NCBI GenBank assembly: GCA_051313645.2
Contig: JBNRSN020000004.1
Span: 300,948,001-301,012,000 of the forward strand
Reading direction: 5' to 3'
Length of the DNA stretch: 64,000 bases
Source of the DNA: Centroscyllium fabricii
Lineage: Eukaryota
Shown here: positions 1 to 64,000 of the stretch, one piece after another
Position numbering within the stretch: position 1 is the stretch's first letter
How the letters are laid out: the number at the start of each line of letters is the position of its first letter
The notes under the pieces: generated by a model
The model's database searches: none
What the model was told of the DNA's origin: nothing
Seen by the model: only the letters and a program-made list of their open reading frames with translations
Position numbers and translations under genes: made by a program

Positions 1-827
1 TGTGTGGCCCGAATGTTACTTTCTACTTATCAGCCCAAGCCTGAATGTCATTCAGGTCTTGCTGCATAAGGGCACAGACTGCTTCATCATCTGAATATTT
101 GCGAATGCAACTGAACACTGCTGTGCGATCATCAGCGAATATCCCCACTTCCGACTTTATGATAGAGGGAAGGTCATTGATGAAGCAGCTGAAGCTGGTT
201 GGGCCTAGGTCACTGTCCTGAGGAACTCCTGCAGCCTTGTCCTGGGGCTGAGATGATTGACCTCCAACCACAACAATCATCTTCCTTTGTGGTAGTTATG
301 ACTCCAGCCAGTGGAGAGTTTCCCCCTGATTCCCACTTACTTCAATTTTACTAGGGCTCCTTGATGCCACAGTCAGTCAAATGCTACCTTGATGTCAAGG
401 GCAGTCACTCTTACTTCACCTCTGGATTTCAACTCTTTAGTCCATGTTTGGACCAAGACTGCAATGAGGTCTGGAGCCGAGTGGTCCTGGCGGAACCCAA
501 ACTGAGCATCAGTGAGCAGGTTATTGGTGCGTAAGGGCCGCTTGATAGCACTGTCGATGACACCCTCCATCACTTTGCTGATGATAGAGAGTAGACGGAT
601 GGGGCTGTAATTGGCCAGATTAGATTTGCCCTGCTTTTGTGGACAGGACACACTGGGTAATTTTCCACATCGTCAGGTAGATGCCAGTGTTGTATCTGTA
701 CTGGAACAGCTTGGCTAGAAGTGCGGCTAGTTCTGGGGCACACGTCTTCAGCATGACAGCTGGGATGTTGTCAGGGTCCTTAGCATTTGCTGTATCCAGT
801 GCACTCAGCTATTTCTTGATTATCACG
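1..827 (-). mobile_element. Decayed non-LTR retrotransposon (CR1/L2-group RT) fragment, host of the Rex1 insertion; same family as 25591-29597
   Basis: Minus ORFs 23-280 and 373-651 give RT motifs (QFGFR, ALDIKVAFD, GVPQ, FADD); near-identical peptides at 28021-28433. Confidence 0.85.
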
Positions 828-3017
828 CATCCGGAGGGAGCCTTTATCGTGGCGGGGGACTTCAACCACGCTAACCTCAAATCGGTGCTACCAAAATTTT
901 ACAAGAATGTCTCCTGCCCCACGAGGGGCGAGAACACGCTGGACCAGGTCTACACCAACATTGCAGAGGCTTACAAAGCCATCCCGTGCCCCCACCTCGG
1001 GAATTCCGACCACCTTTCACTGTTCCTCGCCCCAGCATACAAACCACTCATCAAAAGGGTGAAAGCTTCAACCAAAACAGTCAGGGTATGGCCAGAAGGG
1101 GCAGTCTCGGAGCTACAAGACTGCTTCGAACGCACTGAATGGAGCATGTTCGCTCACACGGACATCGAGGAATACGCATCCACAGTGCTTTTTTACATCA
1201 ACAGCTGTGTCGAGGTGGTCACTACCCAAAAAAACATCAAGACATTCCCCAACCAGAAACCCTGGATGAACGGGGAGGTCCGCTCGCTGCTGAAGGCACG
1301 TGACACAGCTTTCAAATCTGGGGATGTGGCGGCTTACAGCACAGCCAGGGCCAACCTAAAGAGGGGTATCAGGTATGCCAAACAAAACCAGACACTGAAG
1401 ATAGAGGAACACTTTCTCAACAACTCGGACCCTCGACGTATGTGGCAAGGCATACAGTCCATCACGGACTACAAGTGCAGAAACACCAGCCCCCCAACCG
1501 GCGATGCCTCCCTACCGGAGGAACTCAACAACTTCTATGCTCGCTTCGACAGGGACAACAAGGAGCCAGCCACCAAAGTCCTGCAATCACCGGAAGACCA
1601 GCCATTAACACTGTCCTGTTCCGACGTTAGAGGTGCTCTACGTAGAGTGAACGCACGGAAGGCCGTGGGTCCTGATGGCATCCCCGGCCGGGCACTCAAA
1701 GAATGTGCCGACCAACTGGCTGAAGTCTTCACTGACATCTTCAACCTGTCACTGGCGAAGGCAGCTGTCCCTACCTGCTTCAAAACCGCCACCATCATCC
1801 CTGTGCCCAAGAAAACGGCCGTGACGTGCCTGAACGACTACCGCCCTGTTGCACTTACACCCATTATCATGAAGTGTTTCGAGCGGCTGGTCCTGGCCCA
1901 CATCAAAGCCAGCATCCCCGCCACCCTGGACCAATACCAGTTCGTCTACCGTGGGAACAGATCTACAGAGGATGCTATCACTACGGCTCTTCACTCTGCA
2001 CTAAACCACCTGGATAGCAAAGATACATATATCAGAATGCTGTTTATTGACTACAGCTCAGCATTCAACACCATCGTCCCCAGCAAATTGTTTACCAAAC
2101 TCCTCACCCTCGGCCTGAACACCTCCCTCTGCAACTGGACCCTGGACTTCCTAACCAACAGACCACAGTCTGTGAAGTTAGGCAACCTCAACTCCCCCCC
2201 CCTTACCCTGAACACGGGGGCCCCACAAGGTTGTGTGCTGAGCCCCCTCCTCTACTCCCTCTTCACTCACGACTGTGCGGCTGTCCATGGCTCCAACACG
2301 ATCATCAAGTTCGCGGATGACACCACGGTGGTTGGCCAGATCACCAACAACGACAAGTCAGCCTACAGGGATGAGATCCAGCGCCTTGTGGGTTGGTGTG
2401 CCGACAACAACCTGGCACTGAACACCAAGAAAACCAAGGAGATCATAGTGGACTTCCGGAGGACTGGAAGCAGAAGACACACCCCCATCTTCATCCAAGG
2501 GGCTGAGGTGGAAAGGGTGTCCAGCTTCAAGTTCCTCGGGGTCCACATCTCGGAAGATCTCTCCTGGTCACTAAACACCTCCTCGCTGGTTAAGAAGGCC
2601 CAACAGCGCCTGTACTTCCTTAGGAAGCTGAAGAAAGCCAGGCTGTCATCCGGCATCCTCTCCAACTTCTACCGCTGCACAATAGAAAGCATACTGACAA
2701 GCTGCATCACTGTCTGGTATGGTAATTGCACTATCTCGGACCGGAAAACCCTGCAGCGGGTAGTCAAAACTGCCCAACGAATTACCGGTACACAGCTACC
2801 GTCAATGGAAAGCATCTACCTCAAACACTGCTTACGGAGGTCTATGAACATTATTAAAGACCCCACACACCCCAGCCACAGTCTGTTCGCCCCTCTGCCC
2901 TCCGGGAGACGCTACAGAGCAATTTGCACCCGCACGACTAGATTTCAGAACAGCTTCTTTCCCAGGGCTGTCAGCCTCCTGAACTCTAAAAAGAAACTCC
3001 GGTACCTGCACGCCTGA
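828..3017 (+). CDS. Rex1/Babar ORF2 (partial APE endonuclease, reverse transcriptase, C-terminal domain), open but N-terminally truncated
   Basis: Uninterrupted frame with [54 protein letters not shown]. Confidence 0.9.
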
Positions 3018-3134
3018 TAATGAACTTTACTGTATGCAATTTTCATGTAATTTATTTATTTTGTTTGCACTACTCTCGGGAGAGTCGAGTCTTCGTCTCG
3101 TTGTATTGTACTAGTACTCTGCTGTTGCCGCTGT

Positions 3135-4055
3135 TGCGGCGGCAACAGCAGAGGGGAGGCGGCTACAAAAGGCGCCGAGGAGCAAGGCCCAGAGCACAGC
3201 GGCAGCGGCAGAGCACAGCGGCAGCGCGGCTTTTCTCAAAGCCAGGGGGGCAGCGCGACTGGAGCGGACCTAGGAGAGGTCACGTAGTCGGCGGCGGCGG
3301 CAACAGCAGAGGGGAGGCGGCTACAAAAGGCGCCGAGTAACGAGGCCCAGAACACAGCGGCAGAGCACAGCGGCAGCGGCAGAGCACAGCGGCAGCGCGG
3401 CTTTTCTCAAAGCCAGGGGGGCAGCGCGACTGGAGCGGACCTAGGAGAGATCACATAGTCGGCGGCGGCGGCAACAGCAGAGGGGAGGCGGCTACAAAAG
3501 GCGCCGAGGAGCGAGGCCCAGAACACAGCGGCAGAGCACAGCGGCAGCGGCAGAGCACAGCGGCAGCGCGGCTTTTCTCAAAGCCAGGGGGGCAGCGCGA
3601 CTGGAGCGGACCTAGGAGAGGTCACGTAGTCGGCGGCGGCGGCAACAGCAGAGGGGAGGCGGCTACAAAAGGCGCCGAGGAGCGAGGCCCAGAACACAGC
3701 GGCAGAGCACAGCGGCAGCGCGGCTTTTCTCAAAGCCAGGGGGGCAGCACGACTGGAGCGGACCTAGGAGAGGTCACGTAGTCGGCGGCGGCGGCAACAG
3801 CAGAGGGGAGGCGGCTACAAAAGGCGCCGAGGAGCGAGGCCCAGAACACAGCGGCAAAGCACAGCGGCAGCGGCAGAGCACAGCGGCAGCGCGGCTTTTC
3901 TCAAAGCCAGGGGGGCAGCGCGACTGGAGCGGACCTAGAAAAGGTCACGTAGTCGGCGGCGGCGGCAACAGCAGAGGGGAGGCGGCTACAAAAGGCGCCG
4001 AGGAGCGAGGCCCAGAACACAGCGGCAGCGCGGGCTTTTCTCAAAGCCAGGGGGC
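3135..4055 (+). repeat. GC-rich tandem repeat, about 6 units of about 150-170 bp, in the CR1 5' UTR
   Basis: ggcaacagcagaggggaggcggctacaaaaggcgccgag recurs near 3140, 3299, 3470, 3641, 3793 and 3964. Confidence 0.95.
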
Positions 4056-4508
4056 GGGGCAAATCAATTGGAACCCGTATATAGGTGGAGCAGTTGCTAA
4101 ACCCGAGACACTACACTAGTGTCTCCCACCCTTCCACCTCCTCTAACCTTTAGGGGTTGAGAGAATTTAAAAAAAAAGGTAGGTGATTTATTGATTATTT
4201 TCAGAGACTGAACGTGAGTGGAAGGGGCTCCTGGACAGAGGTAGCAGTCGGTGGCAGCAGCAGGACCAGGGCAGGAGTTTTTCGCGGGTCTTTCTTTTCA
4301 GGAGCAGGCAGCGGGACGGTACTAGGAGGAGACAACAGGAGGCGGTGGCTATAAAGGCAAGCAGGGTAAGTGATTTATTTATTTTATTTATTTATTTTTC
4401 TGAGGTGTCTGTGGTATAACGGGGACTTCTGATAGACTAGCACCCTAGTATATATCTTGTTTTTTTGGTGGTGTTAATTTTTTGTAAAAGTAATTAGTGG
4501 GGTAAGTC

Positions 4509-5457
4509 ATGTCAGTGCAGCACGGTGCCGTGCTTTGCTCCTCCTGCCACATGTGGGAAGCCAGGGACACCACTGGAGCCCCTGGTGACCATGTGTGCGG
4601 GAAATGCGTCCACCTTCAGTTACTGACTGACCGCATTGCGGCACTGGAACTGAGGGTGGATGGGTTATGGAGCATTCACGAAGCTGAGGGGAGCGTGGAT
4701 TACTCATAGTGAGCTGGTCACACCGCAGGCTAAGGGTGTGCAGGCAGAAGGGAAACGGGTGACCATCAGAAAGAACAGTAAGGCCAGGCAGGTAGAGCAG
4801 GAAACCCCTGTGGCCATCCCCGTCACGAACAAGTATACCGCTTTGGATACTGTTGGGGGGGACGACCTACCAGGGGAAAGCAGCAGTGGCCAACCTCCGG
4901 GCACTGAGGTTGCTTCTGCTGTTCAGCTGGGGGGGAAAAGGCATGAGAGAACAATAGTGGTAGGGGACTCTATCGTAAGGGGAGCAGATAGGCGTTTCTG
5001 TGGCCGTAGACGTGACTCCAGGATGGTCTGTTGCCTCCCTGGTGCCAGGGTCAAGGATGTCACGGAACGGCTGCAGGACATCCTGAAAAGGGAGGGAAAC
5101 CAGCCAGAGGTCGTTGTACACATAGGAATCAACGACACACGTAAAAAGAGGGATGAGGTCCTGCAACAAGAATTCAGGGAGCTAGGCAGAAAGTTAAAGT
5201 GCAGGACCTCAAAGGTAGTAATCTCTGGATTACTCCCTGTGCCACGATTTAGTGAGTATAGGAATAGAAGGATAGAGCAGCTTAATACGTGGCTCAAGAG
5301 TTGGTGCAGGAGGGAGGGCTATAGTTTCCTGGATAACTGGCCCTGTTTCTGGGAAAGGTGGGACTTGTATGGGGACGACGGTCTCCACCTTAACCGGAGA
5401 GGGACCAATATCCTGGCGGGGAGGTTTGCTAGCATGGTTGGGGAGGGTTTAAACTAA
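4509..5457 (+). pseudogene. CR1 ORF1 (CxxC...CxxC zinc finger/leucine zipper plus SGNH esterase), frameshifted near 4700
   Basis: CSSCHMW...CGKC in 4509-4709; VVGDS, HIGIND and DGLHLN in 4660-5457. Confidence 0.88.
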
Positions 5458-5581
5458 CTTGGCAGGGGGTTGGGATAGGTAGTGGAAAAGAGGGAGGTCA
5501 TAGGAAGCCAGAAACAAATGGTAGGAAGGTGAGAAACAATAAGGGAGAGAAACACAAAGGGCCAAACAAATTCATAATAGT

Positions 5582-7652
5582 GTGATCAAAACAAGCCTAA
5601 AGGCTTTGTATCTTAATGCAAGAAGCATTAGGAACAAGGTGGATGAACTAGCTGTGGAAATAGAGGTAAGCAAATATGAGTTGATTGGAATTACGGAAAC
5701 ATGGCTGCAGGGGGGGCAAGGCTGGGAACTCAACATCCCGGGGTATACAACATTCAGAAAGGATCGGCACAAAAGAAAGGGAGGTGGGGTGGCATTGCTG
5801 GTGAAAGAGGGGATAAATGCAATTGAAAGGAAGGATATTAACTCAGATGATACGGAATCTATATGGGTAGAACTAAGAAACAGTAAAGGGCGGAAAACAT
5901 TAGTGGGAGTTATATACAGGCCTCCAAATAGTAATATGGAGGTGGGGGACGGCATAAAAAGGGAAATTAGAGAAGCTTGCAATAAGGGCACAGCTGTCGT
6001 CATGGGCGACTTTAATCTACATATTGATTGGACTAGCCAAGTTAGTAAAAATAGTGAGGAGGAGGAATTCCTAGAATGTCTACGGGATGGGTATCTGGAC
6101 CAATATGTCGAGGAACCAACTCGGGATCAGGCCATCTTAGACTGGGTATTGTGCAATGAGAAGGGACTAATTAACAATCTCGTTGTACGAGGCCCCTTGG
6201 GTCGGAGCGATCATAATATGATCGAATTCTCAGTTGAGATGGAAAGTGAAAAGATCAACTCAGAGACTAAGGTCCTGAATTTAAATAAAGGGAATTATGA
6301 AGGTATGAGAAGGGAATTAAGCAAGATAGATTGGGCAGTGTTCCTGGGGGGATTGAATGTGGATAGACAATGGCAAGCATTCAAGTATAGGATGGAAGAA
6401 ATACAGAACTCGTTCATACCGGTTTGGCATAAGAATAAACCTAGAAAGGTGACTCAACCGTGGATAACAAGGGAAATAAGGGACAACATTAAATCAACAT
6501 GGGTTTACAAAAGGTAAATCATGTTTAACTAATCTATTGGAATTCTTTGAGGAAGTAACTCGGAAAATAGATGGCGGAGAGCCAGTAGATGTGGTGTACC
6601 TTGACTTCCAGAAAGCTTTCGATAAGGTTCCACATAAAAGATTAGCATGTAAAATTAAGGCTCATGGGATTGGGGGCAAAGTTTTGATGTGGATAGAGAA
6701 CTGGTTGGCAGACAGAAAACAGAGAGTTGGAATTAACGGCTCGTTTTCTGAGTGGCAGTCGGTGACTAGTGGAGTACCGCAGGGGTCTGTCCTGGGACCT
6801 CAGCTGTTTACAATATATATTAATGATCTGGATCAGGGAATTGAATGTAATATCTCCAAATTCGCGGACGACACCAAACTAGGAGGGGGGGCAGGCTCTG
6901 AAGAGGGTGTCAGGAAGTTACAGGGCGATTTGGATAAGTTGGGGGACTGGGCAGATAGATGGCAGATGCACTATAATGTGGATAAATGTGAGGTTATCCA
7001 CTTTGGGGGCAAAAACAGGAGGGCAGATTACTACTTAAATGGCAATAGATTGGGAGATGGGGAGGTGCAGAGAGACCTGGGTGTTCTTGTACACCAGTCG
7101 CTGAAGGCGAGCACGCAGGTGCAGCAGGCGGTTGGGAAGGCAAATGGTATGTTGGCCTTCATATCAAGAGGGTTCGAGTATCGGAATAAGGATACCTTAC
7201 TGCAGCTGTACAAGGCACTGGTGAGACCACACCTCGAGTATTGTGTACAGTTCTGGTCGCCTCGCCTGAGGAAGGATGTTCTTGCCATGGAAGGAGTGCA
7301 GCGGTGTTTCACCAGGCTGATTCCTGGAATGGCAGGAATGACCTACGAGGAGAGATTGTGTAGTCTGGGCTTGTACTCGTTGGAGTTTAGAAGATTGAGA
7401 GGCGATCTCATTGAGACGTATAAAATTCTGAAAGGTCTGGACAGGCTAGATTCAGAGAGAATGTTTCCAATGGCGGGGGAGTCCAGAACCAGGGGCCACA
7501 GTCTAAGGATAAGGGGTAAACCATTTAGGACAGACATGAGGAAGAATTTCTTCACTCAGAGAGTGGTGGGCCTGTGGAATTCCCTGCCACAGAGGGCGGT
7601 GGAGGCCAGTTCATTAAACATATTCAAGAGGGAATTGGATATATTTCTTTAA
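5582..7652 (+). pseudogene. CR1 ORF2 (APE endonuclease plus RT) with a large internal deletion and frameshift near 6493
   Basis: YLNARS, ITETW, GDFN, SDH; jumps from PWITREIRDNIK directly to (N)QHGFTKGKSC; then LDFQKAFD, GVPQGS, FADD. Confidence 0.9.
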
Positions 7653-7838
7653 GCTAAAGGGATTAAAGGTTATGGAGAAAAGGCGGGGACGGGGTACTAG
7701 CTTGCTAAAGATCAGCCATGATCTCATTGAATGGCGGAGCAGGCTCGAAGGGCTGAATGGCCTACTCCTGCTCCTATCTTCTATGATTCTATGATTCTGC
7801 AATGACAATAAAACTTGAATTGAATTGAATTGAATTGA

Positions 7839-8060
7839 GTGAATCAAATTGGCTGAAGACTGGCTGCAGTGTTGTTGGGGACCTCAAGAGGAGGCCAAGA
7901 TGGATCATCCGCTCGGCACTTCTGGTTGAAGATGGTTGCAAACAGTTCAGCCTTGTCTTTTGCACTCATGTTCTTGGCTCCGCCATCATTGAGGATGGGG
8001 ATATTCACGAGTCCACCTCCTCCCATTAGTTGCTTAATTGTCCACCACCATTCATGACTG
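7839..8060 (-). mobile_element. Continuation of the host LINE from 1-827
   Basis: Minus peptide GGGGLVNIPILNDGGAKNMSAKDKAELFATIF matches the 26910-27698 ORF. Confidence 0.8.
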
Positions 8061-9851
8061 CATGTGATTCAGAGGTCTATGGATGGGGGCCTGAGGGCTT
8101 CAAGAGAAGAGGGCCCTGTGCAAGTATTCCCAGAGTGCGACTCTATCACCAAAAATTTACATTTTGGGGGAAAATAATTTTTTCAAGCAGACCTGCAGTT
8201 GCCTCTTTTGTCCACTGTAGCAGGCTTCTGGGCCTGCTGCAGCAAGTTTCTACCCCCAGACGGGCTTGACTCTTTATGTAAATGACCCCAGGCCTGAAAT
8301 ACAGCTGGGATCAGGGGCCACCCACAGGCTGGGCAGACGTCCTGCTCCATTGGGGTTGGCCCCCAATCAAAAAGCACAGGCCACCATTTTCTCTGACTAA
8401 CCATGAGCAGTGCCATAGGAGATCCACTACTGTATCTGTAAATTTTAAGCTAGATTTACAAGTACTGCAAGCTTGCCAGCTGTCAAAGCCACCCACATCT
8501 GAGGCCAGATCATATAGTACCGAGAATTTGATATTCCTCTATTTTCATTACACAACGAGCATGATTGGAATTGAAACCAGGGGGGGGAGGGGGGGGCAGC
8601 ACGCTCATGGTATTCATATATGCTTCGCTTCCCATTCTTACCAACAGTAAAGAATCTTTCTGCATATCTGAGCAGGATTAAGCTGCCTAATGCTTCATCA
8701 TCGAGTGGGAAGCAGGACAGGCTACCTCAGTGATACCTACAGGTTCTGTTTTTCACTTCCTGTCAACTGAACCAAGGCCAAGAAATTAGACTTGCACCTA
8801 AAATGGGTAGCAGGACAGCAAAGTGATTGCTTAGCACAGATGTCCGTGCCGACCTGAGTCCTGTTTGAAATTTGTCATTGGGTCTCATCTGAACTAAACC
8901 GGCGAGCTGCGGGTGCCAATTAAGCATCCCAATGCAGTTTTCCAGTTGGAGACTGACACCAGTTCCAACACCAAGCTGACCAGGAGGTAGATGCTGAGAG
9001 AGGGGGTGGAGGCAAAGCGGAGGAGGGCAAAACTGGGCTGACAGCAGCCCTCAGTACTTTTATAGAGCTAGGAACAGCACACCTGCTCCTCATGACATAA
9101 AGCTTAATTGGATCTCCATAGGTGGAGACCTTTAATACAATTTTCTGCCAATTCTGCCCGAACCGGTCATCTTTAAAGGGACCGCTGGCGACAATTCAAG
9201 ACCTGGTACAACAAGTTCCACCCATTTGTACACAAATTTCAACTGGGGTCCTAAACCTGGTATTAGGACCCCAATTTGCACATGCAAGACACCTAATGCT
9301 TGTTTTGGCAGGCACCCTGGTCACCTAAAAATCACCTGCTTCCAGTTAGGTGGCCGGGGCACTGCTGGGGGAGATCAAGCACAGATCACAACCTGCAATT
9401 AGTCACACAATGTTCAATTTAGGCCCAAATTCGGGGAAACAATTTTGAATTTCTCCCCCCAAATAGCTATCCACTTGGGATTAATGCATTACTGTAGTTT
9501 CGATACATATTAACACATGTGCATCCCACCACTGCAGAATTACAATAGCATTGGCTTTCATTTCTTATTCCGAACTATCATGCTTCAACAATACAACATT
9601 TAAGGCCAGATGTAAACACAGCCGTCCCGGCAGCATTAAGGTAGGTAGCTGATTAAAATAGGGGTCAGGCATTACTTGCTGCATTCCTGAAGTGTTCGTA
9701 CACGCTCCCATTTTAAGTGCTGGGGTTCCAGCATTGTTGGGGCCACCCACCAAAGGCAGACGGGGGCCTCAGATATTTAAATGTCAGGGTCATGTGAAGT
9801 CATTTGGACCCCAACGTTATCTTTAACTGACGACCGCAGCAGTGACATTCA

Positions 9852-10673
9852 GGGGGGGATTTTTCCGGAAGGGCGGGAACCTGGCGGGGATTGGTCTGGG
9901 TGGCTTCCGGTCCCACCTGCCCAAACAGCTGGGAAGCCCATGCAATTTTAGGTTAATGAGGTTGTTAAATCCCCGTCGGCGGGAGCGGGAGGTAATTAGG
10001 TCAATCGAGTCGGGCTGCAGCGGAGCTGCGAGCACTTTGACAATTCCAGCACTGGTTGTTGTCAGTTCCCATGGCAACACTCCACTGTGATGTGGAGCCA
10101 ATGGGAAAGGCCAAGTGCTGGTGACTGACAGGTGGGCGGGCGGGCTCCGAATCCCTCACAGCTCGGCACCGGCTGTGAGGTCATGGTGAGAACTGAGATT
10201 GCTCAGGTTCCGTTTTCAGCTGATGCTGAAGCCAGAACGGAGTTACTATCTCCTCTAAGGTGCTGGAGGCATGCCAAGCATTTGGCAGCATGTCCTTCAC
10301 ACCTTAAAGGAGAAAGTAATAAATTCAAGAAGTCACACAACACCAGGTTATAGTCCAGAAGTAATAACCAGCGCTGTGCTCCCGCTGGGTTTCACCCAGC
10401 GGGGTTTAAGGTGGCGGGTTTAGGGCGGAAAACACGGCAAAATGGCTGAGAGCCCTTAAAATGGCATTAAAGATGCCAATTAAGGGGCCTTAACGAGGTG
10501 ACAACCCATCCCCACCAGTCGGCGGCAGGAAGGTTTCGGGGCGGGGAATCTGGACGGGGGAAAATGAGAAAGCGGCGGGGATAAGGCAGGGAGGGGCAGG
10601 ATCCGCCGGTTCCGCTATTTTGCTGGCCGGGCCGCCCAAAACCCCGCTTCACGGGGACATGAAAATACCCCCC
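9852..10673. mobile_element. Non-autonomous TIR element (Harbinger/PIF-like MITE)
   Basis: Imperfect TIRs GGGGGGGATTTTTC ... GAAAATACCCCCC flanked by a 3-bp TCA duplication (9849-9851, 10674-10676). Confidence 0.65.
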
Positions 10674-11189
10674 TCAGTGTCTGTTCTACCAGTGAAACCT
10701 GGCAGAAGGCAGCATCATGACCAGAAGAGGCCATCTTTTGATGGTTTCTTTGTGGGCCAGGATGAACAGCAGTGCCCCATAAGAAAATCTTGGGCCTCAC
10801 CTGCCGTAGGCTTCCTTCCCCTTCCCCTGACTGTGATCCCACAGGACCTCCCCCTTCCCCGTATAGTTAGCTTATACCAGGAACCATTCCCTCAGGTCCC
10901 TGCCAGCGGACTCCTGCTGTCTGAAATCTCACTCCCATCTGCTGGCCAGATAGTAAATGCACCAGGGTTCGGCAGGAGTCTGAGTTGAATCATTTAAATT
11001 GCTGCCTGCCTCGGCCCCCACACATCACACTTATGCCCCGAGTTTGGGCTTCAGTATTTCTTAGGCAATTAGCTGTCTTTACTTTATATGGAATCTCCAC
11101 AAAAATAAATTGGACCTTCATTTCGTCCCTCGGGGGTAATTTTAACCTATCTCGCTGGGGTGTGGGAGGAGGGGGAAATCACCCAGCCA

Positions 11190-11583
11190 GGGCCTCTTGA
11201 ATTTCCCTATGCCTTGGCAACCTTGCCCACAAACACACAAGTGAAAGCCCTGTTTGATACAGGAGCGGATTACACTGTCATAGATCCTGTAATTATAAAA
11301 ACTAAGTGGACAGGTTTGGGAAGCCCAATTTGTAAAAACATCATTAGGGGGGATTCATACAAGACAAAACTAAAATAAGTTAGAATTAAGAATAAGAAAT
11401 AAATAAATGTACAAAGTTAAGATTTGAGAATAAGAATCTCTGAGGATAAGAAAAGTAAGCTATTTGTTTTTGAACTGTTAAAGTTACGATTGACTCACAA
11501 GCTGTTAACTGTATGTTGGCTCTTAAATAAATCTATATTTTTAGAACTGTCTCAAGTAGTATTTCTGTATCAAACTCGCGAAC
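11190..11583 (+). mobile_element. Remnant of an LTR retroelement: aspartic protease fragment followed by an LTR-end-like segment
   Basis: VKALFDTGADYTVID in ORF 11160-11378; downstream AATAAA and ...gaaCA end before the CR1 fragment. Confidence 0.5.
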
Positions 11584-12030
11584 AATATACTTGTCTTAGA
11601 GGCGGAGCAACGAAGTTCACCAGATTGATTCCTGGGATGAGAGGGTTGTCCTATGAGGAGAGATCAAGTAGACTGGGCCTATACTCACGAGTTTAGAGAA
11701 TGATAGGTGATCTCATTGAAACATATAAGATTCTGAGGGGAATTAACAGAGTAGATGCCGAGAGGTTGTTTCTCCTGGCTGGAGAGTCTAAAAACTGGGG
11801 GCCATACTCTCAGGATAAGGGGTTGGCCATTTAAGACTGAGATGAGGAGTAATTTCCTCACTCAGAGGGTTGTGAATTTTGGGAATTCTCTAGTCCAAAG
11901 GGTTGTGTGTGCTAAATCATGAGTATTTTCAAGGCTGAGATGGATAGATTTTGGACTCTAATGGAATCAAGGGATATGGAGATCAGGTGGAAAAGTGGAG
12001 TGGAGGTCGAAGATCAGCCACGATCGTATT
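11584..12030 (+). mobile_element. CR1 3' fragment (ERV insertion target; continues at 24464-24531)
   Basis: FTRLIPGMRGLSYEER peptide; 3' UTR split as gatcgtatt|ERV|gtattgaatgg...cctactcctgctcct...cttatgttctt. Confidence 0.85.
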
Positions 12031-12529
12031 TGAAGTAAGATATTAAAAATTGGACATAAAGAGGGCATGGCATCAAGATTTATTTGTAGAAAAGCAGGTC
12101 TATAATGGGTGAAACCACAGAGTGTTACAGAATGAAATATGCTAATTGCACCTATGCTTGACTTGCCAAAATGAAACTTACAAGCTCTTATACGTTCTGG
12201 CAGAAACAAAACTTACAAGCTCTTACAAGTTCTGGCAGAAACAAAACTTATGTGTTATCTGTGTATGAGAGGCCACCCTCGGATAGTGAATAATATGTAA
12301 TTCTTTAATTTGGTTGGATTCTCTGAGAAGGTATGGCAGCTCAAGTGTGTGTAAACATGTGTGTTTTTGAATGGCTTGTTGGAGTTGGACTCACGCAGTG
12401 GCGTGACAGGAACCCCCCCAAGCCTGAATAAACCGTTGTGACTTAAATTATTTGGTCTGTCTTTCTTTCAACAAACCAGTGACGTCGACCTTGTATATCA
12501 CTTGGTCTGCACTTTGGGGGCTTACATCA
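12031..12529 (+). repeat. ERV 5' LTR (contains an internal duplication of about 35 bp absent from the 3' LTR)
   Basis: TGAAGTAAGA...GGGGGCTTACATCA, AATAAA near 12427; aligns with 24004-24463. Confidence 0.93.
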
Positions 12530-12531
12530 AT

Positions 12532-12549
12532 TGGCGACGAGGATGAGAT
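12532..12549 (+). promoter_or_regulatory. ERV primer-binding site complementary to tRNA-Ser(GCU)
   Basis: TGGCGACGAGGATGAGAT versus expected TGGCGACGAGGATGGGAT (tRNA sequence recalled from memory), 2 nt after the LTR. Confidence 0.8.
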
Positions 12550-12745
12550 ACGCGATCTGAACAATACTCTCGGACAATGATAACCTAAGACAGGTGAGTA
12601 TGTTAAAATTACCACCTGTAAAATTAGAGGTTAATCGCTGGCGAGATGTTAAGTAAGATCGACGTATAAAAGAACTATAAAAAGAAAGACACCTTTAATT
12701 GAAGGTGGATAAAACGTTAACGACCGACAGGGGCGGCAAGGCCCC

Positions 12746-12866
12746 TAACCTGGGAGGTGGGAAATCCTTTTTAGCTGAGAGGCAGCTAACCCGGGCGGCG
12801 GGAAATCCTTTTAAGCCGAGAGGCGGCTAACCCGGGAGGCGGGAAATCCTTTTAAGCTGAGAGGCA
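12746..12866 (+). repeat. About 41-bp tandem repeat x3 in the ERV leader
   Basis: taacccgggaggcgggaaatccttttaagctgagaggc repeated three times. Confidence 0.85.
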
Positions 12867-13460
12867 CGAATCCTCAGTAAACGAATGAATGATTGTACAA
12901 TCGTGAGAGAATGAAATAACTCAATAGTCACAAGGAGGTTAAAACTAAAAACCTCGTGACTAAAGGGTTGGTGTGTGTGTTTAATGAAATGGAGTGATTG
13001 ACAGGAAGTAAGAGACTAACTAAGTTAACTCTGTGGTGGTGAACAATGCAGTGTACAAACCTGATTTACCAACAACGTGAACTAAGTATTAACATAACAG
13101 TTGGATATGGCTAAAAAGAAATAGAAGAATAATCCTGGGGAGAAATCGGGGGGGACCTGGGTTCTGTAACACGATATGTCTTTGATAAGAAGAAAAGGTT
13201 AATAGAGAAAATTAAAAAGAAAGGGTGGGATCCCGAAGACAGTGCAGAGAGTCAAAGGGCTAGGTGGAGGTGACAAACCAAAGATAAAGAGGGAAAAGAG
13301 GGAATGGTAATCTTAACTTGTTACCAGAAACAATGTAAGGAATTGAAACAGAAGGAAGAGATAAAGAAGGAAAAAGATCTAATTTGCAGGCTAACCAATT
13401 TGAAAACTCAACAAGGAAAAAAAAACAGATTTGGAAAGCCAAGCAAAGGTGCTGAGTCAC

Positions 13461-13735
13461 TGTAATGAAATCTGTTGTCTGTATGTATTGGTTGGCACTC
13501 ATGTATATTACCCTCCCCCACTGTGTATAGTTTCACTTCCTGTTTCCTGACTGAACCTGGGAGATTCCAGGAATTGGCTTTGGCTCCGCCCCTGGCTCAT
13601 CTTACATAGAGATCCAGGATCTGTGTGGCTCATTCCTGTGAGACAGCTGTCAAGATGTGAGCTCTGATTCTTAGTGATTAAAAGCCTTTCTGTTTAAGTT
13701 TAACTTCTAGTTTTGTAGTTATTGAAGGCACGTCA
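13461..13735 (+). mobile_element. Solo LTR inserted in the ERV gag region
   Basis: TGTAAT...CGTCA termini, 5-bp TSD GTCAC, ATTAAA near 13677. Confidence 0.8.
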
Positions 13736-13916
13736 GTCACCGATTTAAAAAAAAATGAAAGCTTCACCAACATGGAAGTTATTAACATCCGTGCTGAGGC
13801 AAATAAAATACAAGATTTGCTGAGTGAAATGAACCTTAAAAAGATGCTGGAATTCTAGTTTGTGTGAAAGTGTGAGTTAGTGTGAAAATTTTCCTAACTA
13901 TGGAGGTTTAAGAAGT

Positions 13917-16900
13917 TACATAAGAACATAAGAAATAGGAGCAGGAGTAGGCCAATTGGCCCCTCGAGCCTGCTCTGCCATTCAACAAGATCATGGCTGA
14001 TCTGATCCTACCTCAATTTTACTTTTACTCTCGATCCTGCCAAGCTCATGTGATCACCCGGAAGAGGCGAAAAACCAGTTAAAAAACCCAGTGGCCAATT
14101 TGGGAGAAAAAATCTGGGAAATTCCTCTCCGACCCATCTAGGCGATCGAAAACTGGTCCAGGAGATCATATGACTGATCTGAAACTAGCCGCACGTCCAC
14201 TTACCTGCCCGCTCACCATAACCTCTAATTCCCTTTACTTCCAGGAAACTGTCTATCTCTGTTTTAAATTTATTCAATGTAGTAGCTTCCACAGCTCTCT
14301 GGGGCAGCAAATTCTACAGCCCCACCACTCTCTGAGTGAAGAAGTTTCTCCTCATCTCAGTTTTGAAATGGCAGCCCATTATTTTAAGATTATGCCCCCT
14401 AGTCCTAGTTTCACCCACCATTGGGAACATCCTCACCACATCCACCCGATCAAGCCCTCTCACAATCTTATATGTTTCAATAAGATTGCCTCTCATTCTT
14501 CTGAACTCCAATGAGTAGAGGCCCAATCTACTCAACCTCTCGTCATATGTCAGCCCCCTCATCCCCGGAATTAACCTAGTGAACCTTCTTTGCACTGCCT
14601 CGAGAGCAAGTATGTCCTTTCTTAAATATGGATACCAGAACTGCACGCAGTACTCCAGGTGTAGGCTCACCAATACCCCGTACAACTGCAACAAGACCTC
14701 CCTGCTTTTATACTCCATCCCCTTAGCAATAAAAGCCAACATTCCATTGGCCTTCCTGACCGCCTGCTGCACCTGCATACTAACTTTTTGTGTTTCCTGC
14801 ACCAGGACCCCCAGATCCCTTTGCACTGAAGTACTTTCCAGTTTCTTTCCATTTAGACAATAACTCGCTCTATTATTTTTCCTGCCAAAGTGCATAACTT
14901 CATATTTCCAGTATTATATTCCATCTGCCAAATCTCTGCCCACTCACTTAGCCTATCTATGTCCTTTTGCAGGTTTTTAATGTCCTCCTCACTCATCACA
15001 CTCCCTCCCATCTTTGTGTCATCCGCAAACTTTGATATGTTGCACTTGGTCCCTTCCTCCAAATCATTAATATAGATTGTAAAGAGTTGGGGTCCCAGCA
15101 CCGACCCTTGCGGAACACCACTAGTCACTGATTGCCAGTCTGAGAACGAACCATTTATCCCAACTCTCTGTTTTCTGTTAGAAAGCCAATCCTCCACCCA
15201 TGCCAGAATATTACCCCCATCCCGTGATTTTTTATCTTGAGTAATAATCTTTTGTGTGGCACCTTGTCAAATGTCTTTTGGAAATCTAAATACACTACAT
15301 CCACTGGTTCCCCCTTATCCACCCTGTATGTTATGTCCTCAAAGAACTCTAGCAAATTTGTCAAACATGACTTCCCCTTTGTAAAACCATGCTGACTTTA
15401 TCCTATTAAATTATGTTTATCCAAATGCCCTGTTACTGTTTCCTTAATAATGGACTCTAACATTTTGCCAACCACAGATGTTAGGCTAACTGATCAATAA
15501 ATCCAGCCTTCTGTCTACAACCCATTTTAAATAAAGGTGTTACATTAGCAGTTTTCCAATCTGCCGGGACCTTTACCGAGTCCAGAGAGTTTTGAAAAAT
15601 TATTACCAATGCATCCACAATCCCTACCGCCACTTCCCTCAAGACCCTAGGATGTAAGCCATCAGGTCCAGGGGCGGCATGGTGGCACAGTGGTTAGCAT
15701 TGTTGTCTCACAGCACTGGAGACCCGGGTTCAAATCCAGCCTCGGGTACTATCTGTGTGGAGTTTGCACATTCTCCCCGTGTCTGCGTGGGTTTCCTCCG
15801 GGTGCTCCGGTTTCCTCCCACAGTCCAAAGATGTGCTGGTTAGGTTGATTGGCCATGATAAATTGACCCTTAGTGTTAGGGGGATTGAATGTGTGGGGTT
15901 GCGGGGATGGGGTGGGATGTGTGTCGGTGCAGGCTCGATAGGGATCGAGGGATATGGGGAGAAGGCAGGGACAGGGTGCTGAATTTGGATGATCAGCCAT
16001 GATCTCATTGAATGGCGGAGCAGGCTCGAAGGGCCGAATGGCCTACTCCTGCTCCTATCTTCTATGTTTCTATGATTTATCAGCCTTAAGTCCCATTATT
16101 TTACCGAGTACCACTTCCTTAGTGACTTTAATCCTAATTAGCTCCTTCCGCCCAGAGACCCCTCTTTATCCAGTGTTGGGATATTTTGTGTGTCCTCTAC
16201 TGTAAAGACTGATACAATATATTTGTTCAGCGTTTTTGCCATCTCCATGTTCCCTACCATTAATTTCCCGGTCTCATCCTCTAAGGGACCAACATTTACT
16301 TTAGCCACCCTTTTTCTGTTTATGTAACTATAGAAACTCTTGCTATCTGTTTTTATATTTTTTGCTAATTTACTTTCATAATCTATCTTCCCTTTCTTAA
16401 TCAATCTTTTTGTTATTTTTTGCTGACTTTTAAAAGCTTCCCAATCTTCTATCTTCCCACTAGATTTGGCTACCTTATATAACCCTGTTTTTAGTTGGAT
16501 ACTCTCCTTTATTACTTTACTTAGCCACGGATAGCTGTTTTTTCTTTTACACCCTTTTTTCTTCAGTGGAATATATTTTTCTTGAAAGTTGTAAAATAAC
16601 TCCTTGAATACACGCCACTGATCATGTACCGTCTTACCCTTTAATCTGTTTTCCCAGTCCACCTTAATCAATTCTGCTCTCATGCCATCACAGTCTCCTT
16701 TATTTAAGCTCAGTACGCTTGTTTGAGATCCAACCCTCTCATCCTCTAATTGAATTTGGAATTCGACCATGTTATGGTCACTCATTCCAAGGGGATCCTT
16801 TACTAGGACATTTTTTATTAATCCTGTCTCATTACACAGGACCAGATCCAAGATTGCTTGCCCCCTGGTCGGCTCAGTTACGTACTGTTCAAGGAACCCA

Positions 16901-18870
16901 TCCCTAATACACTCAATGAACTCAAGGCTGCCCTGTCCAACTTGATTGGTCCAGTCAATATGAAAGTTAAAATCCCCCATAATTATAGCTGTTCCCTTAT
17001 TACAAGCCCCAACTATTTCCTGATTTATACTCCGACCAACTGAGTTACAACTGTTAGGAGGCCTATAGACTATGCCCACTAGTGTCTTTTTCCCTTTATT
17101 ATTTCTTATTTCCACCCAAACTGTTTCACTGTCCTGATCCTTTGAGCCAATATCATTTCACTGTATTGTAGTAATTCCTTGCCTTATTAACATAGCCACC
17201 CCACCTCCCTTTCCTTCCTGCCTGTCCCTCCTAATTGTTAAATACCCTTGTATATTTAATTCCCAGTCCTGGTCACCTTGCAACCATGTTTCTATAATTG
17301 CCACAAGATCATACCCATATGTAATTATTTGTGCCATCAACTCGTCTATTTTGTTACGAATACTACGTGCATTCAAATAAAGGACTTTCAAATATGTTTG
17401 ACATTTAATTCCTGCTTTTTCCCTTTTTACAACTTTACCTTTATCTCCATACATTCTTTCCCTTCCTGACACACTCTGTCTTTTAATTCTCCCATTGTTA
17501 CCTATGTCCATTACCTTCTCCATTGTCATTTTTATTATTGGCTCTCTAGAAACCTTCCCCCCACTAATTAGTTTAAAGCCCTTTCTACAGCCCTAGTTAT
17601 ATGATTTGCCAGGCCACTGGTCCCAGCCCAGTTCAGGTGACGCCTGTCCCGCCAGAACAGTTCTCTCCTGTCCCAGTACTGGTGCCAGTGTCCCAAGAAG
17701 CAAAACCCACTTCTCCCACACCAGTCTTTCAGCCACGCATTTAACTCCCTAATTTTATTTACCCTAGCCAAATTCGCTCGTGGCTCAGGTAATAATCCAG
17801 ATTATTACCCTTGAGGTTCTGTTTTTTAGTTTGACCCCTAGCTGCTCATACTCCTGTAAAAGAACCTTCTTCCTTGTCTTATCTATGTCGTTGGTACCAA
17901 CATGTACCAGGACAACTGGATCCTCCCCCTCCCACTGCAAGTTTCTCTCCAGCCCAGAAGAGATGTCCTTAACCCTGGCACCGGGCAGGCAACACAGCCT
18001 TCGGGCCTCCCGCTCTCGGTTGCAGAGAACCCTATCTATCCCCTTGATGATACTGTCCCCTACCACTGCAACATTTCTATTAACTCCCCCCTCTGGAATG
18101 GTCCCCCGTTCCACAGTGCTGTGGCCAGGTTGCTCATCCTCCCCACAGTCCCCACTCCCGCCCTCACAGGGAGTAAGAGCCTCGAACCTGTTGGACAAGA
18201 GCAAGGTTGGCGGCTCCTCCAACACTACCTCCTGGATTCCCGTACCTGCCTCACTCATAGTCACACCATCCTGTCCCTGACCACGATCTACATTTAAATT
18301 AATTAATCTATTTGGTGTGGCTATCTCCTGTAATACAAAGTCCAGGTAACTCTCCCCCTCCCTGATGTGTCGCAGTGTCTGAAGCTCGGACTGCAGCTCA
18401 TCAACATGAAGCCGGAGTTCCTCGAGCAACAAACACTTGCCGCAAATGTAGTCACCGCGTGCATCAATGGTGTCCACGAGCTCCCACATCTCGCAGCAGT
18501 AACACATCACCTGCTCACCCATGCTATATAATTAATTAAAAGTTATTATTAGTTACGCAAAACCCTTTGCCCCGATATAGCTGAATATCACGCTATTTAA
18601 TAGCACTTTCCACTTAAAAGGTATAAAGTGTAAAAGGGAAGCAAGAGTACTTACCAACCAGCTGATTACCAACATCCTTAGGATTGCCCCGCCACTCCTC
18701 CTTGGTAGTGGTGGCTACACCTAAGATGGGGAACAGAAACAAAACAGAGAAGCACCCCCTCACCTCCCACTTGACTGCACTCTCCCACTTACCAAACTTT
18801 CGCTTGCACTCTATGCCCACCGCACTCTGTGCACGCTGCACTAAGTCCCGCCCCTTTTTAAAGCCGGATT
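13917..18870 (-). mobile_element. CR1 LINE (near full length, decayed) inserted antisense in the ERV
   Basis: ORF1 17568-18522 (CYCC...CGKC, VVGDS, HVGTND); ORF2 fragments 14314-17529; tail (CTTATGTT)n reverse-complemented at about 13920. Confidence 0.92.
15672..16075 (+). mobile_element. tRNA-derived V-SINE (HE1-like) with CR1-type 3' tail
   Basis: A box TGGCACAGTGG, B box GGTTCAAATCC, V-domain tgtgtggagtttgcacattctccccgtgtctgcgtgggtttcc, CR1 tail. Confidence 0.9.
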
Positions 18871-19809
18871 TAACTTCCAGTTTTCTTCAAACTACTTTTA
18901 CTTAATAAATTTAATTTATTTTTAACTTAAACTCTCTTAAAAAAAAATATATATATATATATACTTCACAAACCTTTTACAGATTCAACATTTTCTGACC
19001 TCACTCCCAGCTCACAATATTCTTTTATCTGAAAGTCTGTCCTTAAAAAAAGAAAGAAAATCTGTTGTGTGTCTTAGCTCCACCCACTTCACTGTGTTAA
19101 AAAAGCATTTAACCCTTTTATCTTGTCTTGGATTTTGGAAGTTTTAAGAATGTGCGAATAAGATTGTGCCCCAGAATGAAAAAACCTTGAACTACAATTT
19201 AAGTTAAGCTGGTGTGTAAAAACTGAGAAGAACAAAAAAGTTTGTTTAACAAAAGATTAAGTTTCAGTCTAATATTTAACCTTGGAGCAGTTGCTATGGT
19301 GAAATCTTCCAAAGCAGTTTGATTTGATTTGCTTAAATGTGAAAAACAAATTTTTCTCCAGTTATATTCAATGTTTTTATAGTATTTTGGAAAGACTTCT
19401 GAAGAAAGGACAATAAGGAATATGACATCATTTACTGTTTCCTGCAAGAATGTGCTATTTTGTTTTGTTTTGTCTGTTTGTTATTTTACAAAGATGAGCT
19501 TCAGCCTTGAAGTTACAGTTGCCTATGTGCTAGGAAGAAAATGAATTTGAACAAGGCATGAGTGATTGCTTGTTTGTTAATGAGGCTTCTCTCTTTATTT
19601 TCCAAGTGATACTAGTTAGTTTAAAAACATTGATCTGGATTAATTTGGAGCTATGAGGTTAATTAACCTAGTAAAACCAGACTTTCATTGTGGCCACAGT
19701 GAGATTCTGGTTGGTGTAAATTTGTGTAGACTGCATTGAATAAGATAACCCCGCCCCGCAGAACATCCGATAGTGGCAGGTCCCTTTACAATATTTAATT
19801 GACTACACT

Positions 19810-22383
19810 ACTGGGAGCCCAACAGAATGTGGGACTAAAGGTAAACCCTAGAAAGTACAGGTAGGAAAGGATGAAGTAATCTACCTAGGATTGATAATAA
19901 CACAAGGGAAGAGACAAATGCCCGAAGACAGATGGGAGGGGCACTAGGACAAAAAGGAGCAGCACACAACCACTGGCTGCATGCTTTGATTTCTCACAGT
20001 CCCAAGCAGCTAGAAATAGCAGCAGGAAGGGACCGCGCCAGAGAGGGGAGGGGTTCAGGCAGGTACTAATGTTTTGCTCCACCTTCTCAAAGCCTGCAGA
20101 GGAGTTCACCAAGCAACAACTTTAGTATGAAATTTAAAGATATTGGACATTATTAAATTTAAGTTTCTTAATTTTAAGTTAATATTTCCCCACAGTGACA
20201 GAGGAAAATTATGATTTGATAAATTAACCCCTTGGGCTCTAAGCAGAGTCACAATGGATTATCTTCTTTCTTTTGTTATATGGAAGTTATCTTGTAAACT
20301 AATTGCAGCACCATCTCAAATGGCCAGAAGGCTGCTTGGGAGGCTAGCCTGTTACCCAGAGATCAATCTATACAGATAGTTAAGAGATATGGGGCAGAAC
20401 CCAGCCTCCATGATGATCATGGAAGGGGAGGACCACCAATGTATGAATGAGGAAGAGTCAGAAAATGACCTAGATAAAATAAAAGAAATACCCCTGGCCA
20501 AAGCGGATCTGGAGTTATATGTAGATGGATCCTGAAAATATGTACAGGGAAAGCCGAGGACAGGCTGTGCAGTGGTGACTGGGGATGGAATGGTGCTATA
20601 AGCTGAAACCCTCCACAGGGATAAATCCACTCAAGTAGCAGAATTGACAGCCCTGATGGAAGCCCTGATGATGGCTGCGGGAAAAAGGGCCAATATCTAT
20701 ACGGACAGCCGCTATGCCTTCGGAATAGTGCACGATTACATGACCCACTGGAGCAGGAGGGGATATATCACCTCATGGGTGACGTATCGTCAATGAGGAT
20801 AAAAGACGAAGAGTTACCTTAACTAAAGGCTTTTATTAGCTATAGAATGGAGCGTGTCTCAGCTGAGCTCGGGTCTGTACTGACCGGGGGATGGTAGGCA
20901 ATTACCTATATACCTGGACTCAGGGGAGGAGTCAGAGGTGGGTCAGCTGAGGCAGGCTCCTGTATACAGATATCTACATATGTACAGTGGTGCATTATGG
21001 TACCCTTACAGTGGTACAATACAGTGGTGAACTACAGGTTTACCACAATGGGGAACTCCCATACAACATTTAAACATAGTAAAATCATTGGTGGAAGCCG
21101 CGCGGGGGCCAACAGAGGTTACCGTAGTAAAGGTCAAAGTGCACACCAAGGGAAAGACTCAAGAACAAGGTAATAGGGCAGCAGATTTAACCGCCAAAGC
21201 CACGACTGAAGTGCCATGCACCAGCGCAAAAACAATAGGAGGAACCCCCATACCCCTTGCGCCCATTGAGTATAATACTGTCAAACTGCATCAAGAAATA
21301 CCAGTAGCAGAGTTAAAAATCTGGCAGAAAAAGGAAGGGGCACGGTCGAGGGATGGGGTATGGAGAAAGGAAGGCTGGGTATGTGCACCCAGCTGTATTC
21401 AACAAGAACTAATGAGATTGTACCACGGGCGGCCTCACACCGGGGCCAGCCGAATGACATATAACTTGGGCTGATGTTGGTGGTGGCCCAGACTATCAAA
21501 TAGTGTGAGGAAGTACTGCAAGGATTGCCACATTTGCGTGCAATGCAATACTGGGAAGCCGGTAAAGGTAAAGTGGGGTAGACAGCCAAGAACACAGGGA
21601 CCCTGGGAGAAAATACAAATTGACGTCACGGGGACCCAAAGGAAAAATGTATTGCTTGGTGGTAATTGACCAGTTCATTCGGTGGGTGGAGGCTTTCACC
21701 ACCCGAAACTGTACCACGGGTACAGTAGCCCGGATCATGGCAGAAGAAATAATACCCAGGTGGGGAGTCCCCTTACAAACAGACTAATAACAGGACACAC
21801 TTTACGAGGAAGGTAATGAAGGAAGCGTGTGCCCTGCTAGGGGTAAAACAAAGGTTCCACATCATCTGGAGGGTTCGGGCATGGTAGAGAGGATGAACTG
21901 GACACTAAAACGATCCCTCACCAAAGCAATCAAAGAAACAGGACAAGGCTGGGCAGAGTTGTTACTCACGATTCTGATGAGGCTGAGAGCCACACCAAAT
22001 AGGACAACCGGACTAACCCCTTTTGAGTTAATGACGAGATGGGCCATGGCATCCCTGAAGGAATAGCCACAGGAGGGGAGGACGAAGAGCCTTTAAAAGA
22101 CAGGATTGGTAGGTTTGTGAAACAATTATGTACAGAGCTACATGGGTTAAAGCAGGAAGCCAGAGACCAGCAAATAATCAGGGACTTGGAAAAAGACACA
22201 GAGGAACAAAGGAAAGCTATATCTGGGGTGGGAAGCCAGGTAATGTCCAGAATCCTACCCGTCAAACCGGGACTACGGCCCCAGTGGGAAGGACCATATG
22301 ACCAGTGATACCTGTGCGTGTGTAGACATACACGGCACAGGAAAAGGAAGGTGGAAACACTAGACACAGCTGAAATTATGTAA
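19810..22383 (+). pseudogene. pol: ERV pol remnants: RT thumb, RNase H, integrase
   Basis: Manual translation gives GLKVNP..EVIYLG, ELYVDGS, AELTAL, IYTDSRYAFG, GNRAAD, the HHCC zinc finger, SGMVERMN, GLTPFELM and GPY; many stops and frameshifts. Confidence 0.88.
20780..21047 (-). mobile_element. Solo LTR (antisense) inside ERV RNase H
   Basis: TG...CA termini, 5-bp TSD ATGGG, minus-strand AATAAA and TATATA. Confidence 0.82.
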
Positions 22384-22391
22384 GGATTCCA

Positions 22392-22538
22392 ATGAGTAGC
22401 CCTGAAATCATACCTTACACGGAGAGCGAGGATTACTGGCACAGGGTCCAACAGGAAAGGGCTAACTTCGTGCTCACGCTAATAACATCATCCTGCATGA
22501 TGCTAGTAGTATTTTTCGTAGTTTGTATATTTAAATAA
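22392..22538 (+). CDS. Small single-pass membrane ORF between pol and env (candidate accessory gene)
   Basis: ATG...TAA, 48 aa MSSPEIIPYTESEDYWHRVQQERANFVLTLITSSCMMLVVFFVVCIFK with a hydrophobic C-terminal half. Confidence 0.4.
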   Translation: MSSPEIIPYTESEDYWHRVQQERANFVLTLITSSCMMLVVFFVVCIFK

Positions 22539-22853
22539 ATATGTGAAAGTAGCCAGGAGAGAAGGGGCATGCACCCACTAGTGAACCAACCAAGAGAAAT
22601 GAGCGAATTAGTAAGGATAAATTGAAAACTAGAATAAGTATGTATTTGTATAATCTGAATGACTGTGGGACGAATGTGTACACATCAGAAAATATGGTGC
22701 GATAGAATGAGGGCACGGGTGACACAGGGCCCGAAATGATAGAAGTAGTAAGATTGGAATAATTAATCGCTGGTGATGACCAGCCTTGTATTTCCACAGA
22801 ACATACCAGAGGAAGAACCGAACAACGAAAACAGCCGACAGGCAACAAACAGA

Positions 22854-23596
22854 ATGATTAAGTATTTGTTTTTATGTGGCCTTTTAGGCCTAAGTGCGCC
22901 CGATAATATGGAAGGAAAACCCAAAACGACAGGGAATAGTTACCTGTACATGTCATGGAAGTACGCCAGTCAGCGAAATCTCTCACGCTGTTGGGTTTGC
23001 GCCAGGGTCCCAACACACTCGAGGGGAGGAATCTCCATGATGGCAGACAAAGGATACGAGTACCCCGAGATAGTCGAATGGTTGGTAAGAGAGAATGCCA
23101 GCCATGGTAACTATTCATGGGTAAACAACATGTGGATGAGGATGTGGAGGTCAGCCAGATACTCGCTGAACAAATTTAAGGGCTGGTACCTGACTACCTT
23201 CGATGCAACCAGGTCACCTCCCTCGTTGACACTGATGGGAGAGCACCGGGGTATATGGGGTCTTAACAAAACCAGGAACAAGGGACAGTCAATGGGGTGT
23301 AGCACCTATGATAACTTTATTGAAGTAGAGGCAGATTTAATAATCAAAAATGGTGTAGTCGTTCCATCAGGGGTCAGGATGGTTGGGGGCGTTGGGCGCC
23401 TCAGTGATACAAGGCATAATGATATTTTTCGTGATTGTTGTTACAATATACTGTGTATGATTGCTGCTCAAGTGCCTCTGTACCAGAATAAGTAAAGCCA
23501 ACATTGGTGCCGTGACAGAAGCTGAAACTAAAGGAAGAGAGGTTGAGATGTTAAATATGGGAAACTCCTCTACCTCTCCAAGGCAAATGGTGTAGG
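22854..23596 (+). pseudogene. env: ERV env remnant: signal peptide and CWVC-type SU start fused by deletion to the TM anchor and cytoplasmic tail
   Basis: MIKYLFLCGLLGL signal-like segment, NLSRCWVC motif; after about 23378 another frame gives GWLGALGASVIQGIMIFFVIVVTIYCV. Confidence 0.8.
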
Positions 23597-24003
23597 ACTT
23601 GATCTAAAGCCCCAAAATTGCAAGGGATTAATTGGATATGGTAATTAATGACCCGGCCAGCCGGCCGTAAGACGGGTGGCAGAATAAGGAGTGATGTGTG
23701 ATGATAGTCTCGAAGGGACATGTCACACATCCACCGAGGGAGTAAATGACGAGCTGGAGACGGAAGCTCAAGCCATTAATGCAGGGCCCAAGGACCCAGG
23801 GAATGGCCACATCAGAATTCAGGACAGAAAAACAGGAAGACCACCATACCGTGGAAGTCGGCCTCCAAATTGGTAGTTTAGGGACACATGTATAGCCTCA
23901 ACTGGTAAAAGACCAGGGAAGTGCACCTCTGGCAGACACCACGACATGGAAATACATGTTGACCTATATTGGAACAATTGTCCAAAAGGTCAAAAGGGGG
24001 GAC

Positions 24004-24463
24004 TGAAGTAAGATATTAAAAATTGGACATAAAGAGGGCATGGCATCAAGATTTATTTGTAGAAAAGCAGGTCTATAACGGGTGAAACCACAGAGTGTTA
24101 CAGACGGAAATCTGCTAACTGCACCTATGCTTGACTTGCAGAAATGAAACTTACAAGCTCTTACAAGTTCTGGCAGAAACAAAACTTGCATTATCTGTGT
24201 ATGAGAGGCCACCCTCAGATAGTGAATAATGTATAACTCTTTAATTTGGTTGGATCTCCGAGAAGGTATGGTAGCTCAAGTGTGTATAAACATGTGTGTT
24301 TTTGAATGGCTTGTTGGAGTTGGACTCAAGCAGCGACGTGAGCGGAACTCCCCAGGCCTGAATAAACTGTTGTGACTTCAATTATTTGGTCTGTCTTTCT
24401 TTCAACAAGCCAGTGACATCGACCTTGTATATCACTTGGTCCACACTTTGGGGGCTTACATCA
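24004..24463 (+). repeat. ERV 3' LTR preceded by polypurine tract AAAAGGGGGGAC
   Basis: Direct repeat of 12031-12529. Confidence 0.93.
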
Positions 24464-24597
24464 GTATTGAATGGTGTGGCAGGCTCGAAGGGTCATATGG
24501 CCTACTCCTGCTCCTAATTCTTATGTTCTTATTGTCCGGAATTTACTAAATTGGATGGTGCATCTACACTGAGGGTTTGTCACAGTTTTTAAACAAA

Positions 24598-25446
24598 GGG
24601 GGAAAAATTTGGTTGGTTTGCGCCTCACATTAGCGCCTTATGAGGACACTAATGCAGCACAAAGCAACTAGCGCCTGTGCGTGGCGATGTTTGCGCTGCT
24701 CACGAAATTGACAAGACATTTTTCGGTGGCGCTCAGCACTATGCCACGATCTCCTGCGCCCGCAGATCGTGACATCAGTCGAGTGTGCAACACCCCGGAC
24801 TGGATACTGAGTGGCGCCCACTGTCTTACCGCCTGCCACTAGCAATGACAGGTTGAGGGGAGCGTTTTGCAGTCGGTGATGGACTGGGGGAGCGCTATTA
24901 AAAGAAATTTTTTCACCACACATTCTGAGTGAAAGAGAGACATTTACAGGAGATATTCAAAGCTGTGTTGAGGAGTTTTGGGTACTGAGCAGCACTTTGC
25001 AGGTTCTTTTTTATTTGATCTTCCTTGCATGGATTTAGAAGACAATGGGGGCTGCACTCGGAGCTCTTTCCCTGGGTCTCTCCATTGTTCTTTCCAACAG
25101 ATTTGATGTACAGGTCTCTGCAGGCCTAGATTCAAGGCTGTAATGAGCAGGGTGTGGATGGAGAGCAAGATCGACCCTCCCCTTTAAGAACTGGCCGGTG
25201 CCAGTGTGTCTGTGTTCCATTGCTGACTGACATCACATGAGCTTCGCCAGCGCTCTGAGTTAGCGCCTCACTCCTCGGCCTTTGCGCCTTAAGACAGGTG
25301 TGCAGCGCCTGATTTAGCGCTCCAATCATCTCCAGGGGCGATAAAAGCCAAGTTTGCAGTCTGAGGCGATAATTAGCGCCAGGCGCTAAACTTTGCGCCC
25401 GCCTGATAATCGCGCCCCGAACGGGGCGATACTGAATTTCTCCCAC
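24598..25446. mobile_element. Non-autonomous TIR element (Harbinger-derived, GC-rich)
   Basis: Imperfect TIRs GGGGGAAAAATT ... GAATTTCTCCCAC with AAA flanks; internal minus MERPRERAP resembles the start of a Harbinger Myb ORF. Confidence 0.5.
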
Positions 25447-25940
25447 AAAGTGTTTCAGCCTTTGCGTGTTAAAATTGGGGACCATTGTGAATGGTCCAAA
25501 AACTGTTTTCAAATCAAATGGTTGATCCAAAAGCATTTGAGCCTTAAAAAGGTAGCAGTTATATTTGGGTTACGTACTGCAGAATTGGAACGGTGGCATA
25601 GTGGTAATGTCACTGGGCTAAATATCCAGAGGCATGAGTTCAAATCCCACTACGGGAATTTAAATTCAGTCTGTAATAAAAAGCTGACTATATAAGTGAC
25701 CAAGATCAGTGATCATGAAACTATCAGATTGTCATAAAAACCCATCTGGTTCACTAATGTCCTTTAGGAAATCTGCCATCCTTACCTGGTCTGGCCTATA
25801 TGTGACACCAGACCCACAGCAATCTGGTTGACTCTTAACTGCCCTCTGAAATGGCCTAGCAAGTCTCTCAGTTGTAACTAACTGCTACGAAACAGAATAA
25901 GAATGAAACTGGACAGACCACCCGGCATCGATTTCGGCAT

Positions 25941-26243
25941 TGATCCACGATCAATCACAATGAGTCGATGAGATTAAGTAATTGAGGCTTTAATTAACTA
26001 AGAACAGGAGTACAGGTCTTATCGCTATCTGGTCCTGGAATGCCATGAGGTCAACACGGCTGCCACCTTTATACTACAGTCTGTGGGTGGAGCCCGGAGG
26101 CGGAGCTGGCTGAGGCATCCCAGGTAGATACCGGTGGGGACAAGAGGTAACAAGGAGATAACTATATACAGCACAGTAAGTAACAAGGAGATAACTATAT
26201 ACAGCACAGTATTAGTGGGAAACAGTATTACTGGTTTACCACA
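25941..26243 (-). mobile_element. Solo LTR (antisense), related to 20780-21047
   Basis: TG...CA termini, shared GGTTTACCACA end, 5-bp TSD GGCAT. Confidence 0.82.
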
Positions 26244-27719
26244 GGCATTGACTATGAACCCTCTGTGGACTTGTGCAAAAATTGGGAAAGCTGTCTCACA
26301 GACTAGTCATACTCACAGAATCATACTTTTCAGTCAATATCCCAAACTCTTCCATCATCATCCCACCGGCAGGACAGACCCATCAGGGGTGGCGGCATAG
26401 AAGGAGTGGCCCTAGGATCCTCAACATTGACTTCAGACCATGAAGTCTCATGGCTTCAGGTCAAGCATGGACAAGGAAACCTCCTGCCGATTACCCTCCC
26501 TCAGCTGATGAATCAGTACTCCTCCATGTTGAACACCACTTGGAAGAAGCACGGAGAGTAGCAAGGGCACAGAATGTACTTTGGGTGGGGGACTGGGGGA
26601 CTTCAATGTCCATCACCAAGAGTGGCTCAGTAGCACCACTGAAGGACATAGCTGCCAGTCTGGGCCTGCAACAGGTGGTAAGAGAACCAACACGAGGGAG
26701 AAACCTACTTGACCTCGGTCCTCACCAATCTACCTGTCGCAGATGCATCTGTCCATGACAGTATTGGTAGCGGTGACCACCGCACAGTCATTGTGGAGAT
26801 GAAGTACCGTCTTCACACTGAGGACACCGTCCATCGAGTTGTGTGACACTACCACCGTGCTAAATGGGGTAGATTCAGAACAGATCTCGCAGCTCAAAAC
26901 TGGGCATCCATGAGGCGTTGTGGGCCATCAGCAGCAGCAGAATTGTATTCCACCACAATCTGCAACCTCATGGCCTGGCATATCCCTCACTCTACCATTA
27001 CCATCAAGCCAGGGGACCAACCCTGGTTCAATAAGGAGTGTAGAAGAGCATGCCAGGAGCAGCACCAGGTGTACCTAAAAATGAGGTGCCAACCTAGGGA
27101 AGCTGTAACACAGGACTACATGCAGGCTAAAAAGTGGAAGCAGCATGCAAAAGATAGAGCTAAGCGATCCCACAATCAACGGATCAGATCAAAGCTCTGT
27201 AGTCTTGCCACATCCAGTCGTGAATGGTGCTGGACCATTAAACAACTAACGGGAGAAGGAGGCTCCATGAATATCCTCATCCTCAATGATGGTGGAGCCC
27301 AGCAACTGAGTGCAAAAGACAAAGCTGAACCGTTTGCAACCATCTTCAGCCAGAAGTGCCAAGTGGTTGATCCATATCGACCTACTCTTGAGGTACCCAC
27401 CATCAAAGAAGTCAGTCTTCAGCCAAACCTATCCACTCCACATGATATAAAGAAACAGCTGAGCGGATACAGCAAAGGTTGTGGACCCCAACAACATCCC
27501 GACTGTCGCGCTGAAGACTTGTGCTCCAGAACTGGCCACGCCTCTAGCCAAGCTGTTCTAGTACAGCTACAACACTGGCATCTACCCGACAATGTGGAAA
27601 ACTACCCAGGTATGTCCTGTCCTGTCCACAAAAGGCAGGACAAATCCAATCTGGCCAATTGCCACCCTTCAGTCTACTCTCAATCATCAGCAAAGTGATG
27701 GAATGTGTCATCACAGTGC

Positions 27720-27966
27720 TGACGACACAAACGTTTGCTGACAACACAAAACTAGGTGGGATTGTTTGTTGTGGGGAAGATGCAAAGAGGCTTGAAGGCG
27801 TTTTAGACAAGTTGAGTGAGTGGGCAACTACATGGCGGATGCAGTATAACATGGATAAATGTGATTCACCAATAACTTGCTCACTGGCTTCATTGGCTGT
27901 AAAGCGCTTTGAAACGTCTGGTTGTCGTGAAAGGTTTTATATAAATGCAAGTCTTTCTTTCTTTCT
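27720..27966 (+). mobile_element. Short CR1 RT fragment plus SINE/L2-type 3' tail inserted in the LINE
   Basis: FADNTKLGG...WRMQYNMDKC, then aaagcgctttg...tatataaatgcaagtctttctttc. Confidence 0.6.
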
Positions 27967-29011
27967 GATGCCCACTTTGGATTCCGCCAAGACCACTCGG
28001 CTCCCAACCTCATTACACCCTTGGTCCAAATATGGATAAAGGAGCTGAATTCCAGAGGTGAGGTGAGAGTGACTGCCCTTGACATCAAGGTGGCATTTGA
28101 CCGGGTGTGGCATCAAGGAACCCTGGTAAAACTGAAGTCAATGGAAATCAGAGGGAAAACTCTCCACTGTCTGGAGTCATACCTGGCACCAAGGAAGATG
28201 ATTGTGGTATTGAAGGTCAATCATCACAGCCCCAGGACATTGCTGCAGGAGTTCCTCAGGGCAGTGTCCTAGGCCCAACCATCTTCAGCTGCTTCATCAA
28301 TGACCTTCCCTCCAACATACGGTTAGAAATGGGGATGTTTGCTGATGACTGCACTGTGTTCAGCGCCATTCACAACTCCTCAGATAATGAAGCAGTCCAT
28401 GCCCGCATGGAACAAGACCTGGACGACGTTTAGGCTTGGGCTGATAAGTGGCAGGTAACATTCACGTCACACAAGTGCCAAGCAATGACTATCTCCAACA
28501 AGCGAGAGTCTAACCACCACCACTTGACATTCAACGGCATTACAATCACCGAATCCCCCACCATGAACATCCTGGGGGTCACCATTGACCAGAAACTTAA
28601 CTGGACCAGCCACATAAATACTGTGGCAACAAGATCAGGTCAGAGGCTAGGTATTCTGCGGCAACTGTCTCACCTCCCGACTCCCCATAGCCTTTCCACC
28701 ATCTACAAGGCACAAGTAAGGTGTATGCTGGAATACTCTCCACTTGCCTGGATGAATGCAGCTTCAACAACACTCAAGATGCTTGACACCATCCAGGACA
28801 AAGCAACCCGCTTGATTGGCATCCCATCCACCACCTTAAACATTCACCACCAGCATACCGTGGCTGCAGTTTGTACCATCTACAAGATGCACTACAGCAA
28901 CTCTCCAAGGCTTCTTCGGCAGCGACCTAAACCCACGACCTCTTCCACCCAGAAGGACAAAGGCAGCAGGTGCTTGGGAACACCACCACCTCCAAGTTCC
29001 CCTCCAAGTCA

Positions 29012-29378
29012 CATAGAAACTAGGAGCAGGAGTAGGCCATTCGGCCCTTCAATGAGATCATGGCTGATCATCCAAACCCAGCACCCCACCCCTGCCCTCT
29101 CCCCACATCCCTATCGAGCCTACATTGACACATATCCCACCCTATCCCCGTAACCCCACCTATTTAATCCCCCTAACAGTAAGGGTCAATTTATCATGGC
29201 CAATCAACCTAACCCGCACATCTTTGGACTGTGGGAGGAAACCGGAGCACTCGGAGGAAACCCACGCAGACACAGGGAGAATGTGCAAACTCCACACAGA
29301 TACTCACCCGAGGCTGGATTTGAACCCGGGTCTCCAGTGCTGTGAGACAACAGTGCTAACCACTGCGCCACCGTGCCG
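29012..29378 (-). mobile_element. HE1-like V-SINE, antisense
   Basis: Reverse complement of the 15672 SINE; GTCACATA repeated at both junctions. Confidence 0.88.
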
Positions 29379-30514
29379 TCACATATCATCCTGACTTGGA
29401 AGTATATCGCCGATTCTTCATCGTCGCTGGGTAAACATCCTGGAACTCCCTACCTAATGGCACTGTGGGAGAACCTTCACCACATGGGCTGCAGCAGTTC
29501 AAGAAGGCAGCTCACTACCACCTTCTCAAGGGCAATTAGGGATGGGCAATAAATGCTGGCCTTGCCAGCGACTCTCCCATCCGATAAACGAATAAAATTC
29601 GTTGACATCACTGGCATATCAATTTTTTTTTAAGGGTCAATCGCTCCCTTGTAAAGGGGGACTGATTTTCTGGTAACACTTGTATTTTTGGCTAAGACCC
29701 ATGCCTGGTCCCTCTGGCTACTGGCTTGTTTGGCAAATTAATGCAGACGTACTGGCTGCTTTGCATAAACCAGGCTGAGAATGATGAAATTCCTGACATC
29801 AGGGGCTATTTTTGGGGCAGATGGAAGTTCTGTCTCAAACAAGCCCCCACAGAAACTACCAACAAAGGCTGAGAGCTGTTGGATCCGCATCTTAATACAA
29901 TTTCTGGCATCTCCAAAGCACTTCCATGGGACTTACCAGTGTGGCCAATAGCCCTGCAGATTAGTAAAATAATGTTTATTTAACTTAACTGTTATTGACC
30001 AGGATTGCATGCTGACAAGCACTCTGGTTGGTTTTTGTTTGAGTCAAACATACTTATTTAAATATGGTAGTACTTGTTACAACTCATCAATTACATAATT
30101 AATCCATTACATTCATAAAACAAAGCCTTAAAACAGCTTTAGGGCTAACAGTATAAATGCAATGGTAAATTTTACAGATAAATCAATAATATTAACAGTA
30201 CAAGTACCTACAGTGAAAAACAATTTTACGCCAGTTCTATTGGCAATCTCGTGACTCCTCTTTTTGACTTGGTATTATCTAACCATGTAATATCATAGTC
30301 CTTATACATGGTCTTCAGCTTTTCCACGGAAACGGACTCCGGTTGTTGAATCTGCAGTATATTGCTTTGTACTAGTGTTTGGTTCACTGCCACCTCTCTT
30401 CTAGGAATGCCCACCTTGAAGAAGTTCTGCTCTTCTCTTCGACGGGATCTCAGTTTGGCTCTTCAACCTTGTTCATCTTCATTGCTTTCAGTTTCCCTTC
30501 TCGTGTTTGTTCTT

Positions 30515-30690
30515 TCATCTCCTCCCCCACTTCCTAGCCCCCGACTTGCTTTCTCATCTGTTTCATTTCCTGCTTTTCTCTCAGTTCTGAAGAAGGGTTT
30601 CGACCTGAAACGTTAACTCTGTTTCTCTCTCCACGGATATTGCCTGGCCTGCTGAGTTTTTCCAGCTTTTTCGGTTGTTATTTCTGGTTG
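30515..30690 (+). mobile_element. Penelope-like element terminal fragment with minimal hammerhead ribozyme motif
   Basis: CTGAAGA-AGGGTTTCGACCT-GAAACGTTA at 30587-30615 in a pyrimidine-rich PLE-type end. Confidence 0.6.
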
Positions 30691-30891
30691 TTGAGGTACT
30701 TACTGACTTGCCTTTGACTCTCTGCACTCGTACTCCCACTGCACACTGAACCTGAGACGCTGACTTCAGGCAGCCAGCTGTGCTGGACCCTCACCTTGCT
30801 GTCCACCTTGTGATTGGCAGGCCTGTCCAGCCACTGACGTGCATCGGGAGGGTCCTGCCTTCTCCTCGCACCGATTGGCTGAAGAACCCTG

Positions 30892-31054
30892 ATGTGGAGG
30901 TGCCGGTGTTGGACTGGGGTAGACAATTGTAAGAAGTCACACAACACCAGGTTATAGTCTAACAGTCTTATTTGAAATCACAAGCTGCGCTCCGAAAGCT
31001 TGTGATTTCAAATAAAACTGTTGTTATAACCTGGTGTTGTGTGACTTCTTACAA
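30892..31054. repeat. Palindromic insertion (about 128-bp inverted repeat), probably Penelope-derived
   Basis: Arms ttgtaagaagtcacacaacaccaggttata...cacaagct and agcttgtg...tataacctggtgttgtgtgacttcttacaa; 13-bp flanking direct repeat CTGAAGAACCCTG. Confidence 0.8.
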
Positions 31055-31552
31055 CTGAAGAACCCTGGTTGGGAAAGCCTGCAGTATAGGATTTGTGTCT
31101 GCGGCCTGTTTATTTAACTGTGTGACCCTTTCAAGAGTGCTGCGTGACCACGCATGCACGCAGCTTAGGGGGAACATTTCAACAGACCTATGAGTAGCTG
31201 TAAGGCATGTGTGCATGCAATGGATGCAGTACATTCAGTGAGGGATAATAAGCAGGTAGATGCATCACAATTAGCAATGGCATGCATTTGAGGAACGTGT
31301 TGACAGTGCCATTTGAGGGCATGTGCTGAGAATCGGAGGAGCTGACTGAGGTAATATCACATTACATAAGGATTGGGGTGAGTGGCAGTGGTGAATGGAG
31401 GAAAGGGGAAGGTGAGGAAGTGCATTGAAACGGAATAATAAATGCTGCTGAAACTTAGGGGGGTATGAGGAGTGATGTGAATGTAGTACGCTTGACAAGA
31501 CAGAGTGAGACCAGGGGTGCACTACAGGATGTAGGTGAATCTGCAACTTTGC

Positions 31553-31790
31553 TCACCTTTCGTGACCTGGTTAGGGCATTAAAATGCTTCCTGCACCGGA
31601 TCCAAGTCTTCTTAATAACGCTCCTGCTGCTCACCTCTCAGGTCACCTCAAGACTCCTCTTTGTTGTGGCTGCAGGTTTCTTTTTCCCATTGCTCGGAAA
31701 CAGGACCTCTTTCTCACCCTTACTGCACCCCGCAGTACGCCCAGGAACACCTCATTGAATCTGGGGTGAGCCTTTGTCCTCCTTGCTTCC
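31553..31790 (-). pseudogene. Myb/SANT-like DNA-binding exon remnant of a Harbinger/PIF transposon
   Basis: Frameshifted PRFNEVFLGVL..VRVRKEVLFPSNGKK...EVSSRSVIKKTWIRCRKHFNAL followed by donor AAG|GTGAGC. Confidence 0.6.
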
Positions 31791-32800
31791 ATTTTTCTCC
31801 TTGTACTGAACTGAACATTAAACACAATCCACAAAACTCCATCCTCCTCCATCATTGCACCTGTGAATTGGGTCTTCAAATTATTCAGGTGAAACCAGGC
31901 CCTGTCATGCACAGTAGAGATGCAAGACCCAAAATTAAAATGATAAAGAGGTATCCCTGTTGAAATCGGACATTCCCGCGTATCCCACGATCTTGTTCAT
32001 TTGTCGCCTGCCATGTCTCCCACCTGCCCTCCTTTGCACTGATTCCGACTCCGCGTTAATATTGGGGTCAGTATGTAAGGGAGTGAAACAGACATTTTTC
32101 AAAAAACAGAAAGAAAGCTACCAGAAGTAGTCACCTATGTAAATAATCAGACGTTTATACCAACTTTTACACTAAATTCTGGACAAATTACCTGAATCTT
32201 TTTCTCCTTTGATTGATTGTTCTGCAGGGTTTTCATTATATTGTTTGTTGCATTTTCCCTCCATTCGGGGCCACCATCTGCAGAGCAGCTGTTTCATCAT
32301 CCATTGCATGTGGTTGCCCTTCTAAATCTGAATTGCTTGATCACACAACCTGGCATCAGTATGAGCGATCAAGCAATTCAGGGGACAGTGGCCAACAAAT
32401 AACTTGCATACCATTTCAGGGGCATACTACAGGCACTACCTGATTGGTCCAGGTCAGGCAACATGATCAAGATTTGAGCATGTCAAATGTCTATTCTGGC
32501 TTTACAAGTTGCATTGCAATAATGTCCTTAATAGTTGCATGAATATGTGTGATGATGTTTTCATAGAATGGAAACTTTTAGGATTCTTACAGGGCTTTTA
32601 AGGATTATGCAGTGCTGTCAGTAGCTATGACTTGCTATCATACCCATTGGTAAGCCTGTAATTTTCATGAATTATGTCATATCTCTAGAATACTTTGGGC
32701 AAATCGAATTTATTTTAATAAATAAGTCACACATTAACCCTGGCTATCTCTAGGGAGAGCTTGTTGGAAATATGAAGTGGCTGGAGAGCACGAGACTTCA

Positions 32801-33085
32801 GCGACTGATTTAAAGGTGAGCGGGGGCCCACGGGAGCGGCTGATTTAAAGGTGAGCAGGGGCTCACGGGAGAGGCTGATTTAAAGGTGAGCGGGGGCCCA
32901 CGGGAGAGGCTGATTTAAAGGTGAGCAGGGGCCCACGGGAGAGGCTGATTTAAAGGTGAGCGGGGGCCTACGGGAGCGGCTGATTTAAAGGTGAGCTGGG
33001 GCCCACGGGAGAGGCTGATTTAAAGGTGAGCAGGGGCCCACGGGAGCGGCTGATTTAAAGGTGAGCAGGGGGCCACGGGAGCGGC
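32801..33085 (+). repeat. 35-bp tandem repeat x8
   Basis: gcggctgatttaaaggtgagcgggggcccacggga units at 35-bp spacing. Confidence 0.95.
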
Positions 33086-36000
33086 TACAACAGACCGGTG
33101 AGTGTAAGGAAGTAAAAAGTAATCGAAGTGTGATGTCACCAGAAACCAGGTAAGTGATTGGTTGGTGAGTATTCCTCTATTTCTCGCATTTTCCAAAGTT
33201 GGCTGTCTAAATTTAAGTGCCTGGGTGTAGAATAAAAGATATACGTTTTCCAAATTTAAAAAACTAATTAATTAATTCATTGAGATGGGAGACCAGACAA
33301 CGTGTTGTTGTTGTTGCATGTGGGAGCTGGTGGACATCGTTGAGGGCCACGGCGACCACATCTGCAGCAAATGTTGGCTACTCGAGGAACTTCGGCTTAG
33401 AGTTGATGAGCTGGAGTCCGAGCTTCAGACATAGGGAGGGGGACCATTACCTGGACACTAAGTTCCAGGAGGCAGTCACACCCAGTAGAGTAATTACTTC
33501 CAATTTGGCCCATGATCAGGGACAGGTGGGTGTGACTACAAGCGAGTCAGGTATTGGGATCCAGGAGGAAGTGATGGAGGAGCCTCAGCCCTCGGCCTTG
33601 TCTAACAGGTATGAGATTCTTGCTCCCTCTGTGGACGAGGGCAGGGACTGCAGGGAGGATGAGCAATCTGACCACAGTACCATGGTACAGGGAGCCATTC
33701 AAGTGAGGGTGAGTTAAAAGAAATGTTGTAGTGATAGGGGACAGTATAATTAGGGGTATAGATACTGTTCTCTGCAGCCGAGAGCATGAGTCCCGAAGGC
33801 TGTGTTGCCTGCCAGGTGCCAGGGTTAGGGACATCTGCTCTGGGCTGGAGAGGAACTTGGAGTGGGAGGGGGAAGATCCAATTGTTATGGTCCATGTAGG
33901 TTCCAATGACATAGGTAGGACAAAGAAAGAGGTTCTGCTGAGGGAGTATGAGCAGCAAGGGGCAAAATTAAAAAGCAGAACCACAAAGGTAATAATCTCT
34001 GGATTACTACTTGAGCCGCGGTAAATATGATCAGAGAAATGAATGAGTGGCTCAAAGACTGGTGTGGGAGAAATGGGTTTCGATTTGTGGGGCACTGGCA
34101 GCAGTACTGGGATAAGAGGGAGCTGTTCCATTTGGACGGGCTTCACTTGAACTATGCGGGGGCTAGAGTCCTGGCGAATCAAATAACTAGGGTTGTAGAG
34201 AGTGTTTTAAACTAAAGTGGGGGGGATATTCCAGGTGAGCGGGAATTTAAAAAGTCAATGAGAAATGAGAAAACAATAGAGCTGGATAGAAATGAGGGAA
34301 ATAATAACCAGAGTATGACAGGAAGGGACAGAGAGGTAAAAATTGGGTAGCGCTCCCTTTGGGGAACAACAGTAGCAATATTGTTGGACAGAATATAAAT
34401 CAACAAATAATGGAGGTCTTTAAAAAAGGTATGGTAATAATCATGGGTGATCTTAATCTCCATGTTGATTGGACGAATCAAATTGGCCATGGTAGCCTTG
34501 AGGAGGAGTTCATAAGAGTGTATCCGGGATGGTTTACTAGAACAGTATGTAATGGAACCAACCAGAGAGCAGGCTATCTTGGATCTGGTACTGTGTAATG
34601 AGATAGAATTAATAAATGATCTCATAGTAAAAGATCCTCTCGGAAAGAGTGATCATAACATGGTTGAATTTCAAATTCGGTTGGAGGGTGAGAAAATTGT
34701 ATCTCAAACCAGTGTCCTAATTTTAAACAAAGGCAATTACAATGGCATGAGGACAGAATTGGCTAAAGTGGACTGGAAAAATAAATTAAAAGTTAAGACA
34801 GTTGAAACGCAGTGTTGGACATTTAAGGAGATATTTCATAACTCTCAACAAAATTATATTCCAGTGAGAAAGAAAGATTTTAAGAGAAGGGAGCACTATC
34901 CGTTGCTAACTAAGGAAGTAAAGGATGGTATCAAATTGAAAACGAAGGCATACAATGTTGCGAAGGTTGGTGGGAAGACAGAGGATTGGGAAACTTTTAA
35001 AAACCAGCAAAGGATGACTAAAAAAATAAGAGAGAGATGAATTATGAGTAAACTGATAAGAAATATTAAAACAGAAAGTTAGAGCTTCTACAGGTATATA
35101 AAAAGGAAGAGAGTAGCTAAAGTAAAAGTTGGTCCCTTAGAGGATGAGAATGGGGAATTAATAATGGTGAACGGGGAAATGGCAGAGACTCTGAACAAAT
35201 ATTTTGTATTTGTCTTCACGATAGAAGACACTAACAACATCCCAATAATGGATAATCAAGGGGCCACAGGGAGGGGGAACTAAAGACAATCACTGTCACT
35301 AAGGAAAAAGTACTTGGTAAAATAATAGGACTAAAAGACGACAAGTCCCCTGGACCTGATGGCCTGCATCCCAGGGTCTTAAAATAAGTGGCTGCAGAGA
35401 TAGTGGGTGCATTGGTTGCAATATACCAAAATTCCCTGGACTCTGGAGAGGTCCTAGCGGATTGGAAAACCGCAAATGTAACACCCCTACTTAAGAAAGG
35501 AGGGAGACAGAAAGCATGAAACTATAGATCAGTTAGCCTGACATCTGTCGTTGAGAAAATGCTGGAGCAGTAGCAGGGCATTTGGAAAATCATAATGCAG
35601 TCAAGCAGAGTCAGCATGGTTTTATGAAAGGGAAATCATGTTTAACAAATTTGCTGGAGTTCTTTGAGGATGTAACGAGCAGGGTGGATAAAAGTGAGCC
35701 AGTGGATGTGGTGTATTTGGATTTCCAGAAGGCATTTGATAAGGTGCCACATAAAAGGTTAATGCATAAGATAAGAGCTCACGGAGTTGGGGGTAATATA
35801 TTAGTATGGATAGAGAATTGGCTAACTAACAGAAAGCAGAGAGTCGGGATAAATGGGTCATTTTTCGGTTGACAAAAGGTAACTAGTGGGGTGCCACAGA
35901 GATCAGTGCTGGGGTCTCAACTATTTACAATCTACATGAATGACTTGGATGAAGGGACCGAGTGTAATGTAGCCAAGTTTGCAGATGATACAAAGATGGG

Positions 36001-36188
36001 TGGGAAAGCAAGTTGAGCAGAGGACTCACAAGAATCTGCAAATTGATATAGACAGGCTAAGTGAGTGGGCAAACATTTGGCAGATGGAGTATAATGTGGG
36101 AAAGTGCAAGGTTATCCACTTTGGCAGGAAAAATGAAAAAGCAAATTATTATTTAAATGGAGATTACAAAATGCTACAGTTCAGAAGG

Positions 36189-36553
36189 ACACAGAAACAC
36201 AGAAGATAGGAGCAGGAGTAGGCCATTCGAGCCTGCTCCGCCATTTGACGAGATCATGGCTGATCATCCAAACCCAGTACCCCCCGTCCTACCCTCTCCC
36301 CACATCCCCCGACACCCTTAACTCCAAGAACTATATCTCACACACATACTCATGGGCAATTTTTAGTATCTCCAATTCACCTAACCTGCATGTCTTTGGG
36401 TGGTGGGAGGAAATCAGAGTACCCGGAGGAAACCCACACGAACACGGGGAGAACATTCAAACTCCATGCAGAGGTGTCCCGGGCCAAGCAGGATTTGAAC
36501 CCAGGAGCTCCTTATTGCGAGGCAGCAGTGCTAACCACTGCACCACCATGTCG
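36189..36553 (-). mobile_element. HE1-like V-SINE, antisense, inside CR1 ORF2
   Basis: Reverse tRNA head (gcagtgctaaccactgcaccacc), V-domain, CR1 tail. Confidence 0.82.
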
Positions 36554-38751
36554 ATTTGGGCATGAAACACAAAAAGTTAGCATGCAAGTACAGAAAGTAA
36601 TCAAAAAGGCAAATGGAATGTTGGCCTTTATTGCAAGGATGTTGGAGTATAAAAGTAGGGAAGTCCTGCTACAACTGTACCAGGTATTGGTGAGACCACA
36701 CCTTGAGTACTGCATACAGTTTTGGTCTCCTTATTCAAGGAAGGATATATTTGCATTGGAGGCAGTTCAGAGACGATGCACATGGTTGATTCCTGAGATG
36801 AGGGGGTTGACTTGTGAAGAAAGGTTCAGCAGGTTGGGCCTATACTCATTGGAATTTAGAAGAATGAGAGTTGATCTTCTTGCAACATATAAGATACCGA
36901 GGGGGCTCGACAAGGTAGATGCAGAGAGGATGTTTCCTCTCGTGGGGAAATCTAGAACTAGGGGGCATAGTTTCAGAATAAAGGGTCGCCCTTTTAGAAC
37001 TGAGATGTGAGGGAATTTCTTCTCTCACAGGGGTAAATCTGTGGCATTCTCTGCCCCAGAGAGCCGTGGAGGCTGGGTCATTAAATACATTGAAGGTGGA
37101 GATAGATTTTTGCAAGATAAGGGAGTGAAGAGTTATGGGGAGCGGGCAGGGAAGTGGCTTTGAGCCCAAGATCAGCCATGATCGTATTGATCAGGCTCAA
37201 GTGGCCTATTCCTGCTTCTATTTCTTATGTTGCTCAGTTCTGATGAGACAATGCTATCTTTACTCCTTCGTTGGCTTCAGTAGAAATGTTGTTAAATAAA
37301 ACAGACTGGCAAGATAATAGAAAGAGAAAAAGCTGGAAACACGCAACAGGGCAGCCAGCATTTCGATTTCTGGATTTGATGAGTCACCAGCCGGCTCTTC
37401 CAGTTCCATATACACACAGACGTGCGGCATTAATCACACTATTTCCCTCTGGGTAGTCCCCAGTTTCGAGCACAGTGTGTCAGTATTTACCAGGGGTTCC
37501 CCTACACGGAAAACTTCTATCAAAGCCTGCCTGAAACGGATCGAGGTCTGCAAACATGCTGCACCCCATGGGCTGGGCTGCCTGGTACATTCTCCCCGGC
37601 CATATCCTAAGGCCAAGGAGCGTGTGTTCCGGACTGGCGAGTGAGTGCACCTGCCCGTTGGACCCCAAATAAAGACGCGCAGTGCCGAAGAACTGAAATA
37701 CTGTCCTTGGATTGGATTTGTTCCAAGTCCCCCGCCTGGGCACATATCTCGTGTGCGTGTGGAGCCCGCGGATAAATACCTGGCTGCGGGCTGTGCACGC
37801 TGAAGTTGCCGGATCAGGGATTCCACAGTCGGCCTGTGCCTCAGTTGTGTGTCGATGGGGTCGGAAACCGATTCTGCGGATCACAAACTGCAAATTGAAA
37901 GGAGAGGAATGAATCTGTGCTGAACCTCCAACATTAGACTGTAAACGGACCTGCCTGTCGTTATTTTGGCGCAGTGATACAAGCCCTGTGTGGGGCTCTT
38001 TAGGGGACTATTCGCAGTACGGTGGCCGTGGATCCAGCCTCATTTTTGTGCAGATATTTCTCCTGATTATCCCACACATCCACCTGTTTTGTTTTCTTCT
38101 GGAGTATTTATTGTCTCTTTTACTCCAAACAGGCCATCAGATTATTAAAGCATGTCACCAAGATTTTACCATCATTAAGAGGTTGTCCACACGCTGTGGT
38201 ACCAGTTGCTAAACGTGTAAGTTGTCTGCAATGCTCAACAAAGGGGGCTCATAAATTCTGGGGAAGCTGTTGTATGACGTTTAAATTCACCCTTGTCCTT
38301 TAACCTGTCCAACATTTTCCAAAGTTCAGACCCGTCGAACAGAAAACACTTTGGCTCGAAATCCATCGGACCATTGAGGCGGGATTGGAGGCGTGTGGGG
38401 GGTTAAAATCGTGAAATGGGGGGCACGAACCCATCCTGCCCCCAACCCACCTCCATGCCCGTTTCCCAGACCTGTGCTGGGAGCCGCCTCCCCGAGGCAG
38501 GAGGTGGATTAGTGCCAATTACCTGCCTGTTAACAAGTAGTTAACAGGCAGTTTTTAGCCTAATCCCTATTTTTATCCCTGAAGTGTGGGATTCCCGATG
38601 GCTCCAAACCACACCAAGTTAGCGAGGCGGACCGTCGGGCTGAAGGGCTTGGAGGGTTCGAGATGTCTGGTGTTCAGGTGAGTAATGGGTGCGTGAGTTC
38701 AGAGGTAAATGTGTTTGTGTGTAAAGTGTTTAAAGAAGTTTTACTTACCTA

Positions 38752-41700
38752 TGTGGCAGAGCCACTAGGGGGAGACATCCCGATCTCCCCAAAGAGTCAG
38801 AATCCTCATTACAGAGTTGGTCCCGCCCCTGTTTCCCCATTGGTGGGTTGGACCAACATTTCTGGTCCCTGATTGGTCCTGCGGGCTGTCCGTCAAAAGC
38901 CCCATCATGCTTTCCGTTTTCACGCCTTTTGTTAACAGTCGTTTTCTGGATGACCCAATAAAGACCTGTTTTCGTTTGCTCTGCATTTCTCGACGTTATT
39001 ATTGATTTTGCCTTGTAGGGAACTGCCATTCCCTACAATTGGTGACTCCTAATATCAGCCCCAGAAGGTGCTGACCTCAAAGCGAGCCCCGAGGCCGGGC
39101 AACGCGCAAGGCCGTCAACGATCAGCCTCCCCGCCTTTTGGGAGCACCAGGCAGCCGCTTGGTTTTTGCAGACAGAGGCCCAGTTCCAGCTCAAGCGCCT
39201 CGATAGCGATGAGGACCGCTACCTCCTCGTCGTTTCGGCTCAGACCAGCCACGTTGCCGCCGACATCGTGGACCTGCTGCGGGACCCGCCTCAAACAGGT
39301 ACGCTGCCGTTAAGAGCCGACTGCTCCAGGCTCACGACTTACCAGAAGATGTAAGAGCCCAGCAACTCCTCGAACTTTCGGAGTTAGGCGACTCCACGCC
39401 TATGCGCCTGATGAATCGCATGCTAGCCCTCCTCGGGGACCACAAAGACTGCCCTTTGTTTCGGGCGCTATTTATCAGTCTGCTCCCACAACCTGTGCAA
39501 TCGGCTTTAGCGAACGTTAGAGGTGGGACCTACGCCAAACTGGCCACCGCCGCAGACCGTGTCTGCCTTTGCGCACCCACTAATTGTGCATCCTCGAGGC
39601 TTGCAGCCCCTACGCAGCGGGCAACGCTTCCACCCCAGCCGGGACTCTGTTATTACCATGCACGCTTCGGCCCGAAGGCTCATCGCTGCCGACTGCCTTG
39701 TTCATTCGACGGCAGAGGTTGCGCCCAAACCTCACGCTCCGAACCCGCACTGCCGCCAGGGCCCAGCCACAGCAAACGCCATTGGCACAGCGGGACAGCT
39801 GCTGTACGTCACGGACTCACTGTCTAGACGGAAGTTCCTCTGCGACACCGGGGCTCAATGCAGCATTCTGCCAGCTATGCAGCTCGATCGACAAGCAGGC
39901 CGCATTGGCCCACCCCTCGTGGCGGTGAATGGCGCAGCCATAGCCACTTTCGGAAAGCGGCGGGCGGAGATTTGCTTGGGTGGGCAACGGTTTACCTGGG
40001 ATTTTGTTACAGCCAACGTGGAACATCCATTGCTGGGCGCGGATTTCCTGTGTGCCCATGACCTGCTCGTGGACGTCCGGGGCAGACGTCTCATGGACGC
40101 GTCTACCTTTACCTCCCTGCCCTGCCAGCGGAGCGACAGCCAACCCCTCATGGGCTCCTGCTCTCCTCCTCTTCGTGACAAATACGCGCGCCTACTGGCC
40201 GAATTCCTATCCATTACACAGCCGACCTTTTCCAAGGTGGCGGCCAAACACGGCGTCCGACATCATATCGCCACGACTGTCCCACCAGTTTTCGCTCGAG
40301 CCAGGCGCCTTGACCCCACCAAGATGGCGGTCGCCAAGCAGGAATTCTCGGCCATGGAAAAGTTGGGGATCATTCGCCCTTCAAACAGCCCGTGGTCGTC
40401 CCCGCTCCACATCGTTCCCAAGCCCGGTGGCGGCTGGAAACCGTGTGGCGGCTACAGGCGCCTCAATGATGCCACCACGCCGGACAGATACCCGGTGCCA
40501 CACATTCAAGACTTTTCGGCCCATTTGGCGGGCAAAACAGTTTTCTCTAAAGTCGACCACATCCGAGGATACCACCAGGTCCCGGTCCATCCGGACGACG
40601 TCCAAAAGACGGCAGTGATTACACCTTTTGGACTTTTCGAATTCCTAAGTATGCCCTTTGGTTTGAAGAATGCAGCCCAGGTTTTCCAACGGTTGATGGA
40701 CTCTGTCCTTCGGGACTTTATTTGTATATCTCGATGACATATTGGTTGCTAGCGCGGATGAATCTCAACATGTTGTGCATTTGCGTGCTCTTTTTTAGAG
40801 ATTGGCCCATCATGGCCTAATTGTAAACCCAGTTAAATGTCAATTCGGCCTTGCAGCTATTGATTTTTTAGGGCATCACATCTTCCCCTTACCCTCTAAG
40901 GTTGAAGTGGTCTCTAATTTTCCCCAGCCCAGCACGGTTAAGGCACTCCAGGAATTTCTGGGAATGGTAAATTTTTATCACCGGTTCATTTCCAGGGCCG
41001 CCTCCATCATGCGCCCCTGTATGAGGCCACCAGGGGCAAGACCGGCAAGAATAGTCTTCAGTGGTTGGCCGAAATGGCTGCGGCTTTTCGCCTCGATAAG
41101 TCGGCCCTGGCTGAAGCCACCCTTTTGACCCACCCCATTCCGGGCGCCCCACTGTCGCTCACGACGGACGCCTCGGATCATGCCATTGGCACTGTTCAGC
41201 AACAATGGGTTGACGGCGCCTGGCAGCCCCTCGCATTTTTTAGTTGCCAACTGCGGAAAAGTGAGCTCTCGTATAGCACGTTCAACCGGGAACTGCTAGC
41301 TCTTTTTCTTGCGGTGTGGCACTTTCGTTTTCTCCTGGAAGGCCATCCGTTCACTGCTTACGTGGACCATAAGCCCCTCATTTTCGCCATGTCCAAGGTC
41401 ACTGAACCCTGGTCAGGTCGCCAACAGCGCCACCTGAATTTCATTTCTGAATTTACCACGGACATTCGTCATGTATCCGGTAAGGACAATGTCGTTGCCG
41501 ACTGCCTCTCCCGTCCTTCCATCCACGCGGTCCACGTTGGTGTCGATTACGCAGCGATGGCGCGCGCCCAGCAGGCGGACGCCGAGCTACAGGCTCTTCA
41601 TTCTGCCTCCACCAGCCTGACCCTAGCGGATGTTCATTTTCAGGCAGCCGGCACGTCCCTCTTCTGTGACGTGTCCGTGCCCAACCCTCGGCCCTTAGTG

Positions 41701-42951
41701 CCCACCTCCTGGCACAAGTACGTCTTTGGTTTGGTCCATGGGCTCTCCCACCCGGGCATGCGAGCTTCTCAGAAGCTCATGTCTGCCAAATTTGTCTGGC
41801 CAGGCCTACATAAAGATGTGCGGAACTAGACTAACACCTGCCAGGACTGCCAACTCGCTAAGGTCCATCAGCACACTAAGGCTCCGCTGCAAATATTTCC
41901 GGTGCCCGAGCGATGGTTCGATCATGTTCATGTTGACTTGGTTGGCTCCTTGCCCCCATCACAGGGTTTCACCCATCTCCTTACCATAGTGGACCGCACT
42001 ACCAGGTGGCCGGAGGTCGTACCCCTTACTTCCACCACTTCGGCGGATGTGGCACGCGCTTTTATTTTTTCATGGGTGGCCTGGTTTGAGGTCCCGTCGG
42101 ACATGACCTCCGACAGGGGCCCACAGTTTACCTCCCAGCTGTGGAGCGAAATCACCACTGGCCTAGGGACGCAGCTGCACCGCACGACTGCTTATCATCC
42201 GCAGGCAAACGGTATTTGCGAGCGGTTCCACCGTGCCCTCAAGGCCTCACTTCGTGCCAGCCTGGTCGACGCCAACTGGTTGGACAGGCTCCCTTGGGTC
42301 CTTCTGGGATTGCTCGCCACCCCTAAGGACGACCTCGGCATGTCTTCCGCCGAACTCGTGTTTGGACAACCTTTGCGCATTCCAGGAGAGCTCCCCTCCG
42401 TCACCGAGAATTGGTCAGCCGGCAAGCAGCTCGCTTGGCACAACGACGCTGCACATCGTTTCCTTCCTGTGCCCACCTCTCGGCAAGGGGCCCGCTCGTC
42501 CCATGTGCCCACTGAGCTCCGCCGGGCATAATTTGTTTTTGTGCGTCATGACGCCCATAGAACCCCTTTACAGGCACCTTATACAGGCCCTTTCAGGGTG
42601 CTAGAGGCCAGTGACAAGTCTTTTCTCCTCGCCGTTGGGGGCCAACAGGACTGCGTTTCCATTGACCGGCTTAAGCCGGCCCATTTGGACCCTGTTCCGC
42701 CTGAACAGGGTTCCCGGGTCATGCCTCAGGAGCGTTTCTTTGTCCCCGTCGTGCCCCCAGCGGATCCTGCGTTAATTAGACCCTCGTGTATGGCTCCACC
42801 TCCTTGCTCTCCGGTCTTGCCCCCGACTGCTGCGGAATATCCGCCCTCCAGTCCTGTTCACAGATCGCCGCTAGCGCCCCCTGCACCAGCGGGCTATCGC
42901 ACTCGCAGCGGTCGCCTCATCATGCCTCCTCGGAGGTTGACCCATCATGTC
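38752..42951 (+). mobile_element. Ty3/Gypsy element of CsRn1/Kabuki-like type; 5' LTR 38752-39037; 3' end displaced by the nested insertion
   Basis: LTR TGT...ACA with AATAAA; PBS TGGTGAC (tRNA-Trp-like); gag LPAFW..WFLQTEAQF and CHCC motif CYYH-X9-CRLPC; FLCDTGA; RT; RNase H; IN (TSDRGPQF, GPF). Confidence 0.85.
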
Positions 42952-42954
42952 TGA
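39100..42954 (+). pseudogene. gag-pol of the CsRn1-like element (several frameshifts and stops)
   Basis: ORFs 39166-39354, 39402-39827, 39523-40737, 40802-41128, 41065-41829, 41902-42531, 42541-42954. Confidence 0.85.
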
Positions 42955-43824
42955 CACGGTTCCCCAGGATATCTGGACCCACTTGAAGAGACCACATGGC
43001 AGGTAAGTGTTCTAAGTTGCACTTTACTTGAGAAGACAAGAGGAGGCTCAATAGCCACTGTTTACACGGTACATGAAAACACAAAGCAAAATAACAGAGA
43101 GACAATGCTCAAATTAAACATAGCACATAAGCCAAAAGTACTAACAAGCAGAAATGTGTCCATGAGTTCAAGACTAAGCACTGAGTGCTAGAGAGACCGG
43201 GTTTAAATACTTTAGACAACGAGATCTCGAATGAGGTTCAAGTGGTGACAGGTTTCTTTGGGAGGTGATGTATTCTGCTGCCACCTGTCTTCGGGGATGG
43301 CTCATGAAGGATGTCATGGGCCCTAATCCAGGACCGCTCCTCTGGACCATAACCCTCCCAGTCGACTAGGTATTGGAGGCTGCCTCTCACTCTGCGACAA
43401 TCCAGAAGCCGCCGCACTGTGTAGACAAGTTGCCCTTCGATCAACCTGGGTGGCGGAGGACAGCGAGAGGAGGGAGACAGGGGACAAGTATGAAAAGGCT
43501 TCAACAATGAGACATGAAAAGTGGGACAGACTCGCATTGACTTGGGCAATGTGAGTCTGTATGTTACCACATTGGTGCGTCGAGCCACCTTGAAAGGACT
43601 GATGAACCTGGGTGCCAGCTTCCGTGAGTCAACCCGCAGAGGAATGTCCTTGGTTGAGAGCCACACTCTCTGGCCGATGCGGTATGGCCTGATATGTCGT
43701 GGTTGCCTGTTAGCTGCTCACTGCTGTAGTCTGGAGCTCAGTGCTAGGGTGGCTCGGGCTATCCTCCACACTCTCTGGATGTTGCACTGCAACGGGGCCA
43801 CAATGTGCGAGCTTGGAAGGATAG

Positions 43825-44416
43825 TGTGAGCTATTGGGGCGGTCTGTGGTGGATGGGCGATATGTGGCCACTAGAGGGAGTCAAAGTCCCCATTTCTCTC
43901 TACCCAATTTAGGTAAATCCACCACACCTGAAGTTAATCTTTCCCTTTAGCTCAGCAGTTAAAAAGGGAGCTGGAACAGTCCTAATTCTCTCTTGATGGG
44001 AGGCTCTCTTTAGGGGAGAGTCTCCTAGTGGGAGGCGAGCCCCGAGGGGCTCTCGCCTCTGGTTGGAAGTCTCTTACAGGAGAGTTGGAAGCTTGTTGAG
44101 CCTGTTGACAGAGCCAGATTCCAGGACCTCCGCCAGCAGCTGTTCGATGACCAAAACCACCAAGGGAAGGCCTGAGGGCTGGAGTAGAGGGTAAAGTAAA
44201 CCTCGAGCTTATGACTTTGGGCGGATGTGTGTAAAGGACTGATTGATTTCAAACCTTGTGAGAAGACGAAGGACTCTGTAAGACGGGGGAATTGGGCCCC
44301 GATGTTTGAATAAACCACAGCCAAGGGCTGCTTTCAATAGACAAACGTGTGTTGTGCACATGTCCTCCGACCCCGCAACGTCATTCCCACTCTGACTCGA
44401 GAACGGGGTTGTCACA
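43825..44416 (+). mobile_element. Solo LTR inserted in the sushi-type element
   Basis: TGTGA...TCACA termini, AATAAA near 44309, flanks ATAG/ATGG; host frame PETI|LPSS rejoins on removal. Confidence 0.72.
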
Positions 44417-47098
44417 ATGGTCTCAGGGGGTCTGTCCGTCAGAGAGGAATCACACTGGCGAGAGAGAGCATCAGCCTTCTGATTCTTAGAACCAGGTCTG
44501 TAAGACAGTAAAGTCAAATCTACTAAAACATAGTGCCCACCTGGCTTGACGAGCATTCAGGCGCTTGGCTTCTCGGATGAACAGAAGATTTTTCTGGTCG
44601 GTCCAAATAACAAAGGGATGAACTGCACCTTCCAGCCAGTGTCTCCACTCTTCTAGTGCTAATTTAATAGCTAGGAGCTCCCGATTTGCTACATCATAAT
44701 TCATTTCAGCAGGGGAGAGTTTCTTAGAGAAAAAAGCACAGGGGTGCAGCCGTCCATCCTTCTGAGCGACCTGGGAAAAGATGGCCCCTACCCTTATAGC
44801 TGATGCATCTACCTCTACCACAAAGGGGCGATCAGTGTCTGGATGAACTAGGATGGGGGCAGAAGACAATTGTCTCTTGAGCTCATCAAAAGCCTTCTGA
44901 GCAGCAGCAGTCCATTTTATGTGCTCGGGAGAGCCTCGGGTAAGAGCAGTGAGAGGGGTTGCAATGGAGCTAAATTTCCTAATGAATTTCCGGTAGAAGC
45001 AAAACCCAAAAAGCGTTGTACCTGTTTCAGAGTGGTTGCTGTGGCCACGCCAGGACTGCCGTGACCTTCCCTTGGTCCATCTGAACTCCCGATGGTGTCA
45101 TGATATAACCCAGGAATTAAGTGCTGGAGGTGTGGAAATCACATTTCTCCAACTTAGAAGGTGTTCATTAAGTCTCTGGAGGACCATCCTGACATGTCGC
45201 ACGTGTTCTTCCTGGCTCTTAGAGAAGATAAGGATATCATCCAGGTACACAAAGACGAAGTGGTTAAGCATGTTCCTTAGCACATCATTAACAAAACTCT
45301 GAAACACAGCTGGGGCATTTGCTAGACCAAAGGGCATGACCAAGTGTTCATAATGACCACTAGAGGTGTTAAAAGCAGTCTTCCATTCATCCCCCTCCCT
45401 TATCCTGATCACATTGTAGGCATTGTGCAGGTCTAACTTTGTAAAAATGGTGGCCTTACGCACTGATTCCAGGACTGATGACACAAGTGGCAGAGGATAC
45501 CTGTTCTTGACTGTTACCTTGTTTAATCCTCGGTAATCGATGCAAGGACGTAGCCCACCATCCTTCTTTTCCAAAAAGAAGAAGCCAGCTCCAGCAGGGG
45601 AAGTGGACTGTCGAATGAAGCCATTCTTCAATGCATCCTGAATATACTCGTCCATAGCTGCAGATTCAGGAACCGAGAGAGAAAACAGTCTCCCTCTTGG
45701 GGGCATTGTCCCTGGAAGGAGGTTAATGGCACAGTCAGAAGGACGGTGAGGAGGTAGGACTGTGGCACGTATTTTATCAAAAACTTCAACCAAGTCATGG
45801 TATTCTTGGGGTAACTTAGATAGCAATTCGGAGGGCTCTTGAGAACTGACTGTGGTGCCCTGAGTGACAGTGGTGACCGTGGACACATTCAAGGTGTCGG
45901 CACAACAGGACTTGAGACAAGGGGGACTCCAGGCAAGGAGAGAAGCTGATACCCAGGAGAACTGGGGATTGTGTTGGGCTAGCCAAGCATAACCTAGGAT
46001 GAGGGGATTGACAAGGGACTCAAGTACATAAAAGGTTATATATTCCTTGTGGTTCTGTTCAGCAGTTAACAGCAACGGGGTAGTTTGGAATGAAATCTTG
46101 CCTGAGCCAACAGGGTGACCATCAATAGCTTGTACCTTTAATTTTGATTTGCATCTGATCAGGGGTATGGCTAAACATTTAGCTAAAAAAAATCCAGAAA
46201 ATTACCTGCCGCCCCAGAATCCACAAATGCCCCCAGGTGGTGACAATGTGCCCCCCAGGACAGAGATACAGGCAACAAGAGACATGAGTGCCGGTGTGGT
46301 CAGAAGAGTGCTCCAGTAGTCAAGGTCTTCCCATCCCTGGACGACTCTGCCCTTTTTCCCGAAAGCTCAGGGCAGTGAGAGCGGAAGTGGCCAGTCTTCC
46401 CACAGTAGAAGCACCTCCGCTCTTCCATCCTTTGGTCCCTCTCCTCACGGGAGAGTCTAGTGCGGCTCACCCGCATCGGTTCCTCACCTTGGACTGAGGA
46501 AGACCTTAATGGAGAGAGGTCTGGGGTTGAGGGAGGAAAGGCAGATTCTCTTGGCCTGGCCCGCTCCCTGCTCCTACCCCTTATACGGTTGTCCATTTGA
46601 ATGGAAAGGGTAATGAGCGACTCTAGGTCGTCTCCCCAGTCCCTGCACACCAGTTCATCTTTTACCCTCTCAGATAGTCCATGATGGAATGCAGCAATCA
46701 AGGACTCGGTGTTCCACTTGCTCTCCATTGCCAGAGTGCGGAATTCCAGAGCAAACTCAGCGACAGAGCGAGTTCCCTGGTGTAGATCGAACAGTTGTCT
46801 GGCTGCTGAACATTCTGTGACTGGGTGATCGAACACCTGTCTCATTTCTTGGCTGAACAATGTAAACTGTGCAATGTCAAGTGTCTGTAGCTCCCATCGA
46901 GTCAAGGCCCATGCAAGTGCCCTGCCCAACAGCAGTGAAATTACATAAGCCACCTTGGCACGATCAGTACTGAAGGAAGACGGTTGCAACTCAAACACAA
47001 GAGACCATTGGGTGAGAAAACATTTGCAAAGTCCTGGGTCTCCGTCATACCTGAGTGGCACTGGCATTTGGCGCTCTCGAGCTTGAGGAGGGGTAGAT

Positions 47099-47447
47099 CG
47101 GTTCAAATCCAGCCTCGGGTACTATCTGTGTGGAGTTTGCACATTCTCCCCGTGTCTGCGTGGGTTTCCTCCGGGTGCTCCGGTTTCCTCCCACAGTCCA
47201 AAGATGTGCGGGTTAGGTTGATTGGCCAGGATAAATTGACCCTTAGTGTTAGGGGGATTGAATATGTGGGGTTACGGGGATAGGGTGGGATATGTGTCGA
47301 TGGAGGCTCGATAGGGATCGAGGGATATGGCGAGAGGGCAGGGGCTGGATACTGGGTGTGGATGATCAGCCATGATCTCACTGAATGGCGGAGCAGGCTC
47401 GAAGGGCCGAACGGCCTACTCCTGCTCCTAGTTTCTATGTTCCTATG
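47099..47447 (+). mobile_element. 5'-truncated HE1-like V-SINE inside sushi gag
   Basis: Starts at B box gggttcaaatcc; near-identical to 15727-16075. Confidence 0.88.
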
Positions 47448-47611
47448 ATGAATCAGGTTGTGGGCGAGGCTGAAGCTGCTGCAAGGTATCCAGCACCTGG
47501 TGCACAGACTGTGAAAGTTGTTCCAGTAGCTGTTGGTGTTGTCCTAACATGGCTCCCTGACTTGAAACAGCTGATCGCAATTTCTGTGTCTCTTCTGGGT
47601 CCATGTTAATA

Positions 47612-47622
47612 GCTTAGTCTTG
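47612..47622 (-). promoter_or_regulatory. Self-priming PBS of the sushi-type element
   Basis: GCTTAGTCTTG is the perfect reverse complement of CAAGACTAAGC in the LTR (47836-47846); no TGG tRNA PBS present. Confidence 0.75.
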
Positions 47623-47972
47623 CTGACACGGTTCCCCAGGATATCTGGACCTACTTGAAGAGACCACACGGCAGGTAAGTGTTCTAAGTTGGACTTTACT
47701 CGAGAAAAGAGGAGGCTCAATAGCCACTGTTTACACGGTACATGAAAACACAAAGCAAAATAACAGAGACAATGATCAAACTAAACATAGCACATAAGCC
47801 AAAAGTACTAACAAGCAGAAGTGTGTCCATGAGTTCAAGACTAAGCACTGAGTGCTAGAGAGACAGGGTTTAAGTACTCTAGACAACAAGTCCCCGAATG
47901 AGGTTCAATCTTTTGATTGATCTTAATCTGTTTAACTGTAAATCAATAAAACTTTAAATGAAACTTAACAAA

Positions 47973-49504
47973 TCAAATTAAAATTTGGTTTGCCGGGGTG
48001 ACGATGCACTCCAGTCCCCGCGGCGCCCACCGGTCACGAAAAGCCTCAAGCGTACCGGCGGACACCGCGTGCTCCATCTCCAGGGCCACCCGGGCGCGAA
48101 CGTGGCCGCGAAAGAGAGGCAGGCAATCCGGCTGGACCACCCCCTCGACGGCCCGCTGCCTGGAACAATAAATGGATCTTTTGGCAAGTCCCAGGAGCAG
48201 ACCGACGAGGAGATCCTCCAACCTGCCCGCTCCCCTCCGCACCGGATGGCCGTAGATCAGGAGCGTGGGACTGAAGTGCAACCAAAACATGAGGAGCAGC
48301 CCCTTCAAATATTGATAGAGGGGCTGCAACCTCCCACATTCATAATAAACATGGAACACGGACTCCTCCAGGCCGCAGAAATGACAGGTGGCCTGGGAGT
48401 CCGTGAACCTACTTAAAACTTTGTTGCACGGGGCTACTCCGTGCAACACCCTCCAGGCCAAGTCCCCAATAGAACACGGGAAGACTCCCGTGTAGAGAGC
48501 CCCCCATTGGGGACCTCCACCTCCGCCGGATGGCAAAATGGCACGCCAGGGCGTGTCCGGACGGCAGGCGAAGATGACAAAGTGGAGAGTGTGCAGGAGC
48601 AGCCCGTACAGGAAACGCCTCCGTGCGGTGTCAAAAGGCACGGAGGGCATTTCACCGAGACGGCTCAAGTTGTGAGGCGCCGGTTCCCGAGAGGGGTTTC
48701 GGGGCCGGGCGCCGATGAGGAATTCCGTCCGAACGGGGGTCAGCTCGGACGGGAGCACCCCACTTCTTTGAGCCGCCTCAATTCGCATCGTGTAGCCAAG
48801 GCCCAACGCCACTTTCAGCGACTCGATGGCTTTGACCGCGAGCCGGACGTCACCATGACCCAGGCGCTGCGCCAGTTCCGCTGGCGCCATCCAGCCCGCT
48901 CCTCCGCCATCGAGCAGGTCCCTGACTATAGTCACCTTGCCAGGCACAGCTCTATTCTCCGCCAGCCACCCGAACCCTCGGTCGTGGAGGTGCGGATTCC
49001 TGAGCAGCGGCTCTCGCAGAAGAGCCGCCACTCCTGACGGGAGAGAGGTGCGCCTGGAGGCGACGCTGTTCCAAACCCAGAGCAGTTCCTGGTAAAAGAC
49101 AGGCAGCTCCCGAAGGCTGGCATGTGTACCACCCACTTTGACAAACAGGAGCTGCGTGTCGTAGTTCAGGCCGTGCAGCTGGCGGAAGAAATATGTCGCC
49201 AGCGCACACCATCTAGGAGGATCCTCGACGTACAGGTATCTCTGCAGCGTCTGAAGATGGAAAGTCGCCGCCTGGGTGCGGAGGCACACCAGCGCCTGAC
49301 CGCCCTCCCTAAGCGGGAGACACAGAACCGCGGCAGAGACCCAGTGCTTCCTTTTGTCCCAGAAGAAGTCGATGAGCTTCTTCTGTATCCTGGCGACAAA
49401 CGCAGGGGGAGGGATCAAAGTAACCAACCGGTACCACAACATGGCGGCCACCAGCTGGTTTATGACTAGCGCTCGACCCCTGTAGGACAACACTCGGAGC
49501 AGTC
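47973..49504 (-). CDS. Tx1 ORF2 C-terminal part (zf-RVT), separated by the nested LTR element
   Basis: LSYRGRALVIN, IDFFW, DLAWRVLHG, CHFCGLEESVFHVYYEC; open frame. Confidence 0.88.
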
Positions 49505-52500
49505 TGTAACCTTCAATTATGTCCACGGAGTCGTGTAGTAGATTTGAACAATCAGGCTTTTATTGACTACAGTAAGATTGCACACCAGCAAGCTGACTGT
49601 CCCCTAGAACGACATGGGGGATGGGGGCAGTCACTTATATACCTCCTCCAGCGGGGGAGGAGTCGTGGGCGGAGCCAGGTATGTTCCAGGTATCACAGTG
49701 GAATGCATTACAGGTATGGGTTACATGGTGATTAGCTATATACAGTGATATACATGTTTATCACATTCACCCCTTCTTTAAGAACGAAACTACAGCGGGG
49801 TGAAAAACTAACAATTACAAAGGTGATCGGAAAAAAATAATATTACAAACGCAGTTCTTATGATTACAAGTTTAATCTATCAGGCGGTTTCGTTGTCCGC
49901 GTTGATCTTCGCACCGCTGGTGGTGCCTGTGGTGTTCGTGGTCGTGGAGCGGCTGGTTGTGTCGGTTGCTCCATTGATGCCGGTCGACTAGTGGTGGTTG
50001 TTGAATTATTTCTGTGTGGCGGTGGTGCCCTTATTCTGACAGCAGGGGGCGCGTTCTCTCCTTCGTCCTCTGACTCTAGGGGGCGCACGCTGTGGATCTA
50101 AGCTTGGGGCGCGGTCATGCTGCTCGCAGGTGCCTTGTGAACATACTGGGGTACTGGGCCCATGTGTTGGGGCGGGTACTTCGGCTTCGGCGGCATGGGG
50201 CCTCTCGGGAGCTCGGGCTGCCTGGCGGGGCTGGGTTTTGGGACTCCTGCTGGGGCTAGGTCCTTTATGGACACGGTGTCCTCCCTCCCATCGGGGTACG
50301 CTATGTAAGCATACTGGGGATTGGCGTGCAGGAGGTGGACCCGTTCGACTAGGGGATCTGCCTTGTGTCCCCTCACATGCTTCCGAAGGAGGACCGGTCC
50401 CGGAGATAGTAGCCACGATGGTAGCGAGGTCCCGGAAGCCGACTTCCTAGGGAAGGCAAAAAGTCATTCGTGAGGGGTGGCATTGGTGGCAGTACACAGG
50501 AGGGACCGAATAGAGTGGAGTGCTTCAGGGAGAACGTCCTGCCATCGGGTGACTGGGAGGTCTTTAGACCGTAGGGCTAACTGGATGGCTTTCCAGACCG
50601 TGGCGTTCTCTCTCTCTACCTGTCCGTTCCCCCGGGGGTTGTAGCTGGTAGTCCTGCTAGTCGCGATGCCTTTCGCTAGCAGAAACTGACGCAGCTCGTC
50701 GCTCATAAAAGAGGCCCCCCGGTCACTATGGATATAGTTGGGGTACCCGAACAGGGAGAAGATGCTATTAAGGGCTTTGATGACGGTGGCGGAGGTCATG
50801 TCCTGGCAGGGAATAGCGAAGGGGAAGCGGGAGTACTCATCTATAACGTTAAGGAAGTACACATTCCTATTAGATGATGGAAGGGGCCCTTTAAAATCGA
50901 CACTGAGTCGTTCAAAGGGGCGAGTGGCCTTGATCAAGTGCGCCCGGTCTGGCCGGTAGAAGTGCGGCTTGCACTCCGCACAGACCTGGCAGTTGCTGGT
51001 CATGGTCTTGACCTCCTCGATGGAGTAGGGGAGGTTGCGGGACTTCACAAAGTGAACCAACCTGGTGACCCCCGGGTGGCAGAGGTCATTGTGAAGGGTT
51101 TGGAGACGGTCAGCCTGTGCGCTGGCACAGGTACCGCGGGATAGGGCATCTGGGGGTTCGTTAAATATCCCGGGCCGGTACAAGATATCATAATTGAACG
51201 CAGATAGTTCAATTCTCCACCTTAATATCTTGTCGTTCTTTATTTTACCCCGTTCCTTGTTGTTGAACATGAATGCGACTGATCGTTGGTCAGTCAACAG
51301 GGTAAAACGTTTGCCGGCCAGGTAGTGCTTCCAGTGCCGCACTGCTTCAACAATGGCCTGGGCCTCCTTTTCGACTGAGGAATGGCGGGTTTCGGGGCCT
51401 TGGAGAGTACGTGAAAAGAAGGCCACGGGTCTGCCCGCCTGGTTAAGGGTGGCGGCCAGGGCAAAGTCCGATGCATCGCTCTCTACCTGAAATGGGACGG
51501 ACTCATCCACAGCGTGCATCGTGGTTTTGGCAATGTCGTTTTTAATTCTGCAGAATGCCGAGTTGGCTTCTGCAGAAAGTGGGAAAGAGGTCGATTTAAG
51601 TAGTGGGCGAGCTTTGTCCGCATAATTGGGGACCCACTGGGCATAATAAGCAAAAAATCCCAAACACCGTTTAAGGGCTTTGGGGGAGTGGGGGAGGGGA
51701 AGCTCCATGAGGGGGCGCATGCGGTCCGGGTCTGGACCGATGACTCCATTCTCCACCACGCTGCCGAGGATGGCCAGGCGGGTGGTGCTAAACACACATT
51801 TCTCCTTATTATATGTTAGGTTCAGGGTTTTGGCCGTGTGGAGACATTTTTGGAGATTGGCGTTATGGTCCTGCTGATCATGGCCGCAGATGGTCACATT
51901 ATCAAGGTACGGGAATGTCGCTCGCAGCCCGTACCGATCAACCATTCGGTCCATCTCCCTCTGGAAGACCGAGACCCCGTTCGTGACGCCAAACGGAACC
52001 CTAAGGAAGTGGTAGAGGCGGCCGTCAGCCTCAAAGGCTGTATAAGGACGGTCCTCTGGGCGGATGGGAAGCTGGTGATAAGCCGATTTTAAATCAATTT
52101 TGGAGTACACTTTAAATTGGGCGATTTGGTTCACCATGTCCGCTATCCGGGGGAGGGGGTAGGCATCTAGTTGGGTGAACCGGTTTATGGTCTGGCTGTA
52201 ATCCACCACCATCCTATTCTTCTCTCCGGTTTTTACTACCACTACCTGTGCTCTCCAGGGGCTGTTGCTGGCCTCTATGACCCCCTCTTTTAGGAGGCGC
52301 TGCACCTCAGATTTTATAAATACCATGTCCCCAGCACTGTAGCGCCTACTTTTGGTGGCGACGGGCTTACAGTCTGGGGTGAGGTTGGCAAAGAGAGATG
52401 GAGGGGCAACCTTAAGGGTCGAGAGGCCACAGGTAGTGTGCTGGGGGTACCGCCTTGAGCTGCGGTTTCTGACCGTGAGTGAGGGAAGGGGTCCGCCGAA

Positions 52501-54088
52501 TGCCATAGTAACGCTCTGAAGGTGGCACTGGAAGTCCAGTCCCAGGAGTAGGGGGGCGCAGAGCTGCGGCAGCACGTAAAAACTAAAATCATTAAACATT
52601 GCGCCCTGTACTTTAAGCGTTACAATACAGCGCCCGGTGACGTCAGCGGATTCTGACTTGGACGCCATAGATATTCTCTGGCGCGCAGGGATTACTTTAA
52701 GGGAGAGGCGCTTTACGGTATTTTGGTGAACAAAACTTACTGTGCTCCCACTGTCGAACAGGCACACCACCTCTTCACCGTTGACTTCCACCGGCATCAT
52801 CGATTTCTCCAGTGGTTGAATCTTCCTCTGGTCTAGGCTCATAGATGCTAGCACAGGGTCCTCCGAGTTATCTTGATCCGGAGAGTAGTCCTCCAAGTCT
52901 GCTCCCCAAGATGGCTGCCGCCATGTGTTGGGCTGTGGAGGCTGGGTCCAAGATGGCCGCTGTTGCTGCGGCTGCCACGAGGGCTGCTGAGTGGGGGATG
53001 GGTGAGCCCAATATGGCTGCTCCCCTGTTCCACACGCAGCGCTGCCCAGTTTAGATTTAAAGCTAGTGTTTTTACAGACCTTTGAATAATGTCCCTTTTT
53101 GTCGCATTTTGAGCAGGTCGCTTCTCTAGCTGGGCAGCTGCGTCTTGAGTGTTGAGGTTGTCCACAAAAGTAACATTTAGCTTTAGCGTGGGCAGCTGTG
53201 AGTAGTTCTTCTGCCGGTCGTTGCGCCAGCGCTGTCCAAGTTTGCGGGGCTGGGCCCGCATAATTACTTGAATATGATGATAAGTCCGTTGAAGCGCTAT
53301 CCAGCGCGTGCCCCAAGTCTGTGGTCGCCTGTAAGTCCTGGCCGTTCTGCTCCAGCAGTCTCTGCCTGGCATAGTCCGATTTTAGACCAGTTACATAGGC
53401 GTCCCTGATGAGGCTCTCCATATGAACTTGAGCCGTTTGCGCTCTGCAGTCACAGTCCCGTGCCAGCGTTCTGAGGGCTCTTAGGAACTGCACACTCGAT
53501 TCATTATTTTGTTGCTTTCTGGTAGCAAGTATATGTCTCGCGTGGACTATGTTCGGTGCCCGCTTATATTCCGCCTCGAGGAGCCTGATGGCCTCTTGGA
53601 ACGATGGGGCGTCCAGTGTCATCGAGTACACTTGAGGGCCCACCCGGGCGTTGAAGAGTCGCCGTTTTTGCTCCTCGGTCACTATGACCGCCGCGTTGGC
53701 TCTGATGTACCCTTCGAGCACGTTTCGCCAGTGCGAGAAGGCGTTTGCTGCTCCTGAAGATCGGGGATCAACTTCGAACACTGCTGGTTTAAGCATTGTG
53801 GTATCCATTTTCAGTAGTCAATAAAATTGTAACCTTCAATTACGTCCACGGAGTCGTGTAGTAGATTAGAACAATCAGGCTTTTATTGACTACAGTAAGA
53901 TTGCACACCAGCAAGCTGACTGTCCCCTAGAATGACATGGGGGATGGGGGCAGTCACTTATATACCTCCTCCAGCGGGGGAGGAGTCGTGGGCGGAGCCA
54001 GGTATGTTCCAGGTATCACAGTGGAATGCATTACAGGTATGGGTTACATGGTGATTAGCTATATACAGTGATATACATGTTTATCACA
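49505..54088 (-). mobile_element. Young Mag-like Gypsy element; 261-bp LTRs (49505-49765, 53828-54088); 5-bp TSD CAGTC
   Basis: LTRs differ at about 3 positions; empty site visible in Tx1 copy 2 (gagcagtcctgtcc, about 61323); PPT AAGAAGGGGTGAA. Confidence 0.95.
49864..53808 (-). CDS. Single gag-pol ORF (two CCHC knuckles, PR, RT, RNase H, IN) with two in-frame stops at 50464 and 50098
   Basis: The 1114-aa ORF continues in the same frame through ORFs 50098-50376 and 49864-50088; LFDSGS, YLDN, ESDAS, HSDRG. Confidence 0.92.
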
Positions 54089-56458
54089 CAGTCCTGTCCA
54101 GCGCCCCAGGCGAGCGGTGACTTTGGCCTCCAGCTCTTGCCAGTTCGCCGGCCAGGCTTCCTCGGCTGGGCTGAGGTAGACTCCCAAGTAGAGGAGGTGC
54201 GTGGTGCTCCAGGCGAATGGCCTGAACTCCTCCGGCAGGGAGTCCACCCGCCACTGACCCACCAGGAGTCCGGAACATTTCTCCCAGTTGATCCTGGCGG
54301 AGGATGCGTCCGAGTAAATCTGCTGGCATTCCCGCATCCTCCGCAGGTCAGCGGGATCCGTGACCATGAGGAGCACGTCATCGGCGTAAGCCGAGAGGAC
54401 GACCTCCACGCCCGGCCCTTGCAGAGCCAGTCCCGTCAACCTCTTCCGCAAGAGGCGCAGGAAAGGCTCCACGCAAACGGCATATAACTGACCGGACATG
54501 GGGCATCCCTGACGCACCCCCCTCCCAAAGCGAAGGGGCGCCATCAAAGACCCGTTAACTTTTATCAGACACTCTGCGGCAGCATACAAAAGTCGGATCC
54601 GGGCGACGAAATGCGTCCCGAACCCGAATGCGCGCAGAGTCCCGAAAAGGTACTCGTGATCCACCCTGTCGATCACCTTCTCCTGATCCAGGGAAAGGAA
54701 GGCGACCGACATACCAGCCCTCTGGGAATGGTGGAGCAGGTCCCGGACCAGATGGACGTTGTCGTGGATCGACCGGCCCGGGACCGTGTAGGACTGGTCG
54801 GGGTGGATCATGTGGGCCAGCACGGTGCCAAGGCGGACAGACATGGCCCTGGCAAAAATTTTGTAATCCGTGCTGAGGAGGGAGACCGGGCGCCAGTTTT
54901 TAAGGAGGTGGAGATCGCCCTTCTTTGGCAGCAGGACAATGACGGCCCTGCGCCAAGAGAGGGGCATCTCCCCGGTCGCCAGACTTTCCCCCAGGACCCG
55001 CTGGTAGTCGCCCCCCAAGACGTCCCAGAACGCCCTGTGGAACTCCACGGTCAGCCCGTCCAGCCCCGGGGACTTTCCCCTCGAGAGCTGGCCGAGGGCG
55101 CCGGTCAGCTCCGCCAGACTTAGCGGAGCGTCCAATTGTTCGGCGCCCTCCGGACTGACCTTCGGCAGGTCCTCCCACAAAATTCTACACGCATCCTCGC
55201 TGGACGGATCCGGAGAGAACAGAGCCCCGTAAAAGGACCGGGTCTCCGCGCTGATCCCCTCCGGATCCGAGACCAGAGATCCGTTGTCGGCCAGCAGCGC
55301 CAAAAGATGCTTACGGACCCCTCGCCTTTTTTCCAGCGAGTAGAAGAAGGGGGAGCCGCGGTCCAGATCCCGCAGGAACTGGATGCGCGACCTCACGAAC
55401 GCGCCTCGGGACCCGACGAGCTGCAGGTCCTTCAGCGTGCCCTTCTTTTCTTCGAACCCTGTCCGCAGGGCCGGGTCCCCGATGGCCTGACCGAGGCGGG
55501 ACTCCAGGTCGAGCACTTCCTTCTCCAATCGCCCGACCTGAGCCTTCCGCCCCTTGGTCGACCCCCTTGCGTACTCCTGACAGAAGAGACGGACGTGAGC
55601 CTTGCCCACGTCCCACCATAGCCTCAAGGAGGGGAAGCCCCCCTGCTTCCTTCTCCAGTCGGCCCAGAACCGACGGAACGAATCCCGGAATCGCGCGTCC
55701 TCCAGCAGCAGGTTGTTAAAATGCCAGTACGCGGATCCCCTCCGCGCGCGCAACGGAGCGAGCTCCGTCCACACCAGGTGGTGGTCCGTGCACGGCACCG
55801 GCCGCATGGAAGCCGCCCGAACGCAGGAGACGTACGCCCGAGAAATGTAGAGGCGGTCGATTCGGGAGCCTCCTCCTCCAGGCCTCACGTGAGTGAAGGC
55901 GCTCGAGTCGGGATGGAGATTCCGCCAGACGTCCACCAAGTCGAAGGACCCGACCAGGTTCCTCAACTTCTCTATCGCCGCCGGGCTGCGCGGGCGACCC
56001 GCACGGTCCCTCGCCTCGAGGGTACAATTGAAATCTCCCCCGAGGATGATGCACTCGTCGACGTCGACAGAGCCCAGAAGAGCGGACACTTCTTCAAAGA
56101 AGCGCACTTGCGCACCGATCTGAGGGGCGTACACGTTCACAAGATGGAGTGGCACGCCCCCGTGACGAACAGTGACCTGGAGCAAGCGGCCCGGCATGTG
56201 CTCCTTGACCCTCAAGATCTCCGGCTGAAAATGTGGGGCCAGCAAGATAGCCACCCCGCTGGAAATGTTGGAGAGGTGACTCATGTTGACCCCTCCTTGC
56301 CACTCCAGGAGCCACGTGGCGTCGTCTCCCGGAACGGTGTGGGTTTCTTGCAGGAAGCACACCGCATACTTCCCGTCCCGGAGGACCGATAAATTGTTAA
56401 ATCTACGGCGTGCCTCCCTGCTGCCGTTGATGTTGAGGCTCGCTATGGTTATCTTCAT
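54089..56458 (-). CDS. Tx1 ORF2 N-terminal part (APE endonuclease plus RT)
   Basis: SLNING, FLQETH, GGDFN, SRIDR, TDH, NWRPVSLL, GVRQGCP, YADD; open frame. Confidence 0.92.
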
Positions 56459-56483
56459 GTCAGCAGCACAGTGCTACCTACAC

Positions 56484-58652
56484 CTAACGGGGGGAAAGAG
56501 CGCAGTCCGTGGACAGACGCCACTCCTTCCGCAGCCCAGTGAGGAACTTCTTGAGCTGGCGCAGCTCGGGCTTTTTAACGCCCTTGTCCGCGGCCATGGC
56601 TTTAATGGCGGCGCGGACGGACAAAATGAGCGGCGCCAGCTCCAACCACCTGTCGAGGGCCAGACGGACCAGATTGTGGCGACCGAGGCGCGCGGCCTCA
56701 AAGTCCCGGAGCTCCGCCACGGGGATGAGGGGAGACTCGGCGATGGGCACGAGGTCGTCCATCGCCTCGTCGGCGACGGACTCCAGATCATCGTCCGCGC
56801 CCAGCTCTGAGTCCCCGTCCTCCTCCGGGAGGCCGCCACCGGCGGCCGATCCGCCAGCCGCGCAGGACGCGACTAACGGCTCGGCCACACCATCCGACCC
56901 TACCTCGGTCCCGATCCCACCCCCAGGATCGGTGGCAGAGGAGTCCTCCCTGGGCTCCACCAGGGGTGCCGGGCCAGAGGGAGGCGGCAGTTCGGGGCTC
57001 CCGTCCACCTCAGGCGCCGTAACGTACGGAGAGACGGGGAAGATGTCAAATACCATCTCCTCCAGTACGTCCGACGCCGATGTTAAGGGCGGAGTGAAGG
57101 AGCCGTCACCTTCCCCGCCACCAGCCACTGACCCAGCTTGTGGGGTATCCTGGTTAAAAACCTCGACCAGGTCGAACAGTCCCAGGGTACAATCGGGTTC
57201 ACTAGGGGCGAGGTCTATCTCTTCGACCTCGCCCACCCTTGACCCCAGGACGCCCGACCCGTCGAGGTCAGATTGTTCCCCTTGAGGGTTTTGGGGTTCT
57301 GGAGGTTGTTCCACGTCCCCCCCCACAGGCAGGGCCACATCCCCATCCCCGGGAGGTGTAAGGTCGCACGCCCCTTACAGAGGCACGGGCGGGACAGACT
57401 CAACCGCCCCACTCTCCTGCAAGACAGGCGACCCCCGCCCGTCATGAACGACGATGGCGATTTTGGGAGGGGGCGCGGCGCACGACGACTCCGCTCCCTC
57501 AGAGGGACCGTCCTCTTGATCACGGCCCCCCTCCTCACCCTGGGAGTCGGAGTCGTGCCTCCGTTTTATCCTGAGGGGACCCTGAGGGGGGGTGACCTCC
57601 ATATCATCCAAGGCCACCCCCTCCTCCGTTCCCCCCAGCTGAATGGGTGTTTCGGGCCCCTTGGATCCGAGCCCGGCCGCAGGTATTAACTTTTCTGTTG
57701 TGGCAGTGGCGGCCGCAGGCTCAGACTCGGGGCCCTCCCCGCTCCCACGTGGACCCACCAGACCCTGGATGTACTCTGGCATTGGGTCTGGCAGGTCCAG
57801 CAGTTGTGTGTCCCCTACGAGGGGACCCACCTTGCGGTTTTTGTTTTTATTTTTATTCCGCGCCTTCTTTCCGACCGGACGCGTTTCCTCCCACCCGCCG
57901 GAGGCCGTGATATCATTGGCCTCCGACGACACCCGCGCACCCGACACGCAAGACGCGCGGACAGACTCTGAGGGAGGAGCGGCGGCGGCGCCAGCTTCGG
58001 CCGCACTATTTGTTTTGGCGGCCTTGGAGGCGGGGCAGTTCCTCCTGATATGCCCCACCTCCTTACAGGCATGGCACCGCACGCCGTCCGTCGTCCAGAA
58101 GACGCGGTAGGCGGTCCCCTTGTACAGCACGGGGAATGCGCCGTCGGTGTCCTCCTCCCGCGCCAGCTGCATAAACAGCTGACGCCGGAAGGAGAAGACG
58201 TGGCGAAGGCTGGCCTCCCGGAACCCGAGCGGGATGGGCGTTATCTCCGACCTCACCTCCCCAAGTTGGCGTAGGTGGGGGAGGAGGAGCTCACCGGGAA
58301 TATAGGGTGGGATGTTGGAAAGTACGACCCTCTGCCCGGCGGCCTCTAGAGGGTCCACCGGCAGGAAGGTGCCACCCACGGTGAGCCCCTGTTCGACGGC
58401 CAGGGCCGCCGCCCGCTCGGAGTTCAAGAAGAACACAGCCTTCCCGTACATTTTAGAGGCCGCGACGATGGCTGAGGGGCCGACAACCCCAGCCATGGCC
58501 TTCACGCATGCCTCTATTGTCATGGTTGGGTGAGCGTAGCTCTTCACCCCCAGTTTCCTGGTTAGCAACCGGAATGGTGATGGGGCATCAGGGGCAGCCG
58601 TGGTCTTGGCAGTGGATGCCACGGCTGCGTAGGATTTTGATGTCCCCGCCAC
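56484..58652 (-). CDS. Tx1 ORF1 (RRM-like plus CCHC knuckle, long low-complexity tail), one in-frame stop at 57375
   Basis: KSYAAVA, ASKMYGKAVFFL, VVLSNIPPYI, CHACKEVGHIRRNC; ORFs 57375-58652 and 56484-57338 share a frame. Confidence 0.85.
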
Positions 58653-59654
58653 CGGCGAAGATATTGTCGCCCTGCTACCAGAGGGGGGGTTTTGGAGCCA
58701 CGCTCACCCCAAGTCACAGGCCTAAAGATGGTGAATGGCCTCAGGTAGGTTTTTGTCTTTTCCTCTTGAGCAGAGGGGGTGATTAGATAAAGACACACCC
58801 CTCCTCTTGATGACAGATGGGGGAGGGGCCTTCTCCCCTCTGCTCAATTGGCAATGAAAATGAAAGATGAAAAATGGTTAATGAGGTGCCTCTAGGGAGA
58901 GAGGCAGAGAAGGCAAAGAGAGAGAGAGAGGGGTGGTGGGAAGGAGGGAGACCACAAGGGTAGGGTCACCACTCAGGATGGATGGGTGGGTGGGTGTTGA
59001 CAGGCGGGGGTGCACTCTCTGATGGAAAAATACAAAGTCTGTTGATGTTGATGGTGGTCTTCTGGTGGGGGGAGAAGATGTCTTCACCTGGGATAGCTGG
59101 AGATGCCCAGGCTCAGTCCTCACCAGGTCTTTAACGATGTTTAATTGGTTGATGACTTCGCCTAGGCAGCTCCAGCCGTCCCAGGTCAGGCAATAGAAGG
59201 GGTGTTTTTAGTGGTGTGTGTGGCCTAGTTTTAACAAAAGCCACACACACAGACACACACCCCTTGATGGTCCGGCCTTCTGGTCTTCTTTTCTCCCCCC
59301 CACCTACAAATACAAAGTCTTTGGGAGAGTGCACCCAAAAACAACACCCACCTTCAGATGGTTATTCTCCCTCCTTCCGAAAAGTTGGTGGTGATGATTT
59401 TCTTCACCCCTCTCTTCCTCTCCCGAAATGGAGGCCAATCTGGGAGGCAGTGATGGGAAGGCCTCCCTGATGTTTTCTTGATGGATTCTTGGCCTCTCTT
59501 TCCTCTCCTCTGTCCTCTCTCCAGAAGCACCTCTGCAGCAGATGTTGTGGATGGTTGACTGATGGTGATGGTCACCCTACTGCTCTACTGCTCAAAAGAA
59601 ACAAACAAACAACACAACACCACAAAGAAGCACTCACAGCAGTAGAGTGGCCAG

Positions 59655-59731
59655 GAGTTCAAGACTAAGCACTGAGTGCTAGAGAGACAGGGTTTAAGTA
59701 CTCTAGACAACAAGTCCCCGAATGAGGTTCA
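59655..59731. repeat. 77-bp exact duplicate of sushi LTR segment 47831-47907
   Basis: gagttcaagactaagcactgagtgctagagagacagggtttaagtactctagacaacaagtccccgaatgaggttca is identical at both sites. Confidence 0.95.
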
Positions 59732-61872
59732 CTCTTTTGGTTGGTACTTGAACGGTTTATCTGTAAATTAGCAAAAGTTTAACTGAATCTTAACAAATTA
59801 AATTAAAATTTGGTTGGCCGGGGTGACGATGCACTCCAGTCCCCGCGGCGCCCACCGGTCGCGAAAAGCCTCAAGCGTACCGGCGGACACCGCGTGCTCC
59901 ATCTCCAGGGCCACCCGGGCGCGAACGTGGCCGCGAAAGAGAGGCAGTCAATCCGGCTGGACGACCCCCTCGACGGCCCGCTGCCTGGAACAATAAATGG
60001 ATCTTTTGGCAAGTCCCAGGAGCAGACCGACGAGGAGATCCTCCAACCTGCCCGCTCCCCTCCGCACCGGATGGCCGTAGATCAGGAGCGTGGGACTGAA
60101 GTGCAACCAAAACATGAGGAGCAGCCCCTTCAAATATTGATAGAGGGGCTGCAACCTCCCACATTCATAATAAACATGGAACACGGACTCCTCCAGGCCG
60201 CAGAAATGACAGGTGGCCTGGGAGTCCGTGAACCTACTTAAAACTTTGTTGCACGGGGCTACTCCATGCAACACCCTCCAGGCCAAGTCCCCAATAGAAC
60301 ACGGGAAGACTCCCGCGTAGAGAGCCCCCCCATTGGGGACCTCCACCTCCGCCGGATGGCAAAATGGCACGCCAGGGCGTGACCGGACGGCAGGCGAAGA
60401 TGACAAAGTGGAGAGTGTGCAGGAGCAGCCCGTACAGGAAACGCCTCCGTGCGGTGTCAAAAGGCACGGAGGGCATTTCACTGAGATGGCTCAAGTTGTG
60501 AGGCGCCGGTTCCCGAGAGGGGTTTCGGGGCCGGGCGCCGATGAGGAATTCCGTCCGAACGGGGGTCAGCTCGGACGGGAGCACCCCACTTCTTTGAGCC
60601 GCCTCAATTCTCATGGTGTAGCCAAGGCCCAACGCCACTTTCAGCGACTCGATGGCTTTGACCGCGAGCCAGACGTCACCATGACCCAGGCACTGCGCCA
60701 GTTCCGCTGGCGCCATCCAGCCCGCTCCTCCGCCATCGAGCAGGTCCCTGACTATAGTCACCTTGCCAGGCACAGCTCTGTTCTCCGCCAGCCACCCGAA
60801 CCCTCGGTCGTGGAGGTGCGGATTCCTGAGCAGCAGCTCTCGCAGAAGAGCCGCCACTCCTGACGGGAGAGAGGTGCGCCTGGAGGCGACGCTGTTCCAA
60901 ACCCAGAGCAGTTCCTGGTAAAAGACAGGCAGCTCCCGAAGGCTGGCACGTGTACCACCCACTTTGACAAACAGGAGCTGCGTGTCGTAGTTCAGGCCGT
61001 GCAGCTGGCGGAAGAAATACGTCGCCAGCGCACACCATCTAGGAGAATCCTCGACGTACAGGTATCTCTGCAGCGTCTGAAGACGGAAAGTCGCCGCCTG
61101 GGTGCGGAGGCACACCAGCGCCTGACCGCCCTCCCTAAGCGGGAGACAAAGAACTGCGGCAGAGACCCAGTGCTTCCTTTTGTCCCAGAAGAAGTCGATG
61201 AGCTTCTTCTGTATCCTGGCGACAAACGCAGGGGGAGGGATCAAAGTGACCAACCGGTACCACAACATGTCGGCCACCAGCTGGTTTATGACTAGCGCTC
61301 GACCCCTGTAGGACAACACTCAGAGCAGTCCTGTCCAGCGCCCTAGCCGAGCGGTGACTTTGTCCTCCAGCTCTTGCCAGTTCGCCGGCCAGGCTTCCTC
61401 GGCTGGGCTAAGGTAGACTCCCAAGTAGAGGAGGTGCGTTGTGCTCCAGGCGAAAGGCCTGAACTCCTCCGGCAGGGGGTCCACCCGCCACTGACCCACC
61501 AGGAGTCCGGAATATTTCTCCCAGTTGATCCTGGCGGAGGATGCGTCCGAGTAAATCTGCTGGCATTCCCGCATCCTCCGCAGGTCAGCGGGATCCGTGA
61601 CCATGAGGAGCACATCATCGGCGTAAGCCGAGAGGACGACCTCCACGCCCGGCCCTTGCAGAGCCAGTCCCGTCAACCTCTTCCGCAAGAGGCGCAGGAA
61701 AGGCTCCACGCAAATGGCATATAACTGACCGGACATGGGGCATCCCTGACGCACCCCCTCCCAAAGCGAAGGGGCGCCGTCAAAGACCCGTTAACTTTTA
61801 TCAGACACTCCGCGGCAGCGTACAAAATTCGGATCCGGGCGACGAAATGCGTCCCGAACCCGAATGCGCGCA
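59732..61872 (-). mobile_element. Tx1 copy 2 (3' part of ORF2), interrupted at 61873 by an LTR element
   Basis: High similarity to copy 1 ORF2 with small frameshifts; divergent 3' UTR. Confidence 0.92.
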
Positions 61873-62679
61873 TGTAACACAGTGTTTGGAGCAGTGCAGC
61901 AGGTGGGCTTTAGGACCCAACGGCATTTGTCCACCCCACTCGGCAACAATGTTGCAAACCTGGGGACATGGAGTGTTTGGCTGGAAGCTCCCAGCTGTTC
62001 AAATTCACGCGTATAGGTGCCAGTTGACAGTTGGTGGTTGGAATCTAAAAGAAAGAAGATCTCAGAGCCGAGGTGGTAGCTTCGCCCTCACTGCCATAGA
62101 TTTGATTGATAAAGAGCAGATCGCCACCGGGAAGAGGAGTGACACCGAAGAGTGAGCCACACCCGAGGTGGAGCAGATAAACGAAGAGAGAGAGAGAGAG
62201 AGAGACTTTTCTTTTCAGGCTCTTGATGCCCTCAGAATTGGTGCTTGACTGTTGAGGCGTCGAACCCCAGAGATAGAAAGGGAGGTGTGAGTACCGTGGG
62301 ACTGGGAGGGAATAGGGTCACTTGTTCAGTACCCCTTGCCAGTGGTTTCCAGGTATTTTTACCATGGCCATTGCCGTAAAGACTGTTTTGTCTAAGTCGC
62401 TATTCATAGCTCCTTAAAGGGAAATGTGTTTATCATTTTGTTAATACTGTAAATAGTTATCAAATCATCTCAACCTGTTGTAAATGTGAGTTATTTATCA
62501 CCAATTGTTTGATAAACTCTACAACCCTTTTCCCTACCTTGCTAAACTTGATTGATTACAGTACTGTTACATTTACCTATGGTGTTGTGTATTTCTTTCT
62601 GGGAAGGCAGCATTGAGTTAGACTTACTGGCGTAGACCACGATCTATTGCAAAATTCATTGAACCACGTAGGGGTTACA
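61873..62679 (+). repeat. 5' LTR of a Gypsy element with PNMA-like gag
   Basis: TGTAAC...GTTACA termini followed by tRNA-Pro-like PBS TGGGGGCTCGTTCCGGGAT (62683-62701). Confidence 0.85.
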
Positions 62680-62750
62680 TTTTGGGGGCTCGTTCCGGGA
62701 TATCGAGTGGTCTTTTGCCGGTGGGTCGGTCGTGTTGCCTGCTCAGAAAG

Positions 62751-64000
62751 ATGGATGCTGTGGAGGCTGCAGCGTGGTGCGAAGAGGCAAAGCTGGAGCC
62801 TCATCATGCCTTTTTGATATGTGGTGTTAATGAAGGAGACTCGGATGAGCTGGTACTAGGGGCTCTTAATGATGCTGACGAAGGGGAGGACTTTCAGATA
62901 GTTCAAAGTCAAGTGGACCCAAGTACCCAGACCCGAGTCATACTGGTTAAGACAGGGAGAGATGTGGAATACTTTCCTATGCCAGAAACGGTTGGGAGCG
63001 AAGGGAAAGCTGGTCCCTGGGTCGTTCAGCCCATTGTTAGAAAGAAAATAAAGAGAGAAGAAGATTTTGAAGCAAAATTGCTATGCTTCCTGGGGGGGGA
63101 AGGGAAAAGTGTTAAGGACCTTCAGGGACTATTTGAAACCCCAAGGGAAGATCCCAACCCTCACTTGGTCAGCGCGATAGGGTCGCTGGTTGAGAAGTGT
63201 GCTCAGGTGTCTTCTGAGGCACACGGATATAAGAAACTCCGTCCATTTTCGGGGGAAAGACCCACCCCTAGAGAGGAGGCGGAATATGAAGCCTGGGCAG
63301 AACAGACTTCGTCACTATTAGAAGAATGGCAGTGCAGTGACCAGATCAAGCGGCAAAGGATTGTGGAGAGTCTGAGAGGTCCTGCTACTGACATCCTGAG
63401 ATTTGAAAAAGTCCAAAATTCTTCAGCTACCTCGGCTGATTATATGAAGGCGTTAGAAACGGCTTTCGGAAACACAGAAACGAGTACAGATTTAATGGTC
63501 CGGCTTCGCAGCACTTTTCAAGGAGAGGGGGAAAAATTGTCCAGTTACATGCTGCGTATAGAGAAGCTGTTGCTCTGCCTGCTCCGTAAAAAGGGAATTG
63601 AAGTGGCAGAGCTAGATCGGTTTAGGATGGACCAGATTAGGCGAGGAGCACTGCTAGAAGATATAGTGGCTCTTCGTCTTAGGCTAATGTACAAGGTGTT
63701 GATCCCACCCTCTTTTACCGCATTGTTGAAAGAGGTCCGGGAGGAGGAGGATACATTACAGGCCCGAAGGGAAGTTAAGACTGTGGTGATGTCACAGCCA
63801 GTTGCTTCTTTGAGTGCCCAAGATCCTGAGAAGGAGAGGGATTCTGAGATGGCCGGCTTGAGGGCAGAGATGAAGGCTATGAGGGTCGAGATAGCCCAGG
63901 TCAGGAAGACACCGGGTTCGGCGAAGGGGGTCGACTCGGAAAGGAAGACCGAGGTGATGCCCAAGAAAGGGGAGAGACCGGGGGTCTTTTGCTATAACTG
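62751..64000 (+). CDS. PNMA-like Gypsy Gag, open to the window edge
   Basis: Manual translation MDAVEAAAWCEE...YKKLRPFSGERPTPREEAEYEAWAEQ...VESLRGPA...QGEGEKLSSY...GVFCYN (start of zinc knuckle). Confidence 0.85.
   Translation, partial: MDAVEAAAWCEEAKLEPHHAFLICGVNEGDSDELVLGALNDADEGEDFQIVQSQVDPSTQTRVILVKTGRDVEYFPMPETVGSEGKAGPWVVQPIVRKKIKREEDFEAKLLCFLGGEGKSVKDLQGLFETPREDPNPHLVSAIGSLVEKCAQVSSEAHGYKKLRPFSGERPTPREEAEYEAWAEQTSSLLEEWQCSDQIKRQRIVESLRGPATDILRFEKVQNSSATSADYMKALETAFGNTETSTDLMVRLRSTFQGEGEKLSSYMLRIEKLLLCLLRKKGIEVAELDRFRMDQIRRGALLEDIVALRLRLMYKVLIPPSFTALLKEVREEEDTLQARREVKTVVMSQPVASLSAQDPEKERDSEMAGLRAEMKAMRVEIAQVRKTPGSAKGVDSERKTEVMPKKGERPGVFCYN

Follow-up and report, generated by a model that had tools for sequence, protein, structure and literature searches.

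The DNA considered here is a 64,000-nt stretch of the Centroscyllium fabricii genome, hereafter the window (GCA_051313645.2, contig JBNRSN020000004.1, 300,948,001-301,012,000 of the forward strand), and all coordinates are those of the window. Its minus strand carries a 4.6-kb Ty3/gypsy retrotransposon, the parts of which are collected in Table 1. LTRs, a target site duplication (TSD), a polypurine tract and the domain order protease, RT, RNase H and integrase are all present, as befits Ty3/gypsy membership, and the top PDB match of the element's protein is the Ty3 Gag-Pol (E 5.5e-61). The gag-pol ATG lies 5 nt past the PBS, and in the window copy a stop codon at 50464-50466 breaks the end of the integrase. 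The insertion target was the RT open reading frame of a non-LTR retrotransposon (47911-49504 and 54089-58703, minus strand) that possesses an endonuclease-RT ORF and a zinc-knuckle ORF1 and is presumably of the Tx1/L1 type. A second, rearranged copy of this target lies nearby, as related pieces within 59736-61872, and a gag-like open frame on the plus strand (62622-63998), which we take to resemble the PNMA-type Gypsy gag, runs past the window end.

The two LTRs differ at 3 of 261 positions and the TSD is GACTG, in keeping with the young age originally ascribed to the element, and the family to which it belongs is young, with TSDs. The family is also large: there are 772 candidate copies, and a 21-nt LTR word is matched exactly 2,776 times (~2,800 LTRs), the latter figure coming from a pattern that returns ordinary LTRs and serving as a copy count alone. 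Copies of the wider lineage in the host genome number at least ten thousand.

Table 1. Parts of the Ty3/gypsy element and of its predicted priming region, in window coordinates
Feature	Position	Strand	Basis
5' LTR, 261 nt, TG...CA	53828..54088	-	sequence comparison of the LTR pair
3' LTR, 261 nt, 3 differences from the 5' LTR	49505..49765	-	LTR pair comparison
Target site duplication GACTG (5 bp)	upstream copy 54089..54093, downstream copy 49500-49504	-	sequence
TATA box TATATAA	53958..53964	-	sequence; kept in related subfamilies
Initiator-like TCATTCT; predicted transcription start is the A at 53933 (TATA+31)	53929..53935	-	predicted; aberrant-copy end points accumulate here
Predicted self-primer (5'-terminal 53 nt of the RNA: unpaired overhang of 40 nt, pairing arm of 13 nt)	53881..53933	-	inferred
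LTR arm pairing with the PBS, then GCC	53881..53893	-	sequence
AATAAA hexamer within the LTR arm; no other canonical hexamer follows the predicted start in this LTR	53882..53887	-	sequence; putative poly(A) signal
54-nt loop comprising U5, the remainder of R and a single spacer A; predicted imperfect hairpin that lengthens the stem	53827..53880	-	predicted fold
PBS complementary to the LTR arm, without a tRNA-type TGG	53814..53826	-	sequence
Single gag-pol ORF: two-zinc-knuckle gag, protease, RT (YLDN), RNase H, integrase core	50464..53808	-	ORF and domain matches
In-frame remainder of the integrase C-terminus, without a chromodomain match	50098..50463	-	ORF and Pfam
Polypurine tract preceding the 3' LTR	49766..49779	-	sequence

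Complementarity of the PBS and the LTR

Just inside the 5' LTR there is no TGG-type PBS, as had been observed originally. On the element strand the LTR ends in CA and is followed by one unpaired A (53827) and then by the PBS, TTTTATTGACTAC (53826-53814), and the LTR arm reads GTAGTCAATAAAA (53893-53881). In window orientation, GTAGTCAATAAAA (53814-53826) is thus the exact reverse complement of TTTTATTGACTAC (53881-53893) over 13 nt, which bears out the complementarity with the AATAAA-containing LTR segment on which the original prediction was built. Of 20,000 dinucleotide-shuffled versions of the LTR, a single one contained a perfect complement of at least 13 nt to the 25 nt that follow the LTR, and the 13 stem pairs had predicted pair probabilities of 0.8-1.0 in four folded RNA segments. 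Both arms are kept in all 30 near-identical copies that were fetched, the window copy included. Decay of the PBS, previously judged unlikely, is ruled out as the cause of the missing tRNA site by the identity of the site in these young copies.

The alignment of relatives proposed as a check for covariation revealed matched changes in the PBS position and the LTR arm throughout the lineage. In two further families of the host genome, found with a distant gag query, 23 of 30 copies carry a perfect 11-18 bp stem of different sequence, ATTAAA pairing with TTTAAT among these variants. Metagenome searches yielded 80 loci, 39 of them with a match reaching the gag start, and 27 of these could be scored, the other 12 lacking either the gag motif used (nine) or sufficient upstream DNA (three). 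A perfect stem of 11-19 bp, reached by at most one of 100 shuffles, is present in 25 of the 27, the exceptions being L180, with 9 perfect pairs only, and L130, with no stem. The PBS begins one base past the LTR end, and is never TGG, in each of 22 non-redundant families, and in 18 of them the arm gives way to GCC or ACC. Beyond a shared A tract, 6.9 of 7 positions pair when PBS and arm come from the same family and 3.75 when partners are swapped, the former value being biased upward by the location of each arm through maximised pairing; a swapped arm pairs perfectly in 4 of 462 combinations. One family (L148) was mis-anchored in this scoring, and separate inspection shows 14 pairs.

Covariation extends to close relatives, as near-identical families (L152 and L153, L120 and L121) differ by matched changes. 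Among host contigs, the sole variable sites within the two arms are 53819 and 53888, which are partners and occur in three matched states, C-G, G-C and T-A; the T-A state marks 9,602 junctions and is concordant in 100 of 100 of the matches listed. Changes matched in this way could not be tracked by a tRNA or tRNA fragment. Judged by sequence comparison, the pairing is common to the whole lineage, whose closest named proteins come from sharks and rays and which has further relatives in Trichuris (a nematode), Actinostola (a sea anemone) and Ischnura (a damselfly). A HMMER search of representatives returned 6,299 gag relatives, all without names, the ESM Atlas returned just unnamed or generic gag clusters, and two viral_contigs pattern scans contained no relatives among their 17 and 44 matches.

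In some subfamilies the gag leader (53806-53813, minus strand) is partly complementary to the predicted first bases of the RNA, and a capped RNA would have to be translated through a hairpin whose stem ends only 5 nt before the gag ATG.

End points of inverted copies

From the TATA box at 53964 and the initiator-like TCATTCT, transcription had been predicted to start at 53933, which places the arm 40 nt downstream, before aberrant copies were sought. If a 5' fragment of the RNA is the primer, faulty products should be found in which an inverted stretch of the LTR follows the PBS and ends at +1. Across three groups of subfamilies, junction patterns recovered 72 loci (24, 27 and 21), from which 19 with an extension of less than 20 nt were left out, leaving 53 inverted extensions. 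Fifteen of these end at -1 to +2 of the predicted start, 22 at +3 to +32, three at -2 to -100 and 13 farther upstream; two of the three stops just upstream are script stops that local alignment carries to the LTR start. The stop rate at the start is 15 in 94 nt, versus 22 in 1464 nt inside and 3 in 1423 nt upstream (approximate P 5e-10 and 2e-16). Without five doubtful events (four that rejoin the gag leader at 4-6 nt of microhomology and a possible duplicate), the counts become 10 stops in 83 nt versus 22 in 1,304 and 3 in 1,423 (approximate P 8e-6 and 4e-11). In most short events of this set the sequence then continues at a site within the element, the outcome that an erroneous second strand transfer would be expected to give.

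A second set was collected with the prediction fixed beforehand that other subfamilies should stop at their own TATA+31. It drew on 96 of 173 matches (73 were not among the matches listed and four tandem copies were skipped) from a search that ran outside the T- and A-preceded subfamilies, and 42 of the 96 were left out, 40 of them as ordinary leaders of another subfamily, to give 51 unique events. Among the matches listed, 18 of these end at -1 to +2, 21 at +3 to +30, seven at -2 to -100 (three at -2) and five beyond, so that the two sets together contain 33 of 104 events stopping at -1 to +2. The copied length, again among the matches listed, is 50-53 nt in short-overhang subfamilies versus 60-61 nt in the long-overhang subfamily (2 events), and the arm starts 37-48 nt past the footprint boundary. 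Smaller, secondary peaks occur at +11 in the first set (5 of 53) and, among the matches listed, at +13/+14 in the second (7 of 51).

These peaks count against the primer reading, as do several boundary events that rejoin at microhomologies. Microhomology at the acceptor in the 18 boundary events of the second set is 4-8 nt in about six (L282, L305, L319 and L325, probably L328 and L354), 3 nt or less in eleven, and one event has no known acceptor; in the first set, 4 of the 15 at the gag leader, together with L235, have 4-8 nt. One structure is an LTR trimer inside one 5-bp TSD (L338/L339; G000:C689, about 98875900-98876900), in which the PBS, a primer-length inverted copy of 50 nt and a single T join each unit to the next; the inverted copy stops at the initiator A, without microhomology. 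A DNA hairpin (CCCC/GGGG) was considered as the cause of the stop at +1 and rejected, as +1 sits in the loop of that hairpin and not at its base. Elsewhere, a mini-insertion with a TSD (L077) consists of an LTR, the PBS, a 43-nt inverted copy and the last 13 nt of U5.

Other families behave differently or are sparsely represented. Family B, a further point against the primer reading, has no pile-up, one of 30 examined events (from 38 matches) ending within 60 nt and most reaching the LTR start, a pattern that would fit a transcription start flush with its stem, as its initiator-like CCAGTTC suggests; with such a start, fold-back products would be all that is seen. Family C contributed 4 events only. 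Family B also includes structures of ~400 bp at unrelated sites (L090, L094, L098, L103, L106, L108 and L114; oriented loci around 1340-1740) that all begin at one internal TG (LTR position ~129), proceed through the PBS and run inverted back to LTR position 1; they may represent an inverted, non-autonomous mini-element or a fold-back product that recurs. Logan contigs of four runs, none on record as RNA, contained no joints, starts or ends.

Probable self-priming and its alternatives

Minus-strand DNA synthesis is, with good probability, primed by the 5' ~53 nt of the element's own RNA. The RNA would start near 53933 (TATA+31), and its bases +41 to +53 would pair with the PBS across the 54-nt loop. 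A cut within the stem or at its end, near the conserved AAA^(A/G)CC junction, would then free a 3'-OH and yield a primer of up to 53 nt; by analogy with Tf1, the element's own RNase H may make this cut. Any cut in the stem yields the same junction, and the exact cut position is therefore not readable from DNA. From the freed end, RT would copy U5 and the remaining R and then jump to the 3' end, with the first strand transfer presumably using the short R stretch between the cut and the poly(A) site. Plus-strand synthesis would later proceed through the retained RNA primer as far as its 5' end, and the short inverted copies would result when strand transfer or integration then goes wrong; the longer ones would form if that end pairs back onto the LTR of the same plus strand. 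With AAUAAA or AUUAAA in the arm, concealment of the 5' poly(A) signal by the stem may be an additional advantage. One suggestion of the original prediction had been a different tRNA-independent mode of priming. Its tRNA-independence is upheld by the covariation and by aberrant copies in which the complement of the RNA 5' end follows the PBS, but the mode is not wholly different, since the primer would still be 5' RNA as in Tf1, only longer and with the pairing segment at its 3' end.

Priming by a host tRNA or tRNA fragment, with the LTR match incidental, has in its favour that most Gypsy elements use tRNAs as primers. The accessible portion of one study further reports that Mag-lineage elements of Culex use tRNA-Leu, -Ser or -Arg (PMC3286476). 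Against such a primer stand the lack of TGG in 22 of 22 families and a site that changes in step with the LTR arm, even between near-identical families; in addition, ARAGORN found no tRNA gene in the window and Rfam no match over 53700-54150. The covariation appears to refute this explanation largely, and it can be considered very improbable. A primer taken instead from the 3' copy of R, at the 3' end of the same or a second RNA and cut near AAUAAA, with no priming role for the 5' arm, is also unlikely. The same arm is indeed present in the 3' LTR, and in two events (L069 and L206) the inverted copy extends past the LTR start into the polypurine tract, as such a primer would allow. Copying would, however, be predicted to continue into U3 without a stop at the initiator, whereas the 33 stops at -1 to +2 (the second set being among the matches listed) have few counterparts just upstream, and an additional switch onto the RNA 5' end would be needed to explain them.

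The remaining alternative assigns the stem to the hiding of the 5' poly(A) signal, with priming by some host RNA or protein and the aberrant copies arising as plus-strand DNA fold-backs at the inverted repeat. There is precedent for such occlusion in retroviral poly(A) hairpins, for example that of HIV-1, in which, as here, AAUAAA is sequestered in a duplex that only the 5' LTR can form; the differences are that the partner strand here is the PBS and that the hexamer is not conserved across the lineage. A canonical hexamer (AATAAA or ATTAAA) overlaps the arm end in 12 of the 22 families (13 with L148 corrected), several of the non-canonical hexamers found there in the others (GTTAAA, TTTAAA, GATAAA, ATGAAA or ACAAAT) are weak variants of the poly(A) signal, and fold-back accounts for the long extensions into U3 that dominate in family B. 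Yet the stem is retained without a canonical hexamer in 10 of 22 families (9 with L148 corrected), and in three of these (L120, L122 and L138) the canonical hexamer is unpaired in the loop. The PBS always lies one base past the LTR end, the position that a primer must occupy, a host RNA would need to change with each family, and a DNA fold-back has no reason to stop at TATA+31. This explanation is thus improbable as a whole, and the masking hairpin that the original prediction had entertained does not survive as the main role of the stem. Across the 22 families the constant feature is an A tract that is base-paired where the primer would sit, and for this reason masking would be at most a second use. 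A search for polyadenylated retrocopies that might place the poly(A) site gave 0 matches.

Known self-priming systems and the affinities of the lineage

Self-priming is usually presented as characteristic of Tf1-type chromoviruses. In the accessible text of PMC7175516, the primer of Tf1 is the first 11 bases of its RNA, cut free by RNase H, and the available parts of PMC4600332 and PMC6317226 propose self-priming for Tj1, the Tf1/sushi/Tcn1 group and TAR copia elements; about half of Tf1 cDNA retains PBS sequence at its 3' end, according to the portion available of PMC11042837. The present element resembles Tf1/Tf2 of S. pombe, Tj1 of S. japonicus and the Tf1/sushi/Tcn1 chromoviruses in its probable independence of a tRNA and in possessing a PBS complementary to its own 5' RNA. 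It differs from Tf1 in that its arm starts ~40 nt inside the predicted RNA and not at the first 10-13 bases, in its predicted primer of 50-61 nt with an unpaired overhang and predicted loop of only about 30-80 nt, and in an A-tract end that is often a poly(A) hexamer; unlike the Tf1/sushi chromoviruses, it lacks a chromodomain and belongs to a separate RT clade. The TAR lineage of plant Ty1/copia (Houba, Osr-1) is similar in that self-priming was predicted from PBS-LTR complementarity outside chromoviruses, but it belongs to the Copia superfamily, in plants, and in the accessible part of PMC6317226 the proposal is a prediction only. As in self-primed elements, the PBS is not of the tRNA-3'-end type and is complementary to the element's own RNA, with covariation, and the inverted copies point indirectly to a 5' RNA fragment as the primer. 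On these sequence criteria the element would work like Tf1, yet is outside that group.

The classic Tf1 layout is found in the window itself, in a second Gypsy element at about 42950-47910 on the minus strand. Its 11-nt arm (47846-47836), 30 nt past a TATA-like box, is complementary to a PBS at 47622-47612 across a 213-nt loop, and its integrase end (43238-43717) has what we take to be a chromodomain-like motif.

In the full-text literature, with older subscription papers and repeat databases outside the scope, self-priming was found only for Tf1/sushi/Tcn1, Tj1 and TAR copia elements, and nothing was found on the PBS of the present lineage. What is newly added is which RNA best fits the role of primer and how long that primer is, with exact predictions of a start at 53933 and a primer of up to 53 nt. 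Self-priming would here occur in a separate lineage spanning sharks, rays, a nematode, a sea anemone and a damselfly, which bears on whether hairpin priming is ancestral or has arisen repeatedly. Annotation is also affected, as such elements look PBS-less, and the footprints allow retroelement primers and transcription starts to be mapped from assemblies alone. A fuller reading joins these points: a large animal-wide Gypsy lineage outside chromoviruses would have evolved self-priming independently, with a YxDN RT, a capped primer of 50-60 nt cut at a conserved AAA^RCC, an arm that doubles as a 5' poly(A) switch, a primer sequence written into the next PBS such that the arms change in step, and a primer mappable from fossilised copies. 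Taken as a whole it is put forward tentatively, as a real possibility that falls somewhat short of being probable.

The original description of the element as Mag-like holds for the gag only. Two CCHC knuckles are evident in the sequence of the gag of P0001, and a double zinc knuckle is a Mag trait; short LTRs and a compact single ORF are further likenesses to the Mag lineage. The RT, however, forms its own clade and is 30% identical to that of L239 in the host genome, which we take to be a Mag-type RT, versus at least 47% within the clade, and the PBS is not tRNA-complementary, a difference from the tRNA PBSs given for Culex Mag elements in the accessible portion of PMC3286476. Mag membership thus appears unsupported. 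An RT tree places 36 relatives together, separated by a 100/100 branch from six other Gypsy RTs that include the window's chromovirus, although the tree is unrooted, with few, long-branched outgroups and no named references, and an independent origin of self-priming is not readable from it. Pfam searches for a chromodomain in P0001, the post-stop remainder of the integrase, P0002 and P0008 gave no match. The anatomy would fit that of Cigr-1 from Ciona intestinalis, which we take to have a length of about 4.1 kb, 245-bp LTRs, one ORF, a Mag-like gag and a non-Mag RT. A clade named for Cigr-1 is reported in a survey of molluscs, whose supplement places Cigr-1 under 'Mag' (PMC6238403); the accessible portions of PMC6238403, PMC8556966, PMC2774666 and PMC3601003 hold no information on the Cigr-1 PBS.

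The RT domain of the element (51739-52368, minus strand) has YLDN instead of YxDD as its active-site motif. A literature search on the YLDN/YxDN motif found no paper. Among 120 related proteins, 96 have YxDN and 22 YxDD, the motif not being found in two, and the lineage with the YxDN RT is actively transposing.

Follow-up and report, generated by a model that had tools for sequence, protein, structure and literature searches.

How does a LINE come to carry, directly in front of its own 5' end, the TATA-like box and predicted start site of an LTR retrotransposon, and does it make use of them? The question is raised by a 77-bp direct repeat in the window, which is the whole 64,000-nt stretch of DNA analysed here, where a LINE of the Tx1 clade (Tx1-A) is inserted into the 5' LTR of a host retrotransposon. 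We lean towards the answer that a Tx1L-type LINE targets one U3 site located 61 nt upstream of the start of a Tf1/sushi-type LTR and borrows the promoter of this LTR, a reading that we rate as slightly better than an even bet.

A 77-bp repeat around a Tx1 element in an LTR

Along the minus strand, the order of the elements is a second LINE copy (Tx1-B), the 77-mer, Tx1-A (59654-47908), a second 77-mer, the remaining part of the LTR, the primer-binding site, the genes of the host element and its 3' LTR. The upstream copy of the repeat (59655-59731, minus strand) consists of 61 nt of LTR U3 and 16 nt of R and reads in sense into Tx1-A, and the downstream copy (47831-47907, minus strand) is continuous with the remaining host 5' LTR. 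As claimed by an earlier, sequence-only reading of the locus, the two copies are identical (77/77, with the exact match ending at both borders) and differ at several positions (7/77) from a third copy in the host 3' LTR (43164-43240). Exact 12-, 15- and 20-mers of the repeat occur at three places only within the 64-kb window, and chance is excluded as the origin of the identity between the two copies. The direct repeat flanks a complete element and is present as a single copy in the empty site of the 3' LTR, as expected of a target site duplication.

ORF2 of Tx1-A is split by a nested gypsy element into a 5' part with the APE endonuclease and RT domains (54089-56458, minus strand) and a 3' part (47973-49504, minus strand). 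The 5' part is 54% identical to Xenopus laevis Tx1L ORF2 (YTX2_XENLA, P0064) along 99% of the 796 N-terminal residues, and the 3' part is 42% identical to Tx1L residues 795-1291. These identities and the Pfam domains Exo_endo_phos and RVT_1 place the element in the Tx1 clade (Tx1L group), an assignment made without a tree. Protein matches at 69-70% identity are ray and shark proteins, which points to a cartilaginous fish. ORF1 (56484-58673, minus strand) encodes a candidate zinc knuckle that scores just under the cut-off (zf-CCHC, 20.6 bits vs 20.8) and has 23 relatives, those named being from sturgeon and turtles. The 3' tail (47908-47972, minus strand) joins the target at the insertion site, has no poly(A) run and contains none of the 11 types of poly(A)-signal hexamer tested. 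The nested gypsy element (49505-54088, minus strand) has 261-bp LTRs with 3 differing sites and a 5-bp duplication, and it sets a minimum age for Tx1-A because it lies inside ORF2. This gypsy element is young and has a 1117-aa open frame. Because ORF1 has no ATG at the position of the Met of its relatives and has an in-frame stop at 57375-57377, and because ORF2 is interrupted, this copy of Tx1-A is dead.

Tx1-B (59732-61872, minus strand) occupies the same site and adjoins the upstream duplicate. It is broken at 61873 by an LTR-like element, beyond which lies a PNMA-type gag (62622-64000). Tx1-A and Tx1-B differ at 23/1508 sites of ORF2 (1.5%). Their 3' tails (47908-47972 and 59732-59797) differ at 13/65 sites, against those 23/1508 in ORF2 (p=3e-10), and the Tx1 tail would appear to be either hypervariable or exchanged. 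The sole poly(A)-type hexamer of the Tx1-B tail is GATAAA. Insertion may be sequence-specific: 2/2 Tx1 copies in the window and one contig of the public run X1 end at the same site. The region from 39200 to 64000 is deeply nested, with a plus-strand gypsy element (pol, 39511-42954) directly before the host element that bears Tx1-A and Tx1-B. Elsewhere in the window, tandem repeats with periods of ~171 and 35 nt are found at 3136-4054 and 32800-33086, the former in the plus strand's longest ATG-free stretch, and a 778-aa open frame at 681-3017 with an RT followed by an ALKBH8_N-like domain comes from another LINE.

The host element is of the Tf1/sushi type. Its interior (43241-47623, minus strand) encodes gag, RT, RNase H, an SH3 domain (SH3_Tf2-1, E=2e-19) and a truncated chromodomain (Chromo, E=2e-8, profile positions 1-42/53). 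The remainder of the 5' LTR (R-U5, 47624-47830, minus strand), with a poly(A)-type signal AGTAAA at 47700 (+147), is followed by a primer-binding site (47612-47622, minus strand) of the self-priming type, which marks the Tf1/sushi group (PMC6317226). The 11-mer GCTTAGTCTTG starts on the minus strand at 59670, 47846 and 43179 and is complementary at all 11 positions to CAAGACTAAGC, which is located just past the 5' LTR (47622-47612). The duplex energy of GCTTAGTCTTG with CAAGACTAAGC is -17.9 kcal/mol, and longer 5' ends give no gain. In Tf1, the primer is made of the first 11 nt of the RNA. If the self-primer is taken in the same way, +1 is predicted at 47846 in the host LTR and at 59670 in the upstream duplicate (self-primer, 59660-59670, minus strand). 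The repeat is thereby divided into its 61 nt of U3 and 16 nt of R, and Tx1-A is inserted 61 nt upstream of this +1. With +1 set by the self-primer complement, the TATA-like box TACTTAAA of both repeats (59693-59700 and 47869-47876, with minus-strand starts at 59700 and 47876) begins at -30. The corresponding box of the 3' LTR is TATTTAAA (43202-43209, minus-strand start at 43209); a TATA function is presumed for both forms, of which TACTTAAA is non-consensus. The sequence-only reading had described a Tx1 LINE and a self-priming LTR element, with a minus-strand TATA-like box followed 25-30 nt downstream by the self-primer; ORF2 identity, domain content and the exact 11-nt primer-binding site agree with this description. 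Its further claim that the duplicate places a TATA-like box and a predicted start in sense ahead of the Tx1 leader is correct as to the arrangement.

The LTR start consensus of sushi elements is TGTYANR (PMC3601003). Upstream of the junction there are two candidate LTR starts, one at a distance of 10 nt (43250) and the other at ~66 nt (43307), the latter after an apparent deletion at the chromodomain end. The empty target in the 3' LTR is contained in 42952-43241 (minus strand), with 43250 or 43307 as the probable upper limit of U3. No purine tract was found ahead of the insertion site in the 3' LTR. Because this tract is absent and the candidate starts are farther up, we infer that the Tx1 junction lies inside U3 and not at the 5' end of the LTR. 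Insertion exactly at the LTR 5' end is disfavoured by the absence of a purine tract there. The host chromodomain stops at profile position 42/53 and is followed by U3-like sequence without a purine tract (43241-43315), and a deletion at the end of the chromodomain is probable. A 37-codon hydrophobic upstream ORF (47717-47830, minus strand) begins at the first ATG of the LTR and is frameshifted in the 3' LTR; four ATGs precede gag in the leader of the host element. The heptamer CTTGAAC is present at the insertion site (43235-43242) and again close to the opposite end of the duplication (47832-47839, minus strand), and both places may therefore be endonuclease sites.

LTR-like head and ATG-free leader

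LTR likeness continues beyond the exact repeat. The first 30 nt of Tx1-A (59625-59654, minus strand) are a diverged, LTR-R-like head that matches the LTR continuation at 22/30 aligned nt. This alignment score is reached by 0/5000 shuffles (1/5000 when scored against the 3' LTR) and at none of the unrelated sites among 127,940 positions of the window (1/127,950 at 25 nt). Because the likeness extends past the 77-mer, the head of Tx1-A is probably LTR-derived and older than the present insertion, and would thus have two ages. The identity of the repeat stops exactly at the first ATG of the LTR transcript (+17), where the LINE has CTG.

The leader from the predicted +1 to the start position of ORF1 (58674-59670, minus strand, 997 nt) contains no ATG and lies within the minus strand's longest ATG-free stretch. 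Shuffles contain 12.2 +/- 2.7 ATGs, and 0/2000 of them give zero (over 971 nt). The loss of ATG is partly compositional, in that GAT (1 against 12) and ATA (1) are also rare and the leader is CATC-rich; once the ATC excess is allowed for, the chance of zero ATG is ~0.0006. The CpG observed/expected ratio of the leader is 0.12, and the adjacent ORFs are CpG-rich (0.85-0.90). No match to three TATA patterns was found in the leader, and a search for an HDV-like ribozyme gave five Rfam matches (E up to 1), all of which score far below the gathering threshold and include no ribozyme. The possibility that the Tx1 RNA primes itself was rejected, the best match to a primer-binding site in the Tx1 UTR being 8/11.

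The LTR-like relic, the end of identity at the first ATG, the ATG-free leader and the recurring junction described below favour the use of the LTR promoter by Tx1, although the ATG-free leader would also be compatible with an internal promoter from which transcription begins at the +1 of the element itself. Such a promoter is part of a fairly unlikely explanation, in which the long duplication is a one-off event, an old LTR-derived head having paired with the target by chance, and the family can do without the LTR promoter. Internal promoters are the rule among LINEs (PMC1636488), some Tx1 families have captured U1 or U2 heads (PMC4494074), and the TATA-like box is non-consensus in both copies, all of which speak for this explanation. 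However, the first 16 nt match the LTR exactly and the next 30 are ~25% diverged, as if +1 to +16 were renewed from the target in each cycle. A one-off event also leaves the junction to coincide with the first ATG, and the UTR has neither a CpG island nor a match to the three TATA patterns.

Other copies bear on the same alternative. Public runs were compared over 58900-60300, with contigs from 4/20 runs covering 15/128 joints, 12/30 joint fillings, 24/1,765 loose ends and 32/24,943 pieces; contig depths are not copy numbers. In run X5, a diverged 152-nt contig (15 other letters, 13 gaps) spans 59512-59669 and has the same 5' junction. It reaches 15 nt into the 77-bp repeat and ends inside R, and therefore it shows the leader and not the upstream U3. 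The end of this contig is one base from the predicted +1, which may be due to chance branching. In run X1, a contig of depth 56 connects 59550 with 59650 across undefined letters, the 28-letter side of the joint being unstated. Another X1 contig, of depth 33, links 59935 to 59720, with 3 other letters in between. We read the latter as the tail of one copy, followed by 12 nt of target and by ~200 nt of a copy that is truncated at its 5' end, with a duplication of about 12-15 nt at this one truncated copy. It follows from the X1 and X5 contigs that the LTR leader and the site recur and that short duplications accompany truncated copies. The explanation by a one-off event gains from these contigs in two ways, in that short duplication is known in the family and that the public contigs prove the R leader only, not the upstream U3. 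No second complete 77-bp duplication was found among the contigs listed (32/24,943 pieces, 15/128 joints).

The earlier proposal that the long duplication builds tandem arrays found no support in this comparison: tandem arrays need no long duplication, because the X1 contig holds only ~12 nt of target between copies. Among the pieces listed, one X12 contig of a related element continues into unlike sequence, and more distant relatives therefore need not share the LTR target. Contigs of runs X10 and X12 cover the Tx1 UTR and ORF2 but not 59558-59745, a gap that proves nothing. Of 161 metagenome stretches, one (L001) was confirmed by the C-terminus of ORF2 (33%, E 2e-6) and was rejected, its DNA resembling unrelated bacterial genes. 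Scans with ORF1 gave 0/11 candidates in viral contigs and 0/222 in GTDB genomes, and the 20-nt self-primer pattern had no match in viral contigs.

Origin of the repeat and a model of promoter renewal

It had been claimed that the duplicate was copied locally, and this is likely on the present comparison of the repeats and tails. The absence of differences between the repeats fits the minimum age given by the nested gypsy element (P=0.41 at 3/261) and does not fit the 9% distance to the 3' LTR (P=0.0006). Furthermore, 13/65 sites differ between the two Tx1 tails that adjoin the repeats, against 0/61 in the U3 parts (p=0.00013), which argues against repeats carried by the element and against a simple tandem duplication. 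One part of the picture does not agree with the claim. All 7 differences from the 3' LTR fall in U3, 7/61 there vs 7/224 elsewhere (Fisher p=0.014, in a comparison chosen post hoc), and this excess is unexplained by a purely local copy. Between 47847-47907 and 43180-43240, the 7 host-LTR differences are all confined to the first 43 nt, and four are packed into 7 nt; such clustering possibly reflects conversion or a recombinant host element.

The excess divergence of U3 but not R is accounted for by another, quite improbable explanation, in which the repeat is borne by the element as in HeT-A: the RNA would read through the tail into U3, priming would occur near +1 to +16, and a 61-nt core promoter would travel at the 3' end and drive the next copy of the array. 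The lack of a poly(A) signal in the Tx1-A tail and the single GATAAA in that of Tx1-B are in line with this explanation, as are CTTGAAC at both ends of the repeat and the precedent of HeT-A (PMC1636488). However, the tails next to the repeats are unlike at 13/65 sites although the U3 parts show no difference, and in the X1 contig the tail is followed by no more than 12 nt of target. Unequal crossing-over or gene conversion among Tx1-bearing LTRs, by which a unit of the 77-mer and Tx1 would have been made or homogenised, is very improbable. The region is densely repetitive and the ORF2 sequences of Tx1-A and Tx1-B are only 1.5% apart (23/1508), which speaks for recombination, but the tails differ by 20%, so that the two copies are no simple duplicate, and the LTR-like head and the junction at the first ATG are left unexplained. 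The sequence-only reading had also offered a chimeric-transcript junction as the origin of the duplicate. A template switch onto LTR RNA as the sole cause is rejected, because 61/77 nt of the repeat lie upstream of +1 and such a switch alone cannot supply them.

Borrowing of the LTR promoter can be put as a cycle of four steps; its geometry and sequence signatures are observed, and its biochemistry is inferred throughout. In the first step, the endonuclease would nick the target where the 77-mer begins, and the 3' tail of the LINE would be the starting point of reverse transcription, the basis being the site common to the two copies here and one contig elsewhere. In the second, the full-length RNA would have begun at the LTR +1 in the donor locus, and its cDNA would therefore end in 16 nt complementary to +1 to +16 of the target. 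In the third, modelled on R2Bm, the end of the cDNA would pair with the target top strand 62-77 nt beyond the nick, and resolution and fill-in would duplicate the intervening 61 nt of U3, giving 61+16=77. In the fourth, the TATA-like box and +1 face the LINE leader again, an observed geometry with a presumed promoter activity, and the cycle would thus repeat. The junction could not creep past +16, because +17 is the first ATG of the LTR, which the LINE has lost. Copies truncated at the 5' end, having no leader, would make ordinary short duplications. Either kind of insertion, full-length or truncated, would regenerate the site and so lead to tandem stacks. This cycle suggests a LINE without its own promoter, which would borrow one anew at each full-length insertion.

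The duplications of APE LINEs usually measure 10-20 bp (PMC6895275), and the melting of 60 or more bp in the model is therefore an assumption. The model is also weakened by the non-consensus TACTTAAA, by the divergence of U3 (p=0.014) and by the lack of a second complete 77-bp duplication among the contigs listed. If it holds, it would explain why a LINE targets a site just upstream of an LTR TATA box, and it would show a heritable, self-renewing promoter takeover between retroelements. The Tx1 family also provides a built-in test of the model, with ~77 bp expected at full-length copies and 10-20 bp at truncated ones from the same nick.

A more far-reaching form of the model is possible though doubtful. 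A Tx1 family with neither a promoter nor a terminator of its own would become a pseudo-LTR element at each full-length insertion, with a leader-programmed 77-bp duplication that rebuilds the TATA-like box and +1, the poly(A) site of the downstream LTR as its terminator, and a junction pinned by selection against the first ATG. If this is true, the RNA would be terminally redundant like that of an LTR element, and a route from LINE to LTR-like element would exist at the present day.

Comparison with known systems

Tx1L of Xenopus laevis, to which both parts of ORF2 are similar, also belongs to the Tx1 LINEs and inserts into another transposon (PMC4494074), but its target is the piggyBac-type DNA transposon Tx1D. 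A preference for LTR retrotransposons is known from crocodilian Tx1 families, namely Tx1-8_Crp, Tx1-4_AMi and Tx1-Mar/SINEU (Kojima 2015, PMC4494074). Tandem copies of SINEU-3 sandwich a target duplication, and SINEU-2B_Crp has a 42-nt target-like 5' extension, for which transcription from the flanking transposon has been proposed (PMC4494074). The duplications named for them are shorter than the one found here (~10 nt in SINEU-1 and 16 nt in SINEU-3), and no LTR insertion position, long duplication or regenerated TATA box or start site is named for the crocodilian elements in the parts of PMC4494074 drawn on here.

R2Bm is co-transcribed from the promoter of its target and has 27 nt of target at the 5' end of its RNA, and strand invasion has been proposed as the way in which the 5' target sequence joins (PMC6895275). 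However, R2Bm has an RLE enzyme, an rDNA target, a far upstream promoter, a 5' end made by a ribozyme and a 2-bp deletion (PMC6895275). In APE-type LINEs, the completion of the 5' end and the control of duplication length are poorly understood (PMC6895275). R9 of Adineta vaga is a site-specific LINE with a 126-bp duplication; it differs in its RLE enzyme and rDNA target, and no promoter role is named for it in the parts of the sources drawn on here (PMC6895275, PMC12203849). HeT-A of Drosophila resembles the present element in its tandem arrays, external transcription start and terminally redundant, LTR-like RNA, but its promoter resides in its own 3' UTR, in contrast to the target DNA of a foreign LTR here (PMC1636488).

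Tx1 elements that target LTRs, transcription from the target (R2) and duplications of very great length (R9) are thus each known, and their combination, as we read it from this locus, was not found in the literature searched. No report of a Tx1 element with a long duplication that rebuilds an LTR promoter was found there either; subscription papers, Repbase and the supplement of PMC4494074 may bear on this point. New in the present analysis, relative to the sequence-only reading, are the LTR-like 30-nt head, the end of identity at the first ATG, the ATG-free leader and the recurring LINE/LTR 5' junction.
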